Part shown: positions 1-64,000 of the stretch, in pieces | Layout of the letters: each line of letters begins with the position of its first letter | Numbering within the stretch: the stretch's first letter is position 1 | Assembly: GCA_019352195.1 (NCBI GenBank) | Contig: JACAFG010000002.1 | Span: 167,820 to 231,819, forward strand | Origin: Candidatus Saccharimonadota bacterium | Lineage (GTDB): Bacteria > Patescibacteriota > Saccharimonadia > UBA4664 | Length of the DNA stretch: 64,000 nucleotides | Direction of reading: 5' to 3' | Position numbers and translations under genes: made by a program | Notes under the pieces: generated by a model | What the model saw: the letters and a program-made list of their open reading frames with translations, nothing else | Database searches by the model: none | Told to the model about the DNA's origin: nothing

Positions 1-417
1 GAAGGAATTCAGACGATTCTAAATAGTTTTATTGAGCGCGGCAGGCGAGAAGATGTGGTTGAGGCGTACGGGATTAGTAATATAGACCGGGTGAATGATT
101 TTTTCCCCGCCATTAAGGCCGCCGGGTCGAATACTAAGCGCCGGGAAGCCGGTATCCATAGTAAGTTTCTGTACACTTCGGCGCGCGGACCCATTTTGCA
201 TGATAGTGATGAGGCCAGTAATCGCGAGTCACGATTTGTGCCTCTGGACAAATTTCCTATGACGAGCGATTTTACGATTGTGGGCGATAATGTCATGCTC
301 CTAACGCTCAATGGCAGGAATCCGCTCGGTATTACCATCACGAGCAGCGAACTGGCAGCAAGCTTTCGCGCTATCTTCGATATTACGTGGGCGGCAGCCG
401 AACCGTTTAATCGGTAA
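1..417 (+). CDS. hypothetical protein, 5'-truncated at window edge
   Basis: Frame 1 is open from base 1 (EGIQTILNSFIERG...) into the listed ORF 55..417. No recognisable catalytic motif; the C-terminal half (TIVGDNVMLLTLNG...) vaguely resembles regulator sensor domains. Confidence 0.45.
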   Translation, partial: EGIQTILNSFIERGRREDVVEAYGISNIDRVNDFFPAIKAAGSNTKRREAGIHSKFLYTSARGPILHDSDEASNRESRFVPLDKFPMTSDFTIVGDNVMLLTLNGRNPLGITITSSELAASFRAIFDITWAAAEPFNR

Positions 418-801
418 TTTCTCCTAAAATTGCAGTGTTTGCTATCGAATGTTATTTATGACATTGCTGGTTGACTCTACGCTCAATCTGAGTTAGTATA
501 GTCGTGCTCGCTTAGCAGATGATGGTTGCGAGCAATTCAACACAGTTAGCAGAGACCACCGGGTCAATGCGGCTGCTTCTCCAGAGAATGGCAGGTGTCT
601 CATGATTTCCTTCACCGGAAATTACGACGGCTCCAAGGCGCACCTCTAGGTTGAGGTGGTACTTGAAGCCCCGGTCGTTTTAAATTTCCGATGTGAGCAC
701 TAAGTCCTGACCGGGGCTGTGCTTATGGCGGAAACGCGAGGAATACGGAATTACCTGGCCGGCCGCCTGGTTCTTCCCGAGAGCCTCGAGTGAAGGTGGC
801 G

Positions 802-854
802 CCGGAGCTGACGGGGGTAGCGTCAGCTCCGGCCCATCCATTCGTCAGCTCCGG
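802..854. repeat. perfect 12-bp-stem hairpin (CCGGAGCTGACG / CGTCAGCTCCGG, 802-832) plus a direct copy of the 3' arm at 843-854, in a 640-bp convergent intergenic region
   Basis: Seen directly in the sequence. A further 9-bp inverted repeat GCCCCGGTC (668-676) / GACCGGGGC (709-717) lies nearby. No ORF of any size overlaps without antisense conflict. Confidence 0.5.
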
Positions 855-1056
855 TTCCATCGATGTCAAATCGAACCCATAGGCTTATGCCTTGCACCTT
901 GCATTCGAACACTGTCCGAGCGACGCAGCCTTATATTTTTTGAGTATGCGCTCATAATCTCTTGGATTTTGACGAGCTTCGCGGCTTGTTGAAATATTTT
1001 TAGCCCTGGCCTCACTGCATCGAGCAGCTGACGGCCGGGGCTTTGTCGTAGTTGCC

Positions 1057-2037
1057 CTAGATGGTTTCGTTATACCAATGGGGCACGGTTTCGGGGGCAA
1101 TGGTGTTGATGATAATGCCTGTTGCCATTTCGCCGCCGCCATAAAACATGGGTACACGAGGCTCTAGCTTGATTATGAGGTGATGATTATCGCCTGGTAA
1201 GGCTTCTTGAACGAAAAAGTTGAAACTAATTAGGTCCCGGTCGAGCCGCTCGGTAACATACTTGAGACTCGTGGCCAAGCGGCGGAGTTCACCGGCAGTT
1301 AAGTCGGCCAGGCGCGTCGTGTGGCGTTTGGTAATAAACCACGCCTCATAGGGATGCGTTGAAGCGTAGGGGGCAATTGTAAGCAGTTCTGAATCAGCCG
1401 TAATCAGTCGCTGATTTTGTTCTACCTCCCAGCAGCCGAGATCACAAACAGCGCAGGTGCCGTGTTTGTCCTGGTAGCTACTAAGAGCCACATGCTCGGC
1501 TTCGATGCGTGGGGGCATAAGAGGGAGTGCCATTATTTGGCTGTGAGTGTGCGTTACGCTGGTGCCTGCCAACGGTCCGTCGTTTTTGAAGGCCAGGACG
1601 TATCTAATACCAGGAAGAATGCTCAGAGAGGCGATCCGCTCGGTATACACGCGCAATATTGTTTCAATATGGCTAACACTGAGGCTTGAAAATTCTTGGG
1701 TGTGGTCCGGCGATTCGATGACTACTTCCATTGCCCCGTAGGCATTAGGATTGGTGAGCGACACAGCGGGGTACGCATTGGCTACGACGCGTACACGCCA
1801 GTGCTCAAGGTTAGGGACCGCCAAAATTGTTGGTTCACCGTCTAGGCAAAATGGGCAGGCAGCGTTGACGACCACGTGCGGTGTGGCCAGATTAGTAAAG
1901 CCGTGGGGACGATTATTGCGCCCAGGCGCAATAATAACGTACTGGTCAAGATAGTAGTGACGGCGGAGCGCCGACAAATTAACGTTGAATTTTGGCTTTG
2001 GATGAGTGCTCACGGTAATGCTTAATTGCCTCTTCAT
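1057..2037 (-). CDS. galT: galactose-1-phosphate uridylyltransferase (GalT, HIT family)
   Basis: Histidine-triad HxHxQ motif (THTHSQIMALP), VIIAPGRNNRPH and a C-x-x-C Zn site near the N-terminus. The listed ORF extends to 2073, but MKRQLSIT at 2037 matches GalT N-termini better. Either start overlaps the downstream GT4 gene end (1979). Confidence 0.8.
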   Translation of the reverse strand: MKRQLSITVSTHPKPKFNVNLSALRRHYYLDQYVIIAPGRNNRPHGFTNLATPHVVVNAACPFCLDGEPTILAVPNLEHWRVRVVANAYPAVSLTNPNAYGAMEVVIESPDHTQEFSSLSVSHIETILRVYTERIASLSILPGIRYVLAFKNDGPLAGTSVTHTHSQIMALPLMPPRIEAEHVALSSYQDKHGTCAVCDLGCWEVEQNQRLITADSELLTIAPYASTHPYEAWFITKRHTTRLADLTAGELRRLATSLKYVTERLDRDLISFNFFVQEALPGDNHHLIIKLEPRVPMFYGGGEMATGIIINTIAPETVPHWYNETI

Positions 2038-3259
2038 ATAACCGTAACAACTTTGTGGCCTGAGCGGAAGCACTATAGCTGAGAGCGAGACGCCTGGCGG
2101 CGGCTCCTAACTTCGAACCGAGGGCAGGGTCGTCTAGTAATTGGACAATTTTTGCGGCTAAATCCTTGGCATTGGGACGCGCGTAGAGCCCGGTCACACC
2201 GTCGCGCATGATTTCAGAGATATGGGGATCAATCATGACAATGGGAAGTCCAGCCAGCGCCGCCTCGTTTACCACGAGGCCTTGCGTATCTGCTAGCGAG
2301 GGGAAGGCGAAAACTCGCGCTAGTGCGTAAATAGCGCCTAATTTAGTTCGCAAAACTTGGCCGGGGAAGGAGATACGCTCACTTAGGCCTTCAGATTCGG
2401 CCAGTTTTATCATGTCTTCTCGAACCGGTCCTTCACCAATCACTAAGAGTTTAGCGGTCGGTTTATGTTTGCTAATGAGTGCGAAGGCCCGAACGAGTAA
2501 TTCGATATTCTTTTCTCCACCGACACGACCGACAAACAGGATGACCTCATCGGTCTCGGTGATGCCGTAGTGTTTGCGAGCGGCATTTATTTCGGCTTTT
2601 GTTGTCATAATTTCATCAATACCGGTCGGTAAAATGGCCATCGGCGCACTAGTTTGCCAACCTTTGAGCTGCATCATCATTTTTTCCGATGGCGCAATTA
2701 CCATATCGCAATGGTTATGAACCATGGTGACGCCGCGCTCAACGATTTTTTGATTCCATTTATCAATGCTGCGTTCAGGCTTAATCGCCGATAGGCCCGT
2801 ACGGTATTCGTCCATACCGCCACCCGTGACAATGGGACCCAGCATCGAAAGGGCAATAATGCCGGGCAGTACAGCCGGGTAATGGGTGACGTATTCAAAG
2901 AGGTCCGTGTGGTATGTAGTAACTAGCGGGATTTTTTTGTGGATGGCAAAGTAAGCGCCCAGCATCCCGACCTGACCAGGCGTTTGATAATGCACAATAT
3001 CGAGGCCAAGTTTATCGATTTTGCGCACGATTTGCGGTGGAAAGAATAAACTGGTTGAGTAATCGTCAAAAAATAGTCCTTTAACCGCGGGAAACCGAAT
3101 AACTTTGGGGTTCGTTTCTTTATGTCTTAGGCTATCGGCCGGCGCAATAATAAATACTTCGTGCCCCATGAGCTCAAGTTGGATACGAAAGCTTTCGATC
3201 GAGTACGTAACACCATCGGTGTTGGGGAGATAGCGGTCGGAAAAGAGGCCGATTTTCAT
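1979..3259 (-). CDS. GT4-family (GT-B fold) glycosyltransferase
   Basis: C-terminal GT1/GT4 signature (GGEKNIELLVRAF ... FAFPSLADTQGLVVNEAALAGLPIV). 426 aa. Confidence 0.8.
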   Translation of the reverse strand: MKIGLFSDRYLPNTDGVTYSIESFRIQLELMGHEVFIIAPADSLRHKETNPKVIRFPAVKGLFFDDYSTSLFFPPQIVRKIDKLGLDIVHYQTPGQVGMLGAYFAIHKKIPLVTTYHTDLFEYVTHYPAVLPGIIALSMLGPIVTGGGMDEYRTGLSAIKPERSIDKWNQKIVERGVTMVHNHCDMVIAPSEKMMMQLKGWQTSAPMAILPTGIDEIMTTKAEINAARKHYGITETDEVILFVGRVGGEKNIELLVRAFALISKHKPTAKLLVIGEGPVREDMIKLAESEGLSERISFPGQVLRTKLGAIYALARVFAFPSLADTQGLVVNEAALAGLPIVMIDPHISEIMRDGVTGLYARPNAKDLAAKIVQLLDDPALGSKLGAAARRLALSYSASAQATKLLRLYEEAIKHYREHSSKAKIQR

Positions 3260-3377
3260 TTTATGCCTTCGCTCACGGGTTATATCTGCGGGACGTTATT
3301 CTCTAGTATAATACAGCAAGTATAGTGGTGAGTGCGTAGTTAGCGCAGCGCCTCAACAGCAAAATGAGAGGAAACCC

Positions 3378-4106
3378 ATGAAGATTTCGGTTGTGATTCC
3401 AACGCTCACTGAGGCGACTACCATTAGCGGCATGCTGGATCAGTTTGGTGATAGCGCGAGGCGCCGTGAGCTGGACCTCGAAGTTATTGTATCCGACGGT
3501 GGTAGCAAGGACGATACAGCGGCGGTGGCACAGCGTCTGGCCGACAAAGTGGTGGTGTGGGACACGGCCAAAGGGCGTCAGACAATTGGTTTGGGGCGTA
3601 ATATGGGCGCGGCTGAGGCGATCGGTGACATTATTGTGTTTTTGGATTCAGATGTGCGTATTGGCGACGCGGCGACCTTTTTTGGAATTGTGCGCCAAAC
3701 CTTTGCTGATCCGAAAATTGTAGCCTCTAACTGTAGTGTGCTCATCTACCCTCAGGACCAAACCTTATTTGACGCCATATTCCACCGCAGCTTCTCGTTT
3801 ATTTTGTGGGCCCTCAATAGTGTTGGCTATGGTACGTCACGTGGCGAGTGTCAGATGGTGCGGCGGGTAAACTTTGAACAGTTGGGTGGCTATAACGGTA
3901 AAATGCCCACCTCTGAGGACTTTGATTTGTTTCATCGATTATCCAAAATCGGCAAAATTAAGTATTTATTGGGCACCAAAGTCTATGAATCACCGCGCCG
4001 TTACCGCAAATACGGATACCCCAAGCTTCTCCTGCTCTGGGTGAGCAATTGGCTGGGCGCAATTTTTCACCGTTCTAACACCGCCGAATGGGAAGAGGTT
4101 CGTTAA
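3378..4106 (+). CDS. GT2-family glycosyltransferase
   Basis: N-terminal GT-A fold (ISVVIPTLTEATTISGML ... VSDGGSKDDT ... FLDSDV as DxD). An RBS-like GAGAGGAAAC lies upstream. Confidence 0.75.
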   Translation: MKISVVIPTLTEATTISGMLDQFGDSARRRELDLEVIVSDGGSKDDTAAVAQRLADKVVVWDTAKGRQTIGLGRNMGAAEAIGDIIVFLDSDVRIGDAATFFGIVRQTFADPKIVASNCSVLIYPQDQTLFDAIFHRSFSFILWALNSVGYGTSRGECQMVRRVNFEQLGGYNGKMPTSEDFDLFHRLSKIGKIKYLLGTKVYESPRRYRKYGYPKLLLLWVSNWLGAIFHRSNTAEWEEVR

Positions 4107-4109
4107 CCC

Positions 4110-5402
4110 TTGAGTTACTTAGCTACCATTCGTGAGGGGCGGTTCAACTGTCTTTGGACCTCCCAGATTTTGTCCCAAGTGGCCATTAATCTCCTTAACT
4201 TTGCCCTTATCATTAATGTTTACAACACGACCGGCGGTAAGCATTACGCCAATATTGTCATTAGCTTACTCGTACTAAGTTACGGGCTGCCGTCAATTTT
4301 TTTCTCAGCCATAGCAGGCGCGTTGGTCGATCGTTGGAATACGCGCTACGCCCTGCTTGGTAGTAACCTGTTGCGTGCCGGGCTGGTGTTGTTATATTTG
4401 CCTTTTCACCACAATTTATGGCTGATTTTGGCCCTGACCTTTGTGATCTCGAGTGTTGGCCAGGTGTTTGTGCCTGCAGAAAGCTCGATGATTCCTAGCC
4501 TGGTATCGAAAGAGAATTTGTTATCAGCCAACTCACTATTTGTATTTAGCTTGTACGCCTCCTTTATTGTTGGTTACGCGGTGGCTGCCCCAGTAATTGC
4601 AGTCTTTGGTGAGTTAGGCCCATACCTTATAACGGCGGCCATGTTTACCCTGGCGACGCTGGCGCTTCTAGGGCTGCCGCGTAGCATCACACCGGCCAGG
4701 ATGCCCAAAAAAGACCCTGGTGTCGTAGGTCGACAAAGTTTTTCGAGCGAGCTGAGTCTGGGTATGCGAGTTATACGATCGGATAAATGGCTGGGCTTTG
4801 CGATTCGTCAGCTCACCATCACGCAGGGGATAGTATCAATTATCCTTACTTTGGCACCGGCGCTATCCTTGGGGCTGTTGCATCTACCGCTGCAGCATTC
4901 CAGCCAGTACCTGATCATTCCGGCCGGCCTTGGCATGGTAGCGGGTGTGGCTGGCGTATCTCACTTAGCTAAGCGTTGGAGTAAAATCCGCGTACTGGAG
5001 GTTGGTCTGGTGCTCGCCGGTGCCGCTCTCATGCTCCTCGGACTTACTGGGTTGTTGTATCAACCGCATCATGGACACTTCATAGTACCGGCTTCACGCA
5101 TAGGGCCGATTGTGGCCGTAATGGTGTTTGTATTGGGTATGCTTAACGCCATCATTTCATCGACTGCCCAGACCTTGCTGCAGGAGAAAGCGACCGAAGA
5201 AACGCGCGGCAAGGTGTTTGGGACCATGAATATGTTTATTAACCTCGCGGCGACGGTGCCAATTTTGGTGACCGGCATTTTGGCTGACCTAATAAAGGTA
5301 ACCACGGTAGTGACTATTTTGGGCGGCCTAGTCGTAGCCTACGGTTTGGTTCAGCTGGCACAGCTAAAACGCTATCGCCGAACGGGTTTGCTCACTGAAT
5401 AG
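4110..5402 (+). CDS. MFS transporter
   Basis: About 12 predicted TM helices and an MFS-like loop (GALVDRWNTR). TTG start 4 nt after the GT2 stop, so translationally coupled. Confidence 0.7.
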   Translation: MSYLATIREGRFNCLWTSQILSQVAINLLNFALIINVYNTTGGKHYANIVISLLVLSYGLPSIFFSAIAGALVDRWNTRYALLGSNLLRAGLVLLYLPFHHNLWLILALTFVISSVGQVFVPAESSMIPSLVSKENLLSANSLFVFSLYASFIVGYAVAAPVIAVFGELGPYLITAAMFTLATLALLGLPRSITPARMPKKDPGVVGRQSFSSELSLGMRVIRSDKWLGFAIRQLTITQGIVSIILTLAPALSLGLLHLPLQHSSQYLIIPAGLGMVAGVAGVSHLAKRWSKIRVLEVGLVLAGAALMLLGLTGLLYQPHHGHFIVPASRIGPIVAVMVFVLGMLNAIISSTAQTLLQEKATEETRGKVFGTMNMFINLAATVPILVTGILADLIKVTTVVTILGGLVVAYGLVQLAQLKRYRRTGLLTE

Positions 5403-5407
5403 CACAA

Positions 5408-5437
5408 CAAAAATGGAGGCCAAGGCCTCCATTTTTG
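5408..5437. terminator. bidirectional intrinsic terminator
   Basis: AAAAA-ATGGAGGCC-aa-GGCCTCCAT-TTTTT, a perfect 9-bp stem between the convergent genes ending at 5402 and 5457. Confidence 0.8.
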
Positions 5438-5456
5438 TACCAGCTCGCTACCGACT

Positions 5457-5699
5457 TTAGCGGTAGTCGGCTTCAGCCTCGCGCTGAAGGTTTTCGTCAT
5501 CCAGCTGGTCGACCAAATGGGGATTAGCCGCGCTGTCGATAGTTGCGGCAAAGTCCTCTTCGTACAAATCGGCTTCGGGCTCGTCAAGTCGTTCGCGGAA
5601 AGCGTTCTTAGGGGCCTCGGTGGGCGTTGCTTCGTCGGCGGCGTCTGGAATTAACTGTTCATCATCTAAATCGGTGTGCAACATGTCGTCTTGTTCCAT
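5457..5699 (-). CDS. small highly acidic protein (paralog of 15102..15353)
   Basis: 80 aa, about 35% D/E. Strong RBS (GAGGAG 7 nt upstream). It shares DML-x-DDE, PDAAD and PK-x-F-x-ER blocks and the C-terminal DYR/DYER with the ORF at 15102..15353. Confidence 0.7.
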   Translation of the reverse strand: MEQDDMLHTDLDDEQLIPDAADEATPTEAPKNAFRERLDEPEADLYEEDFAATIDSAANPHLVDQLDDENLQREAEADYR

Positions 5700-5842
5700 T
5701 GTTATCTCCTCTTGTTACCGTAGCATCGTAACGCGTTTCGGGAAGATGCAATAGGGCAGCCTCACCAAAAGAAGTTCGTTCAAAATGCTTATAAATTGGT
5801 AAAAAGTGTTGCAACAGATACAACAATTCTTATGCTTAATTA

Positions 5843-5871
5843 TTGAAAATGAGGCTATTTTTTGTTAAACT
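5843..5871 (+). promoter_or_regulatory. sigma70-like promoter of ssrA (TTGAAA-N17-TAAACT)
   Basis: -35 at 5843-5848, -10 at 5866-5871. The mature tmRNA 5' end (GGGG at 5890) lies about 19 nt downstream, consistent with RNase P processing of a precursor. Confidence 0.5.
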
Positions 5872-5889
5872 AAGCTAGTTCAACAGTTT

Positions 5890-6266
5890 GGGGCTGATCA
5901 GCTTCGACGTTGGGATCTTTACCAGGTTAAAGCGCAGGTCGACTGGCCGCCGTAAGCGGGCAACAAGTTGTTAAATGACAACTTAATTTCGCGGGTCAAG
6001 GCTGCCTTCACGGCTCCTTCATTCGCTCCTGTTTACGCCTAATAACGTAGACTATCGGCACCTGACTCCTGATGGGGATCCGCCGGTATCAAATCATCAG
6101 GACGCTCTAGACGGCTTGTCTCAGCCGACTAGCTAAGATTTGAGACTGCTTCACTCGTCAGTTTGTCTGGCATGATGATGGGTGACTAAGATCAAAACCA
6201 GACTATATCTGTAGTGCTTGACCAGTAACCTAACGGACCCGAGTGCAATTCTCGGCAGCTCCACCA
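5890..6266 (+). ncRNA. ssrA: tmRNA (SsrA), 377 nt
   Basis: 5' GGGGCUGAUCAGCUUCGACGUUGGG matches the tmRNA 5' consensus (E. coli GGGGCUGAUUCUGGAUUCGACGGG). 3' end GGACCCGAGUGCAAUUCUCGGCAGCUCCACCA is a tRNA-like T-arm plus a 7-bp acceptor stem with G3-U70 (alanine identity) and encoded CCA. An internal open frame ends in tandem UAA-UAA (6040-6045); the tag-like frame reads ...AAFTAPSFAPVYA**. smpB is present at 28.5 kb. Confidence 0.9.
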
Positions 6267-6267
6267 T

Positions 6268-6300
6268 AAATGCCCCAGCGAAAGCTGGGGCATTTATGAT
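6268..6300 (+). terminator. intrinsic terminator of ssrA
   Basis: AAATGCCCCAGC-gaaa-GCTGGGGCATTT, a perfect 12-bp stem with GAAA tetraloop, followed by a T-rich tract. Confidence 0.8.
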
Positions 6301-6316
6301 TTGCTATCATTCGATT

Positions 6317-6871
6317 ATGACAAGCCAAGAGTTTAATACTATCTATAGTTATCATCGTCCGATGCTGCAATTTGATGGGGCACGGCAGCGCCCGGTTTTG
6401 GTGGCGTTTTCAGCGGTGCCGGGAAGCGGCAAGTCGACTTTGACCAGTCATCTCGTTAATGATTTCGGATTTATATTAGTGGCTAACAAACATGTGCGGG
6501 AGGCGATTGATCAAGCCGGGTTTGATCCTTCGGTGGGCAGTGATTATACTCTGACATTGCTTAATATTCTGACAGACGATACTCAACCAAGTATTGTGCT
6601 CGATCGTAATATCGATCAATGGTACGAACAAATCGTATTATGGTGTCGACAACGTAAATATGAGCTGGTTGTGGTCCGGATTAATGTTACGTATGAAATT
6701 TTGAAGCGGCGGATACAGGCTCGCCGGCCAGATGATCGTGATCATACGTTTGAGGTTTTGGATTTCTATCTCGAACAGCATGCCTTGCTTGGTAATAGTG
6801 TTGCGGTTAGCCTTGAGCTGGTTGATGATTTTGATCTGAATGAAAGTGCGCAACACATTGCCGATTTCTAA
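6317..6871 (+). CDS. P-loop kinase (AAA_33 / nucleotide-kinase-like)
   Basis: Walker A (AVPGSGKSTLTSHL). The listed ORF (6218) starts inside tmRNA, so the start was moved to MTSQEF (6317) after the ssrA terminator. Confidence 0.6.
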   Translation: MTSQEFNTIYSYHRPMLQFDGARQRPVLVAFSAVPGSGKSTLTSHLVNDFGFILVANKHVREAIDQAGFDPSVGSDYTLTLLNILTDDTQPSIVLDRNIDQWYEQIVLWCRQRKYELVVVRINVTYEILKRRIQARRPDDRDHTFEVLDFYLEQHALLGNSVAVSLELVDDFDLNESAQHIADF

Positions 6872-6884
6872 AATGTTGGGTGGC

Positions 6885-6893
6885 TTGCTATAA
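6885..6893 (+). promoter_or_regulatory. extended -10 (TGcTATAAT) immediately upstream of the NUDIX ATG, suggesting a leaderless mRNA
   Basis: TATAAT at 6888-6893 and ATG at 6901. There is no room for an RBS. Confidence 0.4.
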
Positions 6894-6900
6894 TCCGGCT

Positions 6901-7311
6901 ATGAAAACCAAGGTACTCGTAATTGCCGTCATCAAAAAAGACAGCACCGTGCTCATGCGCAAGAAGCCAGCCGGGTCGCCGCCATACACGGAGACGTGGT
7001 ATTTGTTTGGCGGGGAATTAACACCCGGGATAGCCCCTGAAAAGGCGGCACAGGACATTGTGCGGCAGCAGGCGGGGATTGAGATCCGTATGACCGAGCA
7101 ATCGTCCTGGGATACTGAGGTGAAGGCCGATTTGGATGGTGAAACCAAACAATTTGTGTATTTGGATGCGATTTTCGAGTATGTCAGTGGTGATCTTGTT
7201 ATTGCGCCGGGGATTGAGAAGCTCGAATGGGCTCCCATTGATAACTTGAGCGAGTATGATCTGGTGCCGCCAAGCGTAGAGCTGTTTAAGAAGCTCGGTT
7301 ATCTTTTGTAA
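6901..7311 (+). CDS. NUDIX hydrolase
   Basis: Nudix-box-like GGELTPGIAPEKAAQDIVRQQAGIEI. 136 aa. Confidence 0.6.
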   Translation: MKTKVLVIAVIKKDSTVLMRKKPAGSPPYTETWYLFGGELTPGIAPEKAAQDIVRQQAGIEIRMTEQSSWDTEVKADLDGETKQFVYLDAIFEYVSGDLVIAPGIEKLEWAPIDNLSEYDLVPPSVELFKKLGYLL

Positions 7312-7428
7312 CCAGTCTATTTTTGCCTCTCGGCGGTGACGCGGCTGACCGAGTTCGTTCGTAGTGCAAACGTTGTTCTGCATCTGCGAGGGCACTTTCG
7401 CTTGGCAGCAGCGGAATGGGGTTAGGGG

Positions 7429-7995
7429 TTGCGGCTGATCTATAATTGCTTCATGAGAACTTACGAAGAGATCAGGGCGACATATAGGCCTGAGACAATA
7501 GAATATTTGTTGATTGCAGAGTCGCCTCCGCCAGAAGGTCGAGAGACTAGTAGTAGGCAGTTTTATCGCGCCGATTATGCTAGGCCAGACGATCGGTTAT
7601 ATGCCTACACTATGCGCGCAGTGTTTGACGAAGCTAATGCACTTGATAGCAAAGCTCTTGAGGCTAGCAAAGAGCAGTGGTTACAACGATTTAAGGCTGG
7701 CGAATTCTATATGATTGAGGCCTTGGAGACTTCGTTACAACATAAAGTGACGAAAAATGAGCGTCAGGCGTTGTTAGTAGAACATCAGAATGAATTCATT
7801 GAGCGTGTTCGAGCGCTTGCTACGCCGTCAACGAAGCTGATTTTAATAAAGTCGAATGTGTTTGTGGTACTGGCCGAGCCGCTACGGGCGGCCGGTTTTA
7901 GCGTTCTGAATAAGGAATTATTAGATTATCCGGGGCGTTTCAACACGCGCGATTACCGAGAAAAGTTAGGCGCGATGCTTAGGAACTCAGCGTAA
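7429..7995 (+). CDS. hypothetical protein
   Basis: 188-aa ORF with non-repetitive composition and no recognisable motif. Start uncertain (alternative MRTYEEI at 7453). Confidence 0.45.
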   Translation: MRLIYNCFMRTYEEIRATYRPETIEYLLIAESPPPEGRETSSRQFYRADYARPDDRLYAYTMRAVFDEANALDSKALEASKEQWLQRFKAGEFYMIEALETSLQHKVTKNERQALLVEHQNEFIERVRALATPSTKLILIKSNVFVVLAEPLRAAGFSVLNKELLDYPGRFNTRDYREKLGAMLRNSA

Positions 7996-8050
7996 ACGTT
8001 TGATTTTCGACCGTTTGGGCGGCGCTCGTGATAAGATTTGAGCTAAATTC

Positions 8051-8656
8051 ATGGCTACAACAGTAAAAATTTGTTCGAATTGTGGTGGCGACGTAAAGCC
8101 TAAGGCTAAGTTTTGTTCGAATTGCGGCCATGATCTCCTCGTTGCGTCGCATCATATGCTTGTCACGGACCCGAGCGATGCGCGGCCAGTCGATAAGTCG
8201 GTTGAAATTTCCGAGCACGAGGCTTATTTCATTGTTGCGCCTTATAAGTTGGCGATATTGTTTGTCACAACGCTCGGGCTATACAACATCTATTGGATGT
8301 ATAAGCAGTGGCAGATGGTTATGCGGCGCGAAAATCGGCCCTTGCGGCCGTTTTGGCGGGCGCTGTTTTCGGTTATTTATGTCTACCCATTATTTAAAGC
8401 TCTCAAAATTAAAGGTGACGTCTGGCTCGCTGTTGTGTTTATTGTGCCAGGGCTCACCTATAAGTTGCCTGGTGGATGGTGGCTGCTGGGCTACCTGAAT
8501 TTGATTCCATTGCTGGTGGTTCAGAGCCGGCTCAATGAGCGAAGTGACAACGTTGGTGCAGGCGGCCATTTTAGTCCGCAGGCGGTCGTTGTGGCTGTTT
8601 TGGGGTCCCTCATACTCCTACTCGCGCTGGTTGGCACGTTCATACCAGGTAACTAA
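8051..8656 (+). CDS. zinc-ribbon domain membrane protein (DUF4234-like)
   Basis: N-terminal CxxC-x10-CxxC zinc ribbon (CSNCGGDVKPKAKFCSNCGHD), then 3-4 TM helices with YNIYWMYKQW. Confidence 0.55.
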   Translation: MATTVKICSNCGGDVKPKAKFCSNCGHDLLVASHHMLVTDPSDARPVDKSVEISEHEAYFIVAPYKLAILFVTTLGLYNIYWMYKQWQMVMRRENRPLRPFWRALFSVIYVYPLFKALKIKGDVWLAVVFIVPGLTYKLPGGWWLLGYLNLIPLLVVQSRLNERSDNVGAGGHFSPQAVVVAVLGSLILLLALVGTFIPGN

Positions 8657-8726
8657 ACCGCGAATTAGTAATTGTAATATTTGTGTTTTTGTGCTATCAT
8701 ATTAGTGTGCGTGATAGCGTTTTCGT

Positions 8727-9092
8727 TTGATTTTTCACTTGCTCGGTTTGTTTGTACCTTCAATCGCCCTTTGGGCAGACAGGCGCGTTGCCATGACAGC
8801 AGCAATTGCAGCAGTGGCATTCAAAGTACCGCCATTCGAAATCACCCCGCGCAATTGGGGCGCAAAGCAGGCCGCAGGCTACCGGTGGGTCCGCAACATC
8901 GAGTGGCCCCACAATGGGGACGGGGAGCCTACGGCGGCAGAGCGGTCGCGGCTCGAATGGGTCGTGAACGACACAATCGCTGCGGGCAAAGTGGACATCG
9001 TTCTGGGGTCCGCGATCCACCCCGACGACATGAAACCGTCCGACAGCACCACGCCCCATCCACGCCTCCGCGGCGTCTACGCACGCGGCTGA
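8727..9092 (+). CDS. hypothetical protein in GC-rich island
   Basis: This frame has the only protein-like composition of three overlapping ORFs in a ~62% GC segment. TTG start with signal-like N-terminus (alternative ATG at 8792). Confidence 0.3.
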   Translation: MIFHLLGLFVPSIALWADRRVAMTAAIAAVAFKVPPFEITPRNWGAKQAAGYRWVRNIEWPHNGDGEPTAAERSRLEWVVNDTIAAGKVDIVLGSAIHPDDMKPSDSTTPHPRLRGVYARG

Positions 9093-9227
9093 CGCGCATC
9101 CACACCACGCGGGTGGATAGTTCTATTATCAGAGCTGTCCACCCGCGTTTCGCATTTTTTGATGTCATTATTACAATAATTCCAGTACTCTCCTGGCCAG
9201 GTGAGTAGTTTTTGGTGAAGAAATGGA

Positions 9228-9713
9228 TCATTCGTACCCTTGTTGTAAGGCCGCCAGACGCCGGAGAAGCAGCTGATAACCAGGACGCTCGCTGGTATCG
9301 GGTATAGACTTGGTCAATTGGCTCCGAAAGTTCGCCGCGGCTGAGCTTACGGCGGGATCGGTCATTGGTATTTGATGCTCGTCTCGAATGCAAACTGTCA
9401 GCTGGCGCCTTAGCCACGGCCGGGGCCATCCGGATAATACTCCATTGAGGTAGTTTGACCACCGATCCCGATCGAGAGTTCCAGGCAAGTCATTTATCGT
9501 GACGGCTTGTGAGTCGTGCGAATAGCTGGCAATAAAGCCTGTAAAACGAGATCCTTCCCGGCTTCCGAGGACCGCGACCATCGAAAGGGGATCAGACGTG
9601 CTCGCCGCATCGAAGCTGGCGCGCACAATGATCTCATCGCAAGCGAGTTGTGTCGTGAGCCACTGGCCGTTCATAAGCGGTGCAACAGTTGGTTGTACGG
9701 GGGAAGTACTCAT
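9228..9713 (-). CDS. hypothetical protein
   Basis: Start reassigned to MSTSPVQ (GGAG RBS 7 nt upstream). GC-rich and convergent with the previous ORF. A 10-bp-stem hairpin (9107-9146) followed by a T-run lies between them. Confidence 0.45.
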   Translation of the reverse strand: MSTSPVQPTVAPLMNGQWLTTQLACDEIIVRASFDAASTSDPLSMVAVLGSREGSRFTGFIASYSHDSQAVTINDLPGTLDRDRWSNYLNGVLSGWPRPWLRRQLTVCIRDEHQIPMTDPAVSSAAANFRSQLTKSIPDTSERPGYQLLLRRLAALQQGYE

Positions 9714-9837
9714 AGTGAGCTCCAAATTGTCGATGATCAATAGCGAACGTAACTAAACTCCTCCTGCCCAGGATTGGCCCCATGGTAACACAGCCTGCGA
9801 AACAAATAATCGGCAGTTATCTGATACAATTGCGCTA

Positions 9838-10517
9838 ATGCTAAAAGCGGTGAAGTTGGGGAGTTTGTATCTAGGTGCTGGGGCAGTCATTGGCCTTAGC
9901 GTAGTTGGCTGGCTGTATGCCCACCGTCTTGATGGCTCTGGCGCGATGGCCAGTCTGCGCCCAACTGCGTATCAAACATCTGACGCTTTGGCACCGGATG
10001 GTTCAGCCAGCAATAAGAGTACGGCACCGGTGTTAAGAGTGGCCCAGACTGATGCTGGCAGTGCTCAGGGAGCGACATATGGCGGCTCGCAAGCGGCAGC
10101 AGCAACGCCGACACCCAACACGCCGGCTGAATCGCTACCCGGACCGAGCGATTTTAAGCAGTATGATGCCTACAAAAGTGACGCGACCCATGTGTACTCC
10201 GTCGATATCCAGAAAGGCAGCGGCACGGCGGTGGCTCTAAATGACAAGGTAGTGGTGCGCTACACGGGCTGGCTTACTGACGGCACGGTGTTTGATAGTA
10301 CCGAGAAGCCCGGCGGCAAACCGGTAGAGTTTCAGTTGAGCCAAGGGCAGCTGATTTCTGGTTGGGTGACGGGCTTGCAGGGTATGCAGGTGGGCGAACG
10401 AGACGCTTAATTGTACCGCCGGCGGCTGGCTACGGTTCGGCAGCACAAAAGGGCATTCCGGCTAATTCGGTTTTAGTATTTGAGGTGCAAGTGGTCGCGA
10501 TTAATCCAGCTAATTAA
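9838..10517 (+). pseudogene. FKBP-type peptidyl-prolyl cis-trans isomerase, frameshifted
   Basis: The FKBP domain (VVVRYTGWLTDGTVFDSTEKPGGKPVEFQLSQGQLISGWVTGLQGMQVGE) stops at 10410. It continues in the +2 frame from ~10395 as RRLIVPPAAGYGSAAQKGIPANSVLVFEVQVVAINPAN* (to 10517). A single-nucleotide indel near 10395-10405 is implied. Confidence 0.75.
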
Positions 10518-10631
10518 CCTCTTTTTAATTGTTTTGCTGTTTTTATTACAACTATTTTACAATTTTTTCCTATTTAACGCTCATAAATACTATTTATCTT
10601 GATCATACAATTCTCGGCAAGAATCGGCGGA

Positions 10632-10643
10632 AAATGGTAAAAT
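10632..10643 (+). promoter_or_regulatory. candidate extended -10 (TGGTAAAAT) for the desaturase
   Basis: AT-rich upstream region. Only a weak -35 is present. Confidence 0.3.
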
Positions 10644-10680
10644 AAATGGGCTTCGATGCTCGGCATTGAGGGGTTCCATC

Positions 10681-10701
10681 GTCAAAACACCGTGTTTTGA
10701 C
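10681..10701. promoter_or_regulatory. perfect 21-bp palindrome GTCAAAACAC-c-GTGTTTTGAC, 27 bp upstream of the desaturase start
   Basis: 10+1+10 inverted repeat. Candidate operator or 5'-UTR hairpin. Confidence 0.5.
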
Positions 10702-10727
10702 GTTCCAACATCAGAGAGGTGGCAGCT

Positions 10728-12071
10728 ATGACTGCTAGCACCGCGCTGACACCAGGAGGTGTCGGCGGCTCGCCCAATGAACCTCGACCGCGGCGAAAGA
10801 AACCGCTGCTGGACGGCGACAAGGGTCTCGATATCATCGCTGGAGTCTGGCTCATTGCCTTTGTCCCGACCATTCTCATCATTGCGTGGGCCGTATGGGC
10901 CCAGGTGTGGGGCATCAATGTTGGCACCTTCCGGCTGGCCCCAACATGGCTCGACCTTGGCATTGCGACAGTCTTTTACCTGGTGAGCGGCTGGGGCGTG
11001 ACAGTGGGATTCCATCGCTATTTCACCCACAGCTCGTTCATGGCCAATCGCCCGCTCAAAATTGTCTTGGCGATTGCCGGGCAGTTAGCGGTGCAGGGAT
11101 CGGTTATTGTTTGGGTTGCCGACCATCGTCGTCACCACAGGTTTTCGGACAAAGCCGGGGATCCTCATTCTCCGGTGATACGAGCAGTCCGGGTGACGCA
11201 CAAGTATGTCGGTGACCCGTCGACCGATACGCTCATCGGTACTGATGGCTATCCCTGGTGCTATAACTCCAAGGGCAAGCTCATCTACGACACTGGTGAC
11301 CCCGATTCACATGTTCGCTACGGGGACAGTCTCTGGGGTGTGATGCGCGGGTTTATGCACGCCCACATGGCCTGGCTTGTATCACCCGATCGCACCAATG
11401 TGATCAAGTTTGCCCCGGATATCGAGGCCGACAAAGATCTGAAGCGCGTCGCCAGTATGTTCTACGTCTGCGTTCTGTTCTCGCTGTTTGGGCCGGCTCT
11501 GTTTGGCTGGCTGTTCACAGGAACATGGCAGGGTGCCTTGTCAGCCTTCATCTGGGCTGGTGTGGTGCGGATGGCACTGCTGCACCACGTGACGTGGAGT
11601 ACTAACTCCATTTGCCATATGATCGGTGAGCGGCCGTTTGCCTCGCGCGACAAGAGTACTAACTTTTGGCCACTGGCAATTCTGAGCTTCGGTGAAAGCT
11701 GGCACAACCTGCATCACGCCGATCCCACGTGTGCTCGCCACGGAGTGCTCCTAGGGCAGCTGGACAGCTCCGCGCGAGTCATCTGGCTGTTTGAAAAAGT
11801 TGGCTGGGCGACCAATGTGAAGTGGCCCAAGCCCGATCGGAAGGCGCGGCTGCTGATTGATCAGAATGTTGTACCCGAGCGCCGCTCGTCGCGAATTGGA
11901 CGGCTGGGGCAATACCTCAACATCAGCTACTGGCGTGCAATCAAGCTGGACCGTGAGCTCACGGCCTTACTAAACGCCGGTGTGGTCCCCGAAGCGCCTG
12001 AGGAGAACCTTCCGTCGCCAAGCGCTCAATCGGCCGCCGATTCGTCGAACGAAGCTGCGGCAGACACCTGA
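10728..12071 (+). CDS. membrane-bound acyl-CoA/acyl-lipid desaturase (delta9 stearoyl-CoA desaturase family, DesA3-like)
   Basis: Three histidine boxes (HRYFTH, HRRHH, HNLHH) with actinobacterial DesA3-like context (WVADHRRHHRFSDKAGDPHSP). ATG at 10728 has RBS AGAGGTGG. Confidence 0.85.
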   Translation: MTASTALTPGGVGGSPNEPRPRRKKPLLDGDKGLDIIAGVWLIAFVPTILIIAWAVWAQVWGINVGTFRLAPTWLDLGIATVFYLVSGWGVTVGFHRYFTHSSFMANRPLKIVLAIAGQLAVQGSVIVWVADHRRHHRFSDKAGDPHSPVIRAVRVTHKYVGDPSTDTLIGTDGYPWCYNSKGKLIYDTGDPDSHVRYGDSLWGVMRGFMHAHMAWLVSPDRTNVIKFAPDIEADKDLKRVASMFYVCVLFSLFGPALFGWLFTGTWQGALSAFIWAGVVRMALLHHVTWSTNSICHMIGERPFASRDKSTNFWPLAILSFGESWHNLHHADPTCARHGVLLGQLDSSARVIWLFEKVGWATNVKWPKPDRKARLLIDQNVVPERRSSRIGRLGQYLNISYWRAIKLDRELTALLNAGVVPEAPEENLPSPSAQSAADSSNEAAADT

Positions 12072-12097
12072 GTGTTGCCATGCGTTCGCAAACGAAT

Positions 12098-12140
12098 GCC
12101 CGTCGTTTCCAGATCTTGGAGGCGACGGGCAGTTTACGTT
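12098..12140 (+). terminator. intrinsic terminator after the desaturase
   Basis: GCCCGTCG-17 nt-CGACGGGC stem followed by a T-rich tract. Confidence 0.55.
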
Positions 12141-12151
12141 TGGGCGCTGTT

Positions 12152-12868
12152 CTACTGGGCCCGCGCCACGAAGTAAACCCGGTCGGAGGCATCTGTCGCC
12201 GGGCGATGGAACGAATCAAAAGTATTGATGAGCTCAAATCGGCGTGAGACCGCTTTGATGACCTCGTTCAGCTGGAAGCTGGCCTCGCTAGCGTGGTCTT
12301 CGTAGACCTGAATGGTGCCGTCAGGGTGGGGTTCTTGGATAGTGGTGGTCCATTCAACCTCGTTGTCGGATACCCGCTCGATCTCCATATCGGCAATGAG
12401 GCTACCAATGTCTTGAGTATAGGTTGGCATTGCCATGAGCTTGTGCAAGCGCTCAATGCTAATCATGTCGAAGATAAATATGCCGCCGGGAGCCAGATGT
12501 TTGGCGGTAGCATCAAACATTGTTTCCCACTTGGCAAAATTTGTGAGGTGGTTGATGGTATCAAAAACGCAAATAATAACGTCAAAAGTTGTCCCTAGCT
12601 CATATCGTGCAATATCACCAATTTCGAGCCGTGAATTTGGTAATTTTCGTTGTGCAATCTTCAACATTTCAGGTGATTTTTCGATACCTGCTATCTGATA
12701 TTGAGTTTTTAGACCATCTAAGATACTGCCAGTTCCACAGCCCAATTCTAACAACGTTTTGGCAGCTGGGTGGTGTTTTTTGAGGGATTTTTGCAACAGC
12801 TCGATCACGTCGGAGCGGTCGCCCATAATGGCATCATAAAATTTTGCGAAGTGATCGTAGTTTGTCAT
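12152..12868 (-). CDS. class I SAM-dependent methyltransferase
   Basis: Motif I (LLELGCGTGSILDGL) and the acidic motif II region. Confidence 0.75.
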   Translation of the reverse strand: MTNYDHFAKFYDAIMGDRSDVIELLQKSLKKHHPAAKTLLELGCGTGSILDGLKTQYQIAGIEKSPEMLKIAQRKLPNSRLEIGDIARYELGTTFDVIICVFDTINHLTNFAKWETMFDATAKHLAPGGIFIFDMISIERLHKLMAMPTYTQDIGSLIADMEIERVSDNEVEWTTTIQEPHPDGTIQVYEDHASEASFQLNEVIKAVSRRFELINTFDSFHRPATDASDRVYFVARAQ

Positions 12869-12924
12869 GAGGGTAGTTTACCTCAAAAAATGGCCAACCG
12901 GCCCAAGACTATGTCCTGGGCCGG

Positions 12925-14046
12925 TTAGTTGTCCCACAGTGCGGGATGCGGAGTGGGGTTGACTTCGCTGACTAGTTCACGCGGCGTTATGGCGCGCGCG
13001 CCTTGTGGCCTCGCGTGCATACCCGCCGTCATAGCAAACATTACGGGAGGCTTTATTCGGGGGAAGCGAGGCTTGAGGGTTCCACCAACATAATACTCGG
13101 CCGATAATACCCGCCCGTTGCAGGTTTGCTCGATGGGGCAGCTGCCGCACGACCTGGCGTAGGCCCTGAGGTCGTTATCGTTCCATAGTGGCTCCCAAAT
13201 GGTAGTTAGGGTACGTCGGCCTTGACGCTTTCTGTCGACGCTCGCGGTGTTGCCAGGGTAGTCGTTGCATAGATTTCCGGACAACAGCCACAGGGCATCA
13301 CAGAGCCGTAGCGGGTTCACATGTTCGCGTCGAGCGTAGCTTTCGAGCAGGCCACGCGCAGTCTGGAGTAGATCATCGCAAAAGACATTGCCGTTTGACG
13401 GGATATCTTCAAACCTCACCAGCTGGTTGGTAGTGATGACTCGCAAGACATGAAAATCAACCGGAACAGGGAAGTAGAAGAAGTCGATGAGCTTCTCGTC
13501 CATGAGAAAGTAAATGATCATGCTCACCATCTTGAACTGAAAACCCATAAACCCTCGACCGTGGCCGGCATTGCGTATTCGCAGGCATGCTTCGTCGTAG
13601 CTGCTGACGCCGGCAAAAATTTCGCGCGGGTCGCCGTGATACCGGGTATCCAGACGAAGACTGTTTTCGACCCAGATACGCCCAATCTCGGCGGCTTTGA
13701 AGCCAAGTCCAAATTTCTTCAGCTCGGTTTCAATGTAGCTGGGCTCCAGTAGCTTGGCTTTGGCTGTGTCGAACCAGTCTGGATGGGCAGCGTAAACTTT
13801 GCCCAGCGAGCTGGCGGCAATGTTGCTTTTGATACCGCCGCGCATGTAATAGCACAGACACCATAGAAATACGCTGTAGGCCCGGTTGTCTCTGACGAGC
13901 GGATCACGGAAGTCTGGGGGCAAGTTGAGCGCATCCTGAGGCACGGTGACGTCGCTGCGATTGTAGGGATAGCCGCGTTGGCTGTATACCTCCATGAGCC
14001 GACCCAGAACAAGGTCGACCTGGGCATGATCAACGATGATCTTCAT
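12925..14046 (-). CDS. hypothetical protein, possibly an HhH-GPD-superfamily DNA glycosylase with a C-terminal Cys cluster
   Basis: VPVDFHVLRV resembles the GPD motif (VDTHVxRV) of EndoIII/OGG-like enzymes. C-terminal CGSCPIEQTC (C-x2-C-x5-C) could bind Fe-S. Weak call. Confidence 0.35.
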   Translation of the reverse strand: MKIIVDHAQVDLVLGRLMEVYSQRGYPYNRSDVTVPQDALNLPPDFRDPLVRDNRAYSVFLWCLCYYMRGGIKSNIAASSLGKVYAAHPDWFDTAKAKLLEPSYIETELKKFGLGFKAAEIGRIWVENSLRLDTRYHGDPREIFAGVSSYDEACLRIRNAGHGRGFMGFQFKMVSMIIYFLMDEKLIDFFYFPVPVDFHVLRVITTNQLVRFEDIPSNGNVFCDDLLQTARGLLESYARREHVNPLRLCDALWLLSGNLCNDYPGNTASVDRKRQGRRTLTTIWEPLWNDNDLRAYARSCGSCPIEQTCNGRVLSAEYYVGGTLKPRFPRIKPPVMFAMTAGMHARPQGARAITPRELVSEVNPTPHPALWDN

Positions 14047-14151
14047 GATAGGGTCCTTATCTCGATAATCGGTCGGGTGTCGAAATACGCATCGATTAAC
14101 TCATAGACATACTGTGCCGTCAAACCATTCTTATCTGGACGTGGTAGGATT

Positions 14152-14880
14152 GTGATTATGGAAAGAGAATTACCGTTGTTTGAGCCAAGCATAATCTTAT
14201 GCATTGCCGCGCATCCTGATGACCTCGAATTTGGGACGTCGGGTAGCGTCGCAAAATGGGTAGCGGAGGGTGCCGTGGTGCATTACCTGGTATGTACCGA
14301 CGGTTCCAAAGGTTCGGATGACCCCAATCTCACAAGCGGTGAGCTAATAAAGTTGCGTCATGTCGAACAGCAGGCGGCGGCTGATATTTTAGGCGTGACG
14401 TCGGTTACGTTCTTAGATCATGAGGACGGTCTGACCGAGGCCAATACGGCGCTTAAACGGGACATCACGGCCGTAATACGTCGCTTGAAACCCGATACCG
14501 TGGTAATGCAAGACCCGTTATTCATGTATAGCGCGGAATTTGGGATGATTAATCATAATGATCACCGCAAAGTTGCCGAATCTGCCATGGATGCGGTTTA
14601 TCCGCTGGCACGTGATCACTTGAGCTTTCCCGAACTCATGGGGCAAGGTCTCGAGCCTCACAAAGTGAAAGAAATATTGATGATGAGCTTTGAAAAAGCA
14701 ACATTTTACGTTGATATTTCTACAACGTTTGAAACGAAAATGAAGGCATTGGCGGCTCATGAGAGCCAAGTCGATATTGAAACAGTGCGGCCGTGGCTCG
14801 AACCCACCTCAAAGTCGTTGGGAAAGCTAGCCGGCTACGATCGGGCTGAAGGCTTTATTCGCCTCAGCATGCGTTTGTAA
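14152..14880 (+). CDS. PIG-L/LmbE-family N-acetylglucosaminyl deacetylase
   Basis: AHPDDLEFG signature, plus HYLVCTDG. Confidence 0.8.
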   Translation: MIMERELPLFEPSIILCIAAHPDDLEFGTSGSVAKWVAEGAVVHYLVCTDGSKGSDDPNLTSGELIKLRHVEQQAAADILGVTSVTFLDHEDGLTEANTALKRDITAVIRRLKPDTVVMQDPLFMYSAEFGMINHNDHRKVAESAMDAVYPLARDHLSFPELMGQGLEPHKVKEILMMSFEKATFYVDISTTFETKMKALAAHESQVDIETVRPWLEPTSKSLGKLAGYDRAEGFIRLSMRL

Positions 14881-15071
14881 TGGACGCCAACATAAGCCTC
14901 GAATCGCTGCCCTGTGCCGACAAGTTGCCGTTTGATTCACGAGAGTCGGCCGGAGCGGCGGCAGTGTACGCTGGTTTCCGTTATGCTGGGACTAAGCCGC
15001 ATCCGTACAAGTGTCGGTACTGCGATCGTTGGCACTTATCGACGCATGTTAATCAAAATGAGGAGCCCTAG
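14880..15071 (+). CDS. small Cys/His protein (possible zinc-binding)
   Basis: 63 aa with C..-..YKCRYCDRWH. Start overlaps the deacetylase stop. No clear RBS. Confidence 0.3.
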   Translation: MDANISLESLPCADKLPFDSRESAGAAAVYAGFRYAGTKPHPYKCRYCDRWHLSTHVNQNEEP

Positions 15072-15086
15072 GGCTCCTCATTTTGA
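15053..15086. terminator. bidirectional intrinsic terminator
   Basis: AATGAGGAGCCC-tag-GGGCTCCTCATT flanked by A- and T-runs, between convergent genes. Confidence 0.8.
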
Positions 15087-15101
15087 TTGGAGGCTTATGA
15101 G

Positions 15102-15353
15102 TTAAGCAATCGGTCGTTCGTAGTCGCTGTCAGCGGTACTTTCGTAATCGTCATCCTCTTCAACTGAGTGACTGAGGCCGTCCTCGTCGCTGGCGGCATC
15201 ATCGCTCTCGGTGTCGCCAATACGCTCGCCAAAGCCTTTGGGATCGGCCTCGGTGGTGGCATCGTTCATATCTGAACCTGCTGGCATGTCAGCGGGGTCG
15301 GTGGCTCGGATCTCGTCATCTTCGAGCATATCGTGGTTTTGCAAATCTCCCAT
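15102..15353 (-). CDS. small highly acidic protein (paralog of 5457..5699)
   Basis: 83 aa, RBS GAGGAG. Shares the blocks described at 5457..5699. Confidence 0.7.
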   Translation of the reverse strand: MGDLQNHDMLEDDEIRATDPADMPAGSDMNDATTEADPKGFGERIGDTESDDAASDEDGLSHSVEEDDDYESTADSDYERPIA

Positions 15354-15552
15354 AGGTCTGGCTCCTCACTTAATTAACACATTAAGCCTAGCCCAGAAAT
15401 GGGGTCTGCGAATATGACGTTGATGCCAAAAATAGTTCATTTTATCGGCTTTTTTTGAGCATTGGCATTTTGATGAGTACGATAAAAGGGAACCGCCCCG
15501 CCAACGAGATGCCGGCGGGGCGGCGGGTGGCTGGCTGCATCCCCAAAATCGT

Positions 15553-16506
15553 CTAGCAGGCTGCGGCATGCACCGCGGTCGGCCAGTAGCCAGGCAAGGC
15601 GCGAGCGAGGTTGAGGGCATCGACCTCTTCGCTTTGTGGTGCACTTCGGGTTGCGCCCGAGCTGTAGCCATACAGCGATTGGAAGCTGCCCGGGCTGGAA
15701 CCCGCGGCGGGGGTAACGACGGCGAGGTTGGCCTCGACCGACTTACTCGGGCTGTTGGGCCAGAACTCGGCGAACTGATCGTGCGTCCCCATGGGGGCGA
15801 GACCCTGCAGGTACCCGAAGGCACTGTAGTTTGTGGCCACGCTGCCCGGGATTTTACCTGTGTGGTAAGCCGGACCAGCGGCGTTGACCGTGGTCCGCAG
15901 CATGATCCCACCTGGTACCCAGACGAAGACGTAGGTGTTGCCGTCGAGCGCCTTGGCGATGGGCCAACTGAGCCCAAAGACCTCTTGGCCATTGTGGATC
16001 AGGTTGTGATAGCTACCGCCAATGACCTGGCCGATGATGATGTTCTCACCTACCTGGTAGCACCAGCTGGTATCAACCGCCGGAGTGGCCGCGTGGGTGC
16101 TAGTAGCGGACAGACTCGTCGTGACGACATCCGGCGTTTTGGTGACGGTTGTCGTTGAGGTCACTGTCACGGGCGCCGGCCCAACCGTACTAGTGGGTGT
16201 CGGAGCAGTCTTGGTGACCGTGGCCATCACCGTCGTGGTGGCCGGTGTCGCCGGTGGTGAACTACTGGCGAGGGTGGTCGCCGTCGTGCTGGCTGGGGTG
16301 GTGGTTGCCACGCTGGTCGTGATGGTGCTGACGCTGACGCTCGTCGATGTGCTGACGGGTGCGTTATTCAGTGCCAGGCCAGCAACAATCGTCGTGGTTG
16401 AGGTGCTGGTAGCTGGCGATGGATCGTTGCTTGAGCAACCGGAGACCACCACGATTGCCGCGATGGCTCCCACGGCGAGCACGGCTGAGCGCATGCGTGA
16501 GATCAT
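15553..16506 (-). CDS. secreted lipoprotein with Thr/Ser/Ala-rich linker and conserved C-terminal domain
   Basis: Signal peptide plus lipobox (AIVVVSGC), then ~110 aa of T/S/A/V-rich linker and a globular C-terminal domain. About 65% GC versus ~50% in the flanks. A GC hairpin plus T-run terminator lies at 15496-15535. Confidence 0.6.
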   Translation of the reverse strand: MISRMRSAVLAVGAIAAIVVVSGCSSNDPSPATSTSTTTIVAGLALNNAPVSTSTSVSVSTITTSVATTTPASTTATTLASSSPPATPATTTVMATVTKTAPTPTSTVGPAPVTVTSTTTVTKTPDVVTTSLSATSTHAATPAVDTSWCYQVGENIIIGQVIGGSYHNLIHNGQEVFGLSWPIAKALDGNTYVFVWVPGGIMLRTTVNAAGPAYHTGKIPGSVATNYSAFGYLQGLAPMGTHDQFAEFWPNSPSKSVEANLAVVTPAAGSSPGSFQSLYGYSSGATRSAPQSEEVDALNLARALPGYWPTAVHAAAC

Positions 16507-16639
16507 TGTCTTTGCCTTTCGAACGGCGGACGGGGGATGATGTTCAGGTACAGCCATAAACCGTAAATATTTTAGCATAAAAACGAAATAAAGTCTAGTA
16601 ACATAAGCGTAACCAAAGCGAACGTATTATAATGGTGCT

Positions 16640-17710
16640 ATGACGAAGCTAGATCCGAGCGAGGATTCATTACTGGGGCCAAATGCCGTGGCCGAAATCG
16701 TGTCAATTGACGACCAGGCAGTTAAAGAACCGTCTCGTAAACCAAAACGAGGGCGGTTTGGCCTGATTCTTAAGGTCGTAATCTGGTTACTGCTGCTGAC
16801 TATAGCTGCTTACGTCGTAATTATTGTTCATAACGTTGCAAAAATCTCAACACAACCTATGTCGCTGAGCGGTTTATCCGGTGATAGTAATGGCCGTGTG
16901 AATATTCTGATCCTCGGTGAAGGGGACGCAGGGCACGCCGGCGCTGGCTTGACCGATACCATTATGGTGATGAGTTTTGATCCTAAAACAAGGCAGATAG
17001 CGCAAATTAGTGTACCGCGAGACCTGCGAGTAAATATTCCCGGGTATGGCTACAGCAAGATTAACGCCGCTAACGCATACGGTGGGGTTCAGCTGGCAGA
17101 GCAAACCGTGAGTAATACGCTTGGAATTCCCATTAACTATTATATTTTGACTAACTTTTCAGGTCTTAAGTCGATTGTTGATGCGGTTGGAGGACTTGAT
17201 ATTAATGTTAAGACCGCTCTCATTGACCCGGATTATCCGTGTGACGACAACCAATATAAGGCGTGCGGACTCAATATTGCGCCTGGTCCGCAGCATATGA
17301 ATGGTTCGCAGGTGCTTGATTACACGCGCTGCCGCAAAGGTACATGTGGCAATGACTTTGGTCGAGCGGCGCGCCAGCAAGAGGTTTTGGGGTTACTGCG
17401 CCAAAAGGTACTACGTTGGCAGACCTTGGCGAATCCAGTTCAAGTAAAAGCACTGACTGAAGCAATGCGGACGAGCCTTACGACCAACCTGGGGGCAGTG
17501 CAAATGGCACAACTGGGCTGGTACTGGCATCGGGCGCAAATTCATCCGACGATTCAGTTGGTATTATCAACCTCACCGGGTGGCTACCTAACGTCAGCCT
17601 CAGGATCGAGCGACTTATTACCGGCTGACGGCAGCTTTGCTGCGATTCAAAGTCGAGTTATCAATATATTTACGGTGCCCACAGCTTCAACGGACGTTCC
17701 TAAGACATAA
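16640..17710 (+). CDS. LCP (LytR-CpsA-Psr) family cell-wall glycopolymer ligase
   Basis: N-terminal TM anchor then LCP core (LTDTIMVMSF ... ISVPRDLRVNIPGYGYSKINAA). Confidence 0.8.
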   Translation: MTKLDPSEDSLLGPNAVAEIVSIDDQAVKEPSRKPKRGRFGLILKVVIWLLLLTIAAYVVIIVHNVAKISTQPMSLSGLSGDSNGRVNILILGEGDAGHAGAGLTDTIMVMSFDPKTRQIAQISVPRDLRVNIPGYGYSKINAANAYGGVQLAEQTVSNTLGIPINYYILTNFSGLKSIVDAVGGLDINVKTALIDPDYPCDDNQYKACGLNIAPGPQHMNGSQVLDYTRCRKGTCGNDFGRAARQQEVLGLLRQKVLRWQTLANPVQVKALTEAMRTSLTTNLGAVQMAQLGWYWHRAQIHPTIQLVLSTSPGGYLTSASGSSDLLPADGSFAAIQSRVINIFTVPTASTDVPKT

Positions 17711-17739
17711 ATTGTCATCGTATAAATTGTATTCAACGC

Positions 17740-17769
17740 AAAATCAGCGGCTACTAAGCCGCTGATTTT
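17740..17769. terminator. bidirectional intrinsic terminator
   Basis: AAAATCAGCGGC-tactaa-GCCGCTGATTTT. Confidence 0.8.
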
Positions 17770-17784
17770 GGCTAAACGAAGCGT

Positions 17785-18642
17785 TTATTGAACGCTTACG
17801 CTAGTGGACGCTGAATTTGAGTTTGAAGCGTTGCCACTTGAAGCTCCGCCAGCGTTGGTGTTACCGCTAACTGTAACGTTACCGCTGCCAGCCCATTGCC
17901 GGTTCTCATTGGTTACGCCCACATTGGTAGTTGTGGTCGAATGAGACATAGCGCTGTTGTTGATGCTGACGTGGTTGCTCGAATTGGGTCCCGTGTTGCC
18001 AATGCTAACAGTACTCCCGCCACCGGTACCGGACGTAGATCCAGCTGACGACGAGGGGTTCGAGATGGTTACCCCCGTGTTGGTAGAGTTGGTGTTGCTA
18101 GCATTGCCCGTACCACCGCTCCCGTTCGCGTTGGTGTTACCGCTAACGGTGACGTTGCCGCTCCACGCGCTCTGAGAGCCTTGGTTACCGACACCTACGT
18201 TGTTAGTGGTGCTTTGGCTCCAATTGCTGGAGTTGTTCATCGTTACACCGTTGGTTGAGCTGGGGCCGGTATCCGAAATGGTGACATCACTGCCACCGCC
18301 TCCGCTCGGTAGGCTCATGGCGTTTGTCGTAGGGTTACTGACACTTACGGTGGTTGCGGTATTGGACATGTTGGATGCATTACCCGAACCCGCCCCGCCC
18401 GCGTTAGTATTACCTGTTACCCAGACATTACCCGAGCCCGCTCCCTGAGAGTTGCCGTTGTAGACACTCAAGTAATTCGAGTTGGTAGACCACCAACTTG
18501 AGTTGTTCATGAGCGAAACTTGATTGGTAGAGCCTGGACCAGTCCCTGATATGGTGGCCGATGAAGCAAAAGCCGCCCCGCTGCCGAGTGTGGCTATGAG
18601 CGCGCCCGACGCGGCGACCCGAAATAGTAGTTTATTCTGCAT
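17785..18642 (-). CDS. secreted S/N/G/T-rich protein with three ~93-aa tandem repeats
   Basis: Signal peptide, then three imperfect repeats (I-[SG]-x-TGP-x-S-[TS]-N ... G-x-GN ... [SA]-G-N-[VW]-[TW]-V-[ST]-GNTNA-[GN]-G ... GNASN ... [ST]-[VI]-S). It resembles curlin/beta-solenoid surface proteins. Confidence 0.65.
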   Translation of the reverse strand: MQNKLLFRVAASGALIATLGSGAAFASSATISGTGPGSTNQVSLMNNSSWWSTNSNYLSVYNGNSQGAGSGNVWVTGNTNAGGAGSGNASNMSNTATTVSVSNPTTNAMSLPSGGGGSDVTISDTGPSSTNGVTMNNSSNWSQSTTNNVGVGNQGSQSAWSGNVTVSGNTNANGSGGTGNASNTNSTNTGVTISNPSSSAGSTSGTGGGSTVSIGNTGPNSSNHVSINNSAMSHSTTTTNVGVTNENRQWAGSGNVTVSGNTNAGGASSGNASNSNSASTSVSVQ

Positions 18643-18796
18643 ATGCTGCCCTCATTAGTTACTTATTAAGCATAGTCACAAGGTGCCTTTGGCACAGTGG
18701 CTAATCTGACGAACCTTATCCCGTGGCTAATCTGGGACTATCTGGAAGATTGGACGATACGGACATCTTTACAGCTATAGCCATCTGGGCCTATGC

Positions 18797-20158
18797 TTGA
18801 ACCATAACCATTTTCACGGAAGAATATTTGTCGTGTCCCGCAACATAAATTTGAGTTTCACCCCCGAGCAGACCGGCCCAGCGCTCGTATACATCGAACG
18901 CTATTGGCATAAGCTAATTGCGTTTAGCCCACATGACCAGGGGACACTGATTGGTGTACCGCGCCCGTATTTGGTACCCAGTGTCGGCAGCGAAAGCTTT
19001 AAGTTTGAAGAGATATTTTACTGGGACAGCTATTTTATGGCCCAAGGTCTCTTGGGTACCCCGCTTGAAAGTATGTATCGAGGGATTGTCGAAGATCTTA
19101 TGAGTTTAATGGGACGTTACGGCATCATTCCTAATGCCGGCCGAACGTACATGACCGGACGCTCGCAGCCACCATTTATGACGTCGATGATTATGCAGGT
19201 GTATGAACTAGAGCATAGTAAACGTTGGCTCGAACGCGCCATGGATGTGGCCAAAGAAGAATACCGCAGCGTGTGGATGGGAACGGTGCAGCCAAATTGG
19301 CGCCAAGTTTTTCACGGGTTATCGCGTTACTACGACGTAAATGTGTTAAATGATTTGGCCGAGTGTGAAAGCGGCTGGGATATGACGACGCGGTTCCACC
19401 GTCAGGCACTATCGTATATACCGGTAGACCTAAACGCGCTGCTCTGGCGTTACGAGCGTGATTTTGCAGCGGCTGCACTAATATTGGGTGATAAGGAAGA
19501 ATCGCAGGAGTGGCAGCATCGGGCGGTGAAGCGCCGGGCGGCTATGAAACAGTTTCTGTGGGATGAGGAGCTTGGCTGTTGGTTTGATTACAACTTTATG
19601 ACGGGGACCAAAAGCTCCGTGTGGTCGCTGGCTGCGTTTTATCCTATGTGGGTGGGCATGATGAGCGATACAGACGCTGGTCGTCTCATGCAGCACTTGC
19701 CTAAGTTTGAGGGTGAGGGTGGTTTGGCGACCACTGCTAAAGAACCGCTGGTAGTAATGGATATGCCGGCCCAGTGGGCCTATCCGAATGGTTGGGCGCC
19801 GCTGCAGCTGCTGGCAACTGAGGGGATGGAACGCTACGGCTACCATACTGAAGCAGAGCGGGTAGCGCGTAAGTGGCTGCGTAATAACCTCCAAGGCTTT
19901 GAAACGAGCGGTGAATTCTATGAAAAATATAACGTTATTGCTGTTGGAGACGAGCCGGTGGAAGGCGTTTATCCCTCGCAAACCGGCTTTGGCTGGACCA
20001 ATGGGGTGTTCACGCGTTTGGCTGAGCGGTATCTGACGGCCGAAGAACTACCGCCACGAATGGCCGCGGCTAGTGATAAAACTTGGTTAGCTTCGTTGCG
20101 TTCTAAACAACATCAGCTCGCACGCGTTACTGATCAGCTGCGCCAGCGGTTGGCTTAA
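18797..20158 (+). CDS. trehalase (GH37)
   Basis: Both GH37 signatures: FKFEEIFYWDSYF (PGGRFxExYYWDSY-like) and QWAYPNGWAPLQ. Confidence 0.85.
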   Translation: MNHNHFHGRIFVVSRNINLSFTPEQTGPALVYIERYWHKLIAFSPHDQGTLIGVPRPYLVPSVGSESFKFEEIFYWDSYFMAQGLLGTPLESMYRGIVEDLMSLMGRYGIIPNAGRTYMTGRSQPPFMTSMIMQVYELEHSKRWLERAMDVAKEEYRSVWMGTVQPNWRQVFHGLSRYYDVNVLNDLAECESGWDMTTRFHRQALSYIPVDLNALLWRYERDFAAAALILGDKEESQEWQHRAVKRRAAMKQFLWDEELGCWFDYNFMTGTKSSVWSLAAFYPMWVGMMSDTDAGRLMQHLPKFEGEGGLATTAKEPLVVMDMPAQWAYPNGWAPLQLLATEGMERYGYHTEAERVARKWLRNNLQGFETSGEFYEKYNVIAVGDEPVEGVYPSQTGFGWTNGVFTRLAERYLTAEELPPRMAAASDKTWLASLRSKQHQLARVTDQLRQRLA

Positions 20159-20160
20159 CA

Positions 20161-20988
20161 ATGTCCAAGGGGGTAGTTGGATTATTTGACATCGGTGCGA
20201 CGCGCACACGTCTGGCCATCGCGACTTCGCCCCACGAATTTAGCGAGCACGTTAGTTTTGCGACTGATACAACGGCGGCGGGTACGAAGCAATTATTTGA
20301 TCAATTGCGCGTACTTGTGGGTGATTGCCGACTTACTGGATTGGCGGGCGGTGTAGCGGGTCAGATCAACCCGCAAACTGGTACGCTATGGCACGCCACC
20401 AACCTGCCTCATTGGAACGGTATTGCCATTGGTCATGAGTTTACCCAGGCTTTTGGCGTAAAGCTGGCGATTGGCAACGATACCGCGGTGGTGGGCCTTG
20501 GCGAAGCGGTGTTTGGAGCCGGTCGTGGCCATCATATTGTGATGTACGAAACGGTATCAACGGGGGTAAATGCTGCCCGCATTACGGGCGGAGTGATTGA
20601 CGAAATGGCGCAGGGAATCGAGGTTGGTGCTCAGTTAATCCTCGGCTCAGACGGCCACCTAACGACTCTGGAGGCCGCTACAGGCGGGGCAGCTCTGGAA
20701 CGTAAATATGGTCATCCGCCGCGCGAACTGGCCTTGCAGGGCCTGTGGCGCAGTGAGGCGAGGCTGCTAGCGCTCGGTTTGTACAATAGCTTACTGCATT
20801 TTTCGCCCGACGTGGTGGTGTTTGGGGGCTCGATGATGCGCGATATTGAGCTGCGGGATATTGAGCGTGAGCTAAAGAAGCTGCCGCTGAAGTGGCCACG
20901 TCCGGTGCCGCTGCTGCACGCCCAGCTCGGCGATAATGGCGGCTTATTCGGCGCTCTAGCGCTGGCGCGTACGAAAGGCTTTGTTTGA
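20161..20988 (+). CDS. ROK/BadF-type sugar kinase (putative glucokinase)
   Basis: ASKHA-fold phosphate-1 motif (GLFDIGATRTRLAIA). Sits 2 nt after the trehalase stop, consistent with a trehalose-to-glucose-6-P operon. Confidence 0.65.
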   Translation: MSKGVVGLFDIGATRTRLAIATSPHEFSEHVSFATDTTAAGTKQLFDQLRVLVGDCRLTGLAGGVAGQINPQTGTLWHATNLPHWNGIAIGHEFTQAFGVKLAIGNDTAVVGLGEAVFGAGRGHHIVMYETVSTGVNAARITGGVIDEMAQGIEVGAQLILGSDGHLTTLEAATGGAALERKYGHPPRELALQGLWRSEARLLALGLYNSLLHFSPDVVVFGGSMMRDIELRDIERELKKLPLKWPRPVPLLHAQLGDNGGLFGALALARTKGFV

Positions 20989-20999
20989 GGTAGCCGAGC

Positions 21000-22577
21000 C
21001 TACTCGCCGACGGCGGAGTAGACCTCTTCGAGCGTGGTTTTACCTTCGAGAACTTTTAGTACTCCGTCTTGCAGCAATGTCATCATGCCGCTCTTGATGG
21101 CGGCCTGCTCAATCGCTTGGGTTGTAGTGGCGCTGGAAGCTTGCGTAATCATAGCTTCGAGCTCGGGTGTCATCGAGAGCTGTTCGATCAGGCTGATGCG
21201 GCCGGAATAGCCAAAGTGGTGACATTGTTCGCAACCGACGGATTTAGCGAGTTTGATGTGCTCTAGTGCCGGATACAGTGAGGGGTCGACGCCTTGGAGC
21301 GCAGTAGTAATTTCGAGCAGCTGCTGTTTGGTAGGTGCAACCTTAGCACGGCAATGAGGGCAGAGCTGACGGACAAGTCGCTGAGCCATAATGAGGCGAA
21401 TTGAGGATGCTAGCAGCGGGTTTTCGCCGATCATGTCGATGAGTCGCGTAACCGCGGCCGAGGCTGAGGCGGCGTGGAAAGTTGAGAGCACGAGGTGACC
21501 TGTGAGGGCAGCCTGCAAGGCTGTTTTGGCGGTGTCGGCGTCGCGGATTTCACCAATCATGATGATGTTGGGGTCTTCACGAAGGACAGCTCGCAGTTTA
21601 TTGCCAAAGGATTCTTGATCTTCGGATACTACTGGGACCTGCGAGATGCCGTCGAGCTCGTATTCGACTGGATCTTCGAGGGTGACAATTTTTACCTCGG
21701 GGTTGTTGAGGTGGTTGATGATGGAGTAGAGCGTTGAGGTTTTACCTGAGCCGGTGGGGCCAACCGTTAGCACCATGCCCCGTGGATGGGCAATAGCACG
21801 GTCAAGGACTTCACGCTGAGGTGGGGTGAGGAGAAGATTGTCGAGCGTAAGATACTGTTCACTGAGATTGAAAATGCGGATGACTACGTCTTGGCCGTGG
21901 AGTGATGGTACGGTCTCGAGACGCATATTGAGGGTAACTTCGTCCCCGTCGTCGTTGATCGCGCGAATAGCTAGACGGCCGCCTTGAGGTTCGTCGGCGC
22001 CCCATTTTACATTGGCACGAATCTGCATGTCGCTGGTAAACAGCTCGTAACGCTCACGCGTGAGCTCCAAAATTGGGTGAAGGGTGCCGTCGAGGCGGAA
22101 ACGAATACGGGCGGAGTTTTCACCAGGCTCAATGTGGATGTCGGATGCGCCGAGTTGAAACGCCAGTTGGGCGATGGGCTCAAACATAAATTTGGGCTCG
22201 AGTCCAGCGAGGCGCGATGAAAAATCGCTAAAGTCGCCGCTTTCAATGACGTCGCCATTTTGGGCAATGGCGTAGCGGTTAATGAGCCGCGACCAGCCAA
22301 TGCCCGAGATGAGGCGGTAGCTCACTTCATAGCCAGCGAGACGAGCCGTAAGTGTATCGAGCAGGTCACGCTTGGTAGATTCATTGATACCGAGGGTGAG
22401 CTTGGCTCCATCTAGAGCCAGCGGCACAATGCCATAAGCTTCCATGCCGGCTACGGTCAGTTTACCGACGAGCGGTTTGATATCAATTTTGGGGCGGGTA
22501 TCAAAATATTCAACCCCAATAGAGGCGGCAAGCTCACGGGTAGCAGTTTCGTATTGGTCGCGCTCAGCTTCTGTCAT
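21000..22577 (-). CDS. pilB: type IV pilus / type II secretion ATPase (PilB/GspE family)
   Basis: Walker A (VGPTGSGKTSTLYS), Asp and His boxes, and C-terminal tetracysteine (CPHCRAKV ... CEQCHHFGY). Confidence 0.8.
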   Translation of the reverse strand: MTEAERDQYETATRELAASIGVEYFDTRPKIDIKPLVGKLTVAGMEAYGIVPLALDGAKLTLGINESTKRDLLDTLTARLAGYEVSYRLISGIGWSRLINRYAIAQNGDVIESGDFSDFSSRLAGLEPKFMFEPIAQLAFQLGASDIHIEPGENSARIRFRLDGTLHPILELTRERYELFTSDMQIRANVKWGADEPQGGRLAIRAINDDGDEVTLNMRLETVPSLHGQDVVIRIFNLSEQYLTLDNLLLTPPQREVLDRAIAHPRGMVLTVGPTGSGKTSTLYSIINHLNNPEVKIVTLEDPVEYELDGISQVPVVSEDQESFGNKLRAVLREDPNIIMIGEIRDADTAKTALQAALTGHLVLSTFHAASASAAVTRLIDMIGENPLLASSIRLIMAQRLVRQLCPHCRAKVAPTKQQLLEITTALQGVDPSLYPALEHIKLAKSVGCEQCHHFGYSGRISLIEQLSMTPELEAMITQASSATTTQAIEQAAIKSGMMTLLQDGVLKVLEGKTTLEEVYSAVGE

Positions 22578-22627
22578 AGCGATATCATAACACTACAACG
22601 CTTGTGCTTGAACGGTTTGGCGTGACA

Positions 22628-24484
22628 TTAAGGATTGAGAGCGTAAACACTCCAGGTAGCGTTGGAAAAAACGAGATTTAGGTTCGCTAGGGCAGGAGTG
22701 TTGACTGTCCAATCGCTGGGCTCTACTACTCGCACGGCTAAGAAGTTGGGATGATACGCCGCCACGTTGGGGTCCGATGTATTTCCAACCAGAAGCGCGC
22801 TGACGGCGTCTTGGCGCCCGACGTAATCCAGATGGTAATTGTATAACCAGCCGCGATAGCCTAATACGATTGAGCGGCCGGCGAGCGTTGCCAGTGGCTG
22901 GTTTGGTGAATCAGTGGTGGCAAAAATACTATCTGGGCTGGTATTTTGTTTGGCCCAGTTGGCCAGAGCAATATCGTCGTTCGAAGCGAACTGATCGTGC
23001 AACTGAAACTCTCGTACGATCGTAAGCGTACCCGGAACGCTAAAAACGACGAGGCAGACGGCTGCAAGCACCCAGCGAGTTATTTGGCCCGAGCGCCAGA
23101 CGAGGCCACCAAGGGCCAGCATGGCCATAATAAGAACGTAAAATATCAGCTTGAGATTGTCATAGGCAAACGGCTGTAGGCTGTAGACATGAGCAAACAC
23201 AAACAAGATGAAGAACGGTACGAGCCACGGGCTATAACGGCGCCACCGCGGTTTCATAAGCAAGACCGCGAGGCCAATAAGTACTACGAGAATGAGGCCA
23301 AAATTGTGCCACTCGAAGCCGATGAGTGACTCGCCGGCTAGTCTCGTCCAGCCTTCAACAATATGGCCGCCGGTGCCACTGCCGATGGCGAGCTGCTGCC
23401 AGGCGAGCTGCGGCAGCGCGACCGCAACGAGCAAGGCCAATGACTGCAGCCAGACACTAAGATGAGCGCGCTGATGGAGCGCCACCCAAACAAGGAGTCC
23501 TGCCAGTAAGGTGCAGGCTGCTACAAATGAGTGAGGGTGCGCGAGCGGCAACAGGCCTACCATGAGTGCAGCGGCAAACAGCCAGCGCCGCCGGTGATGG
23601 GCGAGCGCGCTGTGCCATAAAATTGCCGTCACGAGCCATATGCCGAGGCCGAACAAAAAGGCACGCTGGGGTAGCAATAGATCGGCCACAGCGTTGTTGA
23701 CGTGGACATTGATTGCATCGATGCCCGAGTAGTTTTGGGGAATGTGGTGCAGCCAAGCAAGAAGAGTTAGGCCGCTGGCACGCCAGTCACCCAGTGCTAC
23801 CAAGCCGCCCGCGGCTGAGCCACACGTTAGGATGAGTATTGTGCCCAGGACAGCGCCGCCAAAACGTCCCCACAAGCGCCAGCCAAAGGCGATGAGCAGC
23901 TGTGTGATACTCCAAGCGAGTAAAATTCCCGGCACTGCCAGCGCGAAGTTCATGCTCCAGCCGCCTCGTACGAAGAGTGCGCTCAAGAAATCGATGAGAA
24001 ATGGATAGGTCAGGGGCGTACCACTGGCAATAGGTAAGTCGTGTGGCAGGCTGCTCGGGAGAGCCTGGTGGCTTACGATACTGGCGTGAAGACCAAAATC
24101 GGCCCAGGTAGATCCTGCCGACATGAGGCCATTGCTGGTTGGCAGCAGGTCGTGGGTGATCATGAGCCAGGCCCAGAAAATGAGGCTAGCGACGGCAATG
24201 ACGCTCCAAGTAAGCGCTATTTTACGATCTAACTTCAGACGTGGCGCTGGTTTCCCCTTGATTAACAGCCACACAATGAGCGCGGAAATAGCCAGAGAGC
24301 CAACGGGAAGCGCGAAGCGGTAGGGCAGGATAAGGCAAGGTAGCAGGATAATCCATGTAAAACCAAATAGTCCGGTGATAATACTTATGGCGGCGGTTTC
24401 GATACCTGCCAGGCGGAGCTGGAGCCAACGCGTAAAGCTATAGCCGAGGCAAAGCGCTAGGCTGAGGTAAATGATCGCGATCAT
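22628..24484 (-). CDS. polytopic membrane protein, GT-C-fold glycosyltransferase-like
   Basis: 618 aa with about 12 TM helices and a C-terminal soluble domain. Located between PilB and the Ppm/Pmt-like pair. No definitive motif. Confidence 0.4.
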   Translation of the reverse strand: MIAIIYLSLALCLGYSFTRWLQLRLAGIETAAISIITGLFGFTWIILLPCLILPYRFALPVGSLAISALIVWLLIKGKPAPRLKLDRKIALTWSVIAVASLIFWAWLMITHDLLPTSNGLMSAGSTWADFGLHASIVSHQALPSSLPHDLPIASGTPLTYPFLIDFLSALFVRGGWSMNFALAVPGILLAWSITQLLIAFGWRLWGRFGGAVLGTILILTCGSAAGGLVALGDWRASGLTLLAWLHHIPQNYSGIDAINVHVNNAVADLLLPQRAFLFGLGIWLVTAILWHSALAHHRRRWLFAAALMVGLLPLAHPHSFVAACTLLAGLLVWVALHQRAHLSVWLQSLALLVAVALPQLAWQQLAIGSGTGGHIVEGWTRLAGESLIGFEWHNFGLILVVLIGLAVLLMKPRWRRYSPWLVPFFILFVFAHVYSLQPFAYDNLKLIFYVLIMAMLALGGLVWRSGQITRWVLAAVCLVVFSVPGTLTIVREFQLHDQFASNDDIALANWAKQNTSPDSIFATTDSPNQPLATLAGRSIVLGYRGWLYNYHLDYVGRQDAVSALLVGNTSDPNVAAYHPNFLAVRVVEPSDWTVNTPALANLNLVFSNATWSVYALNP

Positions 24485-24566
24485 ACTACTTGTGCTTCCA
24501 TAGTCTTAGCTTATCACTTCTGGCCGACTTGGCAGGCTGCTTTGAGCGGGCTATAGTTGCTCCAGT

Positions 24567-25265
24567 ATGAGCTTGTTTACCTCACTTAGTCTCTTTTTTC
24601 CGGTTTACAACGAAGTTGCCGTGCTTGAAGATACCATTCGCCGGGCCAACAGGTCTTTGCTGGGGCTAAAAGTGGCTGATTTCGAGCTCATTATCATCGA
24701 CGACGGCTCAACTGATGGTTCAGGGGCGTTGGCTGATAAATTGGCTGCTGAGTTACCGGTGGTCCGAGTGGTGCATCACGCGGCAAATGGGGGATACGGG
24801 GCAGCTTTGCAAACCGGCTTTGGCGCTGCCACCAAAGAATGGGTGATGTATACCGATAGCGACGGGCAATTTGATGTGGCAGATTTGGCCAACTTTGAAC
24901 GCTATGTCGGTAGTTATGACGTTATGCTAGGGTATCGTTTGCAACGACAAGATCATGTCGGCCGCATCGTAAACGCCAAGGCCTGGAGCGCCTTGGTTCA
25001 CCTGTTAATTGGCGTAAAAGTACGCGATTTGGATTGTGCCTTTAAGGTTATTCGTCGTTCGGCCCTCGTTCGTGTATTGCCGCTCGAGGCATCGGGCGCG
25101 GTAATTTCGGCAGAATTATTGCTGAAGCTGAAGCGAGCTGGTTATAAGTTTGTGCAGGTTGGCGTTCATCATTATCCGCGCGTGGCGGGTGAGCCGAGCG
25201 GTGCTAAACCAAGCGTAATCCTCAAGGCGCTCAAAGAGCTGGCGGCCTTACGTCGCAGCGTTTAG
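24567..25265 (+). CDS. GT2 polyprenol-phosphate glycosyltransferase (Ppm1/DPM1/GtrB-like)
   Basis: FPVYNEVAVLEDTI ... IIIDDGSTDGS ... TDSDGQ. Its 3' end overlaps the 3' end of the convergent GT39-like gene. Confidence 0.7.
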   Translation: MSLFTSLSLFFPVYNEVAVLEDTIRRANRSLLGLKVADFELIIIDDGSTDGSGALADKLAAELPVVRVVHHAANGGYGAALQTGFGAATKEWVMYTDSDGQFDVADLANFERYVGSYDVMLGYRLQRQDHVGRIVNAKAWSALVHLLIGVKVRDLDCAFKVIRRSALVRVLPLEASGAVISAELLLKLKRAGYKFVQVGVHHYPRVAGEPSGAKPSVILKALKELAALRRSV

Positions 25266-26674
25266 CGCCAGCTCTTGAGCCAGTCGTGCTGAACAAGACT
25301 TGAAGGCGAAATTGGGTTACCGTACGACAGCGGTATGAAGTAGACGAACCCAACTACAATCAGGACGAGCGCAGCGATGTAACCGTTGCGGCTGGCTTTA
25401 GAGCGGAAATGCCAGAAATGGTCGGACGTGAGATTCCAGCCCGAAACCAAGCCCAAACCGAGGCTTGCAAGTGCGATGCTATAAATGAGAGCAAATAGGT
25501 AGTGGTAGAGGAACATGACGCGATGAATGAGGCTAAACGGTAGCCAGTTGGCTAGATATGCCGTGCTAAGAAGTCCGATGGCAAAGACCCAGCGTCGCGG
25601 AATGCGGCGCCCAGCCAAAAACTGGCCGCCCAAGACGGCAAGCACGATGAGAGTGCCCCACCACACAACCGGGTTACCAAGCAAGTAAATGTTACCTTGG
25701 TTGCCATTAGGTAAAGCATCCCCGGCCCAGTAGTATACGGGACGAGACTCAATCGGCCACGTGTACCATGCCGAGCCGTATGGGTGGGTGGCGGTTTTAA
25801 GTGACGCTTCGGCCGCGTTCATTTCTACATTGAGGTCGATAAACTTATGAATGAATGACTCGTGAGCCGTTGGGCTGTAATTGGGATTACCCACGAGCGT
25901 GGCCTGGAAGCGAAGCGGCATAAACGCGTCACCTTGGCCGCTATTAGTGAGCGTAGCAAAGTGGATCGCAAACACTGTTAGATAGACGGCTGTAGGTATG
26001 GTTATAATCATGGCCAATCTGATGGCAGCTTGCTTCAGGTTGGCATGTTTTTTGACGAGATCGTAGAGCCATATGAGACCAATGAGGCCGAGCGCGCTGA
26101 TGCCGGTCCATTTGGTACTTGAGGCCATGCCGCCAAGAATGGCAGCGAGCGCTACAAAGGTATATGAGCGCCAGCCAGTGCGGGTACGGCTGGCCAAATA
26201 CGCGACGACAGCGCCGAGGCCAAAGAGCACGAGCATCGAGTCGATGAGGACAAGGCGTGATTCCACGAGGAGCGCGTTGTCGGCGAGCACCGCCAACGCT
26301 GCCAGAGTTGCGATGCGTCGGCTGCCGCCGAGCTGGCGAAGCAATACATATACCACTGGAATTATGAGGGCGCCGGCAAAGGCAGGCAGGTAGCGCAGAT
26401 CAACTCCGGGAGCGCTGCTGGTGAGGATGGCACCGCTTTGATGGCTCAGCCAGGCCCACAACCCGAGGAGCTCTTTTCCAAGCGGCGGGTGAGGGTCAAA
26501 ATAATACGAATGCGTTAAGTAGTCGCCAGCGTAAACCTTAAAATAGACTTCGTCGAAGACTACGGCGTTAGGTTTGGTGACAAACCAAAACCGGGTAATA
26601 AAAGCTGCTAACGTCAGAAGAATAAGTTCGGGGTGCACCCGTCGAAAGAATTTCATTTTTCTAGCATAGCCCAA
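25262..26674 (-). CDS. GT-C glycosyltransferase, protein O-mannosyltransferase (PMT/GT39)-like
   Basis: N-terminal loop-1 VFDEVYF (PMT DE motif) and about 11 TM helices. Size and topology fit Pmt or ArnT-like enzymes. Confidence 0.6.
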   Translation of the reverse strand: MGYARKMKFFRRVHPELILLTLAAFITRFWFVTKPNAVVFDEVYFKVYAGDYLTHSYYFDPHPPLGKELLGLWAWLSHQSGAILTSSAPGVDLRYLPAFAGALIIPVVYVLLRQLGGSRRIATLAALAVLADNALLVESRLVLIDSMLVLFGLGAVVAYLASRTRTGWRSYTFVALAAILGGMASSTKWTGISALGLIGLIWLYDLVKKHANLKQAAIRLAMIITIPTAVYLTVFAIHFATLTNSGQGDAFMPLRFQATLVGNPNYSPTAHESFIHKFIDLNVEMNAAEASLKTATHPYGSAWYTWPIESRPVYYWAGDALPNGNQGNIYLLGNPVVWWGTLIVLAVLGGQFLAGRRIPRRWVFAIGLLSTAYLANWLPFSLIHRVMFLYHYLFALIYSIALASLGLGLVSGWNLTSDHFWHFRSKASRNGYIAALVLIVVGFVYFIPLSYGNPISPSSLVQHDWLKSWR

Positions 26675-26686
26675 AACACTGCTTGG

Positions 26687-27310
26687 CTAATAGATGTAGC
26701 GCCATGATCCGGCGTTAGTCCAGCGATGGTCGATCTGGTAGAGGCCATTGTAGTTCATCTCGGCCACCAGAACTTGATTGCCGGAGACTTGCTCAACCAA
26801 CGCAACGTGGCCGTAGTAGCCGGCGGTGGTAGTAGCAATGGCGCCGACAGCAGGCGCGCTGCCGGTACTCCAATGAGCGGCTACGGCATGATAATACCAG
26901 CTATTAGCGTTGCCCCAGTTTGAGGGCACTTGGCGCCGACTGGCGACATACCAGGTACATTGGCCGCGTGAGTAGCTGTTGGCGTAGGTGCCGTACGCTG
27001 CGAGAGTACCCGGCGGCAATAAGCCGCCATTGGGGCCCGGTCCAAGTTCGGCTACGCCCACGGACGCTTCGGTAGCAGCTGAGGCAGTTTGGGTGGTGGC
27101 GAGACCGCCTGGCACAAGCAGATGGTGGCTGCCCATCACCCAATTGCTGACTGCTGCCAGCAAACACCAGGCGATGATGCCCGTCCAGACACGGCGCGAG
27201 TATTTTCGAAGCCGCAAGCTGCGTCGCCATACTCCGCGACTTACCTGGCGCATCGAAGGGCCGGGTTCGCGGGGGACGAGATAAGGGGATTGATAGGTAA
27301 GTGTCTTCAT
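26687..27310 (-). CDS. secreted CHAP-domain peptidoglycan amidase/peptidase
   Basis: TM/signal region, then CHAP with Cys (GQCTWYV) and His (GHVALV). Confidence 0.65.
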   Translation of the reverse strand: MKTLTYQSPYLVPREPGPSMRQVSRGVWRRSLRLRKYSRRVWTGIIAWCLLAAVSNWVMGSHHLLVPGGLATTQTASAATEASVGVAELGPGPNGGLLPPGTLAAYGTYANSYSRGQCTWYVASRRQVPSNWGNANSWYYHAVAAHWSTGSAPAVGAIATTTAGYYGHVALVEQVSGNQVLVAEMNYNGLYQIDHRWTNAGSWRYIY

Positions 27311-27371
27311 AATTCAAGCAATAGGACATATTAGCGCTTCACGTTGGTAATGCAAGCACGAGAGGATTGCC

Positions 27372-28328
27372 TTGGCAGCGGGGCCTTCCTCACGTATCGT
27401 TACAATTACGATGGAAAATGACCTCTCCGTAGTACCAAAAAAACGCTTCGCACGGCCTTGGCGTACGGCTTTTCAGTTTGCACTCGTATTACTTATTATG
27501 GTGTCGCTAGGTAATTATCAGTATTTTTTGGATGAGTATGCGCTGGCAACTTACCATGCTCCGGCGGATATTGCGGCTTTAGAAACTCCTCTCGGTCTGA
27601 CCCGTACGGCACAGGCAATTGCGGATCGGGCGCAACCGCAAATTGATGAAAAAGCGGCCTTTAATCGAGATTGCCAGACTTCGGTGGGCGAATTAGAGCT
27701 CGGTTGCTACACGCATGGGCGCATTTATATTCTCAAAATTAGTAGCCCCAGCTTGCAACCCGAAATGGAGACGGTTTTGGCGCACGAAATTTTGCATGCG
27801 GCCTGGAACCGAATGAGCACAGTCGACCGGCTGAAGTTGGGCAATGAGCTAGAGACGAGGTATCACGAGCTTAAAGATACTGAACTCACTTCGCGAATGG
27901 CATCGTACGCCAAAACTGAGCCAGGCGAAGAAGCGAATGAACTCCATTCGATTTTGGGTACCGAGCAGACGAACTTGGCGAACTCAGATCTTGAGTCTCA
28001 CTATCTAAGCTATTTCACCAATCGCGCCGCTATAGTGGCGGCTCATCAGGACTACCAGGCGGTATTTACGAGCCGCGGCCGAGAACTCGCCCAGCAGTTG
28101 GCGACTATTAAGTCGCTGGAAGCGCAGCTCGATGTGCTGAACGCCCGCATGACCAGCGATAATACCCGCGGCCTTATTTCGGCATACAACGCGTTAGTGC
28201 CATCACAGAATCGTTTGGTGGATCAAGTAAATGGTCTTATTAGAAGCTATGACGCCAGTGTTGATGAATATAATGCGCTTTCGGCCAGCATTGATTCGAA
28301 TCAGCTTTCAACTGAGCCGGGAGTATAG
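27372..28328 (+). CDS. membrane-anchored HExxH metallopeptidase-like protein
   Basis: N-terminal TM, HEILH motif, then a coiled-coil C-terminus. Confidence 0.45.
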   Translation: MAAGPSSRIVTITMENDLSVVPKKRFARPWRTAFQFALVLLIMVSLGNYQYFLDEYALATYHAPADIAALETPLGLTRTAQAIADRAQPQIDEKAAFNRDCQTSVGELELGCYTHGRIYILKISSPSLQPEMETVLAHEILHAAWNRMSTVDRLKLGNELETRYHELKDTELTSRMASYAKTEPGEEANELHSILGTEQTNLANSDLESHYLSYFTNRAAIVAAHQDYQAVFTSRGRELAQQLATIKSLEAQLDVLNARMTSDNTRGLISAYNALVPSQNRLVDQVNGLIRSYDASVDEYNALSASIDSNQLSTEPGV

Positions 28329-28370
28329 TCTCGTCTGTTCGTAAGCGCAAAATGTTGGCTAACAAAAGAG

Positions 28371-28398
28371 AAAAGCGCTTGGCAAAGCGCTTTTCGTG
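28371..28398. terminator. bidirectional intrinsic terminator
   Basis: AAAAGCGCTT-ggc-AAAGCGCTTTT between convergent genes. Confidence 0.7.
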
Positions 28399-28502
28399 GT
28401 GATGGAGTTTGTGTTGTTTTGTTTTGAGTACTTTTTTTGTGCAGGTACCTATAGGTAGATTAATACGCTCATGCTTGCTCGTCAAGCACACTTTTCAACT
28501 TT

Positions 28503-28946
28503 TTATCGAACGACGTTGCGCGCTATCTCCCGATCGGTGTCGCGGGCTTTAATACTGGCTCGCTTGTCGTAATTTTTTTTGCCGCGACCAATACCTATTT
28601 CAATTTTCACAAGATTGCGTTCGAGACCAATTATTGTCGGAACGACACTCATACCATTTTGCTTGGCAGCAACCAATTGGGCCAACTGTCGGCGGTGCAG
28701 GAGCAGCTTGCGATGGCGGGTGGGATCGATGGCACTCATTTGCCGTGACGAGTGGTCGTAAGGCGTAACATGCGCCCCCATGAGCCAAGCCTCGTTGTTT
28801 TGGAGGCCAATAAAGCTGCCTTTAAGGCTGAGCTTAGCTGCCTTGATACTTTTAACTTCGTCGCCCGTGAGCACGATTCCAGCTACCAATCGCTCGTCGA
28901 GCTGGTAGTCGTAGGTGGCGCGTTTGTTTTTGGCTAGGAGTTTCAT
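28503..28946 (-). CDS. smpB: SsrA-binding protein SmpB
   Basis: MKLLAKNKRATYDYQLDERLVAGIVLTGDEVKSIKAAK aligns with the SmpB N-terminus. Basic C-terminal tail. Start moved to 28946. Confidence 0.9.
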   Translation of the reverse strand: MKLLAKNKRATYDYQLDERLVAGIVLTGDEVKSIKAAKLSLKGSFIGLQNNEAWLMGAHVTPYDHSSRQMSAIDPTRHRKLLLHRRQLAQLVAAKQNGMSVVPTIIGLERNLVKIEIGIGRGKKNYDKRASIKARDTDREIARNVVR

Positions 28947-29055
28947 TGCTCTATGGTAACAAATCGGTAAGGCCAACAGCTAATGAACGAGCAAAAAGGG
29001 AACTGACTAATGAGCCGAATTGCGGCTCAAGCCTATTCCCCGTTATAATCAGACA

Positions 29056-30729
29056 ATGATTCGCCAACACATTGCAACCGTGCTGCAGCAAGCCGTAAAA
29101 ACTAAGTATCAGCTCGACGTACCGGAAGTAGAGGTAACACTTGCGAGTGGCGAGTTTGGCGACTACGCCTCTAATGTGGCTTTTGGATTGGCAAAACAGT
29201 TAGGAAAAGCACCACGCGCGATAGCTGCTGAAATCGCCGATGGCTTGTCCGACGATGTAATTGCTCGCGCCGAAGCGGCGGGAGCAGGGTTTATTAACTT
29301 TGATCTCACTGATGAGGCGCTATTAAAGCGGGTGGCTGGGGCAACAGTGATAGCGCCAACCTATGAGGGTAAGGTGGTAGTAACCGAGTACTCAGATCCT
29401 AACCCCTTTAAGGTGCTGCACGTTGGGCACCTCTATACGACGGTGGTAGGGGACGCTATTAGTAACCTTATTCGCGCGGCTAGTGGCCAAGTACATCCCG
29501 TTAACTTTGGTGGTGATATTGGTTTACACGTTGGAAAAACGCTGTGGGCAATCATTCGCGATTTTGGCGGCGAAAATCCGGCCAAATTAGCAGATATTGT
29601 GGAGGCCGATCGTTCTGAGTGGATGGCCGGGTGTTACGTCGCGGGCACGCAGGCTTACGACGCCGATGAGACCGCTAAGGCGGCTATTATGGATCTTAAT
29701 GTTCGGGTCTACAAGCTGGTTGATGATAATGACCATGAATCTGCCCTGGCACAAATATATTGGACGTGTCGCGGTTGGAGTTATGATTATTTCAACCAAT
29801 TTTACGCTCGAATTGGAAGCAGTTTTGAACGTTATTACCCAGAAAGTGAGACCGGTCCGATTGGGCTTGCTACGGTTAAAGACCAACTGAAAAAAGGCGT
29901 TTACAGCGAGAGCAAGGGGGCAGTAGTTTTTGACGGTGAACCTTATGGGCTTCACACACGGGTTTTTATTACTTCCCAAGGTCTGCCAACCTATGAGACC
30001 AAGGATCTGGGGGGCATTATATCGAAGTGGAACGATTATAAGTTTGACCGCTCCATTGTGATTACTGGCAACGATATCATCGAATATATGAAAGTCCTGC
30101 TAAAAAGCGTAGAGCAGTTTGCTCCCGAGCTAGCACTGCGAACTACTCATATAACACATGGCAACGTAAAACTCTCAGGCGGAGTAAAAATGAGCTCGCG
30201 CAAAGGTAATTTTTTACGGGCATACGACGTGCTTGATTTGGTAAGCGAGGCCAACGCCTCAGCCAATGGCAATAACGATGACACTGTTATGCTGGGTGCG
30301 GTTAAATACAGTTTTCTCAAATCACGCGTTGGTTCAGATATCGTGTTTATTCCCGAAGAATCAGTGGTGCTTGATGGCAACAGCGGGCCGTATTTGCAAT
30401 ATGCGCACGCGCGGGCGCGAAGTATTTTGGCGAAATCTGGAGGTCTAAAACCTCAGACTGCTTTAGGACTAGTGGGTGATGAGCGAGCCCTCGCGGTGAA
30501 GATTGCTGAATATAGTGACGTAGTGGACCGAGCCGTTGCCGAGTTATTGCCGCATTACGTCTGTACCTATTTGTATGAACTAGCACAAGTTTTCAATCGA
30601 TTTTATGAACATAACCGTGTGCTTGGTGATGAGCGAGAAACGATGCGACTCAATTTGGTAGCTTGGTATGCGGGTGTTTTGAAAAGCGGACTTGAGCTGT
30701 TGGGGATCGAAGCACCCGAACGTTTATAG
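29056..30729 (+). CDS. argS: arginine--tRNA ligase
   Basis: HIGH-type motif (HVGHLYT), KMSK-type motif (KMSSRKG), and a DALR-like anticodon-binding C-terminus. Start set at MIRQHIATVL. Confidence 0.9.
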   Translation: MIRQHIATVLQQAVKTKYQLDVPEVEVTLASGEFGDYASNVAFGLAKQLGKAPRAIAAEIADGLSDDVIARAEAAGAGFINFDLTDEALLKRVAGATVIAPTYEGKVVVTEYSDPNPFKVLHVGHLYTTVVGDAISNLIRAASGQVHPVNFGGDIGLHVGKTLWAIIRDFGGENPAKLADIVEADRSEWMAGCYVAGTQAYDADETAKAAIMDLNVRVYKLVDDNDHESALAQIYWTCRGWSYDYFNQFYARIGSSFERYYPESETGPIGLATVKDQLKKGVYSESKGAVVFDGEPYGLHTRVFITSQGLPTYETKDLGGIISKWNDYKFDRSIVITGNDIIEYMKVLLKSVEQFAPELALRTTHITHGNVKLSGGVKMSSRKGNFLRAYDVLDLVSEANASANGNNDDTVMLGAVKYSFLKSRVGSDIVFIPEESVVLDGNSGPYLQYAHARARSILAKSGGLKPQTALGLVGDERALAVKIAEYSDVVDRAVAELLPHYVCTYLYELAQVFNRFYEHNRVLGDERETMRLNLVAWYAGVLKSGLELLGIEAPERL

Positions 30730-30776
30730 GTAGAGTTGCCACCGTTGCGATCGAAAATTGCGCGTGTCGCACAATA

Positions 30777-32804
30777 CTAATGCGACGGCTGAAAACTCAC
30801 AATTCGTCCATCAGCGCTGGCATAGTAGGTTTTAGAAGTTGGATCGTAAACGGCGTCGCTTAAGACTTTGATGCCGGACAGCGAATATTGGCCGATAAAA
30901 CTCAGTGTCGTGGCGTCCGACCAAACGCCAATGCGGCTACTGGACGAGTCTACGCCAATGAGCTGGCTTGCGCTGGTGGGACGGAGCCTAGCCAAATTCG
31001 TAAGTCCCGAACGCGCCGGTACACTGGTAGTGGCAGCCCCCGCCAAGTATTGGTAGAGACCGTCACTACCCCCAAGGTAGACAAAACCATCAACCGCTAG
31101 CGACGAGGGGTTTGGCACGGTAGTTGTGCCGCTGAGGTAAGCGACGCCGGGCGAGAAGCCGGTGCTGGTACGAACATGTTTTTCGATTTGGCTTCCTGAG
31201 AGTAAGTATAAGTTCCCGGCGTATGAGGATATGGCGCTGGCTGGCTCCCAGCCGCTGAGACCCAATGATAATTGCGCTAGCGAATTGCCGTTGAATTTAT
31301 AAAACCAAACGGATGGTTGGGCCGTTAGCAGATATATCCCGTCACCGGTGCTCGAAAGCGTGGTGGCGACAACCTTGCCGACTTTCGAGGTATCAACTGA
31401 AGCCTTTTTAACCAAATTTGTTGCTAAATCTACAACATATATTGTGCCGTTCGCGCGATCTACTGCATAAACCGAACCGGCATTTACCTCAATAAAGCTT
31501 GGAGTAGCACCTTTAAAGGCAGTGAAATTTGCTACTGTGGTTGGTGTTACCATTACGAGACCATCAAGCTGGTTGAGGGCGCTATTAACGCTGGCCAGGA
31601 GAAGGTTAGAAGTTTTTGGAGCCCCTGAGACGAGCGTTGCCTTGGCCAAAAGTCGGTTAAGTTGGGTTTGACGCGGCGTGAGGGAAATGAGGTCATTTTG
31701 TACCGCCGTTAGGGCAGCACGCTTGGAGTTGGGGTCGGTTATTTGCGTGGCCGATATATAGTTTTGATAGTCATGTTGATATTGTGTCAACAATTTGTCA
31801 TTTGCACTCGTAGTAGATTGGTGCCAAACAAAGCCCCCAGCAATAACAATTAATACTGCGAGTCCAATGAGCGCCCTGCGAGCAATTCTCTGGCCAGTCC
31901 ACATGCTTTTACTGGCTTCAGCTGCCATGGCGCTGACTTGTTTAATCTTAGGCCTGGTTTGATCCCATCCCGAACGAGCAGCACGCCCGGCTCTAAGCCC
32001 AGTAGCCATTGTCGCCTGAGCAATAGGTGCGGCCATGAGCTTCGCCGCCTCAAGGGGATTATCGGGCGCGCCTAGAGTGACGTCGCTAGGTTGGTCGGTA
32101 CGAACTTGCAGCGCGGCTAATTCGGGAGTCGTAACCTCAATGACAAGGGCAGCAATCCGGCTGGCATCGCTGCCTTTTAGTAGCTCAGTGAGCTCGGCGA
32201 TGGCCGTATTAGGACTGGTGGAACTTACGACGTCGTGGAGCTTAGGTAAAGAGATCTGGTGTACGAGCGCAGGTGTGGCCATAAGGATGTGATCGCCGGC
32301 CTCCAGAAGCCCGCTTGCGACCAGACCAAAAGTCTTGGCCGGACCAGTTGGTCGGCTGCCCGTACTGGTAGTTATTCGTGTGCTAGCGCCATGACGATAC
32401 AGATACGCCTCTGAGCTGCCGCTGTGAGTGAGATGCAATTCGCCGTCAGATTGAACTGCAACGACCGCGCTGAGTTTACCGATCCAAGACGCATTGCCTT
32501 GATTTACGAGCTCGCCCAACGCACTATTGGTGGCTTTAGTAGCAAACTCGAACCGAGTGAGCGAGTCGTTGTCGCCTTGCGCTGGGTCGTAGTATGCAGT
32601 CTGAAACGAGTTGATAATCGTATCGCCAACATCTTCGCCAGGACGGCCTGAAACGAGGACCTCGACAATTATAAAGAGACTTCCTAGTCTGCTTAGTGGA
32701 TCGTCTGCAGTGAGCTCGTACACAACGGCACTGACAAAGCTCGGCACTTGCTTCGGCCGCTTGGCGTAGGGAACGAGCCGTGCTGTACGAGTGATCAGCT
32801 CCAT
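30777..32804 (-). CDS. membrane protein with a degenerate PP2C/SpoIIE-like domain, single TM and extracellular beta-propeller-like domain
   Basis: PPM-like blocks (VQSDGELHLTHSGSSEAYLY; LLEAGDHILMATPAL), a TM at ~aa 370 and repeated YxxD/ANGTIYVVD strands. Start set at MELITR (32804). Confidence 0.5.
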   Translation of the reverse strand: MELITRTARLVPYAKRPKQVPSFVSAVVYELTADDPLSRLGSLFIIVEVLVSGRPGEDVGDTIINSFQTAYYDPAQGDNDSLTRFEFATKATNSALGELVNQGNASWIGKLSAVVAVQSDGELHLTHSGSSEAYLYRHGASTRITTSTGSRPTGPAKTFGLVASGLLEAGDHILMATPALVHQISLPKLHDVVSSTSPNTAIAELTELLKGSDASRIAALVIEVTTPELAALQVRTDQPSDVTLGAPDNPLEAAKLMAAPIAQATMATGLRAGRAARSGWDQTRPKIKQVSAMAAEASKSMWTGQRIARRALIGLAVLIVIAGGFVWHQSTTSANDKLLTQYQHDYQNYISATQITDPNSKRAALTAVQNDLISLTPRQTQLNRLLAKATLVSGAPKTSNLLLASVNSALNQLDGLVMVTPTTVANFTAFKGATPSFIEVNAGSVYAVDRANGTIYVVDLATNLVKKASVDTSKVGKVVATTLSSTGDGIYLLTAQPSVWFYKFNGNSLAQLSLGLSGWEPASAISSYAGNLYLLSGSQIEKHVRTSTGFSPGVAYLSGTTTVPNPSSLAVDGFVYLGGSDGLYQYLAGAATTSVPARSGLTNLARLRPTSASQLIGVDSSSSRIGVWSDATTLSFIGQYSLSGIKVLSDAVYDPTSKTYYASADGRIVSFQPSH

Positions 32805-32895
32805 CTTGCCCACACTTGTTATGCTTAATATTAACACGCAAGAGTCTATCTGGACAGATGGTGTCAAATGCTGCGAGCTCCTATAAGATAGGAAC

Positions 32896-35799
32896 ATGAA
32901 TGATTTGGACGGCCTTAACGACGCGCAGAGCCAAGCAGTAACGCATGTGGCTGGGCCGCTTCTCGTGGTGGCGGGTGCGGGCACAGGTAAAACCAAGGTT
33001 ATAACCAGTCGGATCGGATACTTAATCTCGAATGGTCATGCGAAGGCGTCTGAAATTTTGGCTTTAACGTTTACCGAAAAAGCCGCCCGAGAGATGAGCG
33101 AGCGGCTGAGTGGACTCATCGGCTGGGAAGCCTTGAGTGTATCGACCATGACGTTTAATGCCTTTGGTGCGCAGCTACTGGGTGACTATGGGGTTCATAT
33201 TGGTCGTAAAACAAACGGCGGATTACTCAACGAAACCCAAAAAGCGTTGTTACTAATGCAACGATATGACGATATCACGTTCAAATATTACGGTCCTCAA
33301 GCCGATACGTACGGCTTTGTATCACAAATCATAGAATATATTGGTAGACTTCAAAACGCTGGTGTTTCGGCAAGCCGATATAATGACTTTGTTGCGAAAT
33401 TGGTTAAAAACGAAGAGCTTAGTAGTGCCGACATTGCCGAGCAGCATGACTTATCCTCGCTTTACAGCACCTATGAAGCGGCCAAACAGGCAACTGGTAC
33501 CTACGATTACTACGATCAACTGGCGTTGCCTCTAGAAATACTAAGGCGTCAGCCTCATTTGGCAGCACGGCTGCGTAGGCGCTATAAATACATTTTGGTT
33601 GATGAATATCAGGATACCAGTCCGGTGCAGGACGCGCTGCTGAGAGAATTGGTTCCGCCTGGTGGAAACTTGTTTGCCGTGGGCGACGATGATCAGGCGA
33701 TCTACGGGTTTCGAGGCGCGGACATTGCAAATATCTTAGATTTTACAAGCCATTATCAGGTTGAAATTCCGGTCGCGTTGGTGCAAAACTACCGCAGCGG
33801 CCAACCCATTCTAGACGCGGCATACCGGCTGATTGTTCACAATAATCCCGAACGGCTGGAGACGAAACTGGGACTTAATAAACGGCTCATTGCCGCTGAC
33901 AATGATGGGATTGTAGTGTTTCGCGCCTACCGTAGCCCGAGCAGCGAGCTGTCAGCGGTCACGCAAGACTTGCAACAACGATTGTTCAATGGCACGAAAG
34001 CGAGTGATATGGCGGTGTTGGCTCGAAGCAACGACAAATTGCGGCAGTACGCAACGAGTTTGCGACAGCGCGGTATCCCATTTGCTATCTCAACGGCCGT
34101 TAATATCTTTGAGCAGCGAGAACTAATTCAACTGTGGTACGCGCTTAACTGGACCGCTAATATAGTTCGCGAAGAGGCCATTGGGCACGTTGCAATGGGC
34201 CCATATGGCGGTATGAAAGCTAGTGAGTGGCGCGAAGTAGCTGATACGGCACGCGCGGACCTCAGCGGACTTGAATCGGCACTGCGGGCGGTAGCAGATG
34301 ACGGCCAAGAAGCTGCTCAGCGGTTGGTGGTGAAATTGGATACTTGGCGCGAGTGGGCTCTTGAGCTGAGCGTGGGTGAGCTAGCCTACCGCATGGTATT
34401 TGAGGCTACGGCCGATGAGATTCCCGTGGGACTGGCATTGCGAGAGCGGGCGATGGCCAGCGATGGCGACACCCAGATGCGGATTTTTCGCGTTTTTGAT
34501 GACTTGGCTCGGCTATTCGGCCAAATGAACGACTACCTGACGGTGCAAGAGCTGACCACTGGTGATCGCAGTTTGGCCGGCTACTTAGCGGTATTTCCGG
34601 TGCCACCCTCACTTGAAGTGAGTGAGACCGATGGCGAGGCTGATGGTATTCAACTGCTGACAGTTCATGCCTCCAAGGGATTGGAGTTTCCGGTGGTGTT
34701 CCTCGTTAATACCACCGAAACTGCTTGGCGTGAGCGTAGCGGAGGTGGCGGACTGGTAGTGCCGGAGCAGTTGCAAATCACTCAGGACCTGCCGGGCGTT
34801 CATGAGCAGCGCCGGCTGATGTATGTAGCGGCAACTCGAGCCAAAACCGAGCTCGTAATTACCGCGCCGGTAGCATCGGAAGGAGGTCAAAAACAGCGTG
34901 TTAGTCAGTTGGTTACCGAACTACTAGGTGCTGAACCCGAGTTGTCGATTGAGCCGGAGAGCGACGATATTGTCGATAAATCGATGCAAAAAATACAACG
35001 ATACGCTCCGTTACAGAGTCAGTTGCCGCCTCATTTGCCGTATGAGAAAGCCGATGGCTGGATTCATCTGAGTGTAAGTGACTTGTATGCGTATAGTCGA
35101 GATCCTCATAGTTTTATGCTGGAGAAAATACTTAAACTCGGCGAAACAGCGAGCTGGAAAGCTGCTTTTGGCGTGCTTATTCACGCCGTAATTCAGACGT
35201 ATTATGAGGCGGTGCGTGATGGAATTAGCCCCAATAAGTCCGAAATGATGGAGCTTGTACGTACCAAATGGAGCACCCGTGGCTTTGAAACACCGGCCCA
35301 GGCTGAGGCTGGTTTGAAGTTGGCGCTGAGCACGGTGACTTCGTTTTATGAGCGCGAGCAGGCGACGCCGCGCGTAATTCGGGCGATTGAACATCCGCTC
35401 AGTTTAGAGATTCCCGAAGCCAAGCTACGTATTTCCGGCCGCATTGACGCCATGTTCGATACGGCCGATGGGGTGGAGATACGCGACTTTAAGACTGGCG
35501 ATAAGCGCGATGAAGATAAGCTGGGTGACGCGGCGCGGGATAGTTTTCAGTTGCGGACCTACGCCTTGGGGCTGCTGGATTTAAGTGGTCAGGTGCCGGC
35601 GAAAGTTACGCTTGATTACGTAGTGACTGGGGTAGAAGGGAGTGCCACCTTGTCGCCGGTTATCATCAAAAATCACCGTGAAAAGCTTATTAAACTGGCC
35701 GCTGGTTTGCGAGCGCACGATTTTACCCCTAAGGCTGGCTCGCCTGGACACCAGTCGCTAGCTGAGCGTTACTACGGATTGGGAGATGATGATGAGTGA
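32896..35799 (+). CDS. UvrD/PcrA-family DNA helicase fused to C-terminal PD-(D/E)XK nuclease
   Basis: Walker A (AGAGTGKTKV), motif II (VDEYQDTS), motif VI region, and C-terminal RIDAMFD...EIRDFKTG (D-EXK). Confidence 0.85.
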   Translation: MNDLDGLNDAQSQAVTHVAGPLLVVAGAGTGKTKVITSRIGYLISNGHAKASEILALTFTEKAAREMSERLSGLIGWEALSVSTMTFNAFGAQLLGDYGVHIGRKTNGGLLNETQKALLLMQRYDDITFKYYGPQADTYGFVSQIIEYIGRLQNAGVSASRYNDFVAKLVKNEELSSADIAEQHDLSSLYSTYEAAKQATGTYDYYDQLALPLEILRRQPHLAARLRRRYKYILVDEYQDTSPVQDALLRELVPPGGNLFAVGDDDQAIYGFRGADIANILDFTSHYQVEIPVALVQNYRSGQPILDAAYRLIVHNNPERLETKLGLNKRLIAADNDGIVVFRAYRSPSSELSAVTQDLQQRLFNGTKASDMAVLARSNDKLRQYATSLRQRGIPFAISTAVNIFEQRELIQLWYALNWTANIVREEAIGHVAMGPYGGMKASEWREVADTARADLSGLESALRAVADDGQEAAQRLVVKLDTWREWALELSVGELAYRMVFEATADEIPVGLALRERAMASDGDTQMRIFRVFDDLARLFGQMNDYLTVQELTTGDRSLAGYLAVFPVPPSLEVSETDGEADGIQLLTVHASKGLEFPVVFLVNTTETAWRERSGGGGLVVPEQLQITQDLPGVHEQRRLMYVAATRAKTELVITAPVASEGGQKQRVSQLVTELLGAEPELSIEPESDDIVDKSMQKIQRYAPLQSQLPPHLPYEKADGWIHLSVSDLYAYSRDPHSFMLEKILKLGETASWKAAFGVLIHAVIQTYYEAVRDGISPNKSEMMELVRTKWSTRGFETPAQAEAGLKLALSTVTSFYEREQATPRVIRAIEHPLSLEIPEAKLRISGRIDAMFDTADGVEIRDFKTGDKRDEDKLGDAARDSFQLRTYALGLLDLSGQVPAKVTLDYVVTGVEGSATLSPVIIKNHREKLIKLAAGLRAHDFTPKAGSPGHQSLAERYYGLGDDDE

Positions 35800-36331
35800 C
35801 GCCTCTCAGCTTAGTTTATCTCAGCCTAGCGGTAACAGTGATGGTAAGCGTGATGAGGCTTGGCTCCAAAGCCTGCTTGATGAGATTTGGGATCAGTCCT
35901 TCGGTGATGTACCACAAGTTAACGACGTGAGGATTATTTTTGGACGACGGGCCAAGCGCCGTTTGGGTAGCATTAGTCTTGATCCCGCTGACCCGAGGGT
36001 GTCGATCATTACGATGAACAGTCTGTTTAAATCGACTGATATACCGGAATTTATTGTGCGTGCCACGATTGTGCACGAACTCACTCATTATGCACATGGC
36101 TTCAATTCACCATTGGCGCGTGCTCAGGCTCATCCGCACGCGGGCGGGGTAATGCGTCGTGAATACGAGGAACGTGGACTGTTGCAGCTGTACCTTGATC
36201 AGAAGCGCTGGCTAAAGATCAATTGGCCCGCTGTCGTGGCTCGCGAATTTGCGCCTCGGCCTAGGCGCCCGGCCAGGGGGTCGTCGGCAGCCAGTGTTAA
36301 GTTACCAAAACCATGGTGGTTGGGAGGCTAG
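35786..36331 (+). CDS. DUF45/YgjP (SprT-like) zinc metallohydrolase
   Basis: HELTHYAHG motif. Overlaps the helicase stop by 14 nt. Confidence 0.55.
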   Translation: MMMSDASQLSLSQPSGNSDGKRDEAWLQSLLDEIWDQSFGDVPQVNDVRIIFGRRAKRRLGSISLDPADPRVSIITMNSLFKSTDIPEFIVRATIVHELTHYAHGFNSPLARAQAHPHAGGVMRREYEERGLLQLYLDQKRWLKINWPAVVAREFAPRPRRPARGSSAASVKLPKPWWLGG

Positions 36332-36380
36332 GAGATAGCCTTGCGAGGCTAAATCTGCTAATGTTAGCGAGTTCATGTAT

Positions 36381-36456
36381 CGGGGTGTGGCGCAGTTGGT
36401 AGCGTGCTGTGTTCGGAACGCAGAGGTCGCAGGTTCAAGTCCTGTCACCCCGACCA
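36381..36456 (+). tRNA. tRNA-Pro (anticodon CGG)
   Basis: Hand-folded cloverleaf: acceptor CGGGGTG/CACCCCG, D-arm GCGC-AGTTGGTA-GCGT, anticodon stem CTGTG/CGCAG with loop TTCGGAA (U33, CGG, A37), T-arm GCAGG-TTCAAGT-CCTGT, discriminator A, encoded CCA. Confidence 0.85.
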
Positions 36457-36603
36457 TCGGAATTATATTTGAGACGTCCCCGGTTGATTTGGTGAGCTTT
36501 TGCTCTTGGTATCGATTTCCTCTTAAACTTAAGCCGAGGGAGCTCGCGAATTGGATCTTACTCGCAGCTGTACCAAGTAAAAATATTGATTTGGACAAAC
36601 AAA

Positions 36604-36630
36604 AAGAGCGCTCTCTCGGCGCTCTTTCTT
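36604..36630 (+). terminator. intrinsic terminator
   Basis: AGAGCGC-tctctcg-GCGCTCT followed by TTCTT. Confidence 0.5.
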
Positions 36631-36840
36631 GAATAACTCTCCAAACCTGCACAACATATTCATTTTAGCGTAAGTATTAATGTTAGTAAAGTTATTTTTA
36701 TATGCAAATTCATTTAGATATGAATACATTCTTTATTATTATTAAGTGAGGCTAAACGATGTTAGAAAAGATAATACTTATGCTTCAAATGCTACAGGAT
36801 GATTTAGTTTTTCAATGCACATTTAGGCTATAATTACGCA

Positions 36841-38220
36841 ATGAGTCAGACCTGGGTACACGAAGCCAGAATCAAAGTCTTAAACGACGCTCGTGTTAAA
36901 TCCGAGGGGCGTTGTGTAATTTATTGGATGCAAAAAGATCAGCGCAGCCGCGACAACTGGGCATTGGTTCGGGCGATTGAACTGGCCAATCAATATGAGG
37001 TACCTTTGGTGGTCGCTTTTTTCGTGTGGGACGGCCTGAAAAATGCCTACCTGCGGCATTTTGAGTTTATGTTACGGGGTTTAAGTGAAGTGGCAGCCGA
37101 TTTGGACCGGCAGCAAATCGGCTTTGTAATGCGCCGTGACGAGCCAGTACATGGGATTGTTGCCTTGAGGGAGGAATTACAGGCGCTGGCGGTTGTTACC
37201 GATCAAGGATATCTACGTCTTGCTAAACGCCGGAGAGAGCGGGCCGCACTAGCCTTAAGCGTCCCGCTTGAAGCGATTGATGCGGCTATGATTGTGCCGC
37301 CGGCGGTACTGAGTGATAAGCAGCTCTATGCTGCCTATATTGCCCGTCCGAAGCTACGTGATTATTCTGACGAATTTCTGACCAATTACCCAAGTCTGAG
37401 AGTTAAGGTTTCGTGGACGCTTCCTCTTGAGGGCCTTGAGGTAGCGCGACCCGACAGTATCCTGCATCAGTTGCGGCTTGATACCAGTGTTGGTCCGGTA
37501 AGCCAAGTGTCGGGGATGACTGGTGCTGAAGCAGTGCTCAAAGCATTCATTAAGGACGGGGTCGCTAGATATAAAGATGACAGTAATGATCCAACGGCTT
37601 CGTCGACATCGCAGCTGTCAGCCTACCTGCACTACGGGCAACTTTCAGCACAGCGAATTGCATGGGAGCTTAGGCATGCTCCGAGTTATGCGGCTAACCA
37701 GGATAGCACCGATAAGTATCTAGACGAACTTATAACCTGGCGGGAGTTGTCGACTAATTTTGTGTGTTACAACAATAACTATGATTCCTATGAAGGTTTG
37801 CCCGAATGGGCCCGCAAATCGCTCGAAATACATGCCAATGATGAGCGTGAGTTTGTCTACGATCTCAGTCAATTTGAAGCTGGCCTAACTCATGATGAGT
37901 TGTGGAATGCTGCGCAAATGGAAATGACGAAGTCAGGTCGCATGCACGGCTACATGCGCATGTATTGGGCTAAGAAGATTTTAGAATGGACATCATCACC
38001 CCAGATAGCTATTGATATTGCGGTCTATCTAAATGACAAGTATGAGCTTGATGGACGAGAGCCTGGAGGTTACGCTGGGATCCTTTGGGCAATTGGCGGT
38101 CTTCACGACCGGCCTTGGTTTGAACGCGAGATTTACGGACAAGTACGATATATGAATTACAACGGGGCAAAGAAGAAATTTAACGTGCCAGCGTACATTG
38201 CGCATGTAAACGACCTCTAA
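36841..38220 (+). CDS. class II CPD deoxyribodipyrimidine photolyase
   Basis: Class II N-terminal signature (VIYWMQKDQRSRDNWAL), an FAD-binding C-terminus, and conserved W residues. Confidence 0.85.
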   Translation: MSQTWVHEARIKVLNDARVKSEGRCVIYWMQKDQRSRDNWALVRAIELANQYEVPLVVAFFVWDGLKNAYLRHFEFMLRGLSEVAADLDRQQIGFVMRRDEPVHGIVALREELQALAVVTDQGYLRLAKRRRERAALALSVPLEAIDAAMIVPPAVLSDKQLYAAYIARPKLRDYSDEFLTNYPSLRVKVSWTLPLEGLEVARPDSILHQLRLDTSVGPVSQVSGMTGAEAVLKAFIKDGVARYKDDSNDPTASSTSQLSAYLHYGQLSAQRIAWELRHAPSYAANQDSTDKYLDELITWRELSTNFVCYNNNYDSYEGLPEWARKSLEIHANDEREFVYDLSQFEAGLTHDELWNAAQMEMTKSGRMHGYMRMYWAKKILEWTSSPQIAIDIAVYLNDKYELDGREPGGYAGILWAIGGLHDRPWFEREIYGQVRYMNYNGAKKKFNVPAYIAHVNDL

Positions 38221-38242
38221 CGCTGCAAGATGCATGGGTTTG

Positions 38243-39286
38243 CTATAGGCCTTCGGTTAGTAGGTCACGATAGATTCCATGATAGGCTGCCGCGGTGTGC
38301 GCAATATCTAGCTTTAAAGCTAGCTCTCGGTTAGCTGCGCCCAGCGCCAAGTGTAGCCGAGGTGAGTTGGTAAGTTCGGTGAGCGCTTCTTCCACCTGAT
38401 TCGGCGCAATAATTCGCAGTCCGGACGCCATAGCCTCTAGGATTGGCAAACTATTACCGGGCTGCTCAGAAGGCAAGACGGCTAAATCCACTGCCTGGTA
38501 GATGAATGGGTGTCGTTCGTCACTTCGGTCGAGTTCAGGTAAGTTGTGGTACCGCCCGCGCGTTTTCAGTTGTGACAGAGTTGGAGCGAGGCTACTTTCA
38601 CTTGGGTGACCAACGGTGATGAGACAAATATCTTTGGTCGCAGCAAGAGCTGAGAGTTGAAATACGAGCGCGGCAAGCTGCGGGTCGGATGGATGACCAC
38701 TAAAGAGGATCAATGGGATGTCCTCGGGAAGGTCGAGCGCTCTCCGGGCTTCTCGCGTCATGCCGTGTTGATAGCGAGACGTGTCTACTCCGACTGAAAT
38801 AATTTCACCGGACATCATGACGCCGGATGATGTCGCCGCGTCATGCACTATTGGCGTTGTGGCAATAAGGGGAACGAATTTATTAAGTGAACGCAAATAC
38901 TTCCACGAGTGCGGCTTAAACGGTGAAGATGGAGTAAGCGGCAAACTTGGCGCGTAGTGAAGCGTCATAAGCAGCGGGGTACGAACGTAACGGCCCACAT
39001 GGGAGATCTTGATGGCAAGCTGGGTTGATTGCTGAAAATGAACGAGACTTGGCTCGTAACGATTGATGAGCCGCTTGAGATCGCGGCTTGAGGTGAAGTG
39101 ATGCAAGATACAGTTCTCACTCGGTAGCACCGGCAATTCGCCGGGGTTGTGGAGTCGAACCGCCAACACAAATTGATAAGAGGTGACAAGTTCTTTAATA
39201 AGACCGAGGGTAAAGACCTCAACCTCGCCTAGTGGCGCATGCCACTCGGTGACAATGAGAATAGTTGGCAGAGTTTGATTTGACAC
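38243..39286 (-). CDS. GT-B fold glycosyltransferase (GT4-like)
   Basis: C-terminal E...LPILEAMASGLRIIAPN motif. Confidence 0.55.
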   Translation of the reverse strand: MSNQTLPTILIVTEWHAPLGEVEVFTLGLIKELVTSYQFVLAVRLHNPGELPVLPSENCILHHFTSSRDLKRLINRYEPSLVHFQQSTQLAIKISHVGRYVRTPLLMTLHYAPSLPLTPSSPFKPHSWKYLRSLNKFVPLIATTPIVHDAATSSGVMMSGEIISVGVDTSRYQHGMTREARRALDLPEDIPLILFSGHPSDPQLAALVFQLSALAATKDICLITVGHPSESSLAPTLSQLKTRGRYHNLPELDRSDERHPFIYQAVDLAVLPSEQPGNSLPILEAMASGLRIIAPNQVEEALTELTNSPRLHLALGAANRELALKLDIAHTAAAYHGIYRDLLTEGL

Positions 39287-39579
39287 GATCCTCTACTATA
39301 ACCGATATTTGCGACAAATGTCACGAACTTATTTTAGTTATGTCAGTTTAGACTGACGGATGTTCGGTAAGATTTAAGGATGTGTCCACAGCCTGTGTAC
39401 AAACCGCCAGAATATGAGTGATTAATTTTGAATTTTTAGGTGTTCGAATCGTTGAGGGCGCAATGATACTGACAATATTTGGATTTCTAACAGATAAGAG
39501 TGGCTATAATTAGCCTTAAAGCATAAAAACTATTGACCCATAAATCATTTAGGGCTATATTAAATGAGGAGTTCAACAA

Positions 39580-40041
39580 GTGCAGGTAAGGAATACGAGT
39601 TCTCAGTTCGAGAAATCGCTACTCAACAAAATCGCTCGGGTCGCAAACAGGCTCGAAGCTGAGGTGGAAAACGAGTTAAAGGTCAGCTTCGCGCTGACCT
39701 TTTCTCAATTCAGGGTGCTCGACGCCTTGCTCGGCCGCGATGAATTGAGCCAGCGAGAACTAGCCGAAGTCATTGGAGTGACTCCGGCTGTAGTAACGCG
39801 TCAAGCCGAAGTACTGGCGGGACGGGGACTGCTAGAACAGCGGGAAAACCCGCGCAGCCGTCGCGAAAAGCTCATTGTTGCCACGCGCAAAGGGGAACAA
39901 GCGGCCGTTGATGCCGGTAAGGCAATTATGAATGCGCAAAAACGGCTGTTTGAGCCGCTAGATGTACAAGAAGAGTTGGCGATAGAGCGTGGCCTATCAA
40001 AAATGCCGCCGGTGCCAACGAATTGGCACCGGCGCTTCTAG
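39580..40041 (+). CDS. MarR-family winged-helix transcriptional regulator
   Basis: LTFSQFRVLDALLGRDELSQRELAEVIGVTPAVVTRQAEVLAGRGLL (wHTH). Its stop overlaps the RT stop (tail-to-tail). Confidence 0.7.
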   Translation: MQVRNTSSQFEKSLLNKIARVANRLEAEVENELKVSFALTFSQFRVLDALLGRDELSQRELAEVIGVTPAVVTRQAEVLAGRGLLEQRENPRSRREKLIVATRKGEQAAVDAGKAIMNAQKRLFEPLDVQEELAIERGLSKMPPVPTNWHRRF

Positions 40042-40976
40042 GATCGAATGAGCCAGTCATTGCGATGCAACTGGTAGTCATGGAACAACTCCAGGGTGTG
40101 ACACTCGGCTCGGTTACGGCCCTGATGACTTCGTGGCGTGGCCGTCCAGTATACTCCCATGTAGCCAGCAACTTTGGCCGGTTTGATCATGCCGTACCTG
40201 GCTAAGTGCAAAATGCCATTGACCTTACCGAGATACTTACGCGGGACATAGGTACGGCCGGTGAGGTCGAGCCCAATGCCGTTGATCTGGACCGGTCCCT
40301 TCGCGAGGTCGTAAACTTTGGCCTTGCGATAGCTGATGTCAAACCCTGCCGCTGCGATGACGTCTCTGATGGCACGTCGTTTGCGCTCACCAATGGGTTC
40401 GTTACTTGAGAAGGTGAGGTCGTCAATGTAGCGGCTGTATGTCAGCCCCCAGCGCTTGAGTCGGGGGGCTAAGCGTTGATCGATGAGCTCGCCGGCATAG
40501 ATGTTAAACAGATCCGGCGAGGCGGGCGCTCCGGTGAGTAGGCCGCCCGTTGTGCCCAAACAATAGCGCTTGAGAAAATCATGTGTGCTCGACAGCTCGG
40601 ACGGGTCGGCAACAAGATAGCCGTCACGTTGCGCTGCCAGCGTACACAGGATGAACGCCAGTTCGCCACCCTTTACATACAAATACGCGCTGTGAAGGTC
40701 CAGCAGGTACAAGTAGCGCTTGCCGCGATGACGCTCGACATTGCGTCGTGGCGACGAGCCAGGTAAAACCGCGGTGGCGTAGGGTGAGCGGCCATGGACT
40801 TTAGTTTGCAGGAGCCGTAGATCAACGATCATGCGGCTATGAAGCTTGCGCATGGGGTCGTTGGGCGCGTGAATGGTGCGCCACTTGGTAACCCCGCTTA
40901 CCTTATTTTCATCGCGTAATCGATGAACGCGAAAGCTTGGCTCATCTCCAAGGAGGTCTGATAGGTTGTCAAACAA
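40038..40976 (-). CDS. retron-type reverse transcriptase (312 aa)
   Basis: RT motifs 1-2 (KWRTIHAPNDPMRKLHSRMI), A (YLYLLDLHSAY), B' (LLTGAPASPDLFNIY), C (YSRYIDDLTFSS, retron-like RYxDDLTFS), and D with a VTG-like INGIGL. TTG start with GAGGAG RBS. It lacks group II intron maturase/X domains and the DGR (I/V)GxxxSQ motif. Confidence 0.7.
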   Translation of the reverse strand: MFDNLSDLLGDEPSFRVHRLRDENKVSGVTKWRTIHAPNDPMRKLHSRMIVDLRLLQTKVHGRSPYATAVLPGSSPRRNVERHRGKRYLYLLDLHSAYLYVKGGELAFILCTLAAQRDGYLVADPSELSSTHDFLKRYCLGTTGGLLTGAPASPDLFNIYAGELIDQRLAPRLKRWGLTYSRYIDDLTFSSNEPIGERKRRAIRDVIAAAGFDISYRKAKVYDLAKGPVQINGIGLDLTGRTYVPRKYLGKVNGILHLARYGMIKPAKVAGYMGVYWTATPRSHQGRNRAECHTLELFHDYQLHRNDWLIRS

Positions 40977-41006
40977 CGGAGGTGCTCCTCACTGAGAGTC
41001 GGGGGT

Positions 41007-41382
41007 GTGGTCTGGGGCCACAGTTTGGTACTGCCTAACCACGAAGGACAATCCTGTCCGAGAGATAGCCGCGCCAGATGAAGGATCCTGCCGTCGGCCG
41101 CCCGCAAACGTAGAGCGCACGAAATCGAGTCGGGGACAAATGGGACTTGCGCCAGCAACGGCACTCCTCGCATGTGATCCAGACACTGTACCCGTGGCGG
41201 TACGCCGAGATGCAGCACGGATGGACTGTCAGATGGGAGAGAAGTCAACGCTGGATGTGAAAAAAAACGAACGCTAACATCCCTGAAACTCGCCCGAGGG
41301 CCAGCCCCTCCTCATCGCATGAACGACGAGGTTGTATTGCTTTGTCGAACTCCAAACTGCTGCTAGCGCGGCCCCAGACCAC
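41007..41382 (-). ncRNA. candidate retron msr-msd ncRNA bounded by a1/a2 inverted repeats
   Basis: GTGGTCTGGGGCC (minus-strand reading, 41382-41370) and its perfect reverse complement (41019-41007) form a 13-bp stem, extendable to ~17-19 bp with G-U pairs and one mismatch. The element is ~375 nt, has no ORF, and lies between a strong promoter and the RT RBS. It contains several local hairpins (e.g. CCTCGTCG-ttcatg-CGATGAGG) and a U8 tract. Confidence 0.45.
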
Positions 41383-41419
41383 TCCACGAACGACCAGCTG
41401 GACCGTCGTGGATGACATG

Positions 41420-41447
41420 ATAATACCCGCTTGCACCAGATAAGCAA
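41420..41447 (-). promoter_or_regulatory. sigma70-like promoter TTGCTT-N16-TATTAT driving the ncRNA-RT transcript
   Basis: -35 at 41447-41442, -10 at 41425-41420 (minus-strand reading). Predicted TSS ~41413, 30 nt upstream of a1. Confidence 0.5.
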
Positions 41448-41460
41448 ACCATTTTAGGTC

Positions 41461-41489
41461 TTGTTCGGCTTTGATTCGGTTGGTATACT
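41461..41489 (+). promoter_or_regulatory. divergent promoter TTGTTC-N17-TATACT for rmuC; the mRNA is probably leaderless
   Basis: -10 ends 6 nt before the ATG at 41496, with no RBS. It lies back-to-back with the retron-like promoter. Confidence 0.4.
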
Positions 41490-41495
41490 CCTTGC

Positions 41496-42563
41496 ATGAC
41501 GGTCTTACTCATTGCTAGTTTATTTATCGTAATTATTGGCGGTTTTGTTGCCGTGGTCTTAAGTATGAATCGCCAGGTTCGGCGTCTTCAGGATGGGCTC
41601 AAGAGTGATACAGCACTTGGTCTCATCAAGCAGGATCTACAGGGGATTAATAACACCATAAATGATCGCATGGATAAATCTAATGATTCGATGCGCGACG
41701 CTATCCAGCGCCAATTTGCGGCTAGCTCGCGGCTGATCGGCGAGGTAACCCGTGATCTCACTGAACTCAAAGAGAGCAATAAGCAGGTGCTTGGTATTAC
41801 CGACGAACTAAAGTTACTGCAAAATACCCTTCAAAACCCTAAGCAGCGCGGGGTCTTGGGTGAATATTTCTTACAAAGTGTGCTCGAGAATGTTTTACCG
41901 CCCGAACGATTCGAACTGCAATATAAGTTTAGTGACGGCGAAATTGTGGACGCCATTATTCGCCTCGACCGCGGGATGATTTTGCCGGTCGACTCTAAGT
42001 TTAGCCTCGAAAATTACAATCGACTGGTAGAGGAAACTGACATAGCTAAGCAAGACGCGCTGATAAAGGGCTTCAAAAATGATTTGAAGTCTCGCATAGA
42101 TGAGACCTCCAAGTATATACGTCCGAGTGAGGGGACTATGGATTTTGCCTTTATGTTCATCCCGAGCGAGGCCATTTATTATGATTTGCTTATCAATAAG
42201 GTGGGGACGTTGCAGACCAATTCACGCGATTTAATTGAGTATGCCTTTCGTGATAAGCGGGTAATCATTGTAAGTCCTACATCATTTATGGCGTACTTGC
42301 AGACGGTATTGCAGGGACTGCGGAGCCTGCAGATTGAAGAAAAGGCTAAGGAAATTCAGATAAGGGTTGGTGAATTAGGGCGTCATATTAATGCTCACGA
42401 GGTCTTTATGCAGAAGCTTGGGGTCTCACTTGGAACCACGGTGGGCCACTTTAATAATGCGCATAAAGAGCTGAAGAAAATGGATAAAGACGTAGTGAAG
42501 ATTGCTGATGTCACGCCCTCGGTTGAGCCGCTCATTCTTGACCGTCCGAGTAGTGACGAGTAA
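41496..42563 (+). CDS. rmuC: DNA recombination protein RmuC (putative nuclease)
   Basis: N-terminal TM, coiled coil, then the RmuC C-terminal domain (MDFAFMFIPSEAIYYDLL ... VIIVSPTSFMAYLQTV). Confidence 0.7.
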   Translation: MTVLLIASLFIVIIGGFVAVVLSMNRQVRRLQDGLKSDTALGLIKQDLQGINNTINDRMDKSNDSMRDAIQRQFAASSRLIGEVTRDLTELKESNKQVLGITDELKLLQNTLQNPKQRGVLGEYFLQSVLENVLPPERFELQYKFSDGEIVDAIIRLDRGMILPVDSKFSLENYNRLVEETDIAKQDALIKGFKNDLKSRIDETSKYIRPSEGTMDFAFMFIPSEAIYYDLLINKVGTLQTNSRDLIEYAFRDKRVIIVSPTSFMAYLQTVLQGLRSLQIEEKAKEIQIRVGELGRHINAHEVFMQKLGVSLGTTVGHFNNAHKELKKMDKDVVKIADVTPSVEPLILDRPSSDE

Positions 42564-43151
42564 ATGAATATTTCAGAGCCAATTTTTGGCGTAGCCTCGG
42601 CGCTCTTGTTGGCAGCGTCGGGTCCATCATATTTTATTAGCACTATTAAAGGGCAAATGAAGCCGCAGCGTGCCACTTGGTTTATTTGGGCAGTACTTGG
42701 TGTGACAGCGCTGGTGTCTCAGGTGGCTTTGGGTGGCACGTGGTCGGTTGTATTTACGGCAGTTGATAGCCTGGGTAATATCTTAATGTTTCTGCTAGCG
42801 CTGAAATATGGGGTTGGGGGTTGGAACCGACTCGATAAGATTGCCTTGGTGATTGCGGGGGTTGGAATAATTGTTTCAATCGTCGTCAGACAGCAACTTA
42901 TTGCGCTTGTTGGTGTGATTGTAGCTGACGCCGCCTCAGCATCTTTGACGATCCGGAAAGCCTATCTGGATCCAGCCAGTGAGGATCCGCTGGCCTGGCT
43001 GCTGGTGGGACTTAGCGCAGTCTGCGCCCTCATTGCGGTTGGCCGCATTGACGTCCAGCTATTGATTTACCCGATATATCTGGCACTCGCTAATTTTGGG
43101 GTCGTAGTGGCTCAACGTGTTGGGTTTCGCCGCGTTGCCGGTCGAGTATAA
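42564..43151 (+). CDS. hypothetical polytopic membrane protein (6 TM)
   Basis: ATG immediately follows the rmuC stop, so it is translationally coupled. Confidence 0.5.
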   Translation: MNISEPIFGVASALLLAASGPSYFISTIKGQMKPQRATWFIWAVLGVTALVSQVALGGTWSVVFTAVDSLGNILMFLLALKYGVGGWNRLDKIALVIAGVGIIVSIVVRQQLIALVGVIVADAASASLTIRKAYLDPASEDPLAWLLVGLSAVCALIAVGRIDVQLLIYPIYLALANFGVVVAQRVGFRRVAGRV

Positions 43152-43204
43152 ATTTTGCCTCAGTTAAGCATGAACGGTATACTTTGATCAACGAAAGGGA
43201 AGTA

Positions 43205-44197
43205 ATGAAACGAATTGTTTCTGGTATCAAGCCAACTGGTGAACTTACGCTCGGAAATTATCTGGGAGCAATGCGACGTTGGGGCGAAATGAGCGCCAAC
43301 CCCGATCATGAGCATTTTTTCTTTGTGCCCAACCTGCATGCTCTGACGGTGCGCCCGGAGCCGAAGACGCTGCATACCGATAGCCGAGCGGCAGTAGCTT
43401 GGCTGTTGGCGATGGGTGTAGATCATGATCACAGCTACATCTTTATGCAGTCTCAGGTGCCGGCTCATAGCGAACTGACATGGATTTTGAATAACTACAC
43501 CACCATGGGTGAGCTCAACCGAATGACGCAGTTTAAAGACAAGGCTCTCAAGAGCGGCGCCGAGGGTCAGCTAGTTGGCTTGTATGACTACCCAGTACTT
43601 ATGGCCGCTGACATATTGCTCTACGATGCGGATGAGGTACCGGTGGGCGAAGACCAGAAACAGCACGTGGAATTAACGCGTGATATTGCGACCCGCTTCA
43701 ATAACCTGCATGGCGACGTTTTCCGTGTACCTCAGCCGACGGTTCAATCAGAAGGGGCCCGCATTATGAATTTGCAGGATCCGGCCAAAAAAATGAGCAA
43801 AAGTGATACTGATGACAGCGGAAACATTTTGCTGACCGACGACGAAAAGACAATCGTGAAGAAAATAAGCCGCGCTGTTACCGATTCAGGTAGTGTGGTG
43901 TCAACGGGCGCCGATAAACCTGCGCTCACCAATTTGCTGACCATTCATTCCATATTAGCTGGCAAGTCGATTGAAGAGCTGGAAGCTGCCTACGCCGGCA
44001 AAGGTTATGGCGCCTTTAAGGAGGACTTAGCTGATATCGTGGTTGAGACTTTAGCTCCACTCCAAAAACACTATCACCAGCTGATGAGTGAAGGGAACAC
44101 CAAAATCGATCAGGCTTTGGAGCACGGTTGGTGGAGAGCATCGGAGCTGGCTAATGCCAAACTCGCTCAAGTGAAAGAGATTTTGGGCCTGTTTTAG
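43205..44197 (+). CDS. trpS: tryptophan--tRNA ligase
   Basis: Class I motifs (PTGELTLGNYLGA as HIGH-type; KMSKSD). RBS AAGGGAAG. Confidence 0.9.
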   Translation: MKRIVSGIKPTGELTLGNYLGAMRRWGEMSANPDHEHFFFVPNLHALTVRPEPKTLHTDSRAAVAWLLAMGVDHDHSYIFMQSQVPAHSELTWILNNYTTMGELNRMTQFKDKALKSGAEGQLVGLYDYPVLMAADILLYDADEVPVGEDQKQHVELTRDIATRFNNLHGDVFRVPQPTVQSEGARIMNLQDPAKKMSKSDTDDSGNILLTDDEKTIVKKISRAVTDSGSVVSTGADKPALTNLLTIHSILAGKSIEELEAAYAGKGYGAFKEDLADIVVETLAPLQKHYHQLMSEGNTKIDQALEHGWWRASELANAKLAQVKEILGLF

Positions 44198-44216
44198 GTC
44201 GATCACCCAAGATAAA

Positions 44217-44250
44217 AAGAAAACAGCGATTTCGATCGCTGTTTTCTTTT
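44217..44250 (+). terminator. intrinsic terminator of trpS
   Basis: GAAAACAGCGAT-ttcg-ATCGCTGTTTTC followed by a T-run. Confidence 0.85.
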
Positions 44251-44454
44251 TACAACAAACCAAACATTGTAATTTCACTGAATTAGTTTTTTACAGGTTT
44301 ATTTAGCCTCAAATCTGATAAGTATTTTACGGCTATGTATTGTAATATTAACAACATTAGCCACTGAAAAGTATGCTAAAAATTGATAATAATTAGCGAA
44401 TTATGCCTATACAGAGGTATTTGTAGCGTAGCAGTGATTGAAGCTTAAGACTGT

Positions 44455-44482
44455 TGACTTTTGAAAATGGTTGTGCTAAGTT
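44455..44482 (+). promoter_or_regulatory. candidate promoter TTGACT-N16-TAAGTT for the ORF-free transcript
   Basis: -35 at 44455-44460, -10 at 44477-44482. AT-rich upstream; alternative promoters are possible. Confidence 0.3.
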
Positions 44483-44488
44483 TGTTTC

Positions 44489-45092
44489 AGACCGAAGTTC
44501 GCAGACCACATAGCCCGCGATCACCGACCAACCGTTCAGACCAAGTCCGCCGCTCAAAGATCACCGACCACGACCAAAGGTTCCTTAAAATGTTAAAAAC
44601 TCTCGTTCAAACTCATCTAGAGTTACGTCCGGATGGTAGGGGTAGTCCCGGTTAGAAATATCCCCCTTATTTCTAACCCGGGCTCTCCCCACCATCAAAC
44701 CAACTAAGCTCAATCTAGTGTCCAAACCTAGATGACGCACTGGCTTAGGACCAGACCAAGACCCGACCAATGACCAACGTAACATGACAACAAACATCAC
44801 TGTTACAGGTAGCTGGAAGGCATGCGGTAATAACATACGTTGTTGCCGACTGCCTTCCAGCTACACCATGACCCGGGAGGAAAAACTTAGCTCAAACTAG
44901 TACATGAACATAGACTAGAAGTAGCTAGCACCACAACTATTTCTTACTGATATCCAAAACTATTGGTAGGAAGTACTACGGGGCGACAGGCGCCAATTTA
45001 CCAATAAATATGGGTGCTTCTTGTTCGCCCCGTAACTCGAATTTATTCCAAAGCATCAATGATTGTCGTGAGACGAGCATTGATGCTTTTTT
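44489..45092 (+). ncRNA. candidate large structured ncRNA (~600 nt, unknown family)
   Basis: No ORF with protein-like composition in any frame. Features: a 12-nt direct repeat GATCACCGACCA (44519 and 44559) and many GACCA(A) motifs; an extended imperfect hairpin at 44632-44696 with a 13-bp apical stem; a perfect 14-bp-stem hairpin at 44809-44864; a 10/11 stem at 44979-45033; and a strong terminator at the end. Confidence 0.4.
45051..45092 (+). terminator. intrinsic terminator ending the ORF-free transcript
   Basis: AGCATCAATG ... CATTGATGCT (10 bp) with an inner TCGT-gag-ACGA, then TTTTTT. Confidence 0.8.
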
Positions 45093-45163
45093 CGATTGCC
45101 TCTACCTGTGGCGGGAAGGGGTGTAAGGTGCAATAATAGAGCCAATATAAGCGTGAGTGGAAT

Positions 45164-45538
45164 GTGCCGGCCAGGGGACAGCTAACAATACTAGCTTTGT
45201 GGAGCGCTGCGGGTGGGGCTGTGGTACTTATAACCATGCTTGCAACCAATCCGGCGGCCATTGGTCCCGTAGGGGTGACCGTCTGGTTTGTGTTGTTATT
45301 GAGCGTGTTTGCCAGTGTATTAACGCTCGCTATGTATGCTGTTAAGGCGTATTTTCACCTGCATGCGACGCGTCAGCAACGTCTGCGTTACTCGTTACGG
45401 CAGGGTTTACTGGTGGCAGGATGGGTGTCGGGCTTGTTGGCCTTGGCTTCACTCGGCCAATTGGGCGTGCGCGATGTTATACTACTAGGACTAGCCGCCG
45501 TTATTGTTGAGTTATATGTGAGGTTTCGCTGGCCATGA
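45164..45538 (+). CDS. small membrane protein (3 TM)
   Basis: 124-aa ORF. Its stop overlaps the pheS ATG (ATGA). Confidence 0.45.
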   Translation: MPARGQLTILALWSAAGGAVVLITMLATNPAAIGPVGVTVWFVLLLSVFASVLTLAMYAVKAYFHLHATRQQRLRYSLRQGLLVAGWVSGLLALASLGQLGVRDVILLGLAAVIVELYVRFRWP

Positions 45539-46557
45539 CCGAGGAGCAAATTCGTTTAGCAGTTACCGGTGCAAAAAGCCTGGATCAGCTTGAGCTGGTG
45601 CGGGTTGAGCTTGTTGGACGCAAGGGCAGCCTTACCGAGCAACTGCGCCGCGTAGGGGACTTACCTGCCGCTGAGCGCTCCTCTGCCGGCGCTGAGGCGA
45701 ATCGCTTGCGGCTGGCAGCGGAAGCGGCACTTAAACTGCGCTTTGCCGAATTACGTGCGGCAGCCACGAAGAGCGAGCTAAGTACGCCACTTGATCTTAC
45801 TGCCCCCGGAGTTACCTTGGCATTAGGCCATCGTCACCCTGTCTCCCTCGTGTTAGATGAGTTGATAGAGGTGTTTTGGCAAATGGGGTATCAGGTGGCT
45901 GACGGTCCCGAAGTTGAGACCGAATGGCATAATTTTGAGGCTCTCAACATTCCTGAGACGCATCCGGCGCGCGATATGCAAGATACCTTTTATCTGGAGG
46001 GAGGGAACTTGCCGCGCACGCATACGTCGGGCGTTCAGATCCGCTTTATGCAGGCGCATAAGGACGACTTACCAATAAGAATTGTTTCTCCCGGCAAGGT
46101 TTATCGAAATGAAGACGAGGATGCACGCCACTCCTGGAGCTTTTATCAGATTGAAGGACTGGTGGTAGACGAGGGGATTAGCCTTGCCGACCTCAAAGGC
46201 ACTTTAGAAGCTATGATGGTGGGCGTATTAGGTGAGGGTACAAAGGTACGTTTGCGCCCGAATTATTTTCCTTATACCGAGCCGAGCGTTGAGATGGATG
46301 CAAGCTGTGTAATCTGTAGCGGCACAGGTGTTGTAGATGGGGCATCATGTAAACTATGCTCTGGTACTGGTTGGCTTGAGCTGGGCGGTGCCGGCATGGT
46401 GCACCCCCAGGTTCTACGCAACGTTGGCATCGATCCAGTTCGCTACAGTGGCTTTGCTTTTGGGTTTGGTCCCGAGCGAATTGCGGCTATCAAATACAAT
46501 GTTGGTGATGTGCGTGAATTTTGGCGTCCTAATTTTAATTTTCTGGATCAGTTTTAA
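45535..46557 (+). CDS. pheS: phenylalanine--tRNA ligase alpha subunit
   Basis: Class II motifs (FRPNYFPYTEPS; GAGMVHPQVL ... GFAFGFGPERIA). Confidence 0.9.
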   Translation: MTEEQIRLAVTGAKSLDQLELVRVELVGRKGSLTEQLRRVGDLPAAERSSAGAEANRLRLAAEAALKLRFAELRAAATKSELSTPLDLTAPGVTLALGHRHPVSLVLDELIEVFWQMGYQVADGPEVETEWHNFEALNIPETHPARDMQDTFYLEGGNLPRTHTSGVQIRFMQAHKDDLPIRIVSPGKVYRNEDEDARHSWSFYQIEGLVVDEGISLADLKGTLEAMMVGVLGEGTKVRLRPNYFPYTEPSVEMDASCVICSGTGVVDGASCKLCSGTGWLELGGAGMVHPQVLRNVGIDPVRYSGFAFGFGPERIAAIKYNVGDVREFWRPNFNFLDQF

Positions 46558-46717
46558 AAATGACACGAATGGTAACCAGCCAAAAGCTCGACTCATGTTG
46601 TAGTTTGTTCATCAACGATGGTCAAGTGAAGCCGAGACTCGATGTTCGGTTTTTTGAGAGTGGGTATTTACCCACATCATTAGTCCCCCGAAAACGGCCG
46701 CTGAAAGGAGCTCGAGG

Positions 46718-49036
46718 ATGAAGATTTCTACCACTTGGTTACAAACTCTGCTACGTCGCACAATGTTGGATAATGAATTGGTGACAGCTTTGGAACGCTC
46801 GGGCATTGAGATTGAACAATATAGTTCGTCAACTCCCCTCAACAAAAACATTGTGGTAGGTCTGGTTAAAAAAGTTATTCAGCATCCAGGAGCCGATAGG
46901 CTCAAAATAGCGACAGTGGACGATGGGCGGGAAGAGTTGACCATTGTTTGCGGCGCGCCCAACATTTATGCCGGAATGAAGGCTCCCCTGGCAAGGATTG
47001 GGGCAATTTTACCTGATGGCATGGTGATTTCCCCTGCCAAACTAAGAGGCGAGACCAGCTACGGCATGCTTTGCAGCCCTCGTGAGCTCGGTTTAAGCGA
47101 CAGCCATGAGGGTTTACTGGATCTCGGTGCTGATAGCGAGGTTGGGAAATTATTGTGCGACATATACCCATCTGATGGTTTTGTGGACGTCAAGACAGCC
47201 GCCAATAGGTTTGATTTGCTCGGCGCGATTGGCGTAGCGCGTGAAGTGGCGGCGATGGCGGATGCCCATTTGGTACTCCCCCCGGTGAAGCCGTTGCCTA
47301 AAATTTCGGCCGGTATGATTGGAAGTTTGGACGCGGCGTGTCCGCAGTTTGCTGTGGCAGAACTTACGCTAGACCCGGCCTCGCCCTCCCCCGATTGGAT
47401 TGTGGCGCGTCTGGCTGTGGCCGGGATTCGGTCGTTGGGCTTGGTAGTGGATATAACTAACTACGTGATGATAGAAACTGCGCAGCCGCTGCACGCTTAC
47501 GATGCCGATAAGGTTTCGCTGCCTTTTGGCCTTCGTAAAGCAAAAACAGGCGAGACTTTGATTACTCTTGACGATCAAAAACGCCAGCTTGATAGCACCG
47601 ACTTAGTTGTAACGGACGCTACTGGTACCATAGGTCTGGCGGGTGTCCGCGGCGGAGCAAGGACTGAATTTGGCCCCCAAACCAAGCGGATTTATCTAGA
47701 AGCAGCCACATTTGAGGGCGCCCTTATTCGCCAAACAGCTAAGCGCTATAATTTGCGTACCGATGCGAGTGCGCGTTTTGAGCGCGGACTCCCCCCTGAG
47801 GCAGCGGTAGTCGCCTTGGCCCGCGCCGTGGCGCTATTGGAAGAGTTTGCCAAGGCCGAGCTGATTCGGTGGAGTATGACACCGACCAAGACGGCTGGCT
47901 CTAGAAACCTTCGCGTGACGGCCGCGCATGCCAGTAAGATCATGGGCATACCAGTTACCCCGGCCGAGATTGTGGCATCGCTTGAGCGGTTGGAGATCAA
48001 GGCCACGAGCGACGGCGACGAGGTAACGGCTACGCTCCCCTGGTGGCGCCCTGATCTCAAAGAGGCCGAAGATTTGATTGAAGAAACCGTACGCGTAATT
48101 GGCTACGATAAAATTCCCTCGACTATTCCCGCTTGGCGGCCGCGCAAGTTGACGTTTGACCGAACGCGTCCTGCCCTTGGACACATCCGTAATTTGTTGA
48201 GCGGCGCAGGGTTATTTGAAGTTATGACCTACTCGTTTGTGTCGGCCGAGCAGCTTGAAGCGTCAAATCTGACGGCCGATAAACACTTGAAGCTTAAGAA
48301 TCCATTGTCGATTGAGCAGGCCTATTTACGGACCACTCTCCTACCGAGTCATTTGGCGGTAGCCGCTCGCAACCGCATGTATGCCAAAAAGACGGCATTT
48401 TATGAGCTTTCGAATGTGTTTGAGCCGAAAGCCGATGGCGAACAGCCGAATGAACGAATGCTTTTGTCGATTATGGTTACTCAACCTAAGGGTTCTTATG
48501 CTTTTGCCAAGGGTATTTTAGACGCTTTGGCGCGAAGTCTAAATGTGAGCTTTGAAATTTCGGCAGCTCATTCCCAGGGGCCGTGGGCCGAGGCTCGGGT
48601 GGCGGATGTCATTTTGAACGGCGAGCCCGTTGGCCGCATCGGTCAGCTCAGCCCAAGCCTCGTTCAAAGCGTCAAGCTCGTTGGTGAGGCAGCAGCGTTT
48701 GAACTACAGTTGGCCCCGTTATTGGCAGCGTCTCGCCCTGCGGCTGTGAGGGCAGCTTCACGCTTCCCTGAGGCGCAGCGTGACATAACAGTACTTGTTC
48801 CGGAGCAAACGCAGTGGCAGGATGTGGCGGCAGCTTTAGCCGGTGTTAGCGGGCTTGAGGCGACTTTTATGAGTGATTATGTGAACCAAGCTATGGCGTC
48901 GGGTTATAAAAGTCTATCGATACACCTGCGTCTATCGAGTAATGATCATACCCCTACCGACGCAGAATCATCCGAGCTTGAAACCAAAGTGCGTTCAATT
49001 TTACAGCGTCTGTTTAAGGCCTTACCAGAGAAATAA
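46718..49036 (+). CDS. pheT: phenylalanine--tRNA ligase beta subunit
   Basis: tRNA-binding N-terminus, B3/B4, B5 and C-terminal FDX-ACB regions. 772 aa, following pheS. Confidence 0.85.
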   Translation: MKISTTWLQTLLRRTMLDNELVTALERSGIEIEQYSSSTPLNKNIVVGLVKKVIQHPGADRLKIATVDDGREELTIVCGAPNIYAGMKAPLARIGAILPDGMVISPAKLRGETSYGMLCSPRELGLSDSHEGLLDLGADSEVGKLLCDIYPSDGFVDVKTAANRFDLLGAIGVAREVAAMADAHLVLPPVKPLPKISAGMIGSLDAACPQFAVAELTLDPASPSPDWIVARLAVAGIRSLGLVVDITNYVMIETAQPLHAYDADKVSLPFGLRKAKTGETLITLDDQKRQLDSTDLVVTDATGTIGLAGVRGGARTEFGPQTKRIYLEAATFEGALIRQTAKRYNLRTDASARFERGLPPEAAVVALARAVALLEEFAKAELIRWSMTPTKTAGSRNLRVTAAHASKIMGIPVTPAEIVASLERLEIKATSDGDEVTATLPWWRPDLKEAEDLIEETVRVIGYDKIPSTIPAWRPRKLTFDRTRPALGHIRNLLSGAGLFEVMTYSFVSAEQLEASNLTADKHLKLKNPLSIEQAYLRTTLLPSHLAVAARNRMYAKKTAFYELSNVFEPKADGEQPNERMLLSIMVTQPKGSYAFAKGILDALARSLNVSFEISAAHSQGPWAEARVADVILNGEPVGRIGQLSPSLVQSVKLVGEAAAFELQLAPLLAASRPAAVRAASRFPEAQRDITVLVPEQTQWQDVAAALAGVSGLEATFMSDYVNQAMASGYKSLSIHLRLSSNDHTPTDAESSELETKVRSILQRLFKALPEK

Positions 49037-49091
49037 TTTGATGATCGCAAAGTAGTTCCGTTCGGCCTACCATAAGCGCTATAATATAATT

Positions 49092-50546
49092 ATGGTGAGT
49101 TGGCGGTTGTCACGTGAGTTACATGAGAGCGCTGGTTTTACTTCGGTCAGCCGACTTCTTAGTGGCGCCGGAATGCTTGTTGCGGTAGCACTTGCCGCTC
49201 AGTTACTTGGCTCGAGCTGGTATATGGGGCGCATGCTACCGGATACGATGATCGGCGACCAAAACGTGGGCAATCTAACGCTCCCTCAAGCTCGCGTGAA
49301 GCTTGAGTCTATGGCAGCAAGCTACAATGTGGCTTTAAGCATCGGTGGTCAGCAATATAGCTTTACGCCCGCCCAACTAGGCATCACTTATGATGTGCAA
49401 ACCAGCATTGACGGAGCCTATAATCGACAGCGAACGACGTGGTTTTTTGCTCCGGGCAAGCGCTCGAGCACGCTCACGTATCATATTAATACCCCTCAGC
49501 TGACGGCCGCGATTGGGGCAGTGGCTGACAAAATTGGGACGCAACCGGTAAACGCCAACCTGAAAGTTTTGAATGGCCAAATTGTTACGGTGGCTGATAA
49601 AGATGGCTTCACGGTTGATCGCGTTGGTTTGGCCCGGTTGATTGAGCAAAATTTGGGCACTGGTACGCCGGCTCATTTGGCCACGGTACCACATCGCGAG
49701 CCGGCTGCTATTTTGGCGTCGTCGCTGGCACCAAGTATTGCAGCCACCAAGCAGCTCATGAACACGCAAATCACGCTCACCTATGGTACGCAAGTGTGGA
49801 CGCCGACGAGCGCGGCAATTGGTTCGTGGCTAACTTTTCAGCCGAACGATTCAAGCGCCACTGCCCCCGTTCTCGAGCCGGTGGTGGATCAGACCAAGCT
49901 GGCTGCATACGTGTCGGGCTTGGCTAAACAAGTTGATATAGCACCGGTGACGCAGCTGGAAACAGTTACCAATGGCGCCGTAAATATAAGCCGTATTGGG
50001 GTAAACGGCACAGCTATTAATCAAGCGGCCGTGGTAGCGGCGGTTTCGTCAGCAGTAATGAGCCAGCAAGCCTTGAATTACACGATTACCGACGGTCCCG
50101 TGGCATATAAAACCACGGTAACAAACTTCACGGTGCTGGATCTACCAAGTTACGTTGAGATCAATCTTAAGGTGCAGCATATGTGGGTGTGGCAAAACGG
50201 CGCCATTATTTATGACTCCCCTGTGAAGAGTGGCGCAACGGGCGCCGGTTATCCGACGGTAGAAGGTATGTTCCACATTTACTACAAATCTACGGATACG
50301 TGGTTGAACGGCGAGTCGATGGGTCCGCGCTACAACTACAATGACCATGTGAATTATTGGATGCCGTTTTATTCTGGGTACGGAATGCACGACGCAAGTT
50401 GGCGCAACGGTAACTTTGGCGAAACTTCCGGGCCCTTAGGATACTGGCGCGATGGCTCTCACGGCTGTGTGAATTTGCCGGATGCGACGGCGGAGTGGCT
50501 CTACAACTGGAGCGTGGTTGGTACGCCCGTTTGGGTTCATGAATAG
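49092..50546 (+). CDS. L,D-transpeptidase (YkuD domain) with N-terminal TM anchor and VanW-like region
   Basis: C-terminal catalytic motif SHGCVNLP. Confidence 0.7.
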   Translation: MVSWRLSRELHESAGFTSVSRLLSGAGMLVAVALAAQLLGSSWYMGRMLPDTMIGDQNVGNLTLPQARVKLESMAASYNVALSIGGQQYSFTPAQLGITYDVQTSIDGAYNRQRTTWFFAPGKRSSTLTYHINTPQLTAAIGAVADKIGTQPVNANLKVLNGQIVTVADKDGFTVDRVGLARLIEQNLGTGTPAHLATVPHREPAAILASSLAPSIAATKQLMNTQITLTYGTQVWTPTSAAIGSWLTFQPNDSSATAPVLEPVVDQTKLAAYVSGLAKQVDIAPVTQLETVTNGAVNISRIGVNGTAINQAAVVAAVSSAVMSQQALNYTITDGPVAYKTTVTNFTVLDLPSYVEINLKVQHMWVWQNGAIIYDSPVKSGATGAGYPTVEGMFHIYYKSTDTWLNGESMGPRYNYNDHVNYWMPFYSGYGMHDASWRNGNFGETSGPLGYWRDGSHGCVNLPDATAEWLYNWSVVGTPVWVHE

Positions 50547-50604
50547 CGTTTTAATGGCGATATTGCGGTAGCAGCTCTCAAGCATTAGTGTTATCATTTC
50601 AGAT

Positions 50605-51015
50605 ATGAACCCGCAAACTACCCCCGTCCCCCAACCATCTGGTGAACGTCCCGCGACGGGTACGCCAGAGCTGACTGTACCCAATCCGGAACACCTTGTA
50701 ACTGAGGCTGTAACACCGGAACCCGGTAGCCCTAACGCCGCTCCGGCCGGTGCACCACCCATAACAGCCAGTGATGTGGCGGCAGCGATTGCGCAAATGC
50801 CGTCGGCTACGCCGCCAGCGGCTACTTCCGGTGCCGTTCCTGCTACTGCCTCAGATGTTGATGTAATTGAACCCGAATGGGTTGATCAGGCCGAGAGTGT
50901 TATCGCCAAAACTGCTGGTGATCCACATGCCGAAGAAGAGGCCGTGGAGGCATTACAGGTGGATTATTTGGCCAAACGTTATGGTCACAATATCGCCAAA
51001 AGTGGTGATGAGTAG
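50605..51015 (+). CDS. hypothetical Pro/Ala-rich protein
   Basis: 136 aa with no RBS and a low-complexity N-terminal half. Uncertain. Confidence 0.35.
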   Translation: MNPQTTPVPQPSGERPATGTPELTVPNPEHLVTEAVTPEPGSPNAAPAGAPPITASDVAAAIAQMPSATPPAATSGAVPATASDVDVIEPEWVDQAESVIAKTAGDPHAEEEAVEALQVDYLAKRYGHNIAKSGDE

Positions 51016-51091
51016 CTGTCAGTAAAGTTTTTGTAACTAGAGGCCAAGTGAGCAGAGCCAGAGTATCAGCTAAGCGTTTGGAGGGCCAACG

Positions 51092-54000
51092 ATGAGCGGA
51101 ATCGCCGTCGTAGTATTGGTTTTCTTTGTCTTGGCAGCGGTGCTCGGCGGGGTGGCTTATATGGTGTATCGGCGCAAGCTGCAGCGGGCAAAATCGATTG
51201 AACGCGGTCTTAAAATGGTGCCGCTTCTCATTCATTTGCCTGCCAGCTCGAGCGACACGGCAGCTGGCGGACGTGACGTGCGCGAAGTTATGCGCGAAAA
51301 GATTGCCCAGGCCGAAGTGCTCTACAACCTTATTGCCGGGACCGCTACTAATGGCTTTAAGTCGACTTTTTATGGTCAACGACATATTGCGCTCGAAATC
51401 ATTGCCAGCGATGGTATGGTGCATTTTTATGCGGCGGTGCCAGTTAATTTGGTAAGCGTCATTGAAAAAGCCATCCTCACGGCTTATCCGGGGGCCAAAC
51501 TTGAAGAAACCGAAGACCACAACATCTTTAATGAGCAAGGTCGCTTGTCGGCCACTATGGGCGGAGAACTGGTACTTAAAGCCGATGCGGCCTATCCGAT
51601 TGCGACATATACCCATTTGGAGCGTGATCCGCTAGAGGCACTCCTTGTAACCCTGAGCGGCTTGAGCAAAACCGACGGCGCAGCGGTGCAAATTATGGTA
51701 CGTCCTGCTCCCCCAGCATGGGTAAAGTCAGCGGTGAAACTCACCACAAAATTGCGCCGCGGACGAAATCAAGGCTTGAAATTTGGTGTTGCTGACCTCG
51801 CAAAGGCAGCGGTAAAGGCGCCAACGTCGTCGGTACCCGCTGACTTGGCTAAAGGCGCCACTAATCCCAATTTGAGCCAACTAGAATTGTCGGCCATTGA
51901 GCAGGTTGAGGATAAAACCAAGCATCCTGGGTTCGAAGTCCTTATTCGGGTGCTCGTTTCGGCCGAAAATGTATCGCGCAGTCAGCAGGTGCTTCAGGAT
52001 TTGGCGACCAGCTTTTCGCTTTTTGAACGCCCTGGGCTGAACGGCTTTAAGTTTGTGCCGGCACTTGATGTTCAGGGGCTGGTGACAGCCTTTATTTTTC
52101 GCTTCTTCCCGCCGGAAATGCACTCCAGTGTGCTTAATTCGGCAGAGCTTGCCACGTTGTTTCATTTGCCAGACTCACAGTTTACGCCCACCAACAATGT
52201 TGCACGTCAGCTGAGCAAAGAGGTAGATGGCCCCACTTCACTGTCATCAACCGGCCTTCTACTCGGTTACAACGAGTTTCGCGGGACGAAGAAAGAGATC
52301 CGTCTGAGCGAGCAGGATCGTCGTCGTCACACGTATATTCTGGGCCAGACCGGGACCGGTAAATCTACCATGCTTGAGAACATGATGGTTCAGGATATGC
52401 TGTCGGGCAACGGCTTTGCATTTATTGATCCGCACGGCGATTCGGCCGAAAAGCTTCTGAGTTTGGTGCCCAAAAACCGGGCCGAGGATGTTATCTACTT
52501 CAACCCGGCTGATATGGAATATCCTCTGGGGCTAAACTTATTTGAGTTTGATGACCCGATGCAAAAGGATTTCTTAATTCAAGAGAGCCTTAATATGCTC
52601 TATAAACTCTACGATCCCAACGGTACGGGTGTGATTGGTCCGCGGTTTGAGCAGTGGTACCGTAACGCGGCGCTTACACTGATGGCCGATCCCAATGGCG
52701 CTACCTTCATTGAAATTCCCAAGGTTTTCACCGATACCGAATATCTGAAGCAAAAGTTTAAATATCTGAAAGACCCTACGGTTATAGATTTTTGGACCAA
52801 GGAAATGGGCCAGACGAGCGATTATCATAAGTCGGAAATGCTCGGCTATTTTGTCAGTAAATTTGGCGCTTTTCAGCAAAATGAAATGATGCGAAATATC
52901 ATTGGCCAGACGAAGTCGGCCTTTAATATGCGCGATATCATGGATAACAAAAAAATCTTAATTGTGAACTTGAGTAAAGGCCAAGTTGGCGAGATGAACG
53001 CCAAACTGCTCGGTATGATGTTTGTCATTAAGTTCCAATCGGCCGCCATGAGCCGAGCTAACATGCCGGAAGCTGACCGCAACGACTTTTGTTTGTATGT
53101 TGATGAATTTCAAAACTTCTCCACCGATAGTTTTGCCTCAATTTTGAGTGAGGCGCGCAAGTATCGCCTCAACCTAATTGTAGGTAACCAGTTTATTGGT
53201 CAGCTGAGTAACGAAATTAGAGATGCGGTTTTTGGTAACATCGGGACGATTGTTGCTCACCGGATGGGTCCGGATGACGCTGAGTTTATGGTTAAGCAGC
53301 TTACGCCGGTGTTCGACGCGTCGGACCTTATGAATATCCCGAACTATCATTCGGCGGTACGCCTCCTCATAGGTGGCCTGCCGAGCCAACCGTTTACCAT
53401 GCTCGACTCTCCATGGATTGCGCCCGGCAATCCGGCGATGGGAGTGGCTATAAAGCAGCTGAGTGCGGCTAAATTTGGCGTCGCCAAACCAGTGGTGGAT
53501 GCGGATATTACGGCGCGGCTCAGCAGCCGTCCGGTGGTGCCGGCGCCGACCGTGCAACTGACCCCTTCCAAACCAACTGAAATTCCGGATGATAAGTCGC
53601 CCGTGATGCTCCCACCCCCGACATCAGTGGCCACAGCGCCAGCACCGGTTGTGGCACCACCAAAGGTAGCTGAAGCGATTACCCCCATGCCCGCATCATC
53701 AGGCCCCGTTTCGGCCGTCGTGACGCCGCAGGTCGAAGCAGTAGCGTCAGTAGTGCCGCTCGCAACAGCTCCAGCCGAAGCTACGGCGCAAGCCACGCCA
53801 ACGACGGTTGCTCCGACGTCGGCTCCTGTGGCTGAAGTCGCTACGCCGGCCCCTGTTCTGGCTCCTATGGTGGAATCGCCGTCCATTATTGCTGACTCGG
53901 CAGATGACGACGCGCCCGATCCGGTTCGGACCGCGTTGGGCCAGCCGCTTCCGCCGCCGTCAGCGCCCGCAGTGCTCCCGATTGCTGAGCCGGTATCTAC

Positions 54001-56950
54001 TCCAGCTCCAATGCCCCAGCCAGTTGCCGCGCCAGTTGTTATACCCGATGCAGCGCCTATTGCTAGTTCGATGCCACCGATTGGAGCGCCACCGATTGCA
54101 CTACCAGGCGAGAGCGCAGATCAGGTGACGGCGCCTGTGACAAATAAGGATACGCTCTCGATTCGCGATATTACGGGCGGTGAGCGGACGCCCGTGGTGG
54201 CGCCGAGCGCACTGGACGACGTCGAACTTATTCCTCCAGGTGCTGAGCCGCCAGTGGTTCCGATGGTACCAGTTTACGATCCTGCCACCGATCCTAACGC
54301 GGGTGTCGACTTGTTGGCTGCACCTCCGCCACCACTCGCCAACGCTGACGCGTCAAGCGCGCCTACGCCTGTTGCGGCTAAACCCGCCGCCGTTTATGAT
54401 CCGGCGACCGATCCTAACGCTGCCGTACCACTTCTTGCTGCCGATGTTAACATGGAGCCTGTCTTTGAATTGCCTCCTACGGCTGCACCTGCGTTGCCAG
54501 CAGAACCGGTAGTATTAGCCACCCCGATTGCTGTCCCGATGCCTATTGAACCGACTATACTCTCGACTCCTGAGCCAAACTGGCAGGCCGGTCCCGAGCC
54601 GTTAGCAAACCCCGCCGTGGAGAGCGTGGCAGCACAACCGGTGGCCACTGCTACGGCTGACGATTTTGTCTCCGAAGGCGGTGATAACCTGCCCATTCAC
54701 TTTATTGATCCCAGTCTCGAAGCAGTTCTTGAGCGTCCGTATGAAACTACGGCTACGCCGGTGAAGCCGATTTCAACGGCTGTTTCGGCACCTGAATTAG
54801 CGGTGCCCCCGGAGCCTGCTTCAGTAAGCCCGGCACCGGTCATTGTCTCCGCCTTACCGCCGCTTGGTGCGCCGTCGGTGGCGCTGCCGTCGAGCGATGC
54901 CAATTTAGCCTCGAACGTAACGACGGCTCCGGCTACAAGTTTTGTTAACCCGGTTGCCAGCGAGGCACTGCCTCCCAAGTCGGTCATGCCCGCACCAGTT
55001 GAACCCGCGGCACCGGTGCCGGCACTAATTCAAACACCGCCGCCCATTGGAGCGCCGCCAGTAAGTCTCGACCAGACACCGACGATAGCCTCAGTTACCA
55101 ACGTAACTGCTGATACACCGATAGTTATTGCCGAGCCGCCCGCATCAGAAGTGATTGCTCCCGTTATGGAACAGCCCGTGGAACAGACGGCGCTCGTAAA
55201 AGCGGAACAAGCCTCGTCATTGCCTCAAGCTGAGACGTCCCGTCAGACACTAGCATCGCCAGTTGAGCCTTTACCAACAGTTGAGCCTGTAGAGCTTAAG
55301 CCAGCAGAGATTAAGACGCCGGCCGTGCCGGTGGTTGCTGATTCGAAAACAATCATTCAGTCGCCGGTCGACACGAAGCCAGTAGCTGGTGACATAACAA
55401 ATGTATATGCGCCGGCTCCCTTGCCTGTAACCGAGCCAGCTATGGTTCCAGGGGTCGCCAAACCGGTTGCCCACGAAGAACCGGTTTCGGAGCCCGTACC
55501 AGAGCCCGCGCCAACACCCCGTCCTGAGCCCAGTCCCGAAATAAAAGCAGCCATGGCGGCGGTGTCGTCCGAAATCATCGGTGCTCCCACGCCCTCGGCA
55601 GCGGTGCCTGCGCCGGCCACGTCGACGTTAGCGAAGCCTGCGCCTGATACTCATCACGCTGAAGCTGAAACGGTGCCTCAGCCCACGCCTGCGGCACAAC
55701 CGACTGACGCGCTTGTCTCGTCAGTTGATGAAGGCAGGCCGAAGATTGAAGAGCAGCCGCGCGAGCATCCTGCTCCTATGACGGCCGAATCAAAGCCGGA
55801 GTCAAAGTCCGACGCCCATGCGCAGCCAGCCGCCAATAAAACGGTGGAGACTAAACCCACTGAGCCTGCCAAGCAGCCGACAGAAGCTAAACCGGTTGCG
55901 GCAGTTCATGTGGACGAGCCTCAAATCATCACTCACTCGACAGATAAAACATCTGATACGCCCAAAATTGAAACGCATATGCCGGTTAAAGCGGCCGAAA
56001 TTGTGGCCAAAACTGAAGACACTATCGATGAGCTGTTAAGTACTTCCCTCATTCATACCGGCTCAAGTCGGCATCGTTTGGCCGAACCAGAACCCGAAGC
56101 GGCAGCAGCCGCTGAAACCACCGATGGCAAGACTCCAGATAGCGGCCGGCACTGGGTGGGAAGTTCGCAGCCAGCAGATATTGGCGATCTGGACGAAGGC
56201 GAAACAGCTGATGAAGAGTCAGCCCATGAGCCGACCCTTTACAGCAGTGCTCACCAAAAAGTAATCCAGCCGCCTCAGTCGGTTGTCTCCCTGAAAGAAG
56301 AGCTTGCCAAAGAGTTGAAGGCCGAAGCGACTGAAATGGGGGCGCAGGCACCGACGCTAGCTGCTGCTCCATCGCCTGTCCCAGTCCCAACAACTGCACC
56401 GACTCCGATGCCCGAGCCAGTTCCAACGCCTAAGCCCGCGGCGGCGGTAATTCGCGACTTGCGACCAGACTACGTCGCTAATGCCAACCCGGCTCCGCGC
56501 CCGTTGATACCAACTCCGCCCCCCGCTCCGGTAGTGGCATCGGCCGACGACTTTGATTTGCCCGAAGCTACTTCATTGGCGGCCGATGACGTCGCGGCAG
56601 CGCGAATGGCCCAACGCGCGGCCGGTGAAGCCCGGGCAGCTGCCATTGCCGCCGTACCGCCGCCGCGCTCATCATCGCTTGGTCCGGCATCGACCCTGGC
56701 ACAACCGGTTCACCCGGCTAAGCAAAATCGTCATCACGCTGAACAGCGTCGGTCGACGCCCAAGCCAGCACCGGCTCCAGTCGCACCTAAGCGCGTAGTA
56801 GAACCCGAGCCCATGACTGGTAAGCTTATCTTGCCCAACGCGGCCGCCCAGGCTGCCAACAGCGTCCCTAAGCAGGTGGTGCGTCCCGAGAAGCTCGCTA
56901 AGGGTGAAGTATTTGTTGATGCTTCGGGCAACGTTGTGGTTGGCGAGTGA
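51092..56950 (+). CDS. giant membrane-anchored P-loop ATPase (FtsK/HerA/TraG-TrwB-like, DUF87-type) with ~1150-aa Pro/Ala/Val-rich C-terminal extension
   Basis: N-terminal TM; Walker A (RRHTYILGQTGTGKSTML) followed by IDPHGD; Walker B (FCLYVDEFQNF). The C-terminal 60% is low-complexity PAPV-rich with repeated VYDPATDPNA(G/A)V and PIGAPP motifs. Confidence 0.65.
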   Translation: MSGIAVVVLVFFVLAAVLGGVAYMVYRRKLQRAKSIERGLKMVPLLIHLPASSSDTAAGGRDVREVMREKIAQAEVLYNLIAGTATNGFKSTFYGQRHIALEIIASDGMVHFYAAVPVNLVSVIEKAILTAYPGAKLEETEDHNIFNEQGRLSATMGGELVLKADAAYPIATYTHLERDPLEALLVTLSGLSKTDGAAVQIMVRPAPPAWVKSAVKLTTKLRRGRNQGLKFGVADLAKAAVKAPTSSVPADLAKGATNPNLSQLELSAIEQVEDKTKHPGFEVLIRVLVSAENVSRSQQVLQDLATSFSLFERPGLNGFKFVPALDVQGLVTAFIFRFFPPEMHSSVLNSAELATLFHLPDSQFTPTNNVARQLSKEVDGPTSLSSTGLLLGYNEFRGTKKEIRLSEQDRRRHTYILGQTGTGKSTMLENMMVQDMLSGNGFAFIDPHGDSAEKLLSLVPKNRAEDVIYFNPADMEYPLGLNLFEFDDPMQKDFLIQESLNMLYKLYDPNGTGVIGPRFEQWYRNAALTLMADPNGATFIEIPKVFTDTEYLKQKFKYLKDPTVIDFWTKEMGQTSDYHKSEMLGYFVSKFGAFQQNEMMRNIIGQTKSAFNMRDIMDNKKILIVNLSKGQVGEMNAKLLGMMFVIKFQSAAMSRANMPEADRNDFCLYVDEFQNFSTDSFASILSEARKYRLNLIVGNQFIGQLSNEIRDAVFGNIGTIVAHRMGPDDAEFMVKQLTPVFDASDLMNIPNYHSAVRLLIGGLPSQPFTMLDSPWIAPGNPAMGVAIKQLSAAKFGVAKPVVDADITARLSSRPVVPAPTVQLTPSKPTEIPDDKSPVMLPPPTSVATAPAPVVAPPKVAEAITPMPASSGPVSAVVTPQVEAVASVVPLATAPAEATAQATPTTVAPTSAPVAEVATPAPVLAPMVESPSIIADSADDDAPDPVRTALGQPLPPPSAPAVLPIAEPVSTPAPMPQPVAAPVVIPDAAPIASSMPPIGAPPIALPGESADQVTAPVTNKDTLSIRDITGGERTPVVAPSALDDVELIPPGAEPPVVPMVPVYDPATDPNAGVDLLAAPPPPLANADASSAPTPVAAKPAAVYDPATDPNAAVPLLAADVNMEPVFELPPTAAPALPAEPVVLATPIAVPMPIEPTILSTPEPNWQAGPEPLANPAVESVAAQPVATATADDFVSEGGDNLPIHFIDPSLEAVLERPYETTATPVKPISTAVSAPELAVPPEPASVSPAPVIVSALPPLGAPSVALPSSDANLASNVTTAPATSFVNPVASEALPPKSVMPAPVEPAAPVPALIQTPPPIGAPPVSLDQTPTIASVTNVTADTPIVIAEPPASEVIAPVMEQPVEQTALVKAEQASSLPQAETSRQTLASPVEPLPTVEPVELKPAEIKTPAVPVVADSKTIIQSPVDTKPVAGDITNVYAPAPLPVTEPAMVPGVAKPVAHEEPVSEPVPEPAPTPRPEPSPEIKAAMAAVSSEIIGAPTPSAAVPAPATSTLAKPAPDTHHAEAETVPQPTPAAQPTDALVSSVDEGRPKIEEQPREHPAPMTAESKPESKSDAHAQPAANKTVETKPTEPAKQPTEAKPVAAVHVDEPQIITHSTDKTSDTPKIETHMPVKAAEIVAKTEDTIDELLSTSLIHTGSSRHRLAEPEPEAAAAAETTDGKTPDSGRHWVGSSQPADIGDLDEGETADEESAHEPTLYSSAHQKVIQPPQSVVSLKEELAKELKAEATEMGAQAPTLAAAPSPVPVPTTAPTPMPEPVPTPKPAAAVIRDLRPDYVANANPAPRPLIPTPPPAPVVASADDFDLPEATSLAADDVAAARMAQRAAGEARAAAIAAVPPPRSSSLGPASTLAQPVHPAKQNRHHAEQRRSTPKPAPAPVAPKRVVEPEPMTGKLILPNAAAQAANSVPKQVVRPEKLAKGEVFVDASGNVVVGE
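54271..54450 (+). repeat. intragenic tandem duplication (~60 nt units ~120 nt apart) encoding VYDPATDPNAxV...LLAA
   Basis: gtttacgatcctgccaccgatcctaacgc versus gtttatgatccggcgaccgatcctaacgc. Confidence 0.6.
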
Positions 56951-56980
56951 GACTCCTCCCCTAACGGTCAGCCCAATACA

Positions 56981-57016
56981 AAAAAATGTCCTCGCAGCGG
57001 CGAGGACATTTTTTTA
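56981..57016. terminator. bidirectional intrinsic terminator
   Basis: AAAAAA-TGTCCTCGC-agcg-GCGAGGACA-TTTTTTT. Confidence 0.85.
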
Positions 57017-57033
57017 GACGGGCGAGTGACCGG

Positions 57034-57603
57034 CTATTTGTGGCGCGGGTGTAGCGAACGAACGAGACCTTCGAGCACAACACCGATAATACCGCCGGCG
57101 ACGAGCGAGACAACAAGCTCTGATCCGCGCATAGCGTAGCCGTAGGTACGTGCGAAGTAGTAAAACGTCCCAGCCACAATCAGCGCGGTTACAACGGCTC
57201 CTAGGGTCACTGAAGGCCGCATAACACTCGACTCGAGAGCTTCGCTGGTTTTTTCAACGAGGGGTGCATGAATGACTTTACTAAAACTTCGGCTGGCCGG
57301 CGACAGTTTGTGCTGCATGCTAGCCATTGTCTCGGTATAGCTTAGATGCGGGTTGAGCCGGCCCATGAAGGTGGGTTTGGGCGCCTGATTTTCGGCTGCC
57401 GCGACGGGTTCTTCTTTTGACTGTTCTTGCTGATCGATGACTTTACGCGCAGTTTCAGCGCGCTCACCTTGATCGTCGCGGTGGTTTTCGGCCGCGGCTT
57501 CGGCAGAAGCTTCTTGCTCGGCGAGCTGAGCTTCGGCGAGCTTGTCGAGCTCACTCTGACGCTCGGCAGATTCGTGATTTATGGGTCCCTGTTCAGCTGA
57601 CAT
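57034..57603 (-). CDS. hypothetical protein with acidic/coiled N-terminus and two C-terminal TM helices
   Basis: RBS GGAGGAGC upstream. Follows the LPXTG gene on the same strand (3-nt gap). Confidence 0.5.
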   Translation of the reverse strand: MSAEQGPINHESAERQSELDKLAEAQLAEQEASAEAAAENHRDDQGERAETARKVIDQQEQSKEEPVAAAENQAPKPTFMGRLNPHLSYTETMASMQHKLSPASRSFSKVIHAPLVEKTSEALESSVMRPSVTLGAVVTALIVAGTFYYFARTYGYAMRGSELVVSLVAGGIIGVVLEGLVRSLHPRHK

Positions 57604-57606
57604 TAT

Positions 57607-59148
57607 TTAAGCTCCTCCTTGGTAATCGTGGCGTATCAGCTTAATTTCGGCGGCTAGCTGGCGGTTGCGGAAGTAGAAGAAGATGGCCAGCGCGCTAAAG
57701 ACTAAGACGATGGTGGTGGCAGTTCCGGCACCGGTGGCAGGCAACTGAGCTGCGGCGGTTTCTATTTGCTTGGGCAGTGGTGGTGTAACGTGGACCTGAA
57801 CGGCATTGCCGTAGACGTTATCCATGCGCAAATCAAAGCTAAACGGGTCTGATAGCCCAGCTGGCGTTGAAGGTACCGGGTCTTTGACGGTGACGGTGAA
57901 AGTTTTGGTGATGGTTTGGCCGGGAGCAATGGTGACAGGGTTCCAGGTGAGGATGCCGTCTTTGTCCACCAGGCCGCCGTCAGAGTCGCTGACATTGGCA
58001 TATTCGAGAATATCGGCTAGGTGCTCGACGACGGTGTAGCTGTCCGATACGCCGCCAATATTGGTGGTGGTGAGACTATACATTATTCGGTCGCCGGGGT
58101 TGGCGCTTTTGGTGGTAGCGTCAACATTTTGCGTGAGATTGAGGGCTGACTTGTGCTTCGTGAACGCGGCCGGGGTTGGGGTGACAACAACCTTATAGGT
58201 ACAAGGTGCGATCACGGGCGTGGTGGTTCCGAGCGAACCCGTAACCGTGAGAGCGGCGGTAAAGGTGCCGGCTGTTTTGTAAGTATGGGTCGCGGTCCGG
58301 GAGGCCCCACTGGCCGGTGTCGACGAATCGCCAAAGTCGAAGGTGTACTTGGTAATCGTTTGGCCACTTGAGCTGCCTTCGCCGGTGTAATTAACGGTAA
58401 GCGGGGCGGTACCCGAGATAACGTTGCCAGTGAGCTGGACGCACGCCAAGGTGGGCTTGGGACTTGGGGTTGGAGTGGGAGTAACTTTGGGGGTGGCGGT
58501 TGGTTTAGGGGTGGGGGTTGGCGCTTTGGTTGGCGTTGGGGTGGGCTTGGGCGTGGGGGTGGGAGTAGGCGGGGGAGTAGGGAACTTCTTAAACACCACG
58601 TTGCCGCAGCGGAACATGATAGCGAAATATTGGCCGGAGGCAGTAGTGCCCTGGAGGACGTCGTAATTTGAACCACTTTGGACGTTGCCACCGGTATCAA
58701 ACTGGTACAAATACCGGGCATAGTACTCATGCGAGCCAACGGTAAAGGCTCGGTCGCTTGCCGCGTGCTGGATACGCCCAACTGAATTGAGTGACTTATC
58801 GCGAGTATTAATGGTTACTTTGGTAGAAGCTGCGATATCGGCCCGTGAGATGCCGAAGTATTTGTAGAGGGCTTGGAGTTCGGCGGAGCTGTCGTATTTG
58901 TTGAGCAAGTCGGCCTTGGAGACGTAGCCGCCATAAATAATGTCGTTGGGTGAGGCTGCGTTTACGTTGGCAGGGGGAGCGGCAATCGTTGAAAACTGGA
59001 GCAACACAATAAGAACAGCACCAATGGCCGAAAAGACACGCGTAACCTTTTCTTTGGCTAATCGTCGGGCATAAAACGATAGTTGAGCCGAAGCGTGAGG
59101 GGAAAACGACAGTGCGGACACGATATCTTTAAACATTAGCGTTATCAT
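57607..59148 (-). CDS. LPXTG-anchored cell-surface protein with PKD-like domain and Pro/Thr-rich stalk
   Basis: C-terminal sortase signal (QLPATGAG, hydrophobic helix, RNRQ); PT-rich linker; PKD-like YTFDFGDSSTP...THTY. Start set to MITLMFKD. Confidence 0.65.
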   Translation of the reverse strand: MITLMFKDIVSALSFSPHASAQLSFYARRLAKEKVTRVFSAIGAVLIVLLQFSTIAAPPANVNAASPNDIIYGGYVSKADLLNKYDSSAELQALYKYFGISRADIAASTKVTINTRDKSLNSVGRIQHAASDRAFTVGSHEYYARYLYQFDTGGNVQSGSNYDVLQGTTASGQYFAIMFRCGNVVFKKFPTPPPTPTPTPKPTPTPTKAPTPTPKPTATPKVTPTPTPSPKPTLACVQLTGNVISGTAPLTVNYTGEGSSSGQTITKYTFDFGDSSTPASGASRTATHTYKTAGTFTAALTVTGSLGTTTPVIAPCTYKVVVTPTPAAFTKHKSALNLTQNVDATTKSANPGDRIMYSLTTTNIGGVSDSYTVVEHLADILEYANVSDSDGGLVDKDGILTWNPVTIAPGQTITKTFTVTVKDPVPSTPAGLSDPFSFDLRMDNVYGNAVQVHVTPPLPKQIETAAAQLPATGAGTATTIVLVFSALAIFFYFRNRQLAAEIKLIRHDYQGGA

Positions 59149-59242
59149 ACAACCAATTGATGCCTGTTGCCAACCGGTTCCAACAATTGAAGGCGCGCAA
59201 GACGACGCCCCAACCGGCAGGCGTCGGTTGGGGCGGGAAGGT

Positions 59243-59995
59243 CTAGTGCTTGGTTTCGAGTTCGAGTTGGGTGACGGCGGTCCGAATGGCGGCGGCAATA
59301 ATGACAACAGCCTGGGTGCTGGTACCACCGAAGTCGAAGGTGCGCCAAGGTTTGCGGTCGCGTTGATTCGGGACTGCCAGTTGCCATTTGTGGAGGTTGT
59401 CGGGCAATGGATAGAATACATAGGCAGAATACGGCAGCCCGAGCCTGATGTAAGACCCGTCGTCGGCTACTACGGTGGCAGGCCACCAAGCTTCAACTTG
59501 TTCACCCACCTGGGCGACGAACTCCTTGTAGCGGCGACGATATAAAGCGGCGTACCAACTGTCGAAAACAACGATACCGCCGATGGCGATGAGCACGCCG
59601 ACGGCGACCGCAAAATCGCGATGGGCGAGCCCCCTAACCGTATCGAAGACGGCTAGTCCCAGAAAGAACGCACCAACGAGTGACATGTAGGCGGCGGTCA
59701 GGTAGACAGCGCCGCCAATGATCTGGAGCGAGCCGTCATAGGCATCGGTAGGATTGCCACCAAATAGCAACATGGCCATCGCAAGGCCGAGTATTGTCAG
59801 GGCCGTTACGGCGGCGCAAATGAGCAGGAGCCACCCGAAATGTGCCCAATACCATTGCATCGGCGCGGTACGAATGGCCGGTGATAGAAACAGCCAGGCA
59901 ATGCCCGCAATGATGAAGGCGACGGTGAATATCGTGACGACGCGTGCCGTAAGGCGGACGCAGCGGGCGGGGAGGGAAAAGATATTGGTTGTCAT
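59243..59995 (-). CDS. hypothetical polytopic membrane protein
   Basis: RBS GGAGAG before the ATG at 59995. About 5 TM helices. Confidence 0.5.
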   Translation of the reverse strand: MTTNIFSLPARCVRLTARVVTIFTVAFIIAGIAWLFLSPAIRTAPMQWYWAHFGWLLLICAAVTALTILGLAMAMLLFGGNPTDAYDGSLQIIGGAVYLTAAYMSLVGAFFLGLAVFDTVRGLAHRDFAVAVGVLIAIGGIVVFDSWYAALYRRRYKEFVAQVGEQVEAWWPATVVADDGSYIRLGLPYSAYVFYPLPDNLHKWQLAVPNQRDRKPWRTFDFGGTSTQAVVIIAAAIRTAVTQLELETKH

Positions 59996-60214
59996 GGTTC
60001 TTCTCTCCGAACGTGAACGGGACGAGTTGACCATACGATACCACATTTGTCATGAGTTATCAATAATTTAGATGGTGATGAATTTGGTCGCCAAGCCACA
60101 GCTAGCGCTAATGTTAAATGAGAGAGTTGCCTGTCATCTGGCAAAAGCGTTATAATGGTTGCAATGGTGAGCTTACGAGCTCGTTTTTGTTGGACTAAAT
60201 GGTGGTAATACTGA

Positions 60215-62320
<2,106 letters not shown>

Positions 62321-62329
62321 GGAACTATC

Positions 62330-64000
62330 ATGGACGACGAAACTCTCGATATTACCCCCAACGAACCAGAAGAGATTCCGGCTGATCAGCTTGATAGCCT
62401 GGAGAATCCGCTAGAAGCCCCAACGATTCAAAAGACTGAGTTTGGTACGATTCGTCTGCAAAAACTTGAGTTTGAGATGGAAGACAGCTACCTCAAGTAC
62501 GCCATGAGCGTAATTGTCGCGCGCGCTCTCCCGGATGTGCGCGACGGTCTCAAGCCGGTACACCGCCGTATTCTCCACGTTATGAACCTGATGGGTCTGC
62601 GCCACACCTCGAAGTTTCAGAAGAGCGCCCAGGTAGTTGGTCGCGTGATGGGTGAATTCCACCCGCATGGTGACACCGCTATTTACGATTCCATGGTGCG
62701 TATGGCGCAGCCGTTTAGTTATCGTTACCCGCTCGTTGATGGCCAGGGAAACTTTGGCTCCATGGACGGCGATCCACCGGCAGCCTACCGCTACACCGAG
62801 GCCCGCATGCAGAGTCTCACCGACGAAATGCTGGCTGACATTGAAAAAGAGACGGTTGATTTCCGCCCTAGCTATGATGGCAGTAAGAAAGAGCCAGTGG
62901 TGCTCCCGGCCAAGCTGCCAAACCTGCTCTTAAATGGTCAGGTTGGTATTGCGGTGGGCATGGCGACTAATATTCCGCCCCACAACCTAACTGAGCTTAT
63001 TGATGGCATTGTCGAACTGATCGACAATCCCGAAGCCGGTCTCGACGAGCTGATGAAGCACGTAAAGGGTCCAGATTTTCCGACGGGCGGAACCATTTTT
63101 GGCGCTGACAGTATTCGCCAGGCGTATGGTACGGGTAAAGGCTCAATTGTCGTTCGCGCTAAGGCCGAAATTGTGGAAGACAAAAAAGGAAATCCACAAA
63201 TTGTAGTGACCGAAATTCCCTATGCGGTTAACAAATCAACCTTGATGGAAAAAATTGCTGAGCTTCATCACGAAAAGCGCATTGTGGGCATTGCTGACAT
63301 GCGTGATGAAAGTTCTCAACGTGGCGATAACAAGAATCTCACGGGTGGCGTGCGGATTGTTATTGATATCAAAAAAGACGGCTTTCCCAACAAGATTTTG
63401 AACCAGTTATATAAGATGACACCGCTACAAAGCGCCTTCCACGTCAACATGCTGGCACTCGTCGACAATGGTCGCCAGCCGCGCGTCCTGAGTTTGGAAA
63501 TGATTTTGCGGGAATACCTCAAGCATCGTCAGACGGTGGTTCGCCGTCGTACCGAGTTTGAACTGCGCAAAGCCCGTGAACAGGCGCACATTTTAGAAGG
63601 CTTAAAGATTGCGCTTGATCATATCGACGAGGTCATTCGCATTATTCGCGCCTCTCAGACAACTGAGGAAGCGCGCACGAACCTCATGACTAATTTTGGC
63701 CTTAGCGAGTTGCAAGCCGCCGCCATTTTGGCGATGCAGCTGCGACGTTTGGCTGGACTTGAGCGCAAAAAGATTGAAGACGATTTGGCTGCCTTGTTGA
63801 AGCTCATCGCTGAACTCGAAGGTATTTTGAGCTCCGAGTCCGAAATTCTCAAAGTTGTTCGTGCCGAGTGTGAAGAGATGAAAGCCAAGTATGGCGACGA
63901 GCGACGCACGCAAATCGTGGGATCAGAAATCGGCAAGTTCAGCGAAGAAGAGCTGGTACCAAACGAGCAAGTGATTATTACCCTCACCCATGGCGGCTAC
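62330..64000 (+). CDS. gyrA: DNA gyrase subunit A (3'-truncated at window edge)
   Basis: [23 protein letters not shown], the active-site Tyr region ([10 protein letters not shown]) and the QRDR region. The ORF is open to base 64000. Confidence 0.9.

Follow-up and report, generated by a model that had tools for sequence, protein, structure and literature searches.

The locus described here raises the question of whether a retron-type reverse transcriptase (RT) and the end-paired RNA encoded beside it form a complete system, or whether they act together with one of the neighbouring genes. It lies in a 64,000-nucleotide stretch of DNA (the window) from a Candidatus Saccharibacteria bacterium, the CPR-type host that an earlier note on this DNA had surmised. 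The arrangement reported there, with a divergent rmuC, a coupled 6-TM gene and a MarR gene whose stop codon overlaps that of the RT, is present as claimed. The extent given for the element (40038-43151) is not retained, the element proper covering about 40006-41459. The features of the locus are as follows.

39580-40041 (+): MarR-family regulator (Pfam MarR), native flank, outside the module
40006-41459: accessory insertion (promoter, non-coding RNA, RT and terminator) between the core genes MarR and rmuC
40007-40034 (-): terminator-like hairpin of 12 pairs followed by a T-run, directly after the RT stop codon
40038-40976 (-): retron-clade RT, 312 residues, TTG start, with fingers, palm and thumb only and no extra domain
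40985-40990 (-): Shine-Dalgarno sequence GAGGAG of the RT
41412-41004 (-): structured non-coding RNA (ncRNA) of ~410 nt, 5' of the RT on the same strand
41420-41447 (-): putative promoter of the ncRNA and RT, with -35 TTGCTT (41447-41442), a 16-nt spacer and -10 TATTAT (41425-41420)
41496-42563 (+): rmuC (Pfam RmuC, 7e-55), native core-genome flank, outside the module
42564-43151 (+): 6-TM gene, native core-genome flank, outside the module

The reverse transcriptase

The 312-residue reading frame carries the retron-type motif set attributed to it (RYIDDLTFS, GAPASPDLFNIY and INGIGL). Its characteristic residues are NVERH (NAXXH-like, N79 to H83), D93, GAPASP, YIDD (D185 and D186) and ING (VTG-like, G233). 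Among 33 aligned family members the RT reading frames are intact and the catalytic residues invariant, and the NAXXH-like NVERH and the VTG-like ING/ITG occupy invariant positions. Equivalents of the Shine-Dalgarno sequence are found in the two closest RT relatives, L081 and L082 (GAGAGGAG and GGGAGG).

The window RT matches Pfam RVT_1 (8e-12) and PADLOC retron RT models (1e-21 and weaker, none dominant); the PADLOC matches are retron RT models in 33 of the 33 family members tested. A family profile searched against the PDB matched retron RTs at 1e-35 to 1e-23 (Ec83 2e-35, Ec86 9e-32), compared with 8e-11 for group II, 6e-8 for Drt2, 4e-4 for AbiK and 5e-4 for the RT of diversity-generating retroelements (DGRs). 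With an AF2 model of the RT (pLDDT 93.8), the top 12 Foldseek matches are all retron RTs (TM 0.65-0.70). By PADLOC, PDB profile search and Foldseek, the RT thus groups with retron RTs and not with group II, DGR or UG/Abi RTs. A DRT-like affiliation was considered and is unsupported at the protein level (NCBIfam Drt2 19.5 bits, cut-off 390). No fused effector domain was detected in the window RT with Pfam or PADLOC. In a sister subclade (L024, L026 and L028; at least 22 clusters) the RT is fused to a DnaG-type CHC2 zinc ribbon.

The insertion and its flanking genes

In three relatives whose RmuC is 86-90% identical to that of the window (L083-L085), MarR is followed by 99-173 nt and then directly by rmuC, with no RT and with otherwise identical synteny. 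The region of about 40006-41459 in the window is therefore an insertion, of ~1.45 kb, in agreement with the suggestion that comparison with close relatives might reveal one; junction reading leaves its right edge uncertain, somewhere in 41413-41459. Its GC content of 56.8% compares with a mean of 52.4% (sd 3.2) for the window, and the GC3 of the RT is 65%, against 50-56% in the flanking genes. The last ~12 codons of MarR read into the insertion, where the frame enters the terminator-like hairpin; a comparable hairpin also lies 3' of the RT in L081. The overlap of the MarR and RT stop codons is a by-product of the insertion, and the short rmuC leader is native. The promoter sequence TTGCTT-N16-TATTAT is present as reported, and its -10 element has the same position in L081, but the description 'near-consensus' was generous, since the -35 element agrees with TTGACA at only three of six positions, which is also why the promoter is missing from the consensus scan list.

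These comparisons bear on whether the neighbours, put forward earlier as candidate partners, belong to the system. In a tripartite retron of this kind the divergent RmuC nuclease would be the effector, perhaps with the coupled 6-TM protein, and MarR the regulator. Such an arrangement is consistent with the retention of rmuC beside the RT in the window, L081 and L082, with the restriction-endonuclease-like fold of RmuC, with a match of the window RmuC to the PADLOC RT-associated RmuC model (1.4e-14) and with the RmuC-like neighbours of some UG2 RTs (PMC9226505). However, MarR, rmuC and the 6-TM gene adjoin one another in the same order in the RT-less L083-L085, where the rmuC promoter (CTTGTTCGG-N-TATACT), itself native, is conserved. 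RmuC stands beside the RT in none of the other ~45 family loci, and its Pfam RmuC score (187 bits) is far above that of the RT-associated model (52 bits). RmuC is a core gene of Saccharibacteria, its search giving at least 7,999 matches at E <= 1e-60, against 711 representatives, one per cluster at 50% identity, for the RT family profile at E <= 1e-30. A role for RmuC as effector is thus largely refuted already and is considered very improbable.

Relatives and their gene neighbourhoods

Across about 45 related loci the RT has no conserved protein-coding neighbour. The genes around it have no BLASTP cluster or Pfam family in common (maximum 3 of 89), no conserved small open reading frame was found beside the RT in the family loci, and no canonical effector was found in the RT operon of any relative examined, which extends to the family the lack of an effector gene or RT fusion first noticed in the window. 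No family member was found on viral contigs. By contrast with the proteins, the ncRNA is kept at about 45 homologous loci, on the RT strand and either 5' or 3' of the RT; in many cases it has a promoter and a terminator of its own, and L002 and L091 have duplicated copies. Two-part units of RT and ncRNA with no partner toxin gene make up a large family that is nearly confined to CPR bacteria.

The non-coding RNA

The RNA comprises the following elements, listed from its 5' end.

41383-41412 (-): 5'-terminal hairpin directly before a1, formed by an inverted repeat and present in the MFE and centroid folds
41367-41385 (-): a1, 5' arm of the end-pairing helix (perfect core 41382-41370)
41310-41331 (-): core hairpin Pa, 9 bp, loop UCAU, putatively the RT-binding, msr-like hairpin
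41285-41308 (-): core hairpin Pb, consisting of GGGN, an inner stem with a tetraloop, and NCCC
41253-41272 (-): polypyrimidine tract GUUCGUUUUUUUUCACAUCC, 3' part of the core motif
41023-41252 (-): hypervariable region from the polypyrimidine tract to a2, putative msd-like template
41004-41022 (-): a2, 3' arm of the end-pairing helix (perfect core 41019-41007)

The segment is not strictly ORF-free, as had been stated, because five mechanically called reading frames of 57-116 residues overlap it; none of them is conserved in homologous loci, whereas the RNA pairing is. The reported inverted repeat is confirmed, with GTGGTCTGGGGCC (41382-41370) pairing perfectly with GGCCCCAGACCAC (41019-41007) over 13 bp; the pairing extends to 16 nt at 94%, or to 19 nt if one A.A mismatch and two G.U pairs are allowed, close to the ~17-19 bp proposed. 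A perfect 13-mer inverted repeat within 600 nt has an estimated chance expectation of ~0.003 (~1.8e5 arm pairs x 4^-13). When the whole RNA is folded, the MFE and centroid structures both pair the arms; the z-score is -3.69, and none of 100 shuffles folds as well. The score of the enclosing helix is 43.5 in the window, against 38.6 for the 99th percentile of controls, and its family median is 33, against 25 in controls. In about 30 loci the helix keeps its position while its sequence differs through compensatory changes, as in the window, L081 and L082 (GGGGCC/GGCCCC, GGGGUC/GACCCC and GGGGUA/UACCCC); compensatory changes also retain the 5'-terminal hairpin in L081 and L082. Directly 3' of a1, CUAGCAGC holds candidate priming G residues; no AGC-type priming motif is conserved at this position across the family. 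From a1 to a2 the window RNA measures 382 nt, compared with 217-330 nt for most relatives, and it is indeed longer than a typical msr-msd. A match to a known retron RNA model was sought in Rfam and none was obtained for the window ncRNA.

A covariance model of the core matches 26 family loci, and the window core scores 65.2 bits with model R1 (E 2e-14), the R1/R2 match spanning 41253-41334. Pa shows compensatory changes at nine of nine pairs, with 91.7% of cells paired over 23 loci, while in Pb the helices reach 85-95% pairing and each of the nine pairs shows double changes. Taken jointly, 91.3% of the Pa and Pb cells are paired, against ~50% in slid controls, with double changes at 18 of 18 pairs. 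The CU-rich tract is aligned in all core matches. Beyond it the RNA is hypervariable: the distance from core to a2 is 230, 385 and 199 nt in the three closest relatives, and the sequence is also very different. Folded as DNA, this region is not more structured than shuffles (z = +1.77), and no long stable hairpin, the usual hallmark of an msd, is found in 41023-41252, as had been remarked. In most members outside the sublineage of the window, a further helix (Px) flanks a2 and crosses a1/a2, and could represent a different priming geometry.

Possible function

The reading preferred here, which is regarded as reasonably probable, is that of a stand-alone retron-type RT-ncRNA cassette, carried as the ~1.45-kb insertion, that probably makes RT-DNA and acts without a cis effector, most likely against phage. 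Of the minimal or trans-acting 'retron/DRT-like' module envisaged earlier, the retron-type character and the missing cis effector stand, and the DRT-like part does not at the protein level. By analogy with characterized retrons, the RT would bind Pa and Pb, the a1/a2 duplex would position a G close to the 3' end of a1 for priming, and part of the hypervariable region would be copied from just 5' of a2 toward the polypyrimidine tract, the single-stranded DNA presumably remaining attached to the RNA. The RT-RNA-DNA complex may then serve in conflict, and a defence role is the most likely one on indirect signs, namely the patchy distribution, the rapid evolution and the analogy with retrons. In the absence of a cis effector, either the complex of cDNA and RT would act directly or a host factor whose gene lies elsewhere would mediate the effect. 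Counting against this reading are the missing long msd hairpin, the lack of a conserved AGC-type priming motif after a1, the Px helix of most members outside the sublineage of the window, which canonical retron RNAs do not have, the missing Rfam match, the mostly housekeeping neighbours and the fact that no family member was found on viral contigs.

An unlikely alternative is that the cassette has no part in defence, being either a domesticated producer of regulatory RNA or DNA or a selfish element that persists and spreads while giving the host no advantage. The family neighbours are mostly housekeeping genes and not defence islands, synteny is stable within the sublineage of the window, L081 and L082 and thus implies vertical descent for some time, and domestication has been raised for stand-alone clades (Mestre et al., 2020; PMC7736814); compact promoter-to-terminator units with no integrase occupy many different sites among the family loci. 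Against this, presence is patchy even among close relatives (the cassette is absent from the same site in L083-L085), and divergence is much faster in the RT and the variable part of the RNA than in the flanks, as expected under conflict: the RT shares 61% identity with its L081 counterpart, whereas the values for RmuC and MarR are 91 and 85%. Each locus has one copy and the 64-kb window a single core match, hence no sign of proliferation, and no target-site duplication was seen at the insertion junctions.

Slightly less probable is a system like DRT2 or DRT9, in which the cDNA would itself be the effector and not branched msDNA, arising through template jumping or through reiterative copying of a short template, for example as a concatemeric gene or as homopurine DNA from the polypyrimidine tract. 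The two-component architecture, the conservation of that tract in every core match and the joining of both sides of a2 by Px in most members would suit such a mechanism, and in some loci (L008, L014, L015 and L019) the variable region has almost no stop codons when read on its cDNA-sense strand. However, stop-free frames are inconsistent across loci and overall not beyond shuffles, the a1/a2 end-pairing is a retron priming geometry, and the retron-clade assignment of the RT, with its far weaker PDB matches to Drt2 and DRT9, points away from UG/Abi enzymes. The least probable explanation is a decaying retron that has lost its effector and its function. The effector is indeed absent, and loss of the associated protein has been proposed for the Ec107 branch (PMC7736814), but the RT reading frames are intact, with invariant catalytic residues, across the aligned members and hundreds of clusters, compensatory change maintains the RNA, and the whole family lacks an effector, so that among the loci seen there is no effector-bearing sister from which to decay.

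Comparison with known systems

The canonical tripartite retrons (Retron-Eco1/Ec86, Ec83, Ec78 and Eco2/Ec67) share with the window the RT fold and motifs, the order of promoter, ncRNA with a1/a2 and RT on one strand, and msr-like hairpins beside a1. They differ in possessing an effector gene or fused effector domain and a typically shorter msr-msd; the msd-like part of the window RNA is not a long hairpin and has no Rfam msr counterpart, and the Px helix of most members outside its sublineage is a further departure. As in Retron type I-C (the RT-Toprim fusion of Ec67/Eco2), the RT of the sister subclade is fused to a module also found in DnaG primase; this module is the CHC2 zinc ribbon and not the catalytic Toprim, and the window RT has no fusion.

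DRT2 (UG2) and DRT9 are defence systems of an RT and an ncRNA without a separate effector, and they resemble the window in that a structured ncRNA beside the RT is the only partner. The window RT is of another class, its RNA has the a1/a2 end-pairing typical of retrons, and no consistent stop-free concatemer frame was found in its family. DGRs, the commonest RTs in CPR (PMC8632793), likewise have a non-coding template beside an RT in CPR genomes, but the window has neither a template/variable repeat pair nor an Avd-like gene.

The statement that described retron types carry an effector was incomplete, since stand-alone (msr-msd)-RT cassettes have been reported for the Retron-Eco5 (Ec107) branch of RT clade 2 and for RT clade 11 of Actinobacteria (Mestre et al., 2020; PMC7736814); the present family is therefore not a new category. 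Like them, it consists of a retron-clade RT beside an end-paired ncRNA, and no protein is specifically associated with it. Its RT belongs to a different lineage (PADLOC RT_Ec107-like 3e-15, no better than other types). Unlike the cassettes of clades 2 and 11, its hosts are almost all CPR/Patescibacteria, and its RNA has a different core, lacks a long msd hairpin, carries in most members an extra helix flanking a2, varies in position relative to the RT and occasionally occurs as tandem copies. The novelty of the family with respect to known stand-alone cassettes is its host range, its RNA architecture and its zinc-ribbon-fused subclade.

Organization of the cassette

The region of interest comprises the gene for a retron-type RT and a structured ncRNA (41412-41004) encoded upstream of it on the same strand. 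The paired ends of the RNA are designated a1 and a2 and its core hairpins Pa and Pb, and the variable region is the putative msd-like template.

Features of the RT-ncRNA cassette, in 5' to 3' order (window positions)
41447-41442 and 41425-41420, (-): promoter-like site predicted from sequence, -35 TTGCTT and -10 TATTAT separated by a 16-nt spacer
41412-41383, (-): 5' hairpin
41385-41367, (-): a1 arm, pairs with a2
41331-41310, (-): hairpin Pa, 9 bp
41308-41285, (-): hairpin Pb
41272-41253, (-): polypyrimidine tract
41252-41023, (-): variable stretch of 230 nt without long hairpins
41022-41004, (-): a2 arm
40990-40985, (-): ribosome-binding site GAGGAG
40976-40038, (-): RT ORF, 312 aa, TTG start at 40976
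40034-40007, (-): 12-pair hairpin and T-run, terminator-like

The central interpretation of the earlier note, a retron-type RT with an a1/a2 ncRNA and no effector, is supported by the present analysis, with some corrections of detail. A promoter-like site of the form TTGCTT-N16-TATTAT does lie upstream of the RNA, but near-consensus is a generous description of it; its -35 hexamer shares just three of six positions with the consensus, which is why the site is missing from a consensus scan. The description of the segment as ORF-free is not literally correct, since ORFs do overlap the RNA region.

The RT and its family

All 33 family members scanned with PADLOC hit its retron RT models. The best matches of the window RT are RT_VI (1e-21), followed by RT_outgroup, RT_other, III-A and II-A, and Pfam identifies RVT_1 alone. 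Because all of the type models match at similar strength across the 33 members, no single retron type can be assigned and the family belongs to none of the described types. A search of the PDB with the family profile places retron RTs (Ec83, 2e-35; Ec86, 9e-32; Ec67, 1e-23) far above a group II intron RT (8e-11), Drt2 (6e-8) and AbiK and a DGR RT (approximately 4e-4). The AlphaFold model of the RT (pLDDT 93.8) consists of fingers, palm and thumb domains with nothing further, and retron RTs account for all of its 12 best Foldseek matches in the PDB.

The catalytic YIDD is intact. An NVERH sequence (N79-V-E-R-H83; H83 invariant, N79 at least 90% conserved) is located ten residues before the motif-A aspartate, which we take to be the same spacing as that of the equivalent motif in Ec86. 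A second short motif, I231-N-G233, is ING in the window and ITG in many members, with G233 invariant. Both are variants, at conserved columns, of motifs that mark retron RTs (Mestre et al., 2020; PMC7736814). Judged by profiles, predicted fold and motifs, the RT is a member of the retron/retron-like clade, so that the classification proposed in the earlier note is borne out by both profile and structure comparison.

A word-indexed search identified approximately 95 RT relatives, each of about 300 aa, and an exhaustive profile search at E <= 1e-30 identified at least 711 family representatives (one per cluster at 50% identity). The loci compared here (L-numbers) comprise 28 from species genomes, 18 from metagenomes and the two closest relatives of the window RT (L081 and L082); two duplicate metagenome loci were removed (L095, identical to L011, and L099, identical to L020). 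The window host is a Candidatus Saccharibacteria bacterium, and the named hosts of the family are almost all members of the CPR (Patescibacteria): Saccharibacteria, Parcubacteria/Paceibacterota and Kerfeld-, Zambryski-, Campbell-, Harrison-, Andersen- and Kaiserbacteria. The suggestion of a CPR-type genome was therefore correct, and the family as a whole is found largely in the CPR. A single named host lies outside this group, a 477-kb contig labelled 'uncultured Gammaproteobacteria' (L003, CAYNGY010000001.1), which may reflect a binning or labelling issue or a true occurrence outside the CPR. No family members were found on IMG/VR viral contigs, which yielded only distant RTs (22-35% identity).

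In a sister subclade (L024, L026 and L028) the RT, 31-38% identical to that of the window, has at its C-terminus a CHC2 zinc ribbon of the DnaG type (Pfam PF01807, E 2e-24 to 5e-28) in genes at L024:5926-7140, L026:5920-7164 and L028:5920-7191. This architecture occurs in at least 22 protein clusters, one of which is annotated as 'primase' by NCBI, and the three fused loci keep an upstream RNA with a1/a2, a terminator and the additional helix Px described below. Mestre et al. (2020; PMC7736814) do not list a fusion of an RT to a zinc ribbon among their retron types with fused domains.

Structure and conservation of the ncRNA

The arms a1 and a2 form the perfect 13-bp core reported in the earlier note and pair over 19 nt when one mismatch and two G.U pairs are admitted. 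The RNA folds at -175 kcal/mol (z = -3.69; 0 of 100 shuffles as good), and a1/a2, Pa and Pb are present in the MFE and centroid folds alike, in agreement with the proposed pairing of its ends. The inverted repeat is conserved and compensatory in about 30 homologous loci, which share its geometry and differ in sequence. In most loci the end-pairing helix has 10-16 bp, encloses roughly 135-400 nt beside the RT and differs in sequence from locus to locus. Helices that enclose the core motif have a median score of 33, compared with 25 at control positions in the same loci, and half of the native helices score above the 95th percentile of the controls. The inner-end pairs GGGGCC/GGCCCC (window), GGGGUC/GACCCC (L081) and GGGGUA/UACCCC (L082) are compensatory, as are changes between L019 and L022 and between L001 and L005.

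Eight loci were used to build a covariance model of Pa, Pb and the pyrimidine tract. The model scores the window at 65 bits and, after one iteration, found 26 family loci; a sequence-only HMM of the core recovered just its seeds, so that the covariance model was required, and a plain MAFFT alignment of the full-length RNAs was too poor for use. The 23-sequence core alignment, itself a product of model fitting, has 91.3% of its cells paired, compared with 47-51% when the partners are slid. In this same model-fitted alignment both sides have changed at 18 of 18 core pairs, and no shuffle reached the covariation score. Pa and Pb are thus msr-like hairpins adjoining a1 that are backed by covariation. 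The core model has no match in the divergent RT subclades (L010, L011, L013, L015, L017 and L019-L028), in which a1/a2 and Px are visible by inspection. Taken together, the comparisons show that the RNA is conserved and tied to the RT in evolution.

The earlier note had seen no single obvious long msd hairpin, and the folds of the window RNA confirm this: a long stable msd stem-loop is absent, and the MFE structure of the variable part consists of several short hairpins. Folded as DNA, the variable region shows no excess of structure over shuffles (z = +1.77), and the relatives likewise have short hairpins only. Most loci have a G 0-3 nt from the 3' end of a1, and in the window this arm is followed by UAGC; no priming motif after a1 is conserved across the family. 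Rfam searches of 39000-44000, at the gathering threshold and at E <= 10, gave no relevant match, retron msr included. Besides a1/a2, no repeats of the RNA region longer than 12 nt occur in the 64-kb window, and the RNA has no match to phage records. A 22-nt direct repeat (73% identical) is present at 41039-41060 and 41384-41405; in the RNA both copies take the form of a small hairpin with UUCGUGG after it, and one of them immediately precedes a1 while the second lies approximately 20 nt ahead of a2.

Placement and duplication of the RNA gene

The ncRNA is located downstream of the RT in at least nine loci (L001, L005, L006, L086 and L089-L093), for example at L001:2157-2394, L005:1639-1880 and L006:1113-1399, with a terminator and a promoter between RNA and RT. 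Many loci have a terminator hairpin after a2 and a new promoter before the RT. Since the RNA can lie on either side of the RT with its own terminator and promoter, it is a gene in its own right that travels with the RT in either order. Two loci have two tandem RNA genes per RT (L002:5360-5940 and L091:4960-5620). Each copy has its own a1/a2, core and Px and a differing variable segment, and in L091 also its own promoter and terminator.

In most loci outside the window sublineage, a CCUCAGCG-like motif lies 5-45 nt before a2, and its complement CGCUGA comes directly after this arm (for example L024:5780-5830, L026:5775-5825 and L011:5790-5855). The resulting helix Px differs in sequence between loci with its pairing preserved: CAACG/CGUUG in L091, UUCGGC/GCCGAA in L094, CCCAGAA/UUCUGGG in L092, CCUACAACGG/CCGUUGUAGG in L024, CCUCAGU/ACUGAGG in L026 and GAUCAGC/GCUGAUC in L011. 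Pairing is better between 5' and 3' segments of the same locus than between those of different loci, and the observed mean was reached by 0 of 5000 permutations. As Px crosses a1/a2, the two helices would form a pseudoknot or alternating folds. Px is absent from the window, L081 and L082, in which the RT ribosome-binding site directly follows a2.

Insertion site and neighbouring genes

In the window the cassette lies between a convergent MarR gene and a divergent rmuC, which is accompanied by a 6-TM gene. The two closest RT relatives share this site: L081 (RT 61% identical) has a divergent rmuC and a convergent MarR gene, and L082 (59%) has a divergent rmuC on a short contig that ends before any MarR gene. 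Between the window and L081, RmuC is 91% and MarR 85% identical, compared with 61% for the RT. RmuC is a core gene (at least 7,999 matches at E <= 1e-60), and its closest relatives on long contigs are found in L083 (90% identical; 1.09 Mb), L084 and L085 (86% each). The gene order in L083 and L084 is photolyase, glycosyltransferase, MarR, rmuC, 6-TM, trpS, pheS and pheT; the order in L085 is the same but for the glycosyltransferase, which is not called in the photolyase-MarR interval. All three lack the RT, and their MarR and rmuC genes are co-directional and separated by 99-173 nt. These RT-less sites therefore identify the RT-RNA unit as an accessory insertion of approximately 1.45 kb (~40006-41459).

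The insert has a GC content of 56.8%, compared with 52.4% (sd 3.2) for the window, and the GC3 of the RT is 65%, compared with 50-56% in the flanking genes. The MarR and RT stops overlap because the MarR frame runs on, in its last codons, into the terminator of the insert. Both the promoter of rmuC (CTTGTTCGG, spacer, TATACT) and the short leader of this gene are native. No convincing target-site duplication was found at the junctions, and no recombinase or integrase was seen with the insertion. The RT-less MarR-rmuC spacer of L084 (5930-5975) contains a stretch, GATAAT...ATCAGATATGCAA, resembling the end of the cassette that carries its promoter in L081 and in the window. From its sequence this stretch could be the scar of a cassette loss or native sequence used by the cassette promoter; the right edge of the insert is consequently approximate, and the cassette may have been either gained or lost at this site.

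Several other features of the window were observed. A tRNA-Pro (CGG) gene at 36381-36456(+) is approximately 3.5 kb from the insertion and not adjacent to it, with no integrase nearby. Rfam assigns a tmRNA to 5890-6266(+) (89.8 bits, E 1e-33), which ARAGORN did not call on the same window. A stretch of approximately 966 nt without a long ORF (44198-45163) separates trpS from the gene that precedes pheS. Part of it (44631-45038) is 69-88% identical in L083-L085 and includes a palindromic portion (44632-44696), and in L085 the equivalent position holds an 11-nt tandem repeat. The stretch matches no Rfam family, with only terminator-like noise at 44207-44340.

No effector was identified in or beside the window RT by Pfam, PADLOC or NCBIfam. 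Across 28 loci, the genes up to two positions away from the RT share no BLASTP cluster, the most frequent Pfam family among RT neighbours reaches 3 of 89, and no neighbour is conserved over 28 plus 17 loci. The only conserved small ORFs (at least 40 aa, within 1.5 kb of the RT, 47 loci) are antisense shadows of the RT gene, and most neighbours are housekeeping genes (aminoacyl-tRNA synthetases, enolase, TGT, RuvC and RRF). The lack of a canonical cis effector noted for the window thus extends to its relatives. The proposal that rmuC, the 6-TM gene and MarR are partners of the RT does not hold, as all three are adjacent to one another without an RT in L083-L085 and rmuC adjoins the RT in one sublineage only, no other family locus having RmuC beside the RT. 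These empty-site relatives and the absence of the three genes elsewhere in the family essentially exclude them as partners.

Possible function and alternative interpretations

By analogy with characterised retrons (PMC7736814), the RT would recognise Pa/Pb and the a1/a2 duplex would present a G near the 3' end of a1 (CUAGCAGC follows a1 in the window). DNA synthesis might then start from the base 5' of a2 and proceed towards the pyrimidine tract, giving a single-stranded DNA of up to approximately 230 nt joined to RNA. The cassette has no toxin gene, and its activity would therefore lie with the RT-RNA-DNA complex itself or with a host factor encoded outside the cassette. On balance it seems fairly probable that the locus is a stand-alone retron-type cassette that probably produces retron-like cDNA and has no cis effector. 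That it is an inserted retron-type RT-ncRNA cassette without a cis effector is held with high confidence; that it would make retron-like cDNA, as the analogy suggests, is held with moderate confidence and a role in defence with lower confidence. A simple transfer of the retron mechanism is opposed by the lack of a long template hairpin and of a family-wide priming motif and by Px in most members. Presence or absence among close relatives, faster evolution of the RT and variable RNA than of the flanks, RNA gene duplication and many different insertion sites fit a conflict system without proving one.

A DRT2/DRT9-like system, in which a concatemeric or homopolymeric cDNA is the effector, would account for the two-part architecture, the pyrimidine tract and Px, but the RT is of another class: the NCBIfam Drt2 model gives 19.5 bits against a cut-off of 390. 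Stop-free frames of the Neo/DRT2 kind, on either RNA strand, are inconsistent across loci and do not exceed shuffles. At the level of the RT protein the DRT-like affiliation raised in the earlier note finds no support; we consider such a system quite unlikely. A non-defence or selfish role, which would be in keeping with the housekeeping neighbours and the stability of the module within the window sublineage, is rather unlikely given the signs of conflict noted above. Decay to a remnant is likewise unlikely, since the catalytic residues are invariant, the family has hundreds of intact members and the RNA shows covariation. A DGR is rejected, the 64-kb window having no template/variable repeat pair and the RT matching a DGR RT weakly, as is a group II intron, with no Rfam intron match, a 312-aa RT lacking an X/maturase extension and group II RTs ranking below all retron RTs.

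It is also conceivable, if somewhat unlikely, that the CPR family is a new two-component system in which the single-stranded DNA or an RT-DNA-RNA particle is itself active without a toxin. A retron-derived RT would then copy hypervariable 'cargo', sometimes from several RNA genes, out of an a1/a2-Px pseudoknot RNA; the DNA might serve, for example, as a sequence- or structure-specific decoy, guide or primer, and the zinc ribbon of the sister subclade as a DNA-handling module.

Comparison with known systems

Retrons are generally three-part toxin/antitoxin-like defence systems. The earlier note had assumed that all described retrons carry an effector; stand-alone (msr-msd)-RT cassettes have in fact been reported in a clade 2 branch (Ec107) and in clade 11 (Actinobacteria), and whether they use trans effectors or serve another function was left open (Mestre et al., 2020; PMC7736814). 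The effector-less retron is thus not a new idea, and the role of such cassettes has been an open question since 2020, on which a family of at least 711 representatives bears. Literature searches on effector-less retrons returned no description of this RT family, and full-text searches returned none of retrons in Patescibacteria, CPR or Saccharibacteria, although an earlier description is possible. New here are the lineage and its size, its distribution largely within the CPR, the architecture of the RNA, an RNA gene that is freely placed and sometimes duplicated, and the CHC2-ribbon sister subclade. The setting is unexpected, as DGRs are reported to make up about 80% of the RTs of these small-genome bacteria (PMC8632793).

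The family offers a covariation-supported RNA model, a clean pair of occupied and empty sites and natural variants suggestive of mechanism (RNA on either side of the RT, RNA genes in tandem and zinc-ribbon fusion), and the question is therefore directly testable with a 1.45-kb construct. More speculatively, RTs of approximately 300 aa with self-contained RNA genes and long weakly structured templates are possible compact RT-DNA producers for genome editing.

Unlike the tripartite retron types I-XIII, the window cassette has no type-specific effector gene or fused domain. RT_VI is the best PADLOC model for the RT, only marginally (1e-21), and type VI retrons encode a Cro/C1-type HTH protein of 91-110 aa, whereas the only HTH protein at the window locus is the 153-aa convergent MarR. 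The cassette differs from DRT2 (UG2) in that its RT is not of the UG2 class and its ncRNA has no consistent stop-free concatemer, and from the PADLOC DRT with an RT-associated RmuC in that rmuC occupies the same place without an RT in L083-L085. Since the long msd hairpin and a cis effector are absent and msDNA is proposed by analogy, the cassette is called retron-like and placed outside the numbered types. Its RNA differs from that of retrons in lacking the long msd stem-loop; in the clade, fold and motifs of its RT and in a same-strand, end-paired a1/a2 ncRNA with msr-like hairpins it resembles them, and it may well work like a retron.

What the first reader, a model, noticed from the sequence alone, without database searches (positions are those of the whole stretch)
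44217..45095. About 0.9 kb ORF-free, highly structured, terminator-bounded region between trpS and pheS: candidate large ncRNA
In a compact genome with short intergenic spacers, this ~900-bp stretch has no credible ORF. The only six-frame hits are 64-83-aa low-complexity ORFs. The region contains a 12-nt perfect direct repeat (GATCACCGACCA x2), two clusters of GACCA(A) motifs, a ~65-nt extended hairpin (44632-44696), a perfect 14-bp stem with 28-nt loop (44809-44864), and another 10/11 stem (44979-45033). It ends in a strong intrinsic terminator on the + strand (45051-45092), so a + strand transcript is implied. I could not recognise RNase P, SRP or 6S signatures. Size and ornate structure recall large ncRNA classes such as ROOL, GOLLD, OLE or raiA-like RNAs, but none could be confirmed. 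The GACCA arrays could also be protein-binding sites.
Basis: seen in the sequence. Interest (0 to 1): 0.7.

Follow-up and report, generated by a model that had tools for sequence, protein, structure and literature searches.

The report
New structured RNA gene in Saccharibacteria
The gene-free stretch after trpS holds a separately transcribed, roughly 600-base folded non-coding RNA. It is conserved in all 13 related Saccharibacteria genomes examined and matches no catalogued RNA family, so it is a new orphan RNA whose function is still unknown.

Summary
Window 44489-45092 (+) is a stand-alone gene for a ~604-nt structured non-coding RNA in a Saccharimonadia (CPR) genome.

- **Transcription signals:** it has its own conserved promoter (TTGACT, 17 nt, TGc-TAAGTT) and its own intrinsic terminator. 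trpS upstream has a separate terminator. The 124-aa ORF and pheST downstream have a separate promoter.
- **Conservation:** one copy is present in all 13 relatives sampled (trpS 74-86% identical).
- **Structure:** it folds as a string of hairpins. 60 tested pairs are 96% paired, 24 show compensatory double changes, and 0 of 500 shuffles reach this.
- **Selection:** helices stay 69-80% identical while trpS third codon positions are saturated at 42%.
- **Exclusions:** there is no conserved ORF under genetic codes 11, 4 or 25. No Rfam 15 family matches, including OLE, ROOL, GOLLD, raiA, T-box, RNase P, SRP and 6S. Nothing similar occurs in the phage, plasmid or E. coli collections.
- **GACCA arrays:** these are lineage-variable expansions (0-26 copies) of a single-stranded 5' AG(U/A)(U/C)C repeat tract. 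They are not part of the conserved core.

Function is inferred only. The most likely role is a trans-acting protein-binding scaffold or regulator.

The parts
44213..44252 (.). trpS terminator. A perfect 18-bp hairpin flanked by an A-run and a T-run, forming the left boundary. It is not part of the RNA.
   Evidence: I3. Every relative also has a hairpin plus T-run directly after trpS (sequences).
44332..44363 (+). Diverged copy of a conserved upstream element (TTTGTGCATAAAyGTTGT-N8-10-ACAACA in relatives). It may be a regulator-binding site. Function unknown.
   Evidence: Alignment of the 230 nt upstream of the promoter in 12 loci.
44404..44419 (+). Small hairpin preceded by a T-run, conserved with base-pair changes in relatives. 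It lies upstream of the promoter. Function unknown.
   Evidence: read by eye and not formally tested.
44454..44482 (+). Promoter: -35 TTGACT (44454-44459), 17-nt spacer, extended -10 TGc-TAAGTT (TG 44474-44475, hexamer 44477-44482).
   Evidence: TTGAC and TTGTGCTA(A/C/G)(G/A)TT are invariant or nearly so in the 12 loci aligned for this region. L184 shows the same motifs in its sequence. Promoter function is inferred and was not measured.
44489..45092 (+). The ncRNA transcript, ~604 nt here and 428-645 nt in the 12 relatives measured. The 5' end is predicted at the invariant A, 7 nt after the -10 hexamer. The 3' end is in the terminator U-tract.
   Evidence: Both ends are inferred from signals, not mapped.
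44489..44631 (+). 5' single-stranded, C/A-rich tract of AG(U/A)(U/C)C repeats. It holds GACCA cluster 1 and the 12-nt repeat GATCACCGACCA x2 (44519-44530, 44559-44570).
   Evidence: Motif density is 6.0 per 100 nt against 0.31 in the rest of the RNA. AGUUC is present in all 12 measured. Tract length is 36-196 nt and GACCA copies number 0-26.
44632..44696 (+). H1, a 25-bp interrupted hairpin. Its apical loop UAUCCCCCUUA (44659-44669) is identical in 11 of 12 aligned homologues and altered only in L177.
   Evidence: helix 1: 95% paired, 8 pairs with double changes. CM R1 scores 88.6 bits on + and 48.8 on -.
44704..44748 (+). P2, a two-tier hairpin. The outer stem is CUAAGC/GCUUAG, the inner stem AUCUAG/CUAGAU, the loop is of GGUCCAAAC type, and there is a 3' internal loop of GACGCG type. 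It is absent in L179.
   Evidence: 12 of 12 pairs show double changes and 93% are paired. That alignment was made by hand. The inner stem was also tested independently, helix 2.
44749..44790 (+). GACCA cluster 2, an insertion found only in the window's RNA.
   Evidence: Alignments. TRF reports an 11-nt period.
44809..44864 (+). H2 hairpin: outer stem, a 2x2 internal loop with a conserved G/A, then an inner stem.
   Evidence: helix 3: 97% paired, 8 pairs with double changes.
44865..44886 (+). Short P4 region and a conserved purine-rich strand (GGGAGGAA). In most relatives P4 is a GC hairpin with a tetraloop.
   Evidence: Duplex scans repeatedly find it as the partner of the H1 loop, but there is no covariation.
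44887..44928 (+). P5, a variable hairpin. In the window it is a sequence paralogue of P2 (31-nt direct repeat D1).
   Evidence: D1. A hairpin is predicted at this position in every homologue by single-sequence folding. Not formally tested for covariation.
44938..44975 (+). P6 hairpin (UAUUUCUUACUGAUA / UAUUGGUAGGAAGUA). In some relatives it carries a long insertion in the loop.
   Evidence: The base of the helix changes on both sides between lineages (UUUCUUAC/GUAGGAAG against AUCUUUAC/GUAAAGAU), read by eye.
44977..45034 (+). H3 hairpin, with a nearly invariant GC-rich base (ACGGGGCGAC / UUCGCCCCGU) and a conserved CAAUU loop motif.
   Evidence: helices 4-5: 97-99% paired, 2 pairs with double changes. 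Also.
45035..45049 (+). Conserved A/U-rich linker between H3 and the terminator (ACUC-UGCAAUUAUUU type).
   Evidence: 78% mean pairwise identity.
45050..45092 (+). Intrinsic terminator: hairpin with a GUGA loop, followed by U6.
   Evidence: I4. All 12 homologues folded have a stable hairpin plus U-run here with unrelated stem sequences. L184 also shows a hairpin-forming sequence followed by a T-run.
45129..45137 (+). Extended -10 (TGc-AATAAT) of the next transcription unit, the 124-aa ORF and pheST. Not part of the RNA.
   Evidence: A conserved TGn-(C/T/A)ATAAT lies downstream of the terminator in relatives. Inferred.

Best explanation
Window 44489-45092 (+) is a stand-alone gene for a ~0.6-kb structured non-coding RNA. 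It founds a family that is in neither Rfam 15 nor the papers searched.

The RNA is transcribed from its own sigma-70-type promoter and ends at its own intrinsic terminator. It folds as a string of hairpins behind a single-stranded 5' repeat tract, in the order H1, P2, H2, P4, P5, P6, H3, terminator.

The most likely mode of action is in trans, as a protein-binding scaffold or regulatory RNA. The probable docking sites are its sequence-invariant surfaces:
- the 11-nt C-rich apical loop and upper stem of H1;
- the P2 loop;
- the H2 internal loop;
- the GC-rich base and CAAUU loop of H3;
- the A/U-rich linker before the terminator.

The 5' AG(U/A)(U/C)C / GACCA repeat tract is an expansion-prone accessory. 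At most it offers a multivalent single-strand binding platform.

Shown: the gene's boundaries by conserved signals, conservation, strand, secondary structure with covariation, absence of coding capacity, and independence from its neighbours. Inferred: that it is expressed, that it acts in trans, and that its partners are proteins. My probabilities are about 0.93 that it is a real ncRNA gene, and about 0.5 that the protein-scaffold reading is correct given that. The confidence of 0.55 given for this explanation covers the whole statement, mechanism included.
For: - **Synteny:** a 770-1140-nt ORF-free gap follows trpS or precedes pheS in relatives.
- **Copy number:** the RNA is found once in each of 13 distinct lineages.
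- **Transcription signals:** the promoter and the +1 A are conserved in the 12 loci aligned for this region. The 12 homologues folded have a terminator with unrelated stem sequences.
- **Covariation:** 96.3% of 712 cells are paired, 24 of 60 pairs show double changes, 0 of 500 shuffles reach this, and slid controls give 32-46% paired. In P2, 12 of 12 pairs show double changes.
- **Strand:** many G-U pairs occur, and the + strand scores about 40 bits above the - strand.
- **Fold stability:** z = -8.1.
- **Selection:** mean pairwise identity is 80% for H1 (89% for loop plus upper stem), 69% for H2 and 74% for H3, against 42% for trpS third codon positions.
- **Sequence constraint beyond pairing:** several helical segments never vary while neighbouring pairs covary freely. 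This fits recognition by a partner.
- **Independence from neighbours:** genes are inserted between trpS and the RNA in L174 and L083, and between the RNA and pheS in L183.
Against: - No transcript data were available, so expression, ends and abundance are inferred.
- Only 13 lineages from one clade were sampled, and all shuffle tests are inflated by shared ancestry.
- No partner protein is identified.
- The architecture is a string of hairpins without proven junctions or pseudoknots. That is equally typical of base-pairing regulators such as RNAIII.
- The -10 hexamer matches TATAAT at only 3 of 6 positions.
- P2 is missing in L179, so not every element is essential.
Confidence: 0.55

Rival explanations
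1. It is a base-pairing riboregulator of the RNAIII/RsaE type. The conserved C-rich loop (UCCCCCU) on the stable H1 hairpin would pair with G-rich sequences in target mRNAs, and the other hairpins would give stability.
For: The 11-nt C-rich apical loop is identical in 11 of 12 aligned homologues. The architecture is a string of hairpins with A-rich linkers. The 3' end has a hairpin, an A/U linker and a terminator.
Against: No complementary site of 7 nt or more lies at a ribosome-binding site in the 64-kb window. Many genes here appear leaderless and Shine-Dalgarno use is modest. CCCCC mismatches the GGAGG core. The extensive sequence invariance inside helices is not needed by a seed-type regulator.
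Confidence: 0.2
2. It is an OLE-like membrane-tethered ribonucleoprotein. The RNA would be bound by the small four-helix membrane protein encoded just downstream (45164-45538) through that protein's Arg-rich loop.
For: A 124-aa ORF with four hydrophobic segments and the loop KAYFHLHATRQQRLRYSLRQ follows the RNA directly in most relatives. The protein has no known family and is lineage-restricted like the RNA. OLE RNA (577 nt in C. acetobutylicum) binds the membrane protein OapA (PMC12286853). That oapA lies next to ole is my own recollection.
Against: In L183 two genes separate the RNA from the ORF. The ORF is translationally coupled to pheS by an ATGA overlap and has its own promoter after the RNA's terminator. 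The Rfam OLE model does not match. No binding evidence exists.
Confidence: 0.1
3. It is a cis-acting leader that controls read-through into the 124-aa ORF and pheST, acting as a T-box-like or attenuator-type sensor.
For: It lies upstream of pheST and is co-oriented with it. A terminator sits between the RNA and the operon.
Against: No T-box or other leader family matches at E<=10. Terminator stems are not conserved in sequence, so no conserved antiterminator can form. A separate conserved extended -10 follows the terminator. In L183 two genes, one on the opposite strand, lie between the RNA and pheS.
Confidence: 0.04
4. It is a DNA-level element. The GACCA repeats would act as iterons or protein-binding arrays, for example of a replication origin or an operator, and there would be no functional RNA.
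For: GACCA is about 11-fold enriched locally. L163 has a perfect array with an 11-bp period. AT-rich DNA lies upstream.
Against: The arrays are absent in 7 of the 12 homologues counted. Compensatory base-pair changes and G-U pairs show selection on one RNA strand. No GC-skew switch occurs here.
Confidence: 0.02
5. It is a missed or decayed protein-coding gene, possibly read with an alternative genetic code.
For: Stop-free stretches of 55-106 aa exist in single sequences.
Against: The longest frames differ in strand, frame and position between homologues under codes 11, 4 and 25. Peptide similarity is confined to about 20-39 aa over the conserved hairpins. Indels are not in multiples of three. 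Substitutions are compensatory in helices.
Confidence: 0.01

Closest known systems
OLE RNA (Rfam RF01071) with its membrane partner OapA
   Same: Similar size: OLE is 577 nt in C. acetobutylicum (PMC12286853). It is also an orphan, lineage-restricted, highly structured RNA. A gene for a small multi-pass membrane protein lies next to it. The adjacency of ole and oapA is from my own knowledge.
   Different: There is no sequence or structure match to the OLE model. The host phylum differs (Saccharimonadia/CPR). The architecture is a simpler string of hairpins. The membrane ORF here is coupled to pheS and is separated from the RNA in one relative. No binding has been shown.
ROOL and GOLLD large ornate RNAs
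   Same: They are several-hundred-nucleotide bacterial ncRNAs of unknown function. They combine conserved helices with a variable, unconserved linker region (PMC12286853).
   Different: No match to either Rfam model. This RNA is not phage- or tRNA-associated. It is chromosomal, at a fixed syntenic site, and has no phage or plasmid relatives. No multi-stem junctions or conserved kissing loops have been shown.
Staphylococcus aureus RNAIII and C-rich-loop sRNAs such as RsaE (from my own knowledge)
   Same: About 0.5 kb, a series of hairpins, and a conserved C-rich apical loop that could pair with G-rich mRNA sites.
   Different: There is one C-rich loop rather than several. No targets were found in the window. 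It encodes no peptide. Helices are conserved in sequence well beyond what pairing requires.
Protein-titrating RNAs with repeated single-stranded motifs: CsrB/RsmZ (GGA), CrcZ (CA motifs), and TRAP or HutP sites (spaced NAG triplets). From my own knowledge.
   Same: The 5' tract carries many copies of a short motif, AG(U/A)(U/C)C, at 5-8-nt spacing in an unstructured region.
   Different: The motif differs from all of these. Copy number ranges from 1 to 25 and the arrays are dispensable. The conserved part of the RNA is the structured core, not the repeats. No cognate protein is known.
T-box leaders of aminoacyl-tRNA synthetase genes (RF00230)
   Same: It lies upstream of an aaRS operon and ends in a terminator.
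   Different: There is no model match, no conserved T-box or antiterminator sequence, and the RNA has its own promoter and behaves as an independent unit. In L183 it is separated from pheS.
Type III toxin-antitoxin RNA antitoxins (ToxI-like; from my own knowledge)
   Same: The order promoter, repeat-containing RNA, terminator, downstream ORF is the same.
   Different: The repeats are 5-11 nt and hypervariable, not 34-36-nt processed units. The downstream ORF is a membrane protein coupled to pheS, not an endoribonuclease. PADLOC was not run on the downstream ORF.

Membership tests
OLE / ROOL / GOLLD / raiA / HEARO (large bacterial ncRNA families in Rfam) | A match to the family's covariance model (sequence plus consensus secondary structure). 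| tested here: not met
   cmscan of the whole window at gathering thresholds. cmscan of the region and of two shorter homologues at E<=10 with permissive filters. None of these families appears.
OLE ribonucleoprotein | RNA bound by an adjacent membrane protein (OapA) and localised to the membrane. | not testable with these tools
   A 4-TM ORF is adjacent, but it has no Pfam or NCBIfam family. Binding and localisation need experiments.
T-box riboswitch | Stem I with a specifier loop, the conserved T-box sequence forming an antiterminator that competes with the terminator, and cis control of the downstream aaRS gene. | tested here: not met
   No RF00230 match at E<=10. Terminator stems are unrelated in sequence between homologues. 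In L183 the RNA is uncoupled from pheS.
Housekeeping RNAs (RNase P RNA, SRP RNA, 6S RNA, tmRNA, rRNA, tRNA) | A match to the Rfam model or ARAGORN, with universally conserved motifs. | tested here: not met
   tmRNA and a tRNA were detected elsewhere in the window (5890-6266 and 36381-36453), so the scan works on this genome.
Independent structured ncRNA gene (generic kind) | Its own promoter and terminator, conserved in relatives. | tested here: met
   by sequence signals only.
Independent structured ncRNA gene (generic kind) | Secondary structure supported by compensatory substitutions, on one strand. | tested here: met
   24 of 60 pairs with double changes, 0 of 500 shuffles, slid controls 32-46% paired. 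for P2. for strand asymmetry.
Independent structured ncRNA gene (generic kind) | No conserved reading frame. | tested here: met
Independent structured ncRNA gene (generic kind) | A detectable transcript with defined ends. | not testable with these tools
   No expression data were available.
Protein-sponge RNAs (CsrB/RsmZ type) | Multiple conserved copies of the cognate protein's binding motif (for example GGA in hairpin loops), with a cognate protein present. | tested here: not met
   The repeats are AG(U/A)(U/C)C / GACCA, not GGA. Copy number falls to 1-3 in several lineages. No cognate protein is known.
Type III TA antitoxin RNA | Tandem units of about 34-36 nt processed by an adjacent toxin endoribonuclease. 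| tested here: not met
   TRF finds only 11-nt units. The downstream ORF is a 4-TM protein with no toxin family hit.
Retron msr-msd or DGR template RNA | It lies next to its reverse transcriptase. For a DGR, a template/variable repeat pair is also required. | tested here: not met
   The only RT (40038-40976, - strand) is 3.5 kb away. Relatives that keep the RNA lack it. No part of the region is repeated elsewhere in the window.

The most novel reading that the evidence does not exclude
The RNA is the core of a new CPR-specific ribonucleoprotein or RNA assembly. It would either be tethered to the membrane by the adjacent lineage-specific 4-TM protein, as OLE is by OapA, or assemble with itself. 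Its hypervariable 5' repeat tract would tune how many copies of a single-strand-binding partner it can hold. That would make it the first functional large ncRNA described in Saccharibacteria.
Probability: 0.12. Interest if true: 0.8.

Novelty: new member of a known kind. Interest (0 to 1): 0.62.

Why it matters
Saccharibacteria and other CPR bacteria have about 1-Mb genomes with very little non-coding DNA. As of 2022, the best-studied strain TM7x had no validated small RNAs (bioRxiv 10.1101/2022.03.25.485537).

A 0.45-0.65-kb RNA gene kept under purifying selection as strong as the first codon positions of an essential synthetase implies an important function that is currently unknown. It adds a family to the short list of large orphan bacterial ncRNAs.

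It is also tractable for follow-up. The element is well defined, has 13 homologues, and has clear invariant surfaces. That suits structure determination, partner identification, and a full-length covariance model for annotating CPR genomes.

Tried and rejected
- **Known RNA families.** Rfam was run at gathering and at E<=10 on the window and on two shorter homologues. Only chance terminator-like and miRNA-like hits appeared. ARAGORN found nothing.
- **Link to the nearby reverse transcriptase (retron or DGR).** Rejected. Relatives that keep the RNA lack the RT, and the window holds no repeat partner.
- **Hidden gene or alternative code.** Rejected.
- **Mobile element.** No blastn match in the phage, plasmid or E. 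coli collections. An exact H1-loop pattern is absent from viral contigs.
- **Extra copies or distant homologues.** The H1 covariance model finds one copy in the window and none in 80 trpS loci from other lineages.
- **Scans with trpS as query.** Only L083 was useful. Relatives had to be fetched one by one through exact-protein look-ups.
- **Pseudoknot between the H1 loop and the purine-rich strand after H2.** It is a recurrent best partner in duplex scans. Energies are modest, there is no covariation, and the paired G-run of H3 competes, so it is left open.
- **A 5'-3' closing helix.** GAGUUAC/GUAACUC pairs in the window only and is not conserved (read from the sequences).
- **mRNA targets of the C-rich loop.** None found at ribosome-binding sites within the window.
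- **By-eye resemblances.** H1 to RNase P CR-I, to the 23S L11-binding site, and to the 16S 3' tail. No model supports them and they are not claimed.
- **Literature.** Searches for a described Saccharibacteria or CPR ncRNA of this kind found none.
- **Strain-level variants.** They are identical, so they carry no population signal.
Full report
**Observation.**
- The trpS stop (44197) and the next credible ORF (45164) are 966 nt apart, with only 40-83-aa ORFs in between.
- The 12-nt repeat GATCACCGACCA occurs twice.
- GACCA occurs 9 times on the + strand in 44400-45100, against 73 in the whole 64-kb window. About 0.8 would be expected, and its complement does not occur there at all.
- The hairpins at 44632-44696, 44809-44864 and 44977-45034 are as described, as is a hairpin plus T6 at 45050-45092.
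- A perfect 18-bp hairpin with flanking A- and T-runs at 44213-44252 ends trpS.
- The stretch 44400-45095 folds far better than shuffles, with z = -8.1.
- The simple terminator scan listed neither terminator, probably because its stem and T-run definitions do not fit hairpins whose stems include part of the T-run.

**Source and context.** pheS of the window is encoded on JABBYD010000041.1 of assembly GCA_017884045.1. The closest trpS proteins come from Candidatus Saccharimonadia / Patescibacteria. The local gene order is MarR, (RT), RmuC, a 195-aa membrane ORF, trpS, the gap, a 124-aa membrane ORF, pheS, pheT.

**Conservation in relatives.** I fetched the loci of trpS proteins 74-86% identical to the window's.
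- Every locus has an ORF-free gap of about 770-1140 nt at the same place.
- The gaps align. Conserved blocks alternate with highly variable ones.
- Thirteen distinct lineages carry the element, once each.
- Gene insertions show it is a unit of its own. In L174 and L083 extra DNA lies between trpS and the element. In L183 two genes, one on the other strand, lie between the element and the 124-aa ORF and pheS.

**Transcription signals.**
- In the 12 loci aligned for this region, TTGAC(A/T), 17 nt, and cTTGTGC-TA(A/C/G)(G/A)TT precede the conserved region. In the window these are -35 at 44454-44459, TG at 44474-44475 and -10 at 44477-44482. L184 shows the same motifs in its sequence.
- An invariant A lies 7 nt after the hexamer, at window 44489.
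- All 12 homologues folded end in a strong hairpin plus U-run whose stem sequences are unrelated between lineages. This is the expected pattern for a functional intrinsic terminator.
- trpS has its own terminator in every relative.
- A conserved TGn-NATAAT lies after the RNA's terminator, in front of the 124-aa ORF.
- The predicted transcript is therefore 44489-45092, about 604 nt. It is 428-645 nt in the 12 relatives measured. These are inferences from sequence, because no expression data could be consulted.

**Structure.**
- RNAalifold on 12 sequences predicted H1, the inner stem of P2, H2 and H3, with 29 of 70 pairs showing compensatory changes.
- I counted 60 pairs on that alignment. 96.3% of 712 cells are standard pairs, and 24 pairs have changes on both sides (66 cells). 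None of 500 column shuffles reaches any of the five measures. Sliding the 3' partners by 1-3 columns drops pairing to 32-46%.
- A hand alignment of the two-tier hairpin P2 gives 12 of 12 pairs with double changes and 93% pairing. That alignment was fitted by me to the structure.
- Single-sequence folds show a hairpin at each of the P4, P5 and P6 positions in essentially every homologue. P6 changes on both sides between lineages, by eye.
- The strand is +. G-U pairs are frequent, and a covariance model of H1 scores 82-90 bits on + against 34-49 on -.
- I found no conserved closing helix or junction. The architecture is a 5' single strand followed by a string of hairpins joined by A-rich linkers.
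- L179 lacks P2 entirely.

**What it is not.**
- *Not coding.* The longest stop-free frames differ in strand, frame and position between homologues under codes 11, 4 and 25. Peptide similarity is limited to the ~20-39 aa that overlie conserved hairpins.
- *Not a known RNA.* No Rfam 15 family matches the window or two shorter homologues, even at E<=10. ARAGORN finds nothing. The same scan did find the tmRNA and a tRNA elsewhere in the window.
- *Not mobile.* There is no match in the phage, plasmid or E. coli collections or in viral contigs. The window holds no second copy.
- *Not tied to the reverse transcriptase at 40038-40976.* Relatives lack that gene but keep the RNA.

**The GACCA arrays.** They belong to a C/A-rich, G-poor single-stranded tract between the predicted 5' end and H1.
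- Its common denominator is AG(U/A)(U/C)C. AGUUC is present in all 12 homologues measured, and the first copy starts at or near +1.
- Motif density is 6.0 per 100 nt in the tract, against 0.31 in the rest of the RNA. Copies are mostly 5-8 nt apart.
- The tract is 36-50 nt long with 1-3 copies in L165, L171, L174, L179 and L183.
- In the window, L162, L163, L176 and L182 it has expanded. L163 carries a perfect 11-nt x 11.8 array, AGACCAGACCA.
- The window alone has a second expansion, between P2 and H2 (44749-44790).
- The arrays are therefore recent, slippage-type expansions and are dispensable for the core. Whether the basic AGUUC repeats bind something is open.

**Selection.** Mean pairwise identity is 42% at trpS third codon positions, which is near saturation. 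It is 80% over H1 (89% for its loop and upper stem), 69% over H2, 74% over H3 and 78% over the 3' linker. These values are comparable to trpS first codon positions at 80%. Several helical segments never vary although adjacent pairs covary freely: GGUAGG/CCUAC, CCGGUUAGA/UCUAACC, and ACGGGGCGAC/UUCGCCCCGU. The sequence of these helices is constrained, not only their pairing.

**Mechanism.** The gene-level conclusion is well supported: an independent, conserved, structured ncRNA on the + strand, at about 0.93. What it does is inferred.
- *Preferred reading, about 0.5 given that it is an RNA gene.* It is a trans-acting protein-binding scaffold or regulatory RNA. The sequence-invariant loops and helices suggest recognition by partners. 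The RNA is uncoupled from its neighbours in some genomes. No riboswitch-like or ribozyme-like junctions are evident.
- *Rival: base-pairing regulator through the C-rich H1 loop, about 0.2.* The architecture resembles RNAIII, but no targets were seen in the window and many genes appear leaderless.
- *Rival: OLE-like membrane RNP with the adjacent 4-TM protein, about 0.1.* The adjacency and the protein's Arg-rich loop are suggestive. However, L183 separates the two genes, and the protein is coupled to pheS (OLE facts from PMC12286853).
- *Rival: cis leader of pheST, about 0.04.*
- *Rival: DNA-level repeats, about 0.02.*
- *Rival: coding gene, about 0.01.*

**Comparison and novelty.** In size and orphan status it resembles OLE, ROOL and GOLLD. 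In architecture it resembles RNAIII-type multi-hairpin RNAs. In its 5' tract it resembles motif-repeat sponge RNAs. It fails the membership test for every catalogued family. Literature searches found no described Saccharibacteria or CPR ncRNA of this kind. A TM7x transcriptome paper states that no small RNAs had been validated there. I therefore class it as a new family within a known kind, orphan structured bacterial ncRNAs.

**Limits.**
- All 13 lineages come from one clade.
- Relatedness inflates the shuffle controls, although the slid controls and the number of pair types argue against an artefact.
- There are no expression data.
- The collection scans could not be repeated to reach more distant genomes.

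Noticed in passing
window 40038-41495 (- strand): A 312-aa reverse transcriptase with only an RVT_1 domain gives weak hits to many retron-type RT models. It sits between MarR and RmuC. Relatives L162, L163 and L176 lack it at that place, so it is a recent insertion. Its 519-nt GC-rich upstream region folds moderately better than shuffles (z = -2.5). No template/variable-type repeat partner was found in the window.
   Followed up: partly
window 44332-44363 and 44404-44419; the same region in L162-L183: Two further conserved elements lie in the AT-rich DNA upstream of the RNA's promoter. One is TTTGTGCATAAAyGTTGT-N8-10-ACAACA, which has diverged in the window. The other is a small hairpin, preceded by a T-run, whose stem changes on both sides. 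The word TTGTGC also recurs in the -10 region. This could be a regulator site or an upstream start.
   Followed up: partly
window 45164-45538 (+): A 124-aa ORF has four hydrophobic segments and an Arg-rich loop. Its stop overlaps the pheS start (ATGA). It has no Pfam or NCBIfam family and only 19 detectable homologues, all in this lineage. Another record annotates it as 100 aa.
   Followed up: partly
window, starts at 16640, 36841 and 49092 (+): TATAAT lies directly in front of the ATG of several genes. This suggests leaderless mRNAs are common in this genome, and Shine-Dalgarno-like words are only modestly enriched.
   Followed up: no
L163 5287-5416: A perfect 11-nt x 11.8 tandem array, AGACCAGACCA, lies inside the RNA's 5' tract. 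It is 100% matching, so it is a very recent expansion.
   Followed up: yes
L174 4990-6285; L183 5400-6412; L083 1311-2800: The two borders of the RNA gene are insertion sites in relatives. L174 has an Orn/DAP/Arg decarboxylase gene. L183 has an Ada_Zn_binding gene plus a 198-aa ORF. L083 has about 1.5 kb of other DNA.
   Followed up: partly
L176, L177, L182 (pheT): The PheT proteins of three relatives are 910-957 aa and carry an NLPC_P60 domain hit inside the synthetase beta subunit. The window's PheT is 772 aa and lacks it.
   Followed up: no
window 5890-6266 and 36381-36453: These are the only Rfam gathering-level hits in the 64-kb window: a tmRNA at 89.8 bits and one tRNA.
   Followed up: no
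L179 4826-4829: This lineage lacks the P2 hairpin entirely and has a remodelled H2 interior with compensatory changes. P2 is therefore dispensable.
   Followed up: partly

Follow-up and report, generated by a model that had tools for sequence, protein, structure and literature searches.

A membrane-anchored, coupling-protein-like ATPase of Saccharimonadia whose hypervariable tail ends in a conserved peptide

Here, we describe a locus within a 64-kb stretch of Saccharimonadia DNA (the window), at which the gene for a 1952-residue protein is preceded by a small ORF and faces three convergent genes (Table 1). The product is a real membrane-anchored motor protein of an ultrasmall Saccharibacterium, and a relative of the ATPases by which type IV secretion machines are supplied with cargo. 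From N- to C-terminus, it comprises one transmembrane (TM) helix, a DUF8128 domain (~345 aa), a TrwB/VirD4-type P-loop domain, a tail (~1130 aa) and a terminal peptide. The initial annotation had described an ORF of this length with a TM anchor and DUF87/TrwB-type P-loop motifs, which are present as quoted (IDPHGD at aa 445-450), and three convergent minus-strand genes, for a two-TM protein, an LPXTG surface protein and a membrane protein, which indeed exist. A GGAGG sequence lies 8-12 nt 5′ of the start codon of the ATPase gene.

Table 1 Features of the ATPase locus (positions are those of the window)
Feature	Position	Strand	Remarks
Small partner ORF, 136 aa	50605..51015	+	Disordered Pro/Ala-rich N-half; conserved ~55-aa C-terminal helical domain
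DUF8128 / coupling-protein-like ATPase, whole gene	51092..56950	+	1952 aa, ATG start
N-terminal TM anchor, aa 1-27, then RRKLQRAK	51092..51172	+	Only segment with Kyte-Doolittle hydropathy >1.6
DUF8128 domain, aa 36-380	51197..52231	+	VirB4-N-terminal-domain-like predicted fold (AF2, Foldseek)
P-loop ATPase domain, aa 381-810	52232..53521	+	Predicted helical insert, aa ~490-620
Walker A HTYILGQTGTGKST, aa 418-425	52343-52366	+	
Walker B LYVDEFQNF, aa 667-674	53090-53113	+	
Pro/Ala/Val-rich variable tail, aa 811-1928	53522..56875	+	
Conserved islands in tail	54059-54112, 54146-54190, 54695-54730, 56546-56611	+	
VYDPATDPNA pair in tail	54272-54304 and 54392-54424	+	aa 1061 and 1101
Conserved C-terminal peptide VVRPEKLAKGEVFVDASGNVVVGE, aa 1929-1952	56876..56947	+	Core phi-x-phi-D-x-x-G-x-phi
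Two-TM protein, 189 aa	57034..57603	-	Acidic N-half, conserved SPxxRSFSKVIHAPxVE, two C-terminal TM helices
LPXTG surface protein, 509 aa from MFKDIV	57607..59136	-	
LPATG of surface protein, aa 465	57730-57744	-	TM aa 467-490, then RNRQL tail
4-TM ORF, 267 aa (250 aa in public record)	59243..60046	-	Lineage-specific, outside conserved block

The same 1952-aa product appears in the public annotation of GCA_017884045.1, where it carries PF26449, and it is identical on three public contigs of differing size. The PF26449 (DUF8128) match is precomputed for this exact product (E<=1e-5 class) and for nearly all homologues. Over the 3.4 kb of the tail, frame 1 contains no stop codon, compared with 22-72 in the remaining five frames; codon usage in the tail resembles that of the N-terminal part, and the base composition of the gene is like that of its flanks, except for a GC rise driven by Pro and Ala. 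In the nearest species (the 74-77% clade), 14 complete genes encode products of 1536-2070 aa, and TRF detected zero tandem repeats across the tail DNA. These findings dispel the concern, raised in the initial annotation, that the tail derives from mis-assembly. Of the internal tandem duplications claimed there, what stands is a small local one, in which VYDPATDPNA occurs twice as a 29-nt DNA repeat (90% identical, 120 nt apart); an extensive tandem array was not found by TRF. In one relative (L049), the ATPase gene is present as two ORFs.

The evidence supports assignment of the ATPase to the TrwB/VirD4/HerA/FtsK superfamily as a membrane-anchored member. Residues G418-K424 and D671/E672 are invariant across 68 sequences. 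PF10412 (TrwB_AAD_bind) matches at 30.8 bits (cutoff 20.5), covering only ~65 of 387 model positions, and PF01935 (DUF87) passes marginally around the P-loop (26.5 bits, cutoff 23.2). The best matches in a PDB sequence search were DotL (3e-7) and TrwB (5e-7), and VirB4 chains were not among these matches, even with the 68-sequence profile. Structurally, the AF2 model aligns with TrwB by Foldseek at TMt 0.58-0.64 over ~440-460 columns, covering nearly all of TrwB-deltaN70, and contains an all-helical insert at aa 490-620; VirB4 has a helical insert too, and the predicted fold also matches TrwK/VirB4 over its full length. To this extent, the initial annotation is supported. For a full-length match we considered the curated T4CP models TIGR03743, TIGR03754, NF045973, PF02534 and PF12696. 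NCBIfam T4CP models (TraD, TrbC, VirD4) scored 21-36 bits against cutoffs of 250-650, PF12696 (TraG-D_C) scored 18.1 bits against 22, and PF02534 has a precomputed match on some homologues only. An NCBIfam match to CedD, a DNA-import ATPase, was weak. In agreement with the initial annotation, housekeeping FtsK/SpoIIIE identity was rejected: PF01580 remained below cutoff (18.3 bits, cutoff 24) and aligned to the P-loop only, the FtsK/SpoIIIE domains PF13491, PF17854 and PF09397 found no match in the ATPase, and Southlakia epibionticum possesses a separate, canonical and essential FtsK with all four domains. HerA helicase identity was likewise discarded, as HerA structures align worse than TrwB and no NurA-like gene lies alongside.

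The hydropathy scan identified no second TM-like segment anywhere in the 1952-aa protein, and the AF2 model places a helix at aa 2-40. By the positive-inside rule, the RRKLQRAK sequence following the anchor predicts the rest of the ATPase to be cytoplasmic. The adjoining DUF8128 domain was modelled by AF2 with a pLDDT of 84.6 and a pTM of 0.83, and all 14 of its Foldseek PDB matches at E<=1e-3 were to TrwK/VirB4 (E 8.5e-7 to 3.6e-4; TMq 0.42-0.51 for the predicted model). Its BFVD matches were gp156 and gp155 of phage G, the latter annotated as 'VirB-like'. At the sequence level, Pfam and hhalign provided no support for VirB4 likeness of this domain, and hhalign of the ATPase against a plasmid VirB4 yielded an alignment confined to the Walker A region. 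The predicted domain would thus appear to resemble the N-terminal domain of VirB4/TrwK alone, and only at the level of the fold.

The tail (aa ~811-1952) is composed of 18% Pro, 18% Ala, 11% Val and 8% Thr, with a net acidic character and 1.2% aromatic residues. Identity to relatives is 13-32% here, compared with 70-85% in the N-terminal part, and length varies from 135 to 1276 aa among relatives, tracking clade. From the Pro content, the scarcity of aromatics and the hypervariability we infer that the tail is probably disordered, though it does not fall on the disordered side of a charge-hydropathy plot. At its end lies a peptide with the consensus PGE[IV][YF][IV]DxxGN[VL]. Among 57 tails, 49 have its core motif within their final 62 aa and 8 lack it; the motif never occurs in the 23,828 tail residues further upstream, and shuffled tails contain a mean of 0.08 occurrences. 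Whatever the length of the tail, the peptide closes it in frame, and the strict form is absent from every other ORF of 81 loci. Hypervariable tails closing in one conserved terminal peptide are newly described here.

Immediately 5′ of the ATPase gene in 79 of 80 related loci is the small ORF, which has a length of ~140 aa and no Pfam family. Its C-terminal domain (DVDVIEPEWVDQAESVI..GDPHAEEEAVEALQVDYLAKRYG) is kept wherever the ORF is found, and no co-variation between the small ORF and the terminal peptide of the ATPase was visible. On the 3′ side, orthologues of the two-TM protein (TM segments at aa 126-151 and aa 159-184) are found at this position in almost every locus whose flank is long enough. 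The surface protein consists of a conserved 35-aa N-terminal peptide, which occurs once per locus, followed by a signal-anchor, an unassigned domain of ~130 aa, a PT linker, PKD, DUF11/DUF7927 and LPATG. A longer, mechanically called ORF of 604 aa is over-extended, as orthologues begin at MFKDIV. The protein has the features of a sortase anchor, namely a C-terminal LPXTG, a hydrophobic segment and a positive tail; the Gram_pos_anchor model scores 12.3 bits (cutoff 20), and 56 of 64 orthologues carry an LPXTG-like motif. None of the ~39 window ORFs scanned encodes a sortase, and the S. epibionticum genome encodes two. Synteny of the cassette, as initially proposed, holds for the two-TM and LPXTG genes, which are syntenic in ~60 species, but not for the 267-aa ORF, for which we found no homologue in 80 related loci and no Pfam family.

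The conserved block reads small ORF, ATPase, two-TM, LPXTG and gyrB, and it persists even where the upstream context changes. More than 7649 homologues of the ATPase were found, and at least 348 GTDB species of Saccharimonadia encode a relative, and the 80 that are listed are all MAGs of Saccharimonadia type. In these species (at least 348), the gene belongs to the single-copy core, and across hundreds of them it keeps a single chromosomal position, at 57-77% identity. It follows an L,D-transpeptidase gene in the window's clade. In a more distant CPR relative, a 43%-identical orthologue sits after mreBCD-PBP2-greA, with no two-TM/LPXTG cassette alongside. Housekeeping neighbours of this kind, in small collinear genomes, reveal little about function. 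We read the two-TM and LPXTG genes as conserved neighbours, outside the core machine.

Comparison with known systems places the protein near, but not within, several of them. Like the T4CPs (TrwB of R388, VirD4, F TraD, DotL/IcmO, Cag-beta), it combines a membrane anchor with a P-loop motor of the FtsK/HerA superfamily, in which a helical insert is predicted, and F TraD and DotL bind partners via C-terminal tails. Unlike them, it has a ~345-aa domain of predicted VirB4-NTD-like fold between anchor and motor, one TM-like helix where T4CPs usually have two, and a Pro/Ala tail of up to 1276 aa in Saccharimonadia with a different terminal peptide; moreover, its gene is essential and part of the core genome, not of a mobile element, and is unlinked to T4SS and relaxase genes. 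With VirB4, TrwK and TraC it shares the two-domain layout, and the predicted fold of its N-domain resembles that of VirB4, but VirB4 has neither the N-terminal TM anchor nor the long tail, and Saccharibacteria carry a separate VirB4 in their T4SS locus (SEML1_0008). Homology over both domains (21-27% identity, >80% of the query) extends to DUF87/DUF8128 ATPases of plasmids and phages (pBM69 WP_003349917, Embleya WP_331738717, phage G gp156, SPO1 gp27.4; phrog_5156). Those on conjugative plasmids of Bacillota and Actinomycetota (24-27% identity over >80% of the query) adjoin replication-relaxation (relaxase-like) proteins, VirB4-like ATPases and conjugal transfer genes, with PrgI and NlpC/P60 in the Embleya cluster and TcpE on a B. 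subtilis plasmid. Plasmid ATPase tails are disordered, acidic and ~100-150 aa long, with a different conserved end, S[IV]DDLLV, and the plasmid copies reside on mobile elements, in contrast to the core-genome position in Saccharimonadia. FtsK/SpoIIIE share the superfamily and a membrane anchor, E. coli FtsK has a Pro/Gln-rich linker, and DPAM places SEML1_0142 of S. epibionticum in the FtsK motor ECOD domain; the ATPase, however, lacks the 4-TM and gamma domains, and its linker follows the motor, whereas that of FtsK precedes it. A folded NTPase or binding core, continued by a variable disordered linker with a short, conserved, partner-docking end, is known from the FtsZ C-terminal linker and peptide and from the SSB acidic tip, which are functional analogues only, with unrelated folds and pathways and a linker several-fold shorter than that of the ATPase. 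The C-terminal peptide, the VirB4-like predicted N-domain, the small upstream partner and the plasmid homologues in coupling-protein position go beyond the initial annotation.

Published Tn-seq data for S. epibionticum, giving three calls per gene (ES, GD or NE) after selection relative to input insertions, allow the locus to be related to essentiality. The ATPase counterpart, SEML1_0142, is called ES/ES/ES, its insertions falling from 114 in the input to 11/11/9, and the small ORF counterpart, SEML1_0141, is called GD/ES/ES, with 9 input insertions falling to 0. Both genes count as essential, in a pattern that resembles that of T4SS genes, such as the VirB4 gene SEML1_0008 (GD/ES/ES). The two-TM and LPXTG counterparts (SEML1_0143 and SEML1_0144) are non-essential (NE), as is SEML1_0293, a second coupling-protein paralogue. 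The status of SEML1_0142 as syntenic orthologue of the 1952-aa ATPase rests on synteny, size and annotation. The Tn-seq table contains two coupling-type genes; a later survey counts just one t4cp homologue in S. epibionticum, described as non-essential, and reports that in Patescibacteria T4CP homologues are for the most part not linked to virB4 (PMC12102498). Saccharibacteria depend on a T4SS, the locus of which is reported to have no recognisable coupling protein (Wang 2023, PMC10633639; PMC11665869). Since its counterpart is essential in the one genetically tractable relative, the ATPase offers a good handle on the role of this secretion system.

On balance, we lean slightly towards the gene encoding a chromosomal, vertically inherited T4CP-like ATPase of Saccharimonadia (DUF8128), which serves the essential T4SS and carries a tethered docking peptide. 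As T4SS genes are absent from the 64-kb window, the linkage between ATPase and T4SS is by inference only; nor did we find T4SS or relaxase genes within ±10 kb of the 80 related loci. The ATPase would assemble into a ring at the membrane, probably hexameric as in TrwB, dock on the T4SS encoded elsewhere, perhaps via its VirB4-like N-domain, and either power the entry of substrates or act as its gate. The tail may then be a flexible cytoplasmic tether (contour ~400 nm and random-coil Rg ~13 nm for 1150 aa), acting like the FtsZ linker and peptide, the SSB tip or the TraM-binding tail of F TraD, and its tip, a putative YD-repeat-like beta-hairpin, could capture a conserved partner, be it an adaptor, cargo or a T4SS subunit. 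A separable, accessory surface function would fall to the two-TM and LPXTG genes. Were the ATPase to serve the T4SS, tail tip and small partner would be concrete reagents for finding cargo. A bolder proposal, which we put forward tentatively and regard as doubtful, is that the DUF8128 ATPase, from a VirB4/VirD4 chimera-like lineage, supplies the essential substrate receptor and motor that the Saccharibacterial T4SS has been missing. Its N-domain would plug into the VirB4 site and the tail beta-hairpin would fish the tiny cytoplasm for cargo or an adaptor, possibly the small upstream protein, making the 17-24-residue tip a ready-made bait for the transported substrate. In a more extreme and purely speculative version, the tail itself may be threaded through the T4SS channel.

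A T4SS-independent role, in which an essential translocase or assembly ATPase forms a ring with the small upstream protein, moves DNA or protein across the membrane or serves envelope growth or division, and uses its tail to recruit components of that process, seems to us unlikely, if worth serious attention. It is consistent with the ATPase gene never adjoining T4SS genes in the Saccharimonadia loci examined, with its location after mreBCD-PBP2-greA or an L,D-transpeptidase gene, with the weak CedD match and with the exaptation of unlinked T4CPs that has been raised as a possibility (PMC12102498). Its closest characterisable homologues, however, lie in conjugative T4SS clusters beside relaxases, and the canonical FtsK of S. 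epibionticum already provides a division DNA pump. The initial annotation had gone in another direction, suggesting that the ATPase could belong with the three convergent genes (membrane protein, LPXTG, two-TM) to one envelope-spanning secretion or adhesion apparatus. Such an apparatus would export or anchor the surface protein. We consider this decidedly improbable, and the comparison does not support it: essentiality is split between the ATPase (ES) and two cassette genes (NE), the cassette is missing beside the 43%-identical orthologue, and the 267-aa membrane ORF is not conserved. LPXTG proteins, furthermore, are normally Sec-exported and sortase-attached. The constancy of the two-TM and LPXTG genes, directly 3′ and convergent in ~60 species despite differing upstream context, would suit such an apparatus, as would the unusually conserved 35-aa cytoplasmic N-terminal peptide of the surface protein as a recognition signal, but gyrB is equally conserved beside the block, so that collinearity alone can explain the adjacency.

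Mobile-element origin has to be weighed as well, since homologues occur in plasmids and Bacillus phages and a reverse-transcriptase ORF lies 10 kb 5′ of the ATPase gene. Nevertheless, a remnant left by the integration of a conjugative element or prophage, with a coupling protein that has no host function, is very hard to reconcile with a conserved chromosomal position in hundreds of species, an essential counterpart, flank-like composition and the lack of a relaxase, integrase or further T4SS gene nearby, and this explanation is already essentially refuted. Least credible, to the point of being negligible, is an artefact, with a tail produced by mis-assembled repeats or by gene fusion through a lost stop codon. 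The low-complexity sequence and the split gene of L049 could be read that way, but the repeat-free tail DNA, the agreement of the three contigs, the complete genes of the 74-77% clade, the in-frame peptide at all tail lengths and the uniform codon usage all speak against it.

Independently of a role in the T4SS, the predicted VirB4-like N-domain of the ATPase, fused to a VirD4-like motor, would bear on the divergence of the two T4SS ATPase families. In cells no more than 200-300 nm in width, the clade-structured growth of the putative tether from ~140 to ~1280 residues also represents an unusual case of linker evolution.

In this analysis, we found the 1952-aa ORF (ATPase; see table) very probably to be a genuine, full-length and vertically inherited coupling-protein-like member of DUF8128, whose tail is expanded by clade and whose terminal peptide is conserved. 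The giant ORF reported in the initial annotation is present in the sequence, with GGAGG 8-12 nt before its ATG, and the motifs quoted for it were all recovered, namely Walker A GQTGTGKS (aa 418-425), IDPHGD and Walker B CLYVDEFQ (aa 667-674). The membrane anchor likewise corresponds to the sole TM-like segment of the protein (aa 1-27), which is followed by RRKLQRAK, and by the positive-inside rule everything downstream of it would be cytoplasmic. Within the 3.4 kb encoding the tail, the reading frame has no stops as against 22-72 in each of the other five frames, and codon usage is that of the N-terminal part. The internal tandem duplications described earlier do exist as repeats but are modest, amounting to a pair of VYDPATDPNA copies at a spacing of 40 aa (29 nt, 90% identical); a PP[IL]GAP[PS] motif occurs three times in the tail, where Tandem Repeats Finder reported no tandem repeat. 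An identical 1952-aa product is annotated on JABBYD010000041.1 (GCA_017884045.1, Candidatus Saccharibacteria bacterium), and database records place it, identical, on three contigs that differ in size class. Because of these records, and because relatives carry tails of their own, mis-assembly or gene fusion is ruled out as the origin of the tail, and an artefact is effectively excluded. Rfam gave no match in 50000-60400, promoter-like sites occurred at chance level only, and the 83-nt convergent gap held no terminator-like site.

Features of the ATPase locus, of the corresponding block in Southlakia epibionticum ML1 and of other genes in the window
Feature	Position	Strand	Description
Small ORF	50605-51015		136 aa; Pro/Ala-rich N-half, conserved C-terminal domain
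ATPase	51092-56950	+	1952 aa; N-part to ~aa 810, tail from ~aa 811
Tail island IASSMPPIGAPPIALPGE	aa 990-1007		conserved in window's clade
Tail island KDTLSIRDITGGERT	aa 1019-1033		conserved in window's clade
Tail island IHFIDPSLEAVL	aa 1202-1213		conserved in window's clade
Tail island DDFDLPEATSLAADDVAAARMA	aa 1819-1840		conserved in window's clade
Two-TM protein	downstream, convergent	-	189 aa; two C-terminal TM helices
Surface protein	57607-59136	-	signal-anchor, ~130-aa domain, PT linker, PKD, DUF11/DUF7927, LPATG + TM + RNRQL
4-TM ORF	59243-60046	-	between surface-protein gene and gyrB
SEML1_0141		+	139 aa; GD/ES/ES; insertions 9 in input DNA, then 0/0/0 (PMC10633639)
SEML1_0143		-	193 aa; NE (non-essential); insertions 14 in input DNA, then 14/14/14 (PMC10633639)
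SEML1_0144		-	DUF11; NE; insertions 58 in input DNA, then 33/48/48 (PMC10633639)
Fatty-acid desaturase	10719-12071	+	
Trehalase + ROK kinase pair	18797-20988	+	
PilB/GspE-type ATPase	21000-22577	-	
618-aa ORF	22628-24484	-	
Protein O-mannosyltransferase	25262-27310	-	PMT + PMT_4TMC
739-aa ORF	30777-32996	-	
Helicase/nuclease gene	32896-35799	+	UvrD-helicase/PD-(D/E)XK nuclease, AddA/AddB-like
DNA photolyase	36841-38220	+	
RVT_1 ORF	40038-40976	-	312 aa

At the level of sequence models, the ATPase domain is matched by TrwB_AAD_bind (30.8 bits; cutoff 20.5) and DUF87 (26.5 bits; cutoff 23.2), and public collections place the protein in Pfam DUF8128 (PF26449). FtsK_SpoIIIE (18.3 versus a cutoff of 24) and TraG-D_C (18.1 versus 22) both stayed below threshold, the former score leading us to reject a housekeeping FtsK, and the NCBIfam TraD, TrbC, CedD and VirD4-like models gave local matches only, far below their cutoffs. 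Searches of solved structures, with the single sequence and with a 68-sequence profile to the same outcome, returned the coupling proteins DotL/IcmO and TrwB as best matches and no VirB4 chain; HerA matched marginally and was rejected as the identity of the ATPase. The AlphaFold2 model of aa 1-833 (mean pLDDT 84.7) opens with a long helix at the N-terminus, followed by an alpha/beta N-domain (aa ~40-360) and then by a RecA-like domain carrying an insert that is entirely helical (aa ~490-620). Compared by Foldseek with the PDB, it matched full-length TrwK/VirB4 best (E 1e-15, 850-930 alignment columns) and TrwB second (TMt 0.58-0.64 over ~440-460 columns), followed by HerA, Cag-beta and DotL. 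Modelled alone (pLDDT 84.6, pTM 0.83), the N-domain retrieved 14 TrwK/VirB4 chains at E<=1e-3 (TMq 0.42-0.51) and nothing else from the PDB, the next matches being unrelated oxidases at E~0.02; among viral models it matched phage G gp156 and gp155 (annotated 'VirB-like'). It had no match even at E<=10 in a Pfam set without PF26449. Since hhalign of the 68-sequence profile against a B. subtilis plasmid VirB4-like ATPase aligned the Walker A region alone (probability 2%), VirB4-NTD homology is without sequence-level support, and the resemblance of the predicted N-domain to VirB4 is one of fold only. Together, sequence models and fold matches give an architecture in which a single TM helix is followed by a VirB4-NTD-like domain, then by a VirD4/TrwB-like motor and finally by the tail.

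For the first 833 aa, more than 7649 homologues were retrieved (best 75% identity), all named ones deriving from Saccharimonadia-type MAGs. When representatives of 50%-identity clusters were searched exhaustively, 21,565 matched at E<=1e-3 and 5,464 at E<=1e-30, and those at 35-50% identity are mostly ~800-860 aa long, i.e. tailless. A relative is encoded at 348 loci in the GTDB species representatives, and 80 of these loci were analysed. Distant homologues (21-27% identity over >80% of the query, covering both domains) are found in Bacillus phages (SPO1 gp27.4, phage G gp156, 0305phi8-36 ORF201; phrog_5156, E 2e-81) and in 317 plasmids of Bacillus, Streptomyces, Clostridium and haloarchaea, among others. 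In the plasmids whose context was inspected, the homologue occupies the classical coupling-protein position: the order in Embleya is PrgI, XF1762-family gene, second ATPase, homologue, replication-relaxation protein and NlpC/P60, and in four Bacillaceae plasmids the homologue is followed by a replication-relaxation protein, then by conjugal transfer proteins (in one plasmid including a TcpE-family protein) and, in the two loci long enough to show it, by a VirB4-like ATPase. A pLS20-type identity of the matched Bacillus plasmids was rejected, because pLS20 VirD4 is a different, canonical T4CP. In phage G (90859-93336; locus L008), the two-domain ATPase adjoins 'VirB-like' gp155, which has the same N-domain fold; lytic phages carry a coupling-protein/VirB4-like pair, the phrog_5156 ATPase being encoded by the large Bacillus phages G, SPO1 and 0305phi8-36.

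From about aa 811, the protein is composed of 18% P, 18% A, 11% V and 8% T, is net acidic and has 1.2% aromatic residues. Proline spacing, few aromatics, low complexity and hypervariability suggest a disordered tail; a charge-hydropathy plot did not call it disordered. Total ATPase length tracks phylogeny in the analysed loci. Complete genes of the 74-77% identity clade encode 1536-2070 aa with tails of 766-1276 aa, so the 1952 aa of the window gene are typical; the 61-69% clade has ~1010-1580 aa (the split L049 gene excepted) and the 57-60% clade 947-1072 aa. The shortest complete protein overall has 929 aa (loci L045, 65% identity, and L076, 59%), and the shortest tail 135 aa. In the window's clade, tails are 13-32% identical compared with 70-85% for the N-part, and contain five conserved islands, four internal and one at the C-terminus.

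Nearly all full-length homologues end L-x-P-G-E-[IV]-[YF]-[IV]-D-x-x-G-N-[VL]-x-x-G, and the window ATPase ends, directly before its stop, in LAKGEVFVDASGNVVVGE. A relaxed core of this motif, phi-x-phi-[DN]-x-x-[GN]-x-phi, is present in exactly one copy in 55 of 71 complete proteins, where it invariably stands 12-54 residues before the end at any tail length, and falls within the last 62 residues in 49 of the 57 tails whose anchor could be recognised. It has no occurrence in 23,828 upstream tail residues, and after residue shuffling a terminal motif turned up in 0.08 tails on average. The strict motif is in no other ORF of 81 loci, the sole exception, L049, being the same gene in split form. 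In our own reading, the motif resembles a single YD-repeat beta-hairpin, which we regard as putative. Bacillaceae plasmid homologues have acidic tails of ~100-150 aa that close, at the stop, with a different conserved peptide, S[IV]DDLLV; from these ends, a disordered tail with a putative terminal docking peptide looks like a family trait in which the peptide is lineage-specific. Loss of the terminal peptide showed no visible co-variation with the conserved domain of the small protein. In L049 itself (CP064960.1, a complete genome), the gene is divided (9992-12205 and 13522-15546) into a 737-aa N-terminal ORF and a separate 674-aa ORF ending in a GEVFVDEKGNV peptide, and the convergent cassette was not detected; the split may be natural, or it may reflect a pseudogene or a frameshift error in long-read data.

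The small ORF lies directly upstream of the ATPase in 79 of the 80 loci; the consensus of its C-terminal domain is D[VL]D[VL]IEKEWVxKAKxIV..T..DP..., and it belongs to no Pfam family. All genes of the convergent three-gene cassette proposed initially exist, and the first two, encoding the two-TM and surface proteins, have orthologues across about 60 species with gyrB-gyrA next. The third, the 4-TM ORF, belongs to no Pfam family and lacks a homologue in all 80 related loci, and thus looks like an insertion specific to this lineage within a block that is otherwise conserved. Ahead of its signal-anchor the surface protein has a conserved 35-aa N-terminal peptide (MFKxIVSxLxxSPxxxxQLxFYxxRLxxExxTR, unusually conserved and found once per locus in 58 loci), and the segment after LPXTG, RNRQLxxEIxLLR, is conserved too. 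As pheST and a YkuD gene are adjacent in closer clades only, the five-gene block outlasts a change of upstream context. A tailless CPR orthologue of 818 aa (43% identical) is situated between greA and a NUDIX gene, cassette and gyrB being absent beside it, and a 124-aa Pro-rich ORF abuts its start. Pro-rich ORFs of 124-137 aa precede tailless distant CPR orthologues in L093 (5914-6288) and L095 (1672-2085). These upstream ORFs match the small ORF of Saccharimonadia in position, size and Pro-rich make-up but have no homology to it that could be detected, and may therefore be a fast-evolving equivalent partner.

Southlakia epibionticum ML1 has the same block immediately before gyrB/gyrA (Table S1 in Wang et al. 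2023, PMC10633639). Its positional counterpart of the window ATPase, SEML1_0142, is essential by Tn-seq (ES/ES/ES), insertions falling from 114 in input DNA to 11/11/9; that the two are orthologues rests on synteny, sizes and annotation. The same genome has an essential canonical FtsK (SEML1_0096), a second, more canonical coupling-type gene that is non-essential (SEML1_0293), two sortases, and an essential T4SS locus, SEML1_0006-0019, without a recognisable coupling protein (PMC10633639). A survey of 2,918 Patescibacteria genomes counted 5,713 VirD4-like homologues, 148 of them near virB4, and called the 't4cp' homologue of ML1, in the singular, non-essential (Quinonero-Coronel et al. 2025, PMC12102498). 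This fits SEML1_0293, not SEML1_0142, and the DUF8128 ATPase is probably among the T4CP homologues counted. We found no paper discussing SEML1_0142 or DUF8128.

As to function, we lean slightly towards the ATPase working with the essential T4SS encoded elsewhere, since the closest relatives that can be characterised are coupling proteins of plasmids, no recognisable coupling protein is encoded in the Saccharibacterial T4SS locus, T4SS genes have an essentiality profile like its own, and its predicted N-domain shares the fold by which VirB4 is anchored in the machine. The main rival, an essential function independent of any T4SS, appears less likely. A scan of ~39 window ORFs revealed no VirB4, VirB6, relaxase or sortase gene. 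What the window contains is chromosomal backbone of an ordinary kind, with genes for tRNA synthetases, gyrB, glycosyltransferases and a PilB-type ATPase. A mobile-element remnant is effectively excluded. The initial annotation combined ATPase and LPXTG cassette in a single envelope-spanning secretion or adhesion apparatus. Its observation holds and its coupling-type ATPase is supported, but the single apparatus is now distinctly improbable, weakened by the split in essentiality (ATPase counterpart essential, SEML1_0143/0144 non-essential) and by the missing cassette beside the 43%-identical CPR orthologue.

The tail of the ATPase would be a tether and its tip a hook, by analogy with F TraD-TraM, the FtsZ linker with its C-terminal peptide, and the SSB tip. 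As a random coil, 1150 residues have a computed Rg of ~13 nm and a contour length of ~414 nm; a Saccharibacterial cell is 200-300 nm across (PMC12857230). The family is already catalogued, as a DUF in Pfam, under a name at NCBI and with an essential flag in a supplementary table. What appears to be new is the combination of VirB4-like N-domain and VirD4-like motor, the variable giant tether (putative) with its invariant tip, the obligate small partner ORF, and the DUF8128 ATPase as the essential coupling-type paralogue.

Further genes of the window deserve brief mention. At a distance of ~10 kb upstream from the ATPase gene, the ORF with an RVT_1 reverse-transcriptase domain (from precomputed public-contig annotation) possibly represents a group II intron or retron-type element. 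The PilB/GspE-type secretion ATPase (T2SSE, E 3e-104) adjoins the 618-aa ORF, which has a weak DUF6798 match only, and the region probably belongs to a locus for a type IV pilus or T2SS; a system of this type has been reported essential in Saccharibacteria. Next to a CHAP-domain protein, the O-mannosyltransferase could glycosylate Pro/Thr-rich linkers of surface proteins, putatively including the LPXTG neighbour. The 739-aa ORF, without a Pfam match, is divergent from the helicase/nuclease gene and overlaps its start by ~100 nt. Saccharimonadia-type lineages are known for minimal metabolism; the desaturase, photolyase and trehalase-ROK kinase pair encoded here are consistent with an environmental, larger-genome Saccharimonadia clade.
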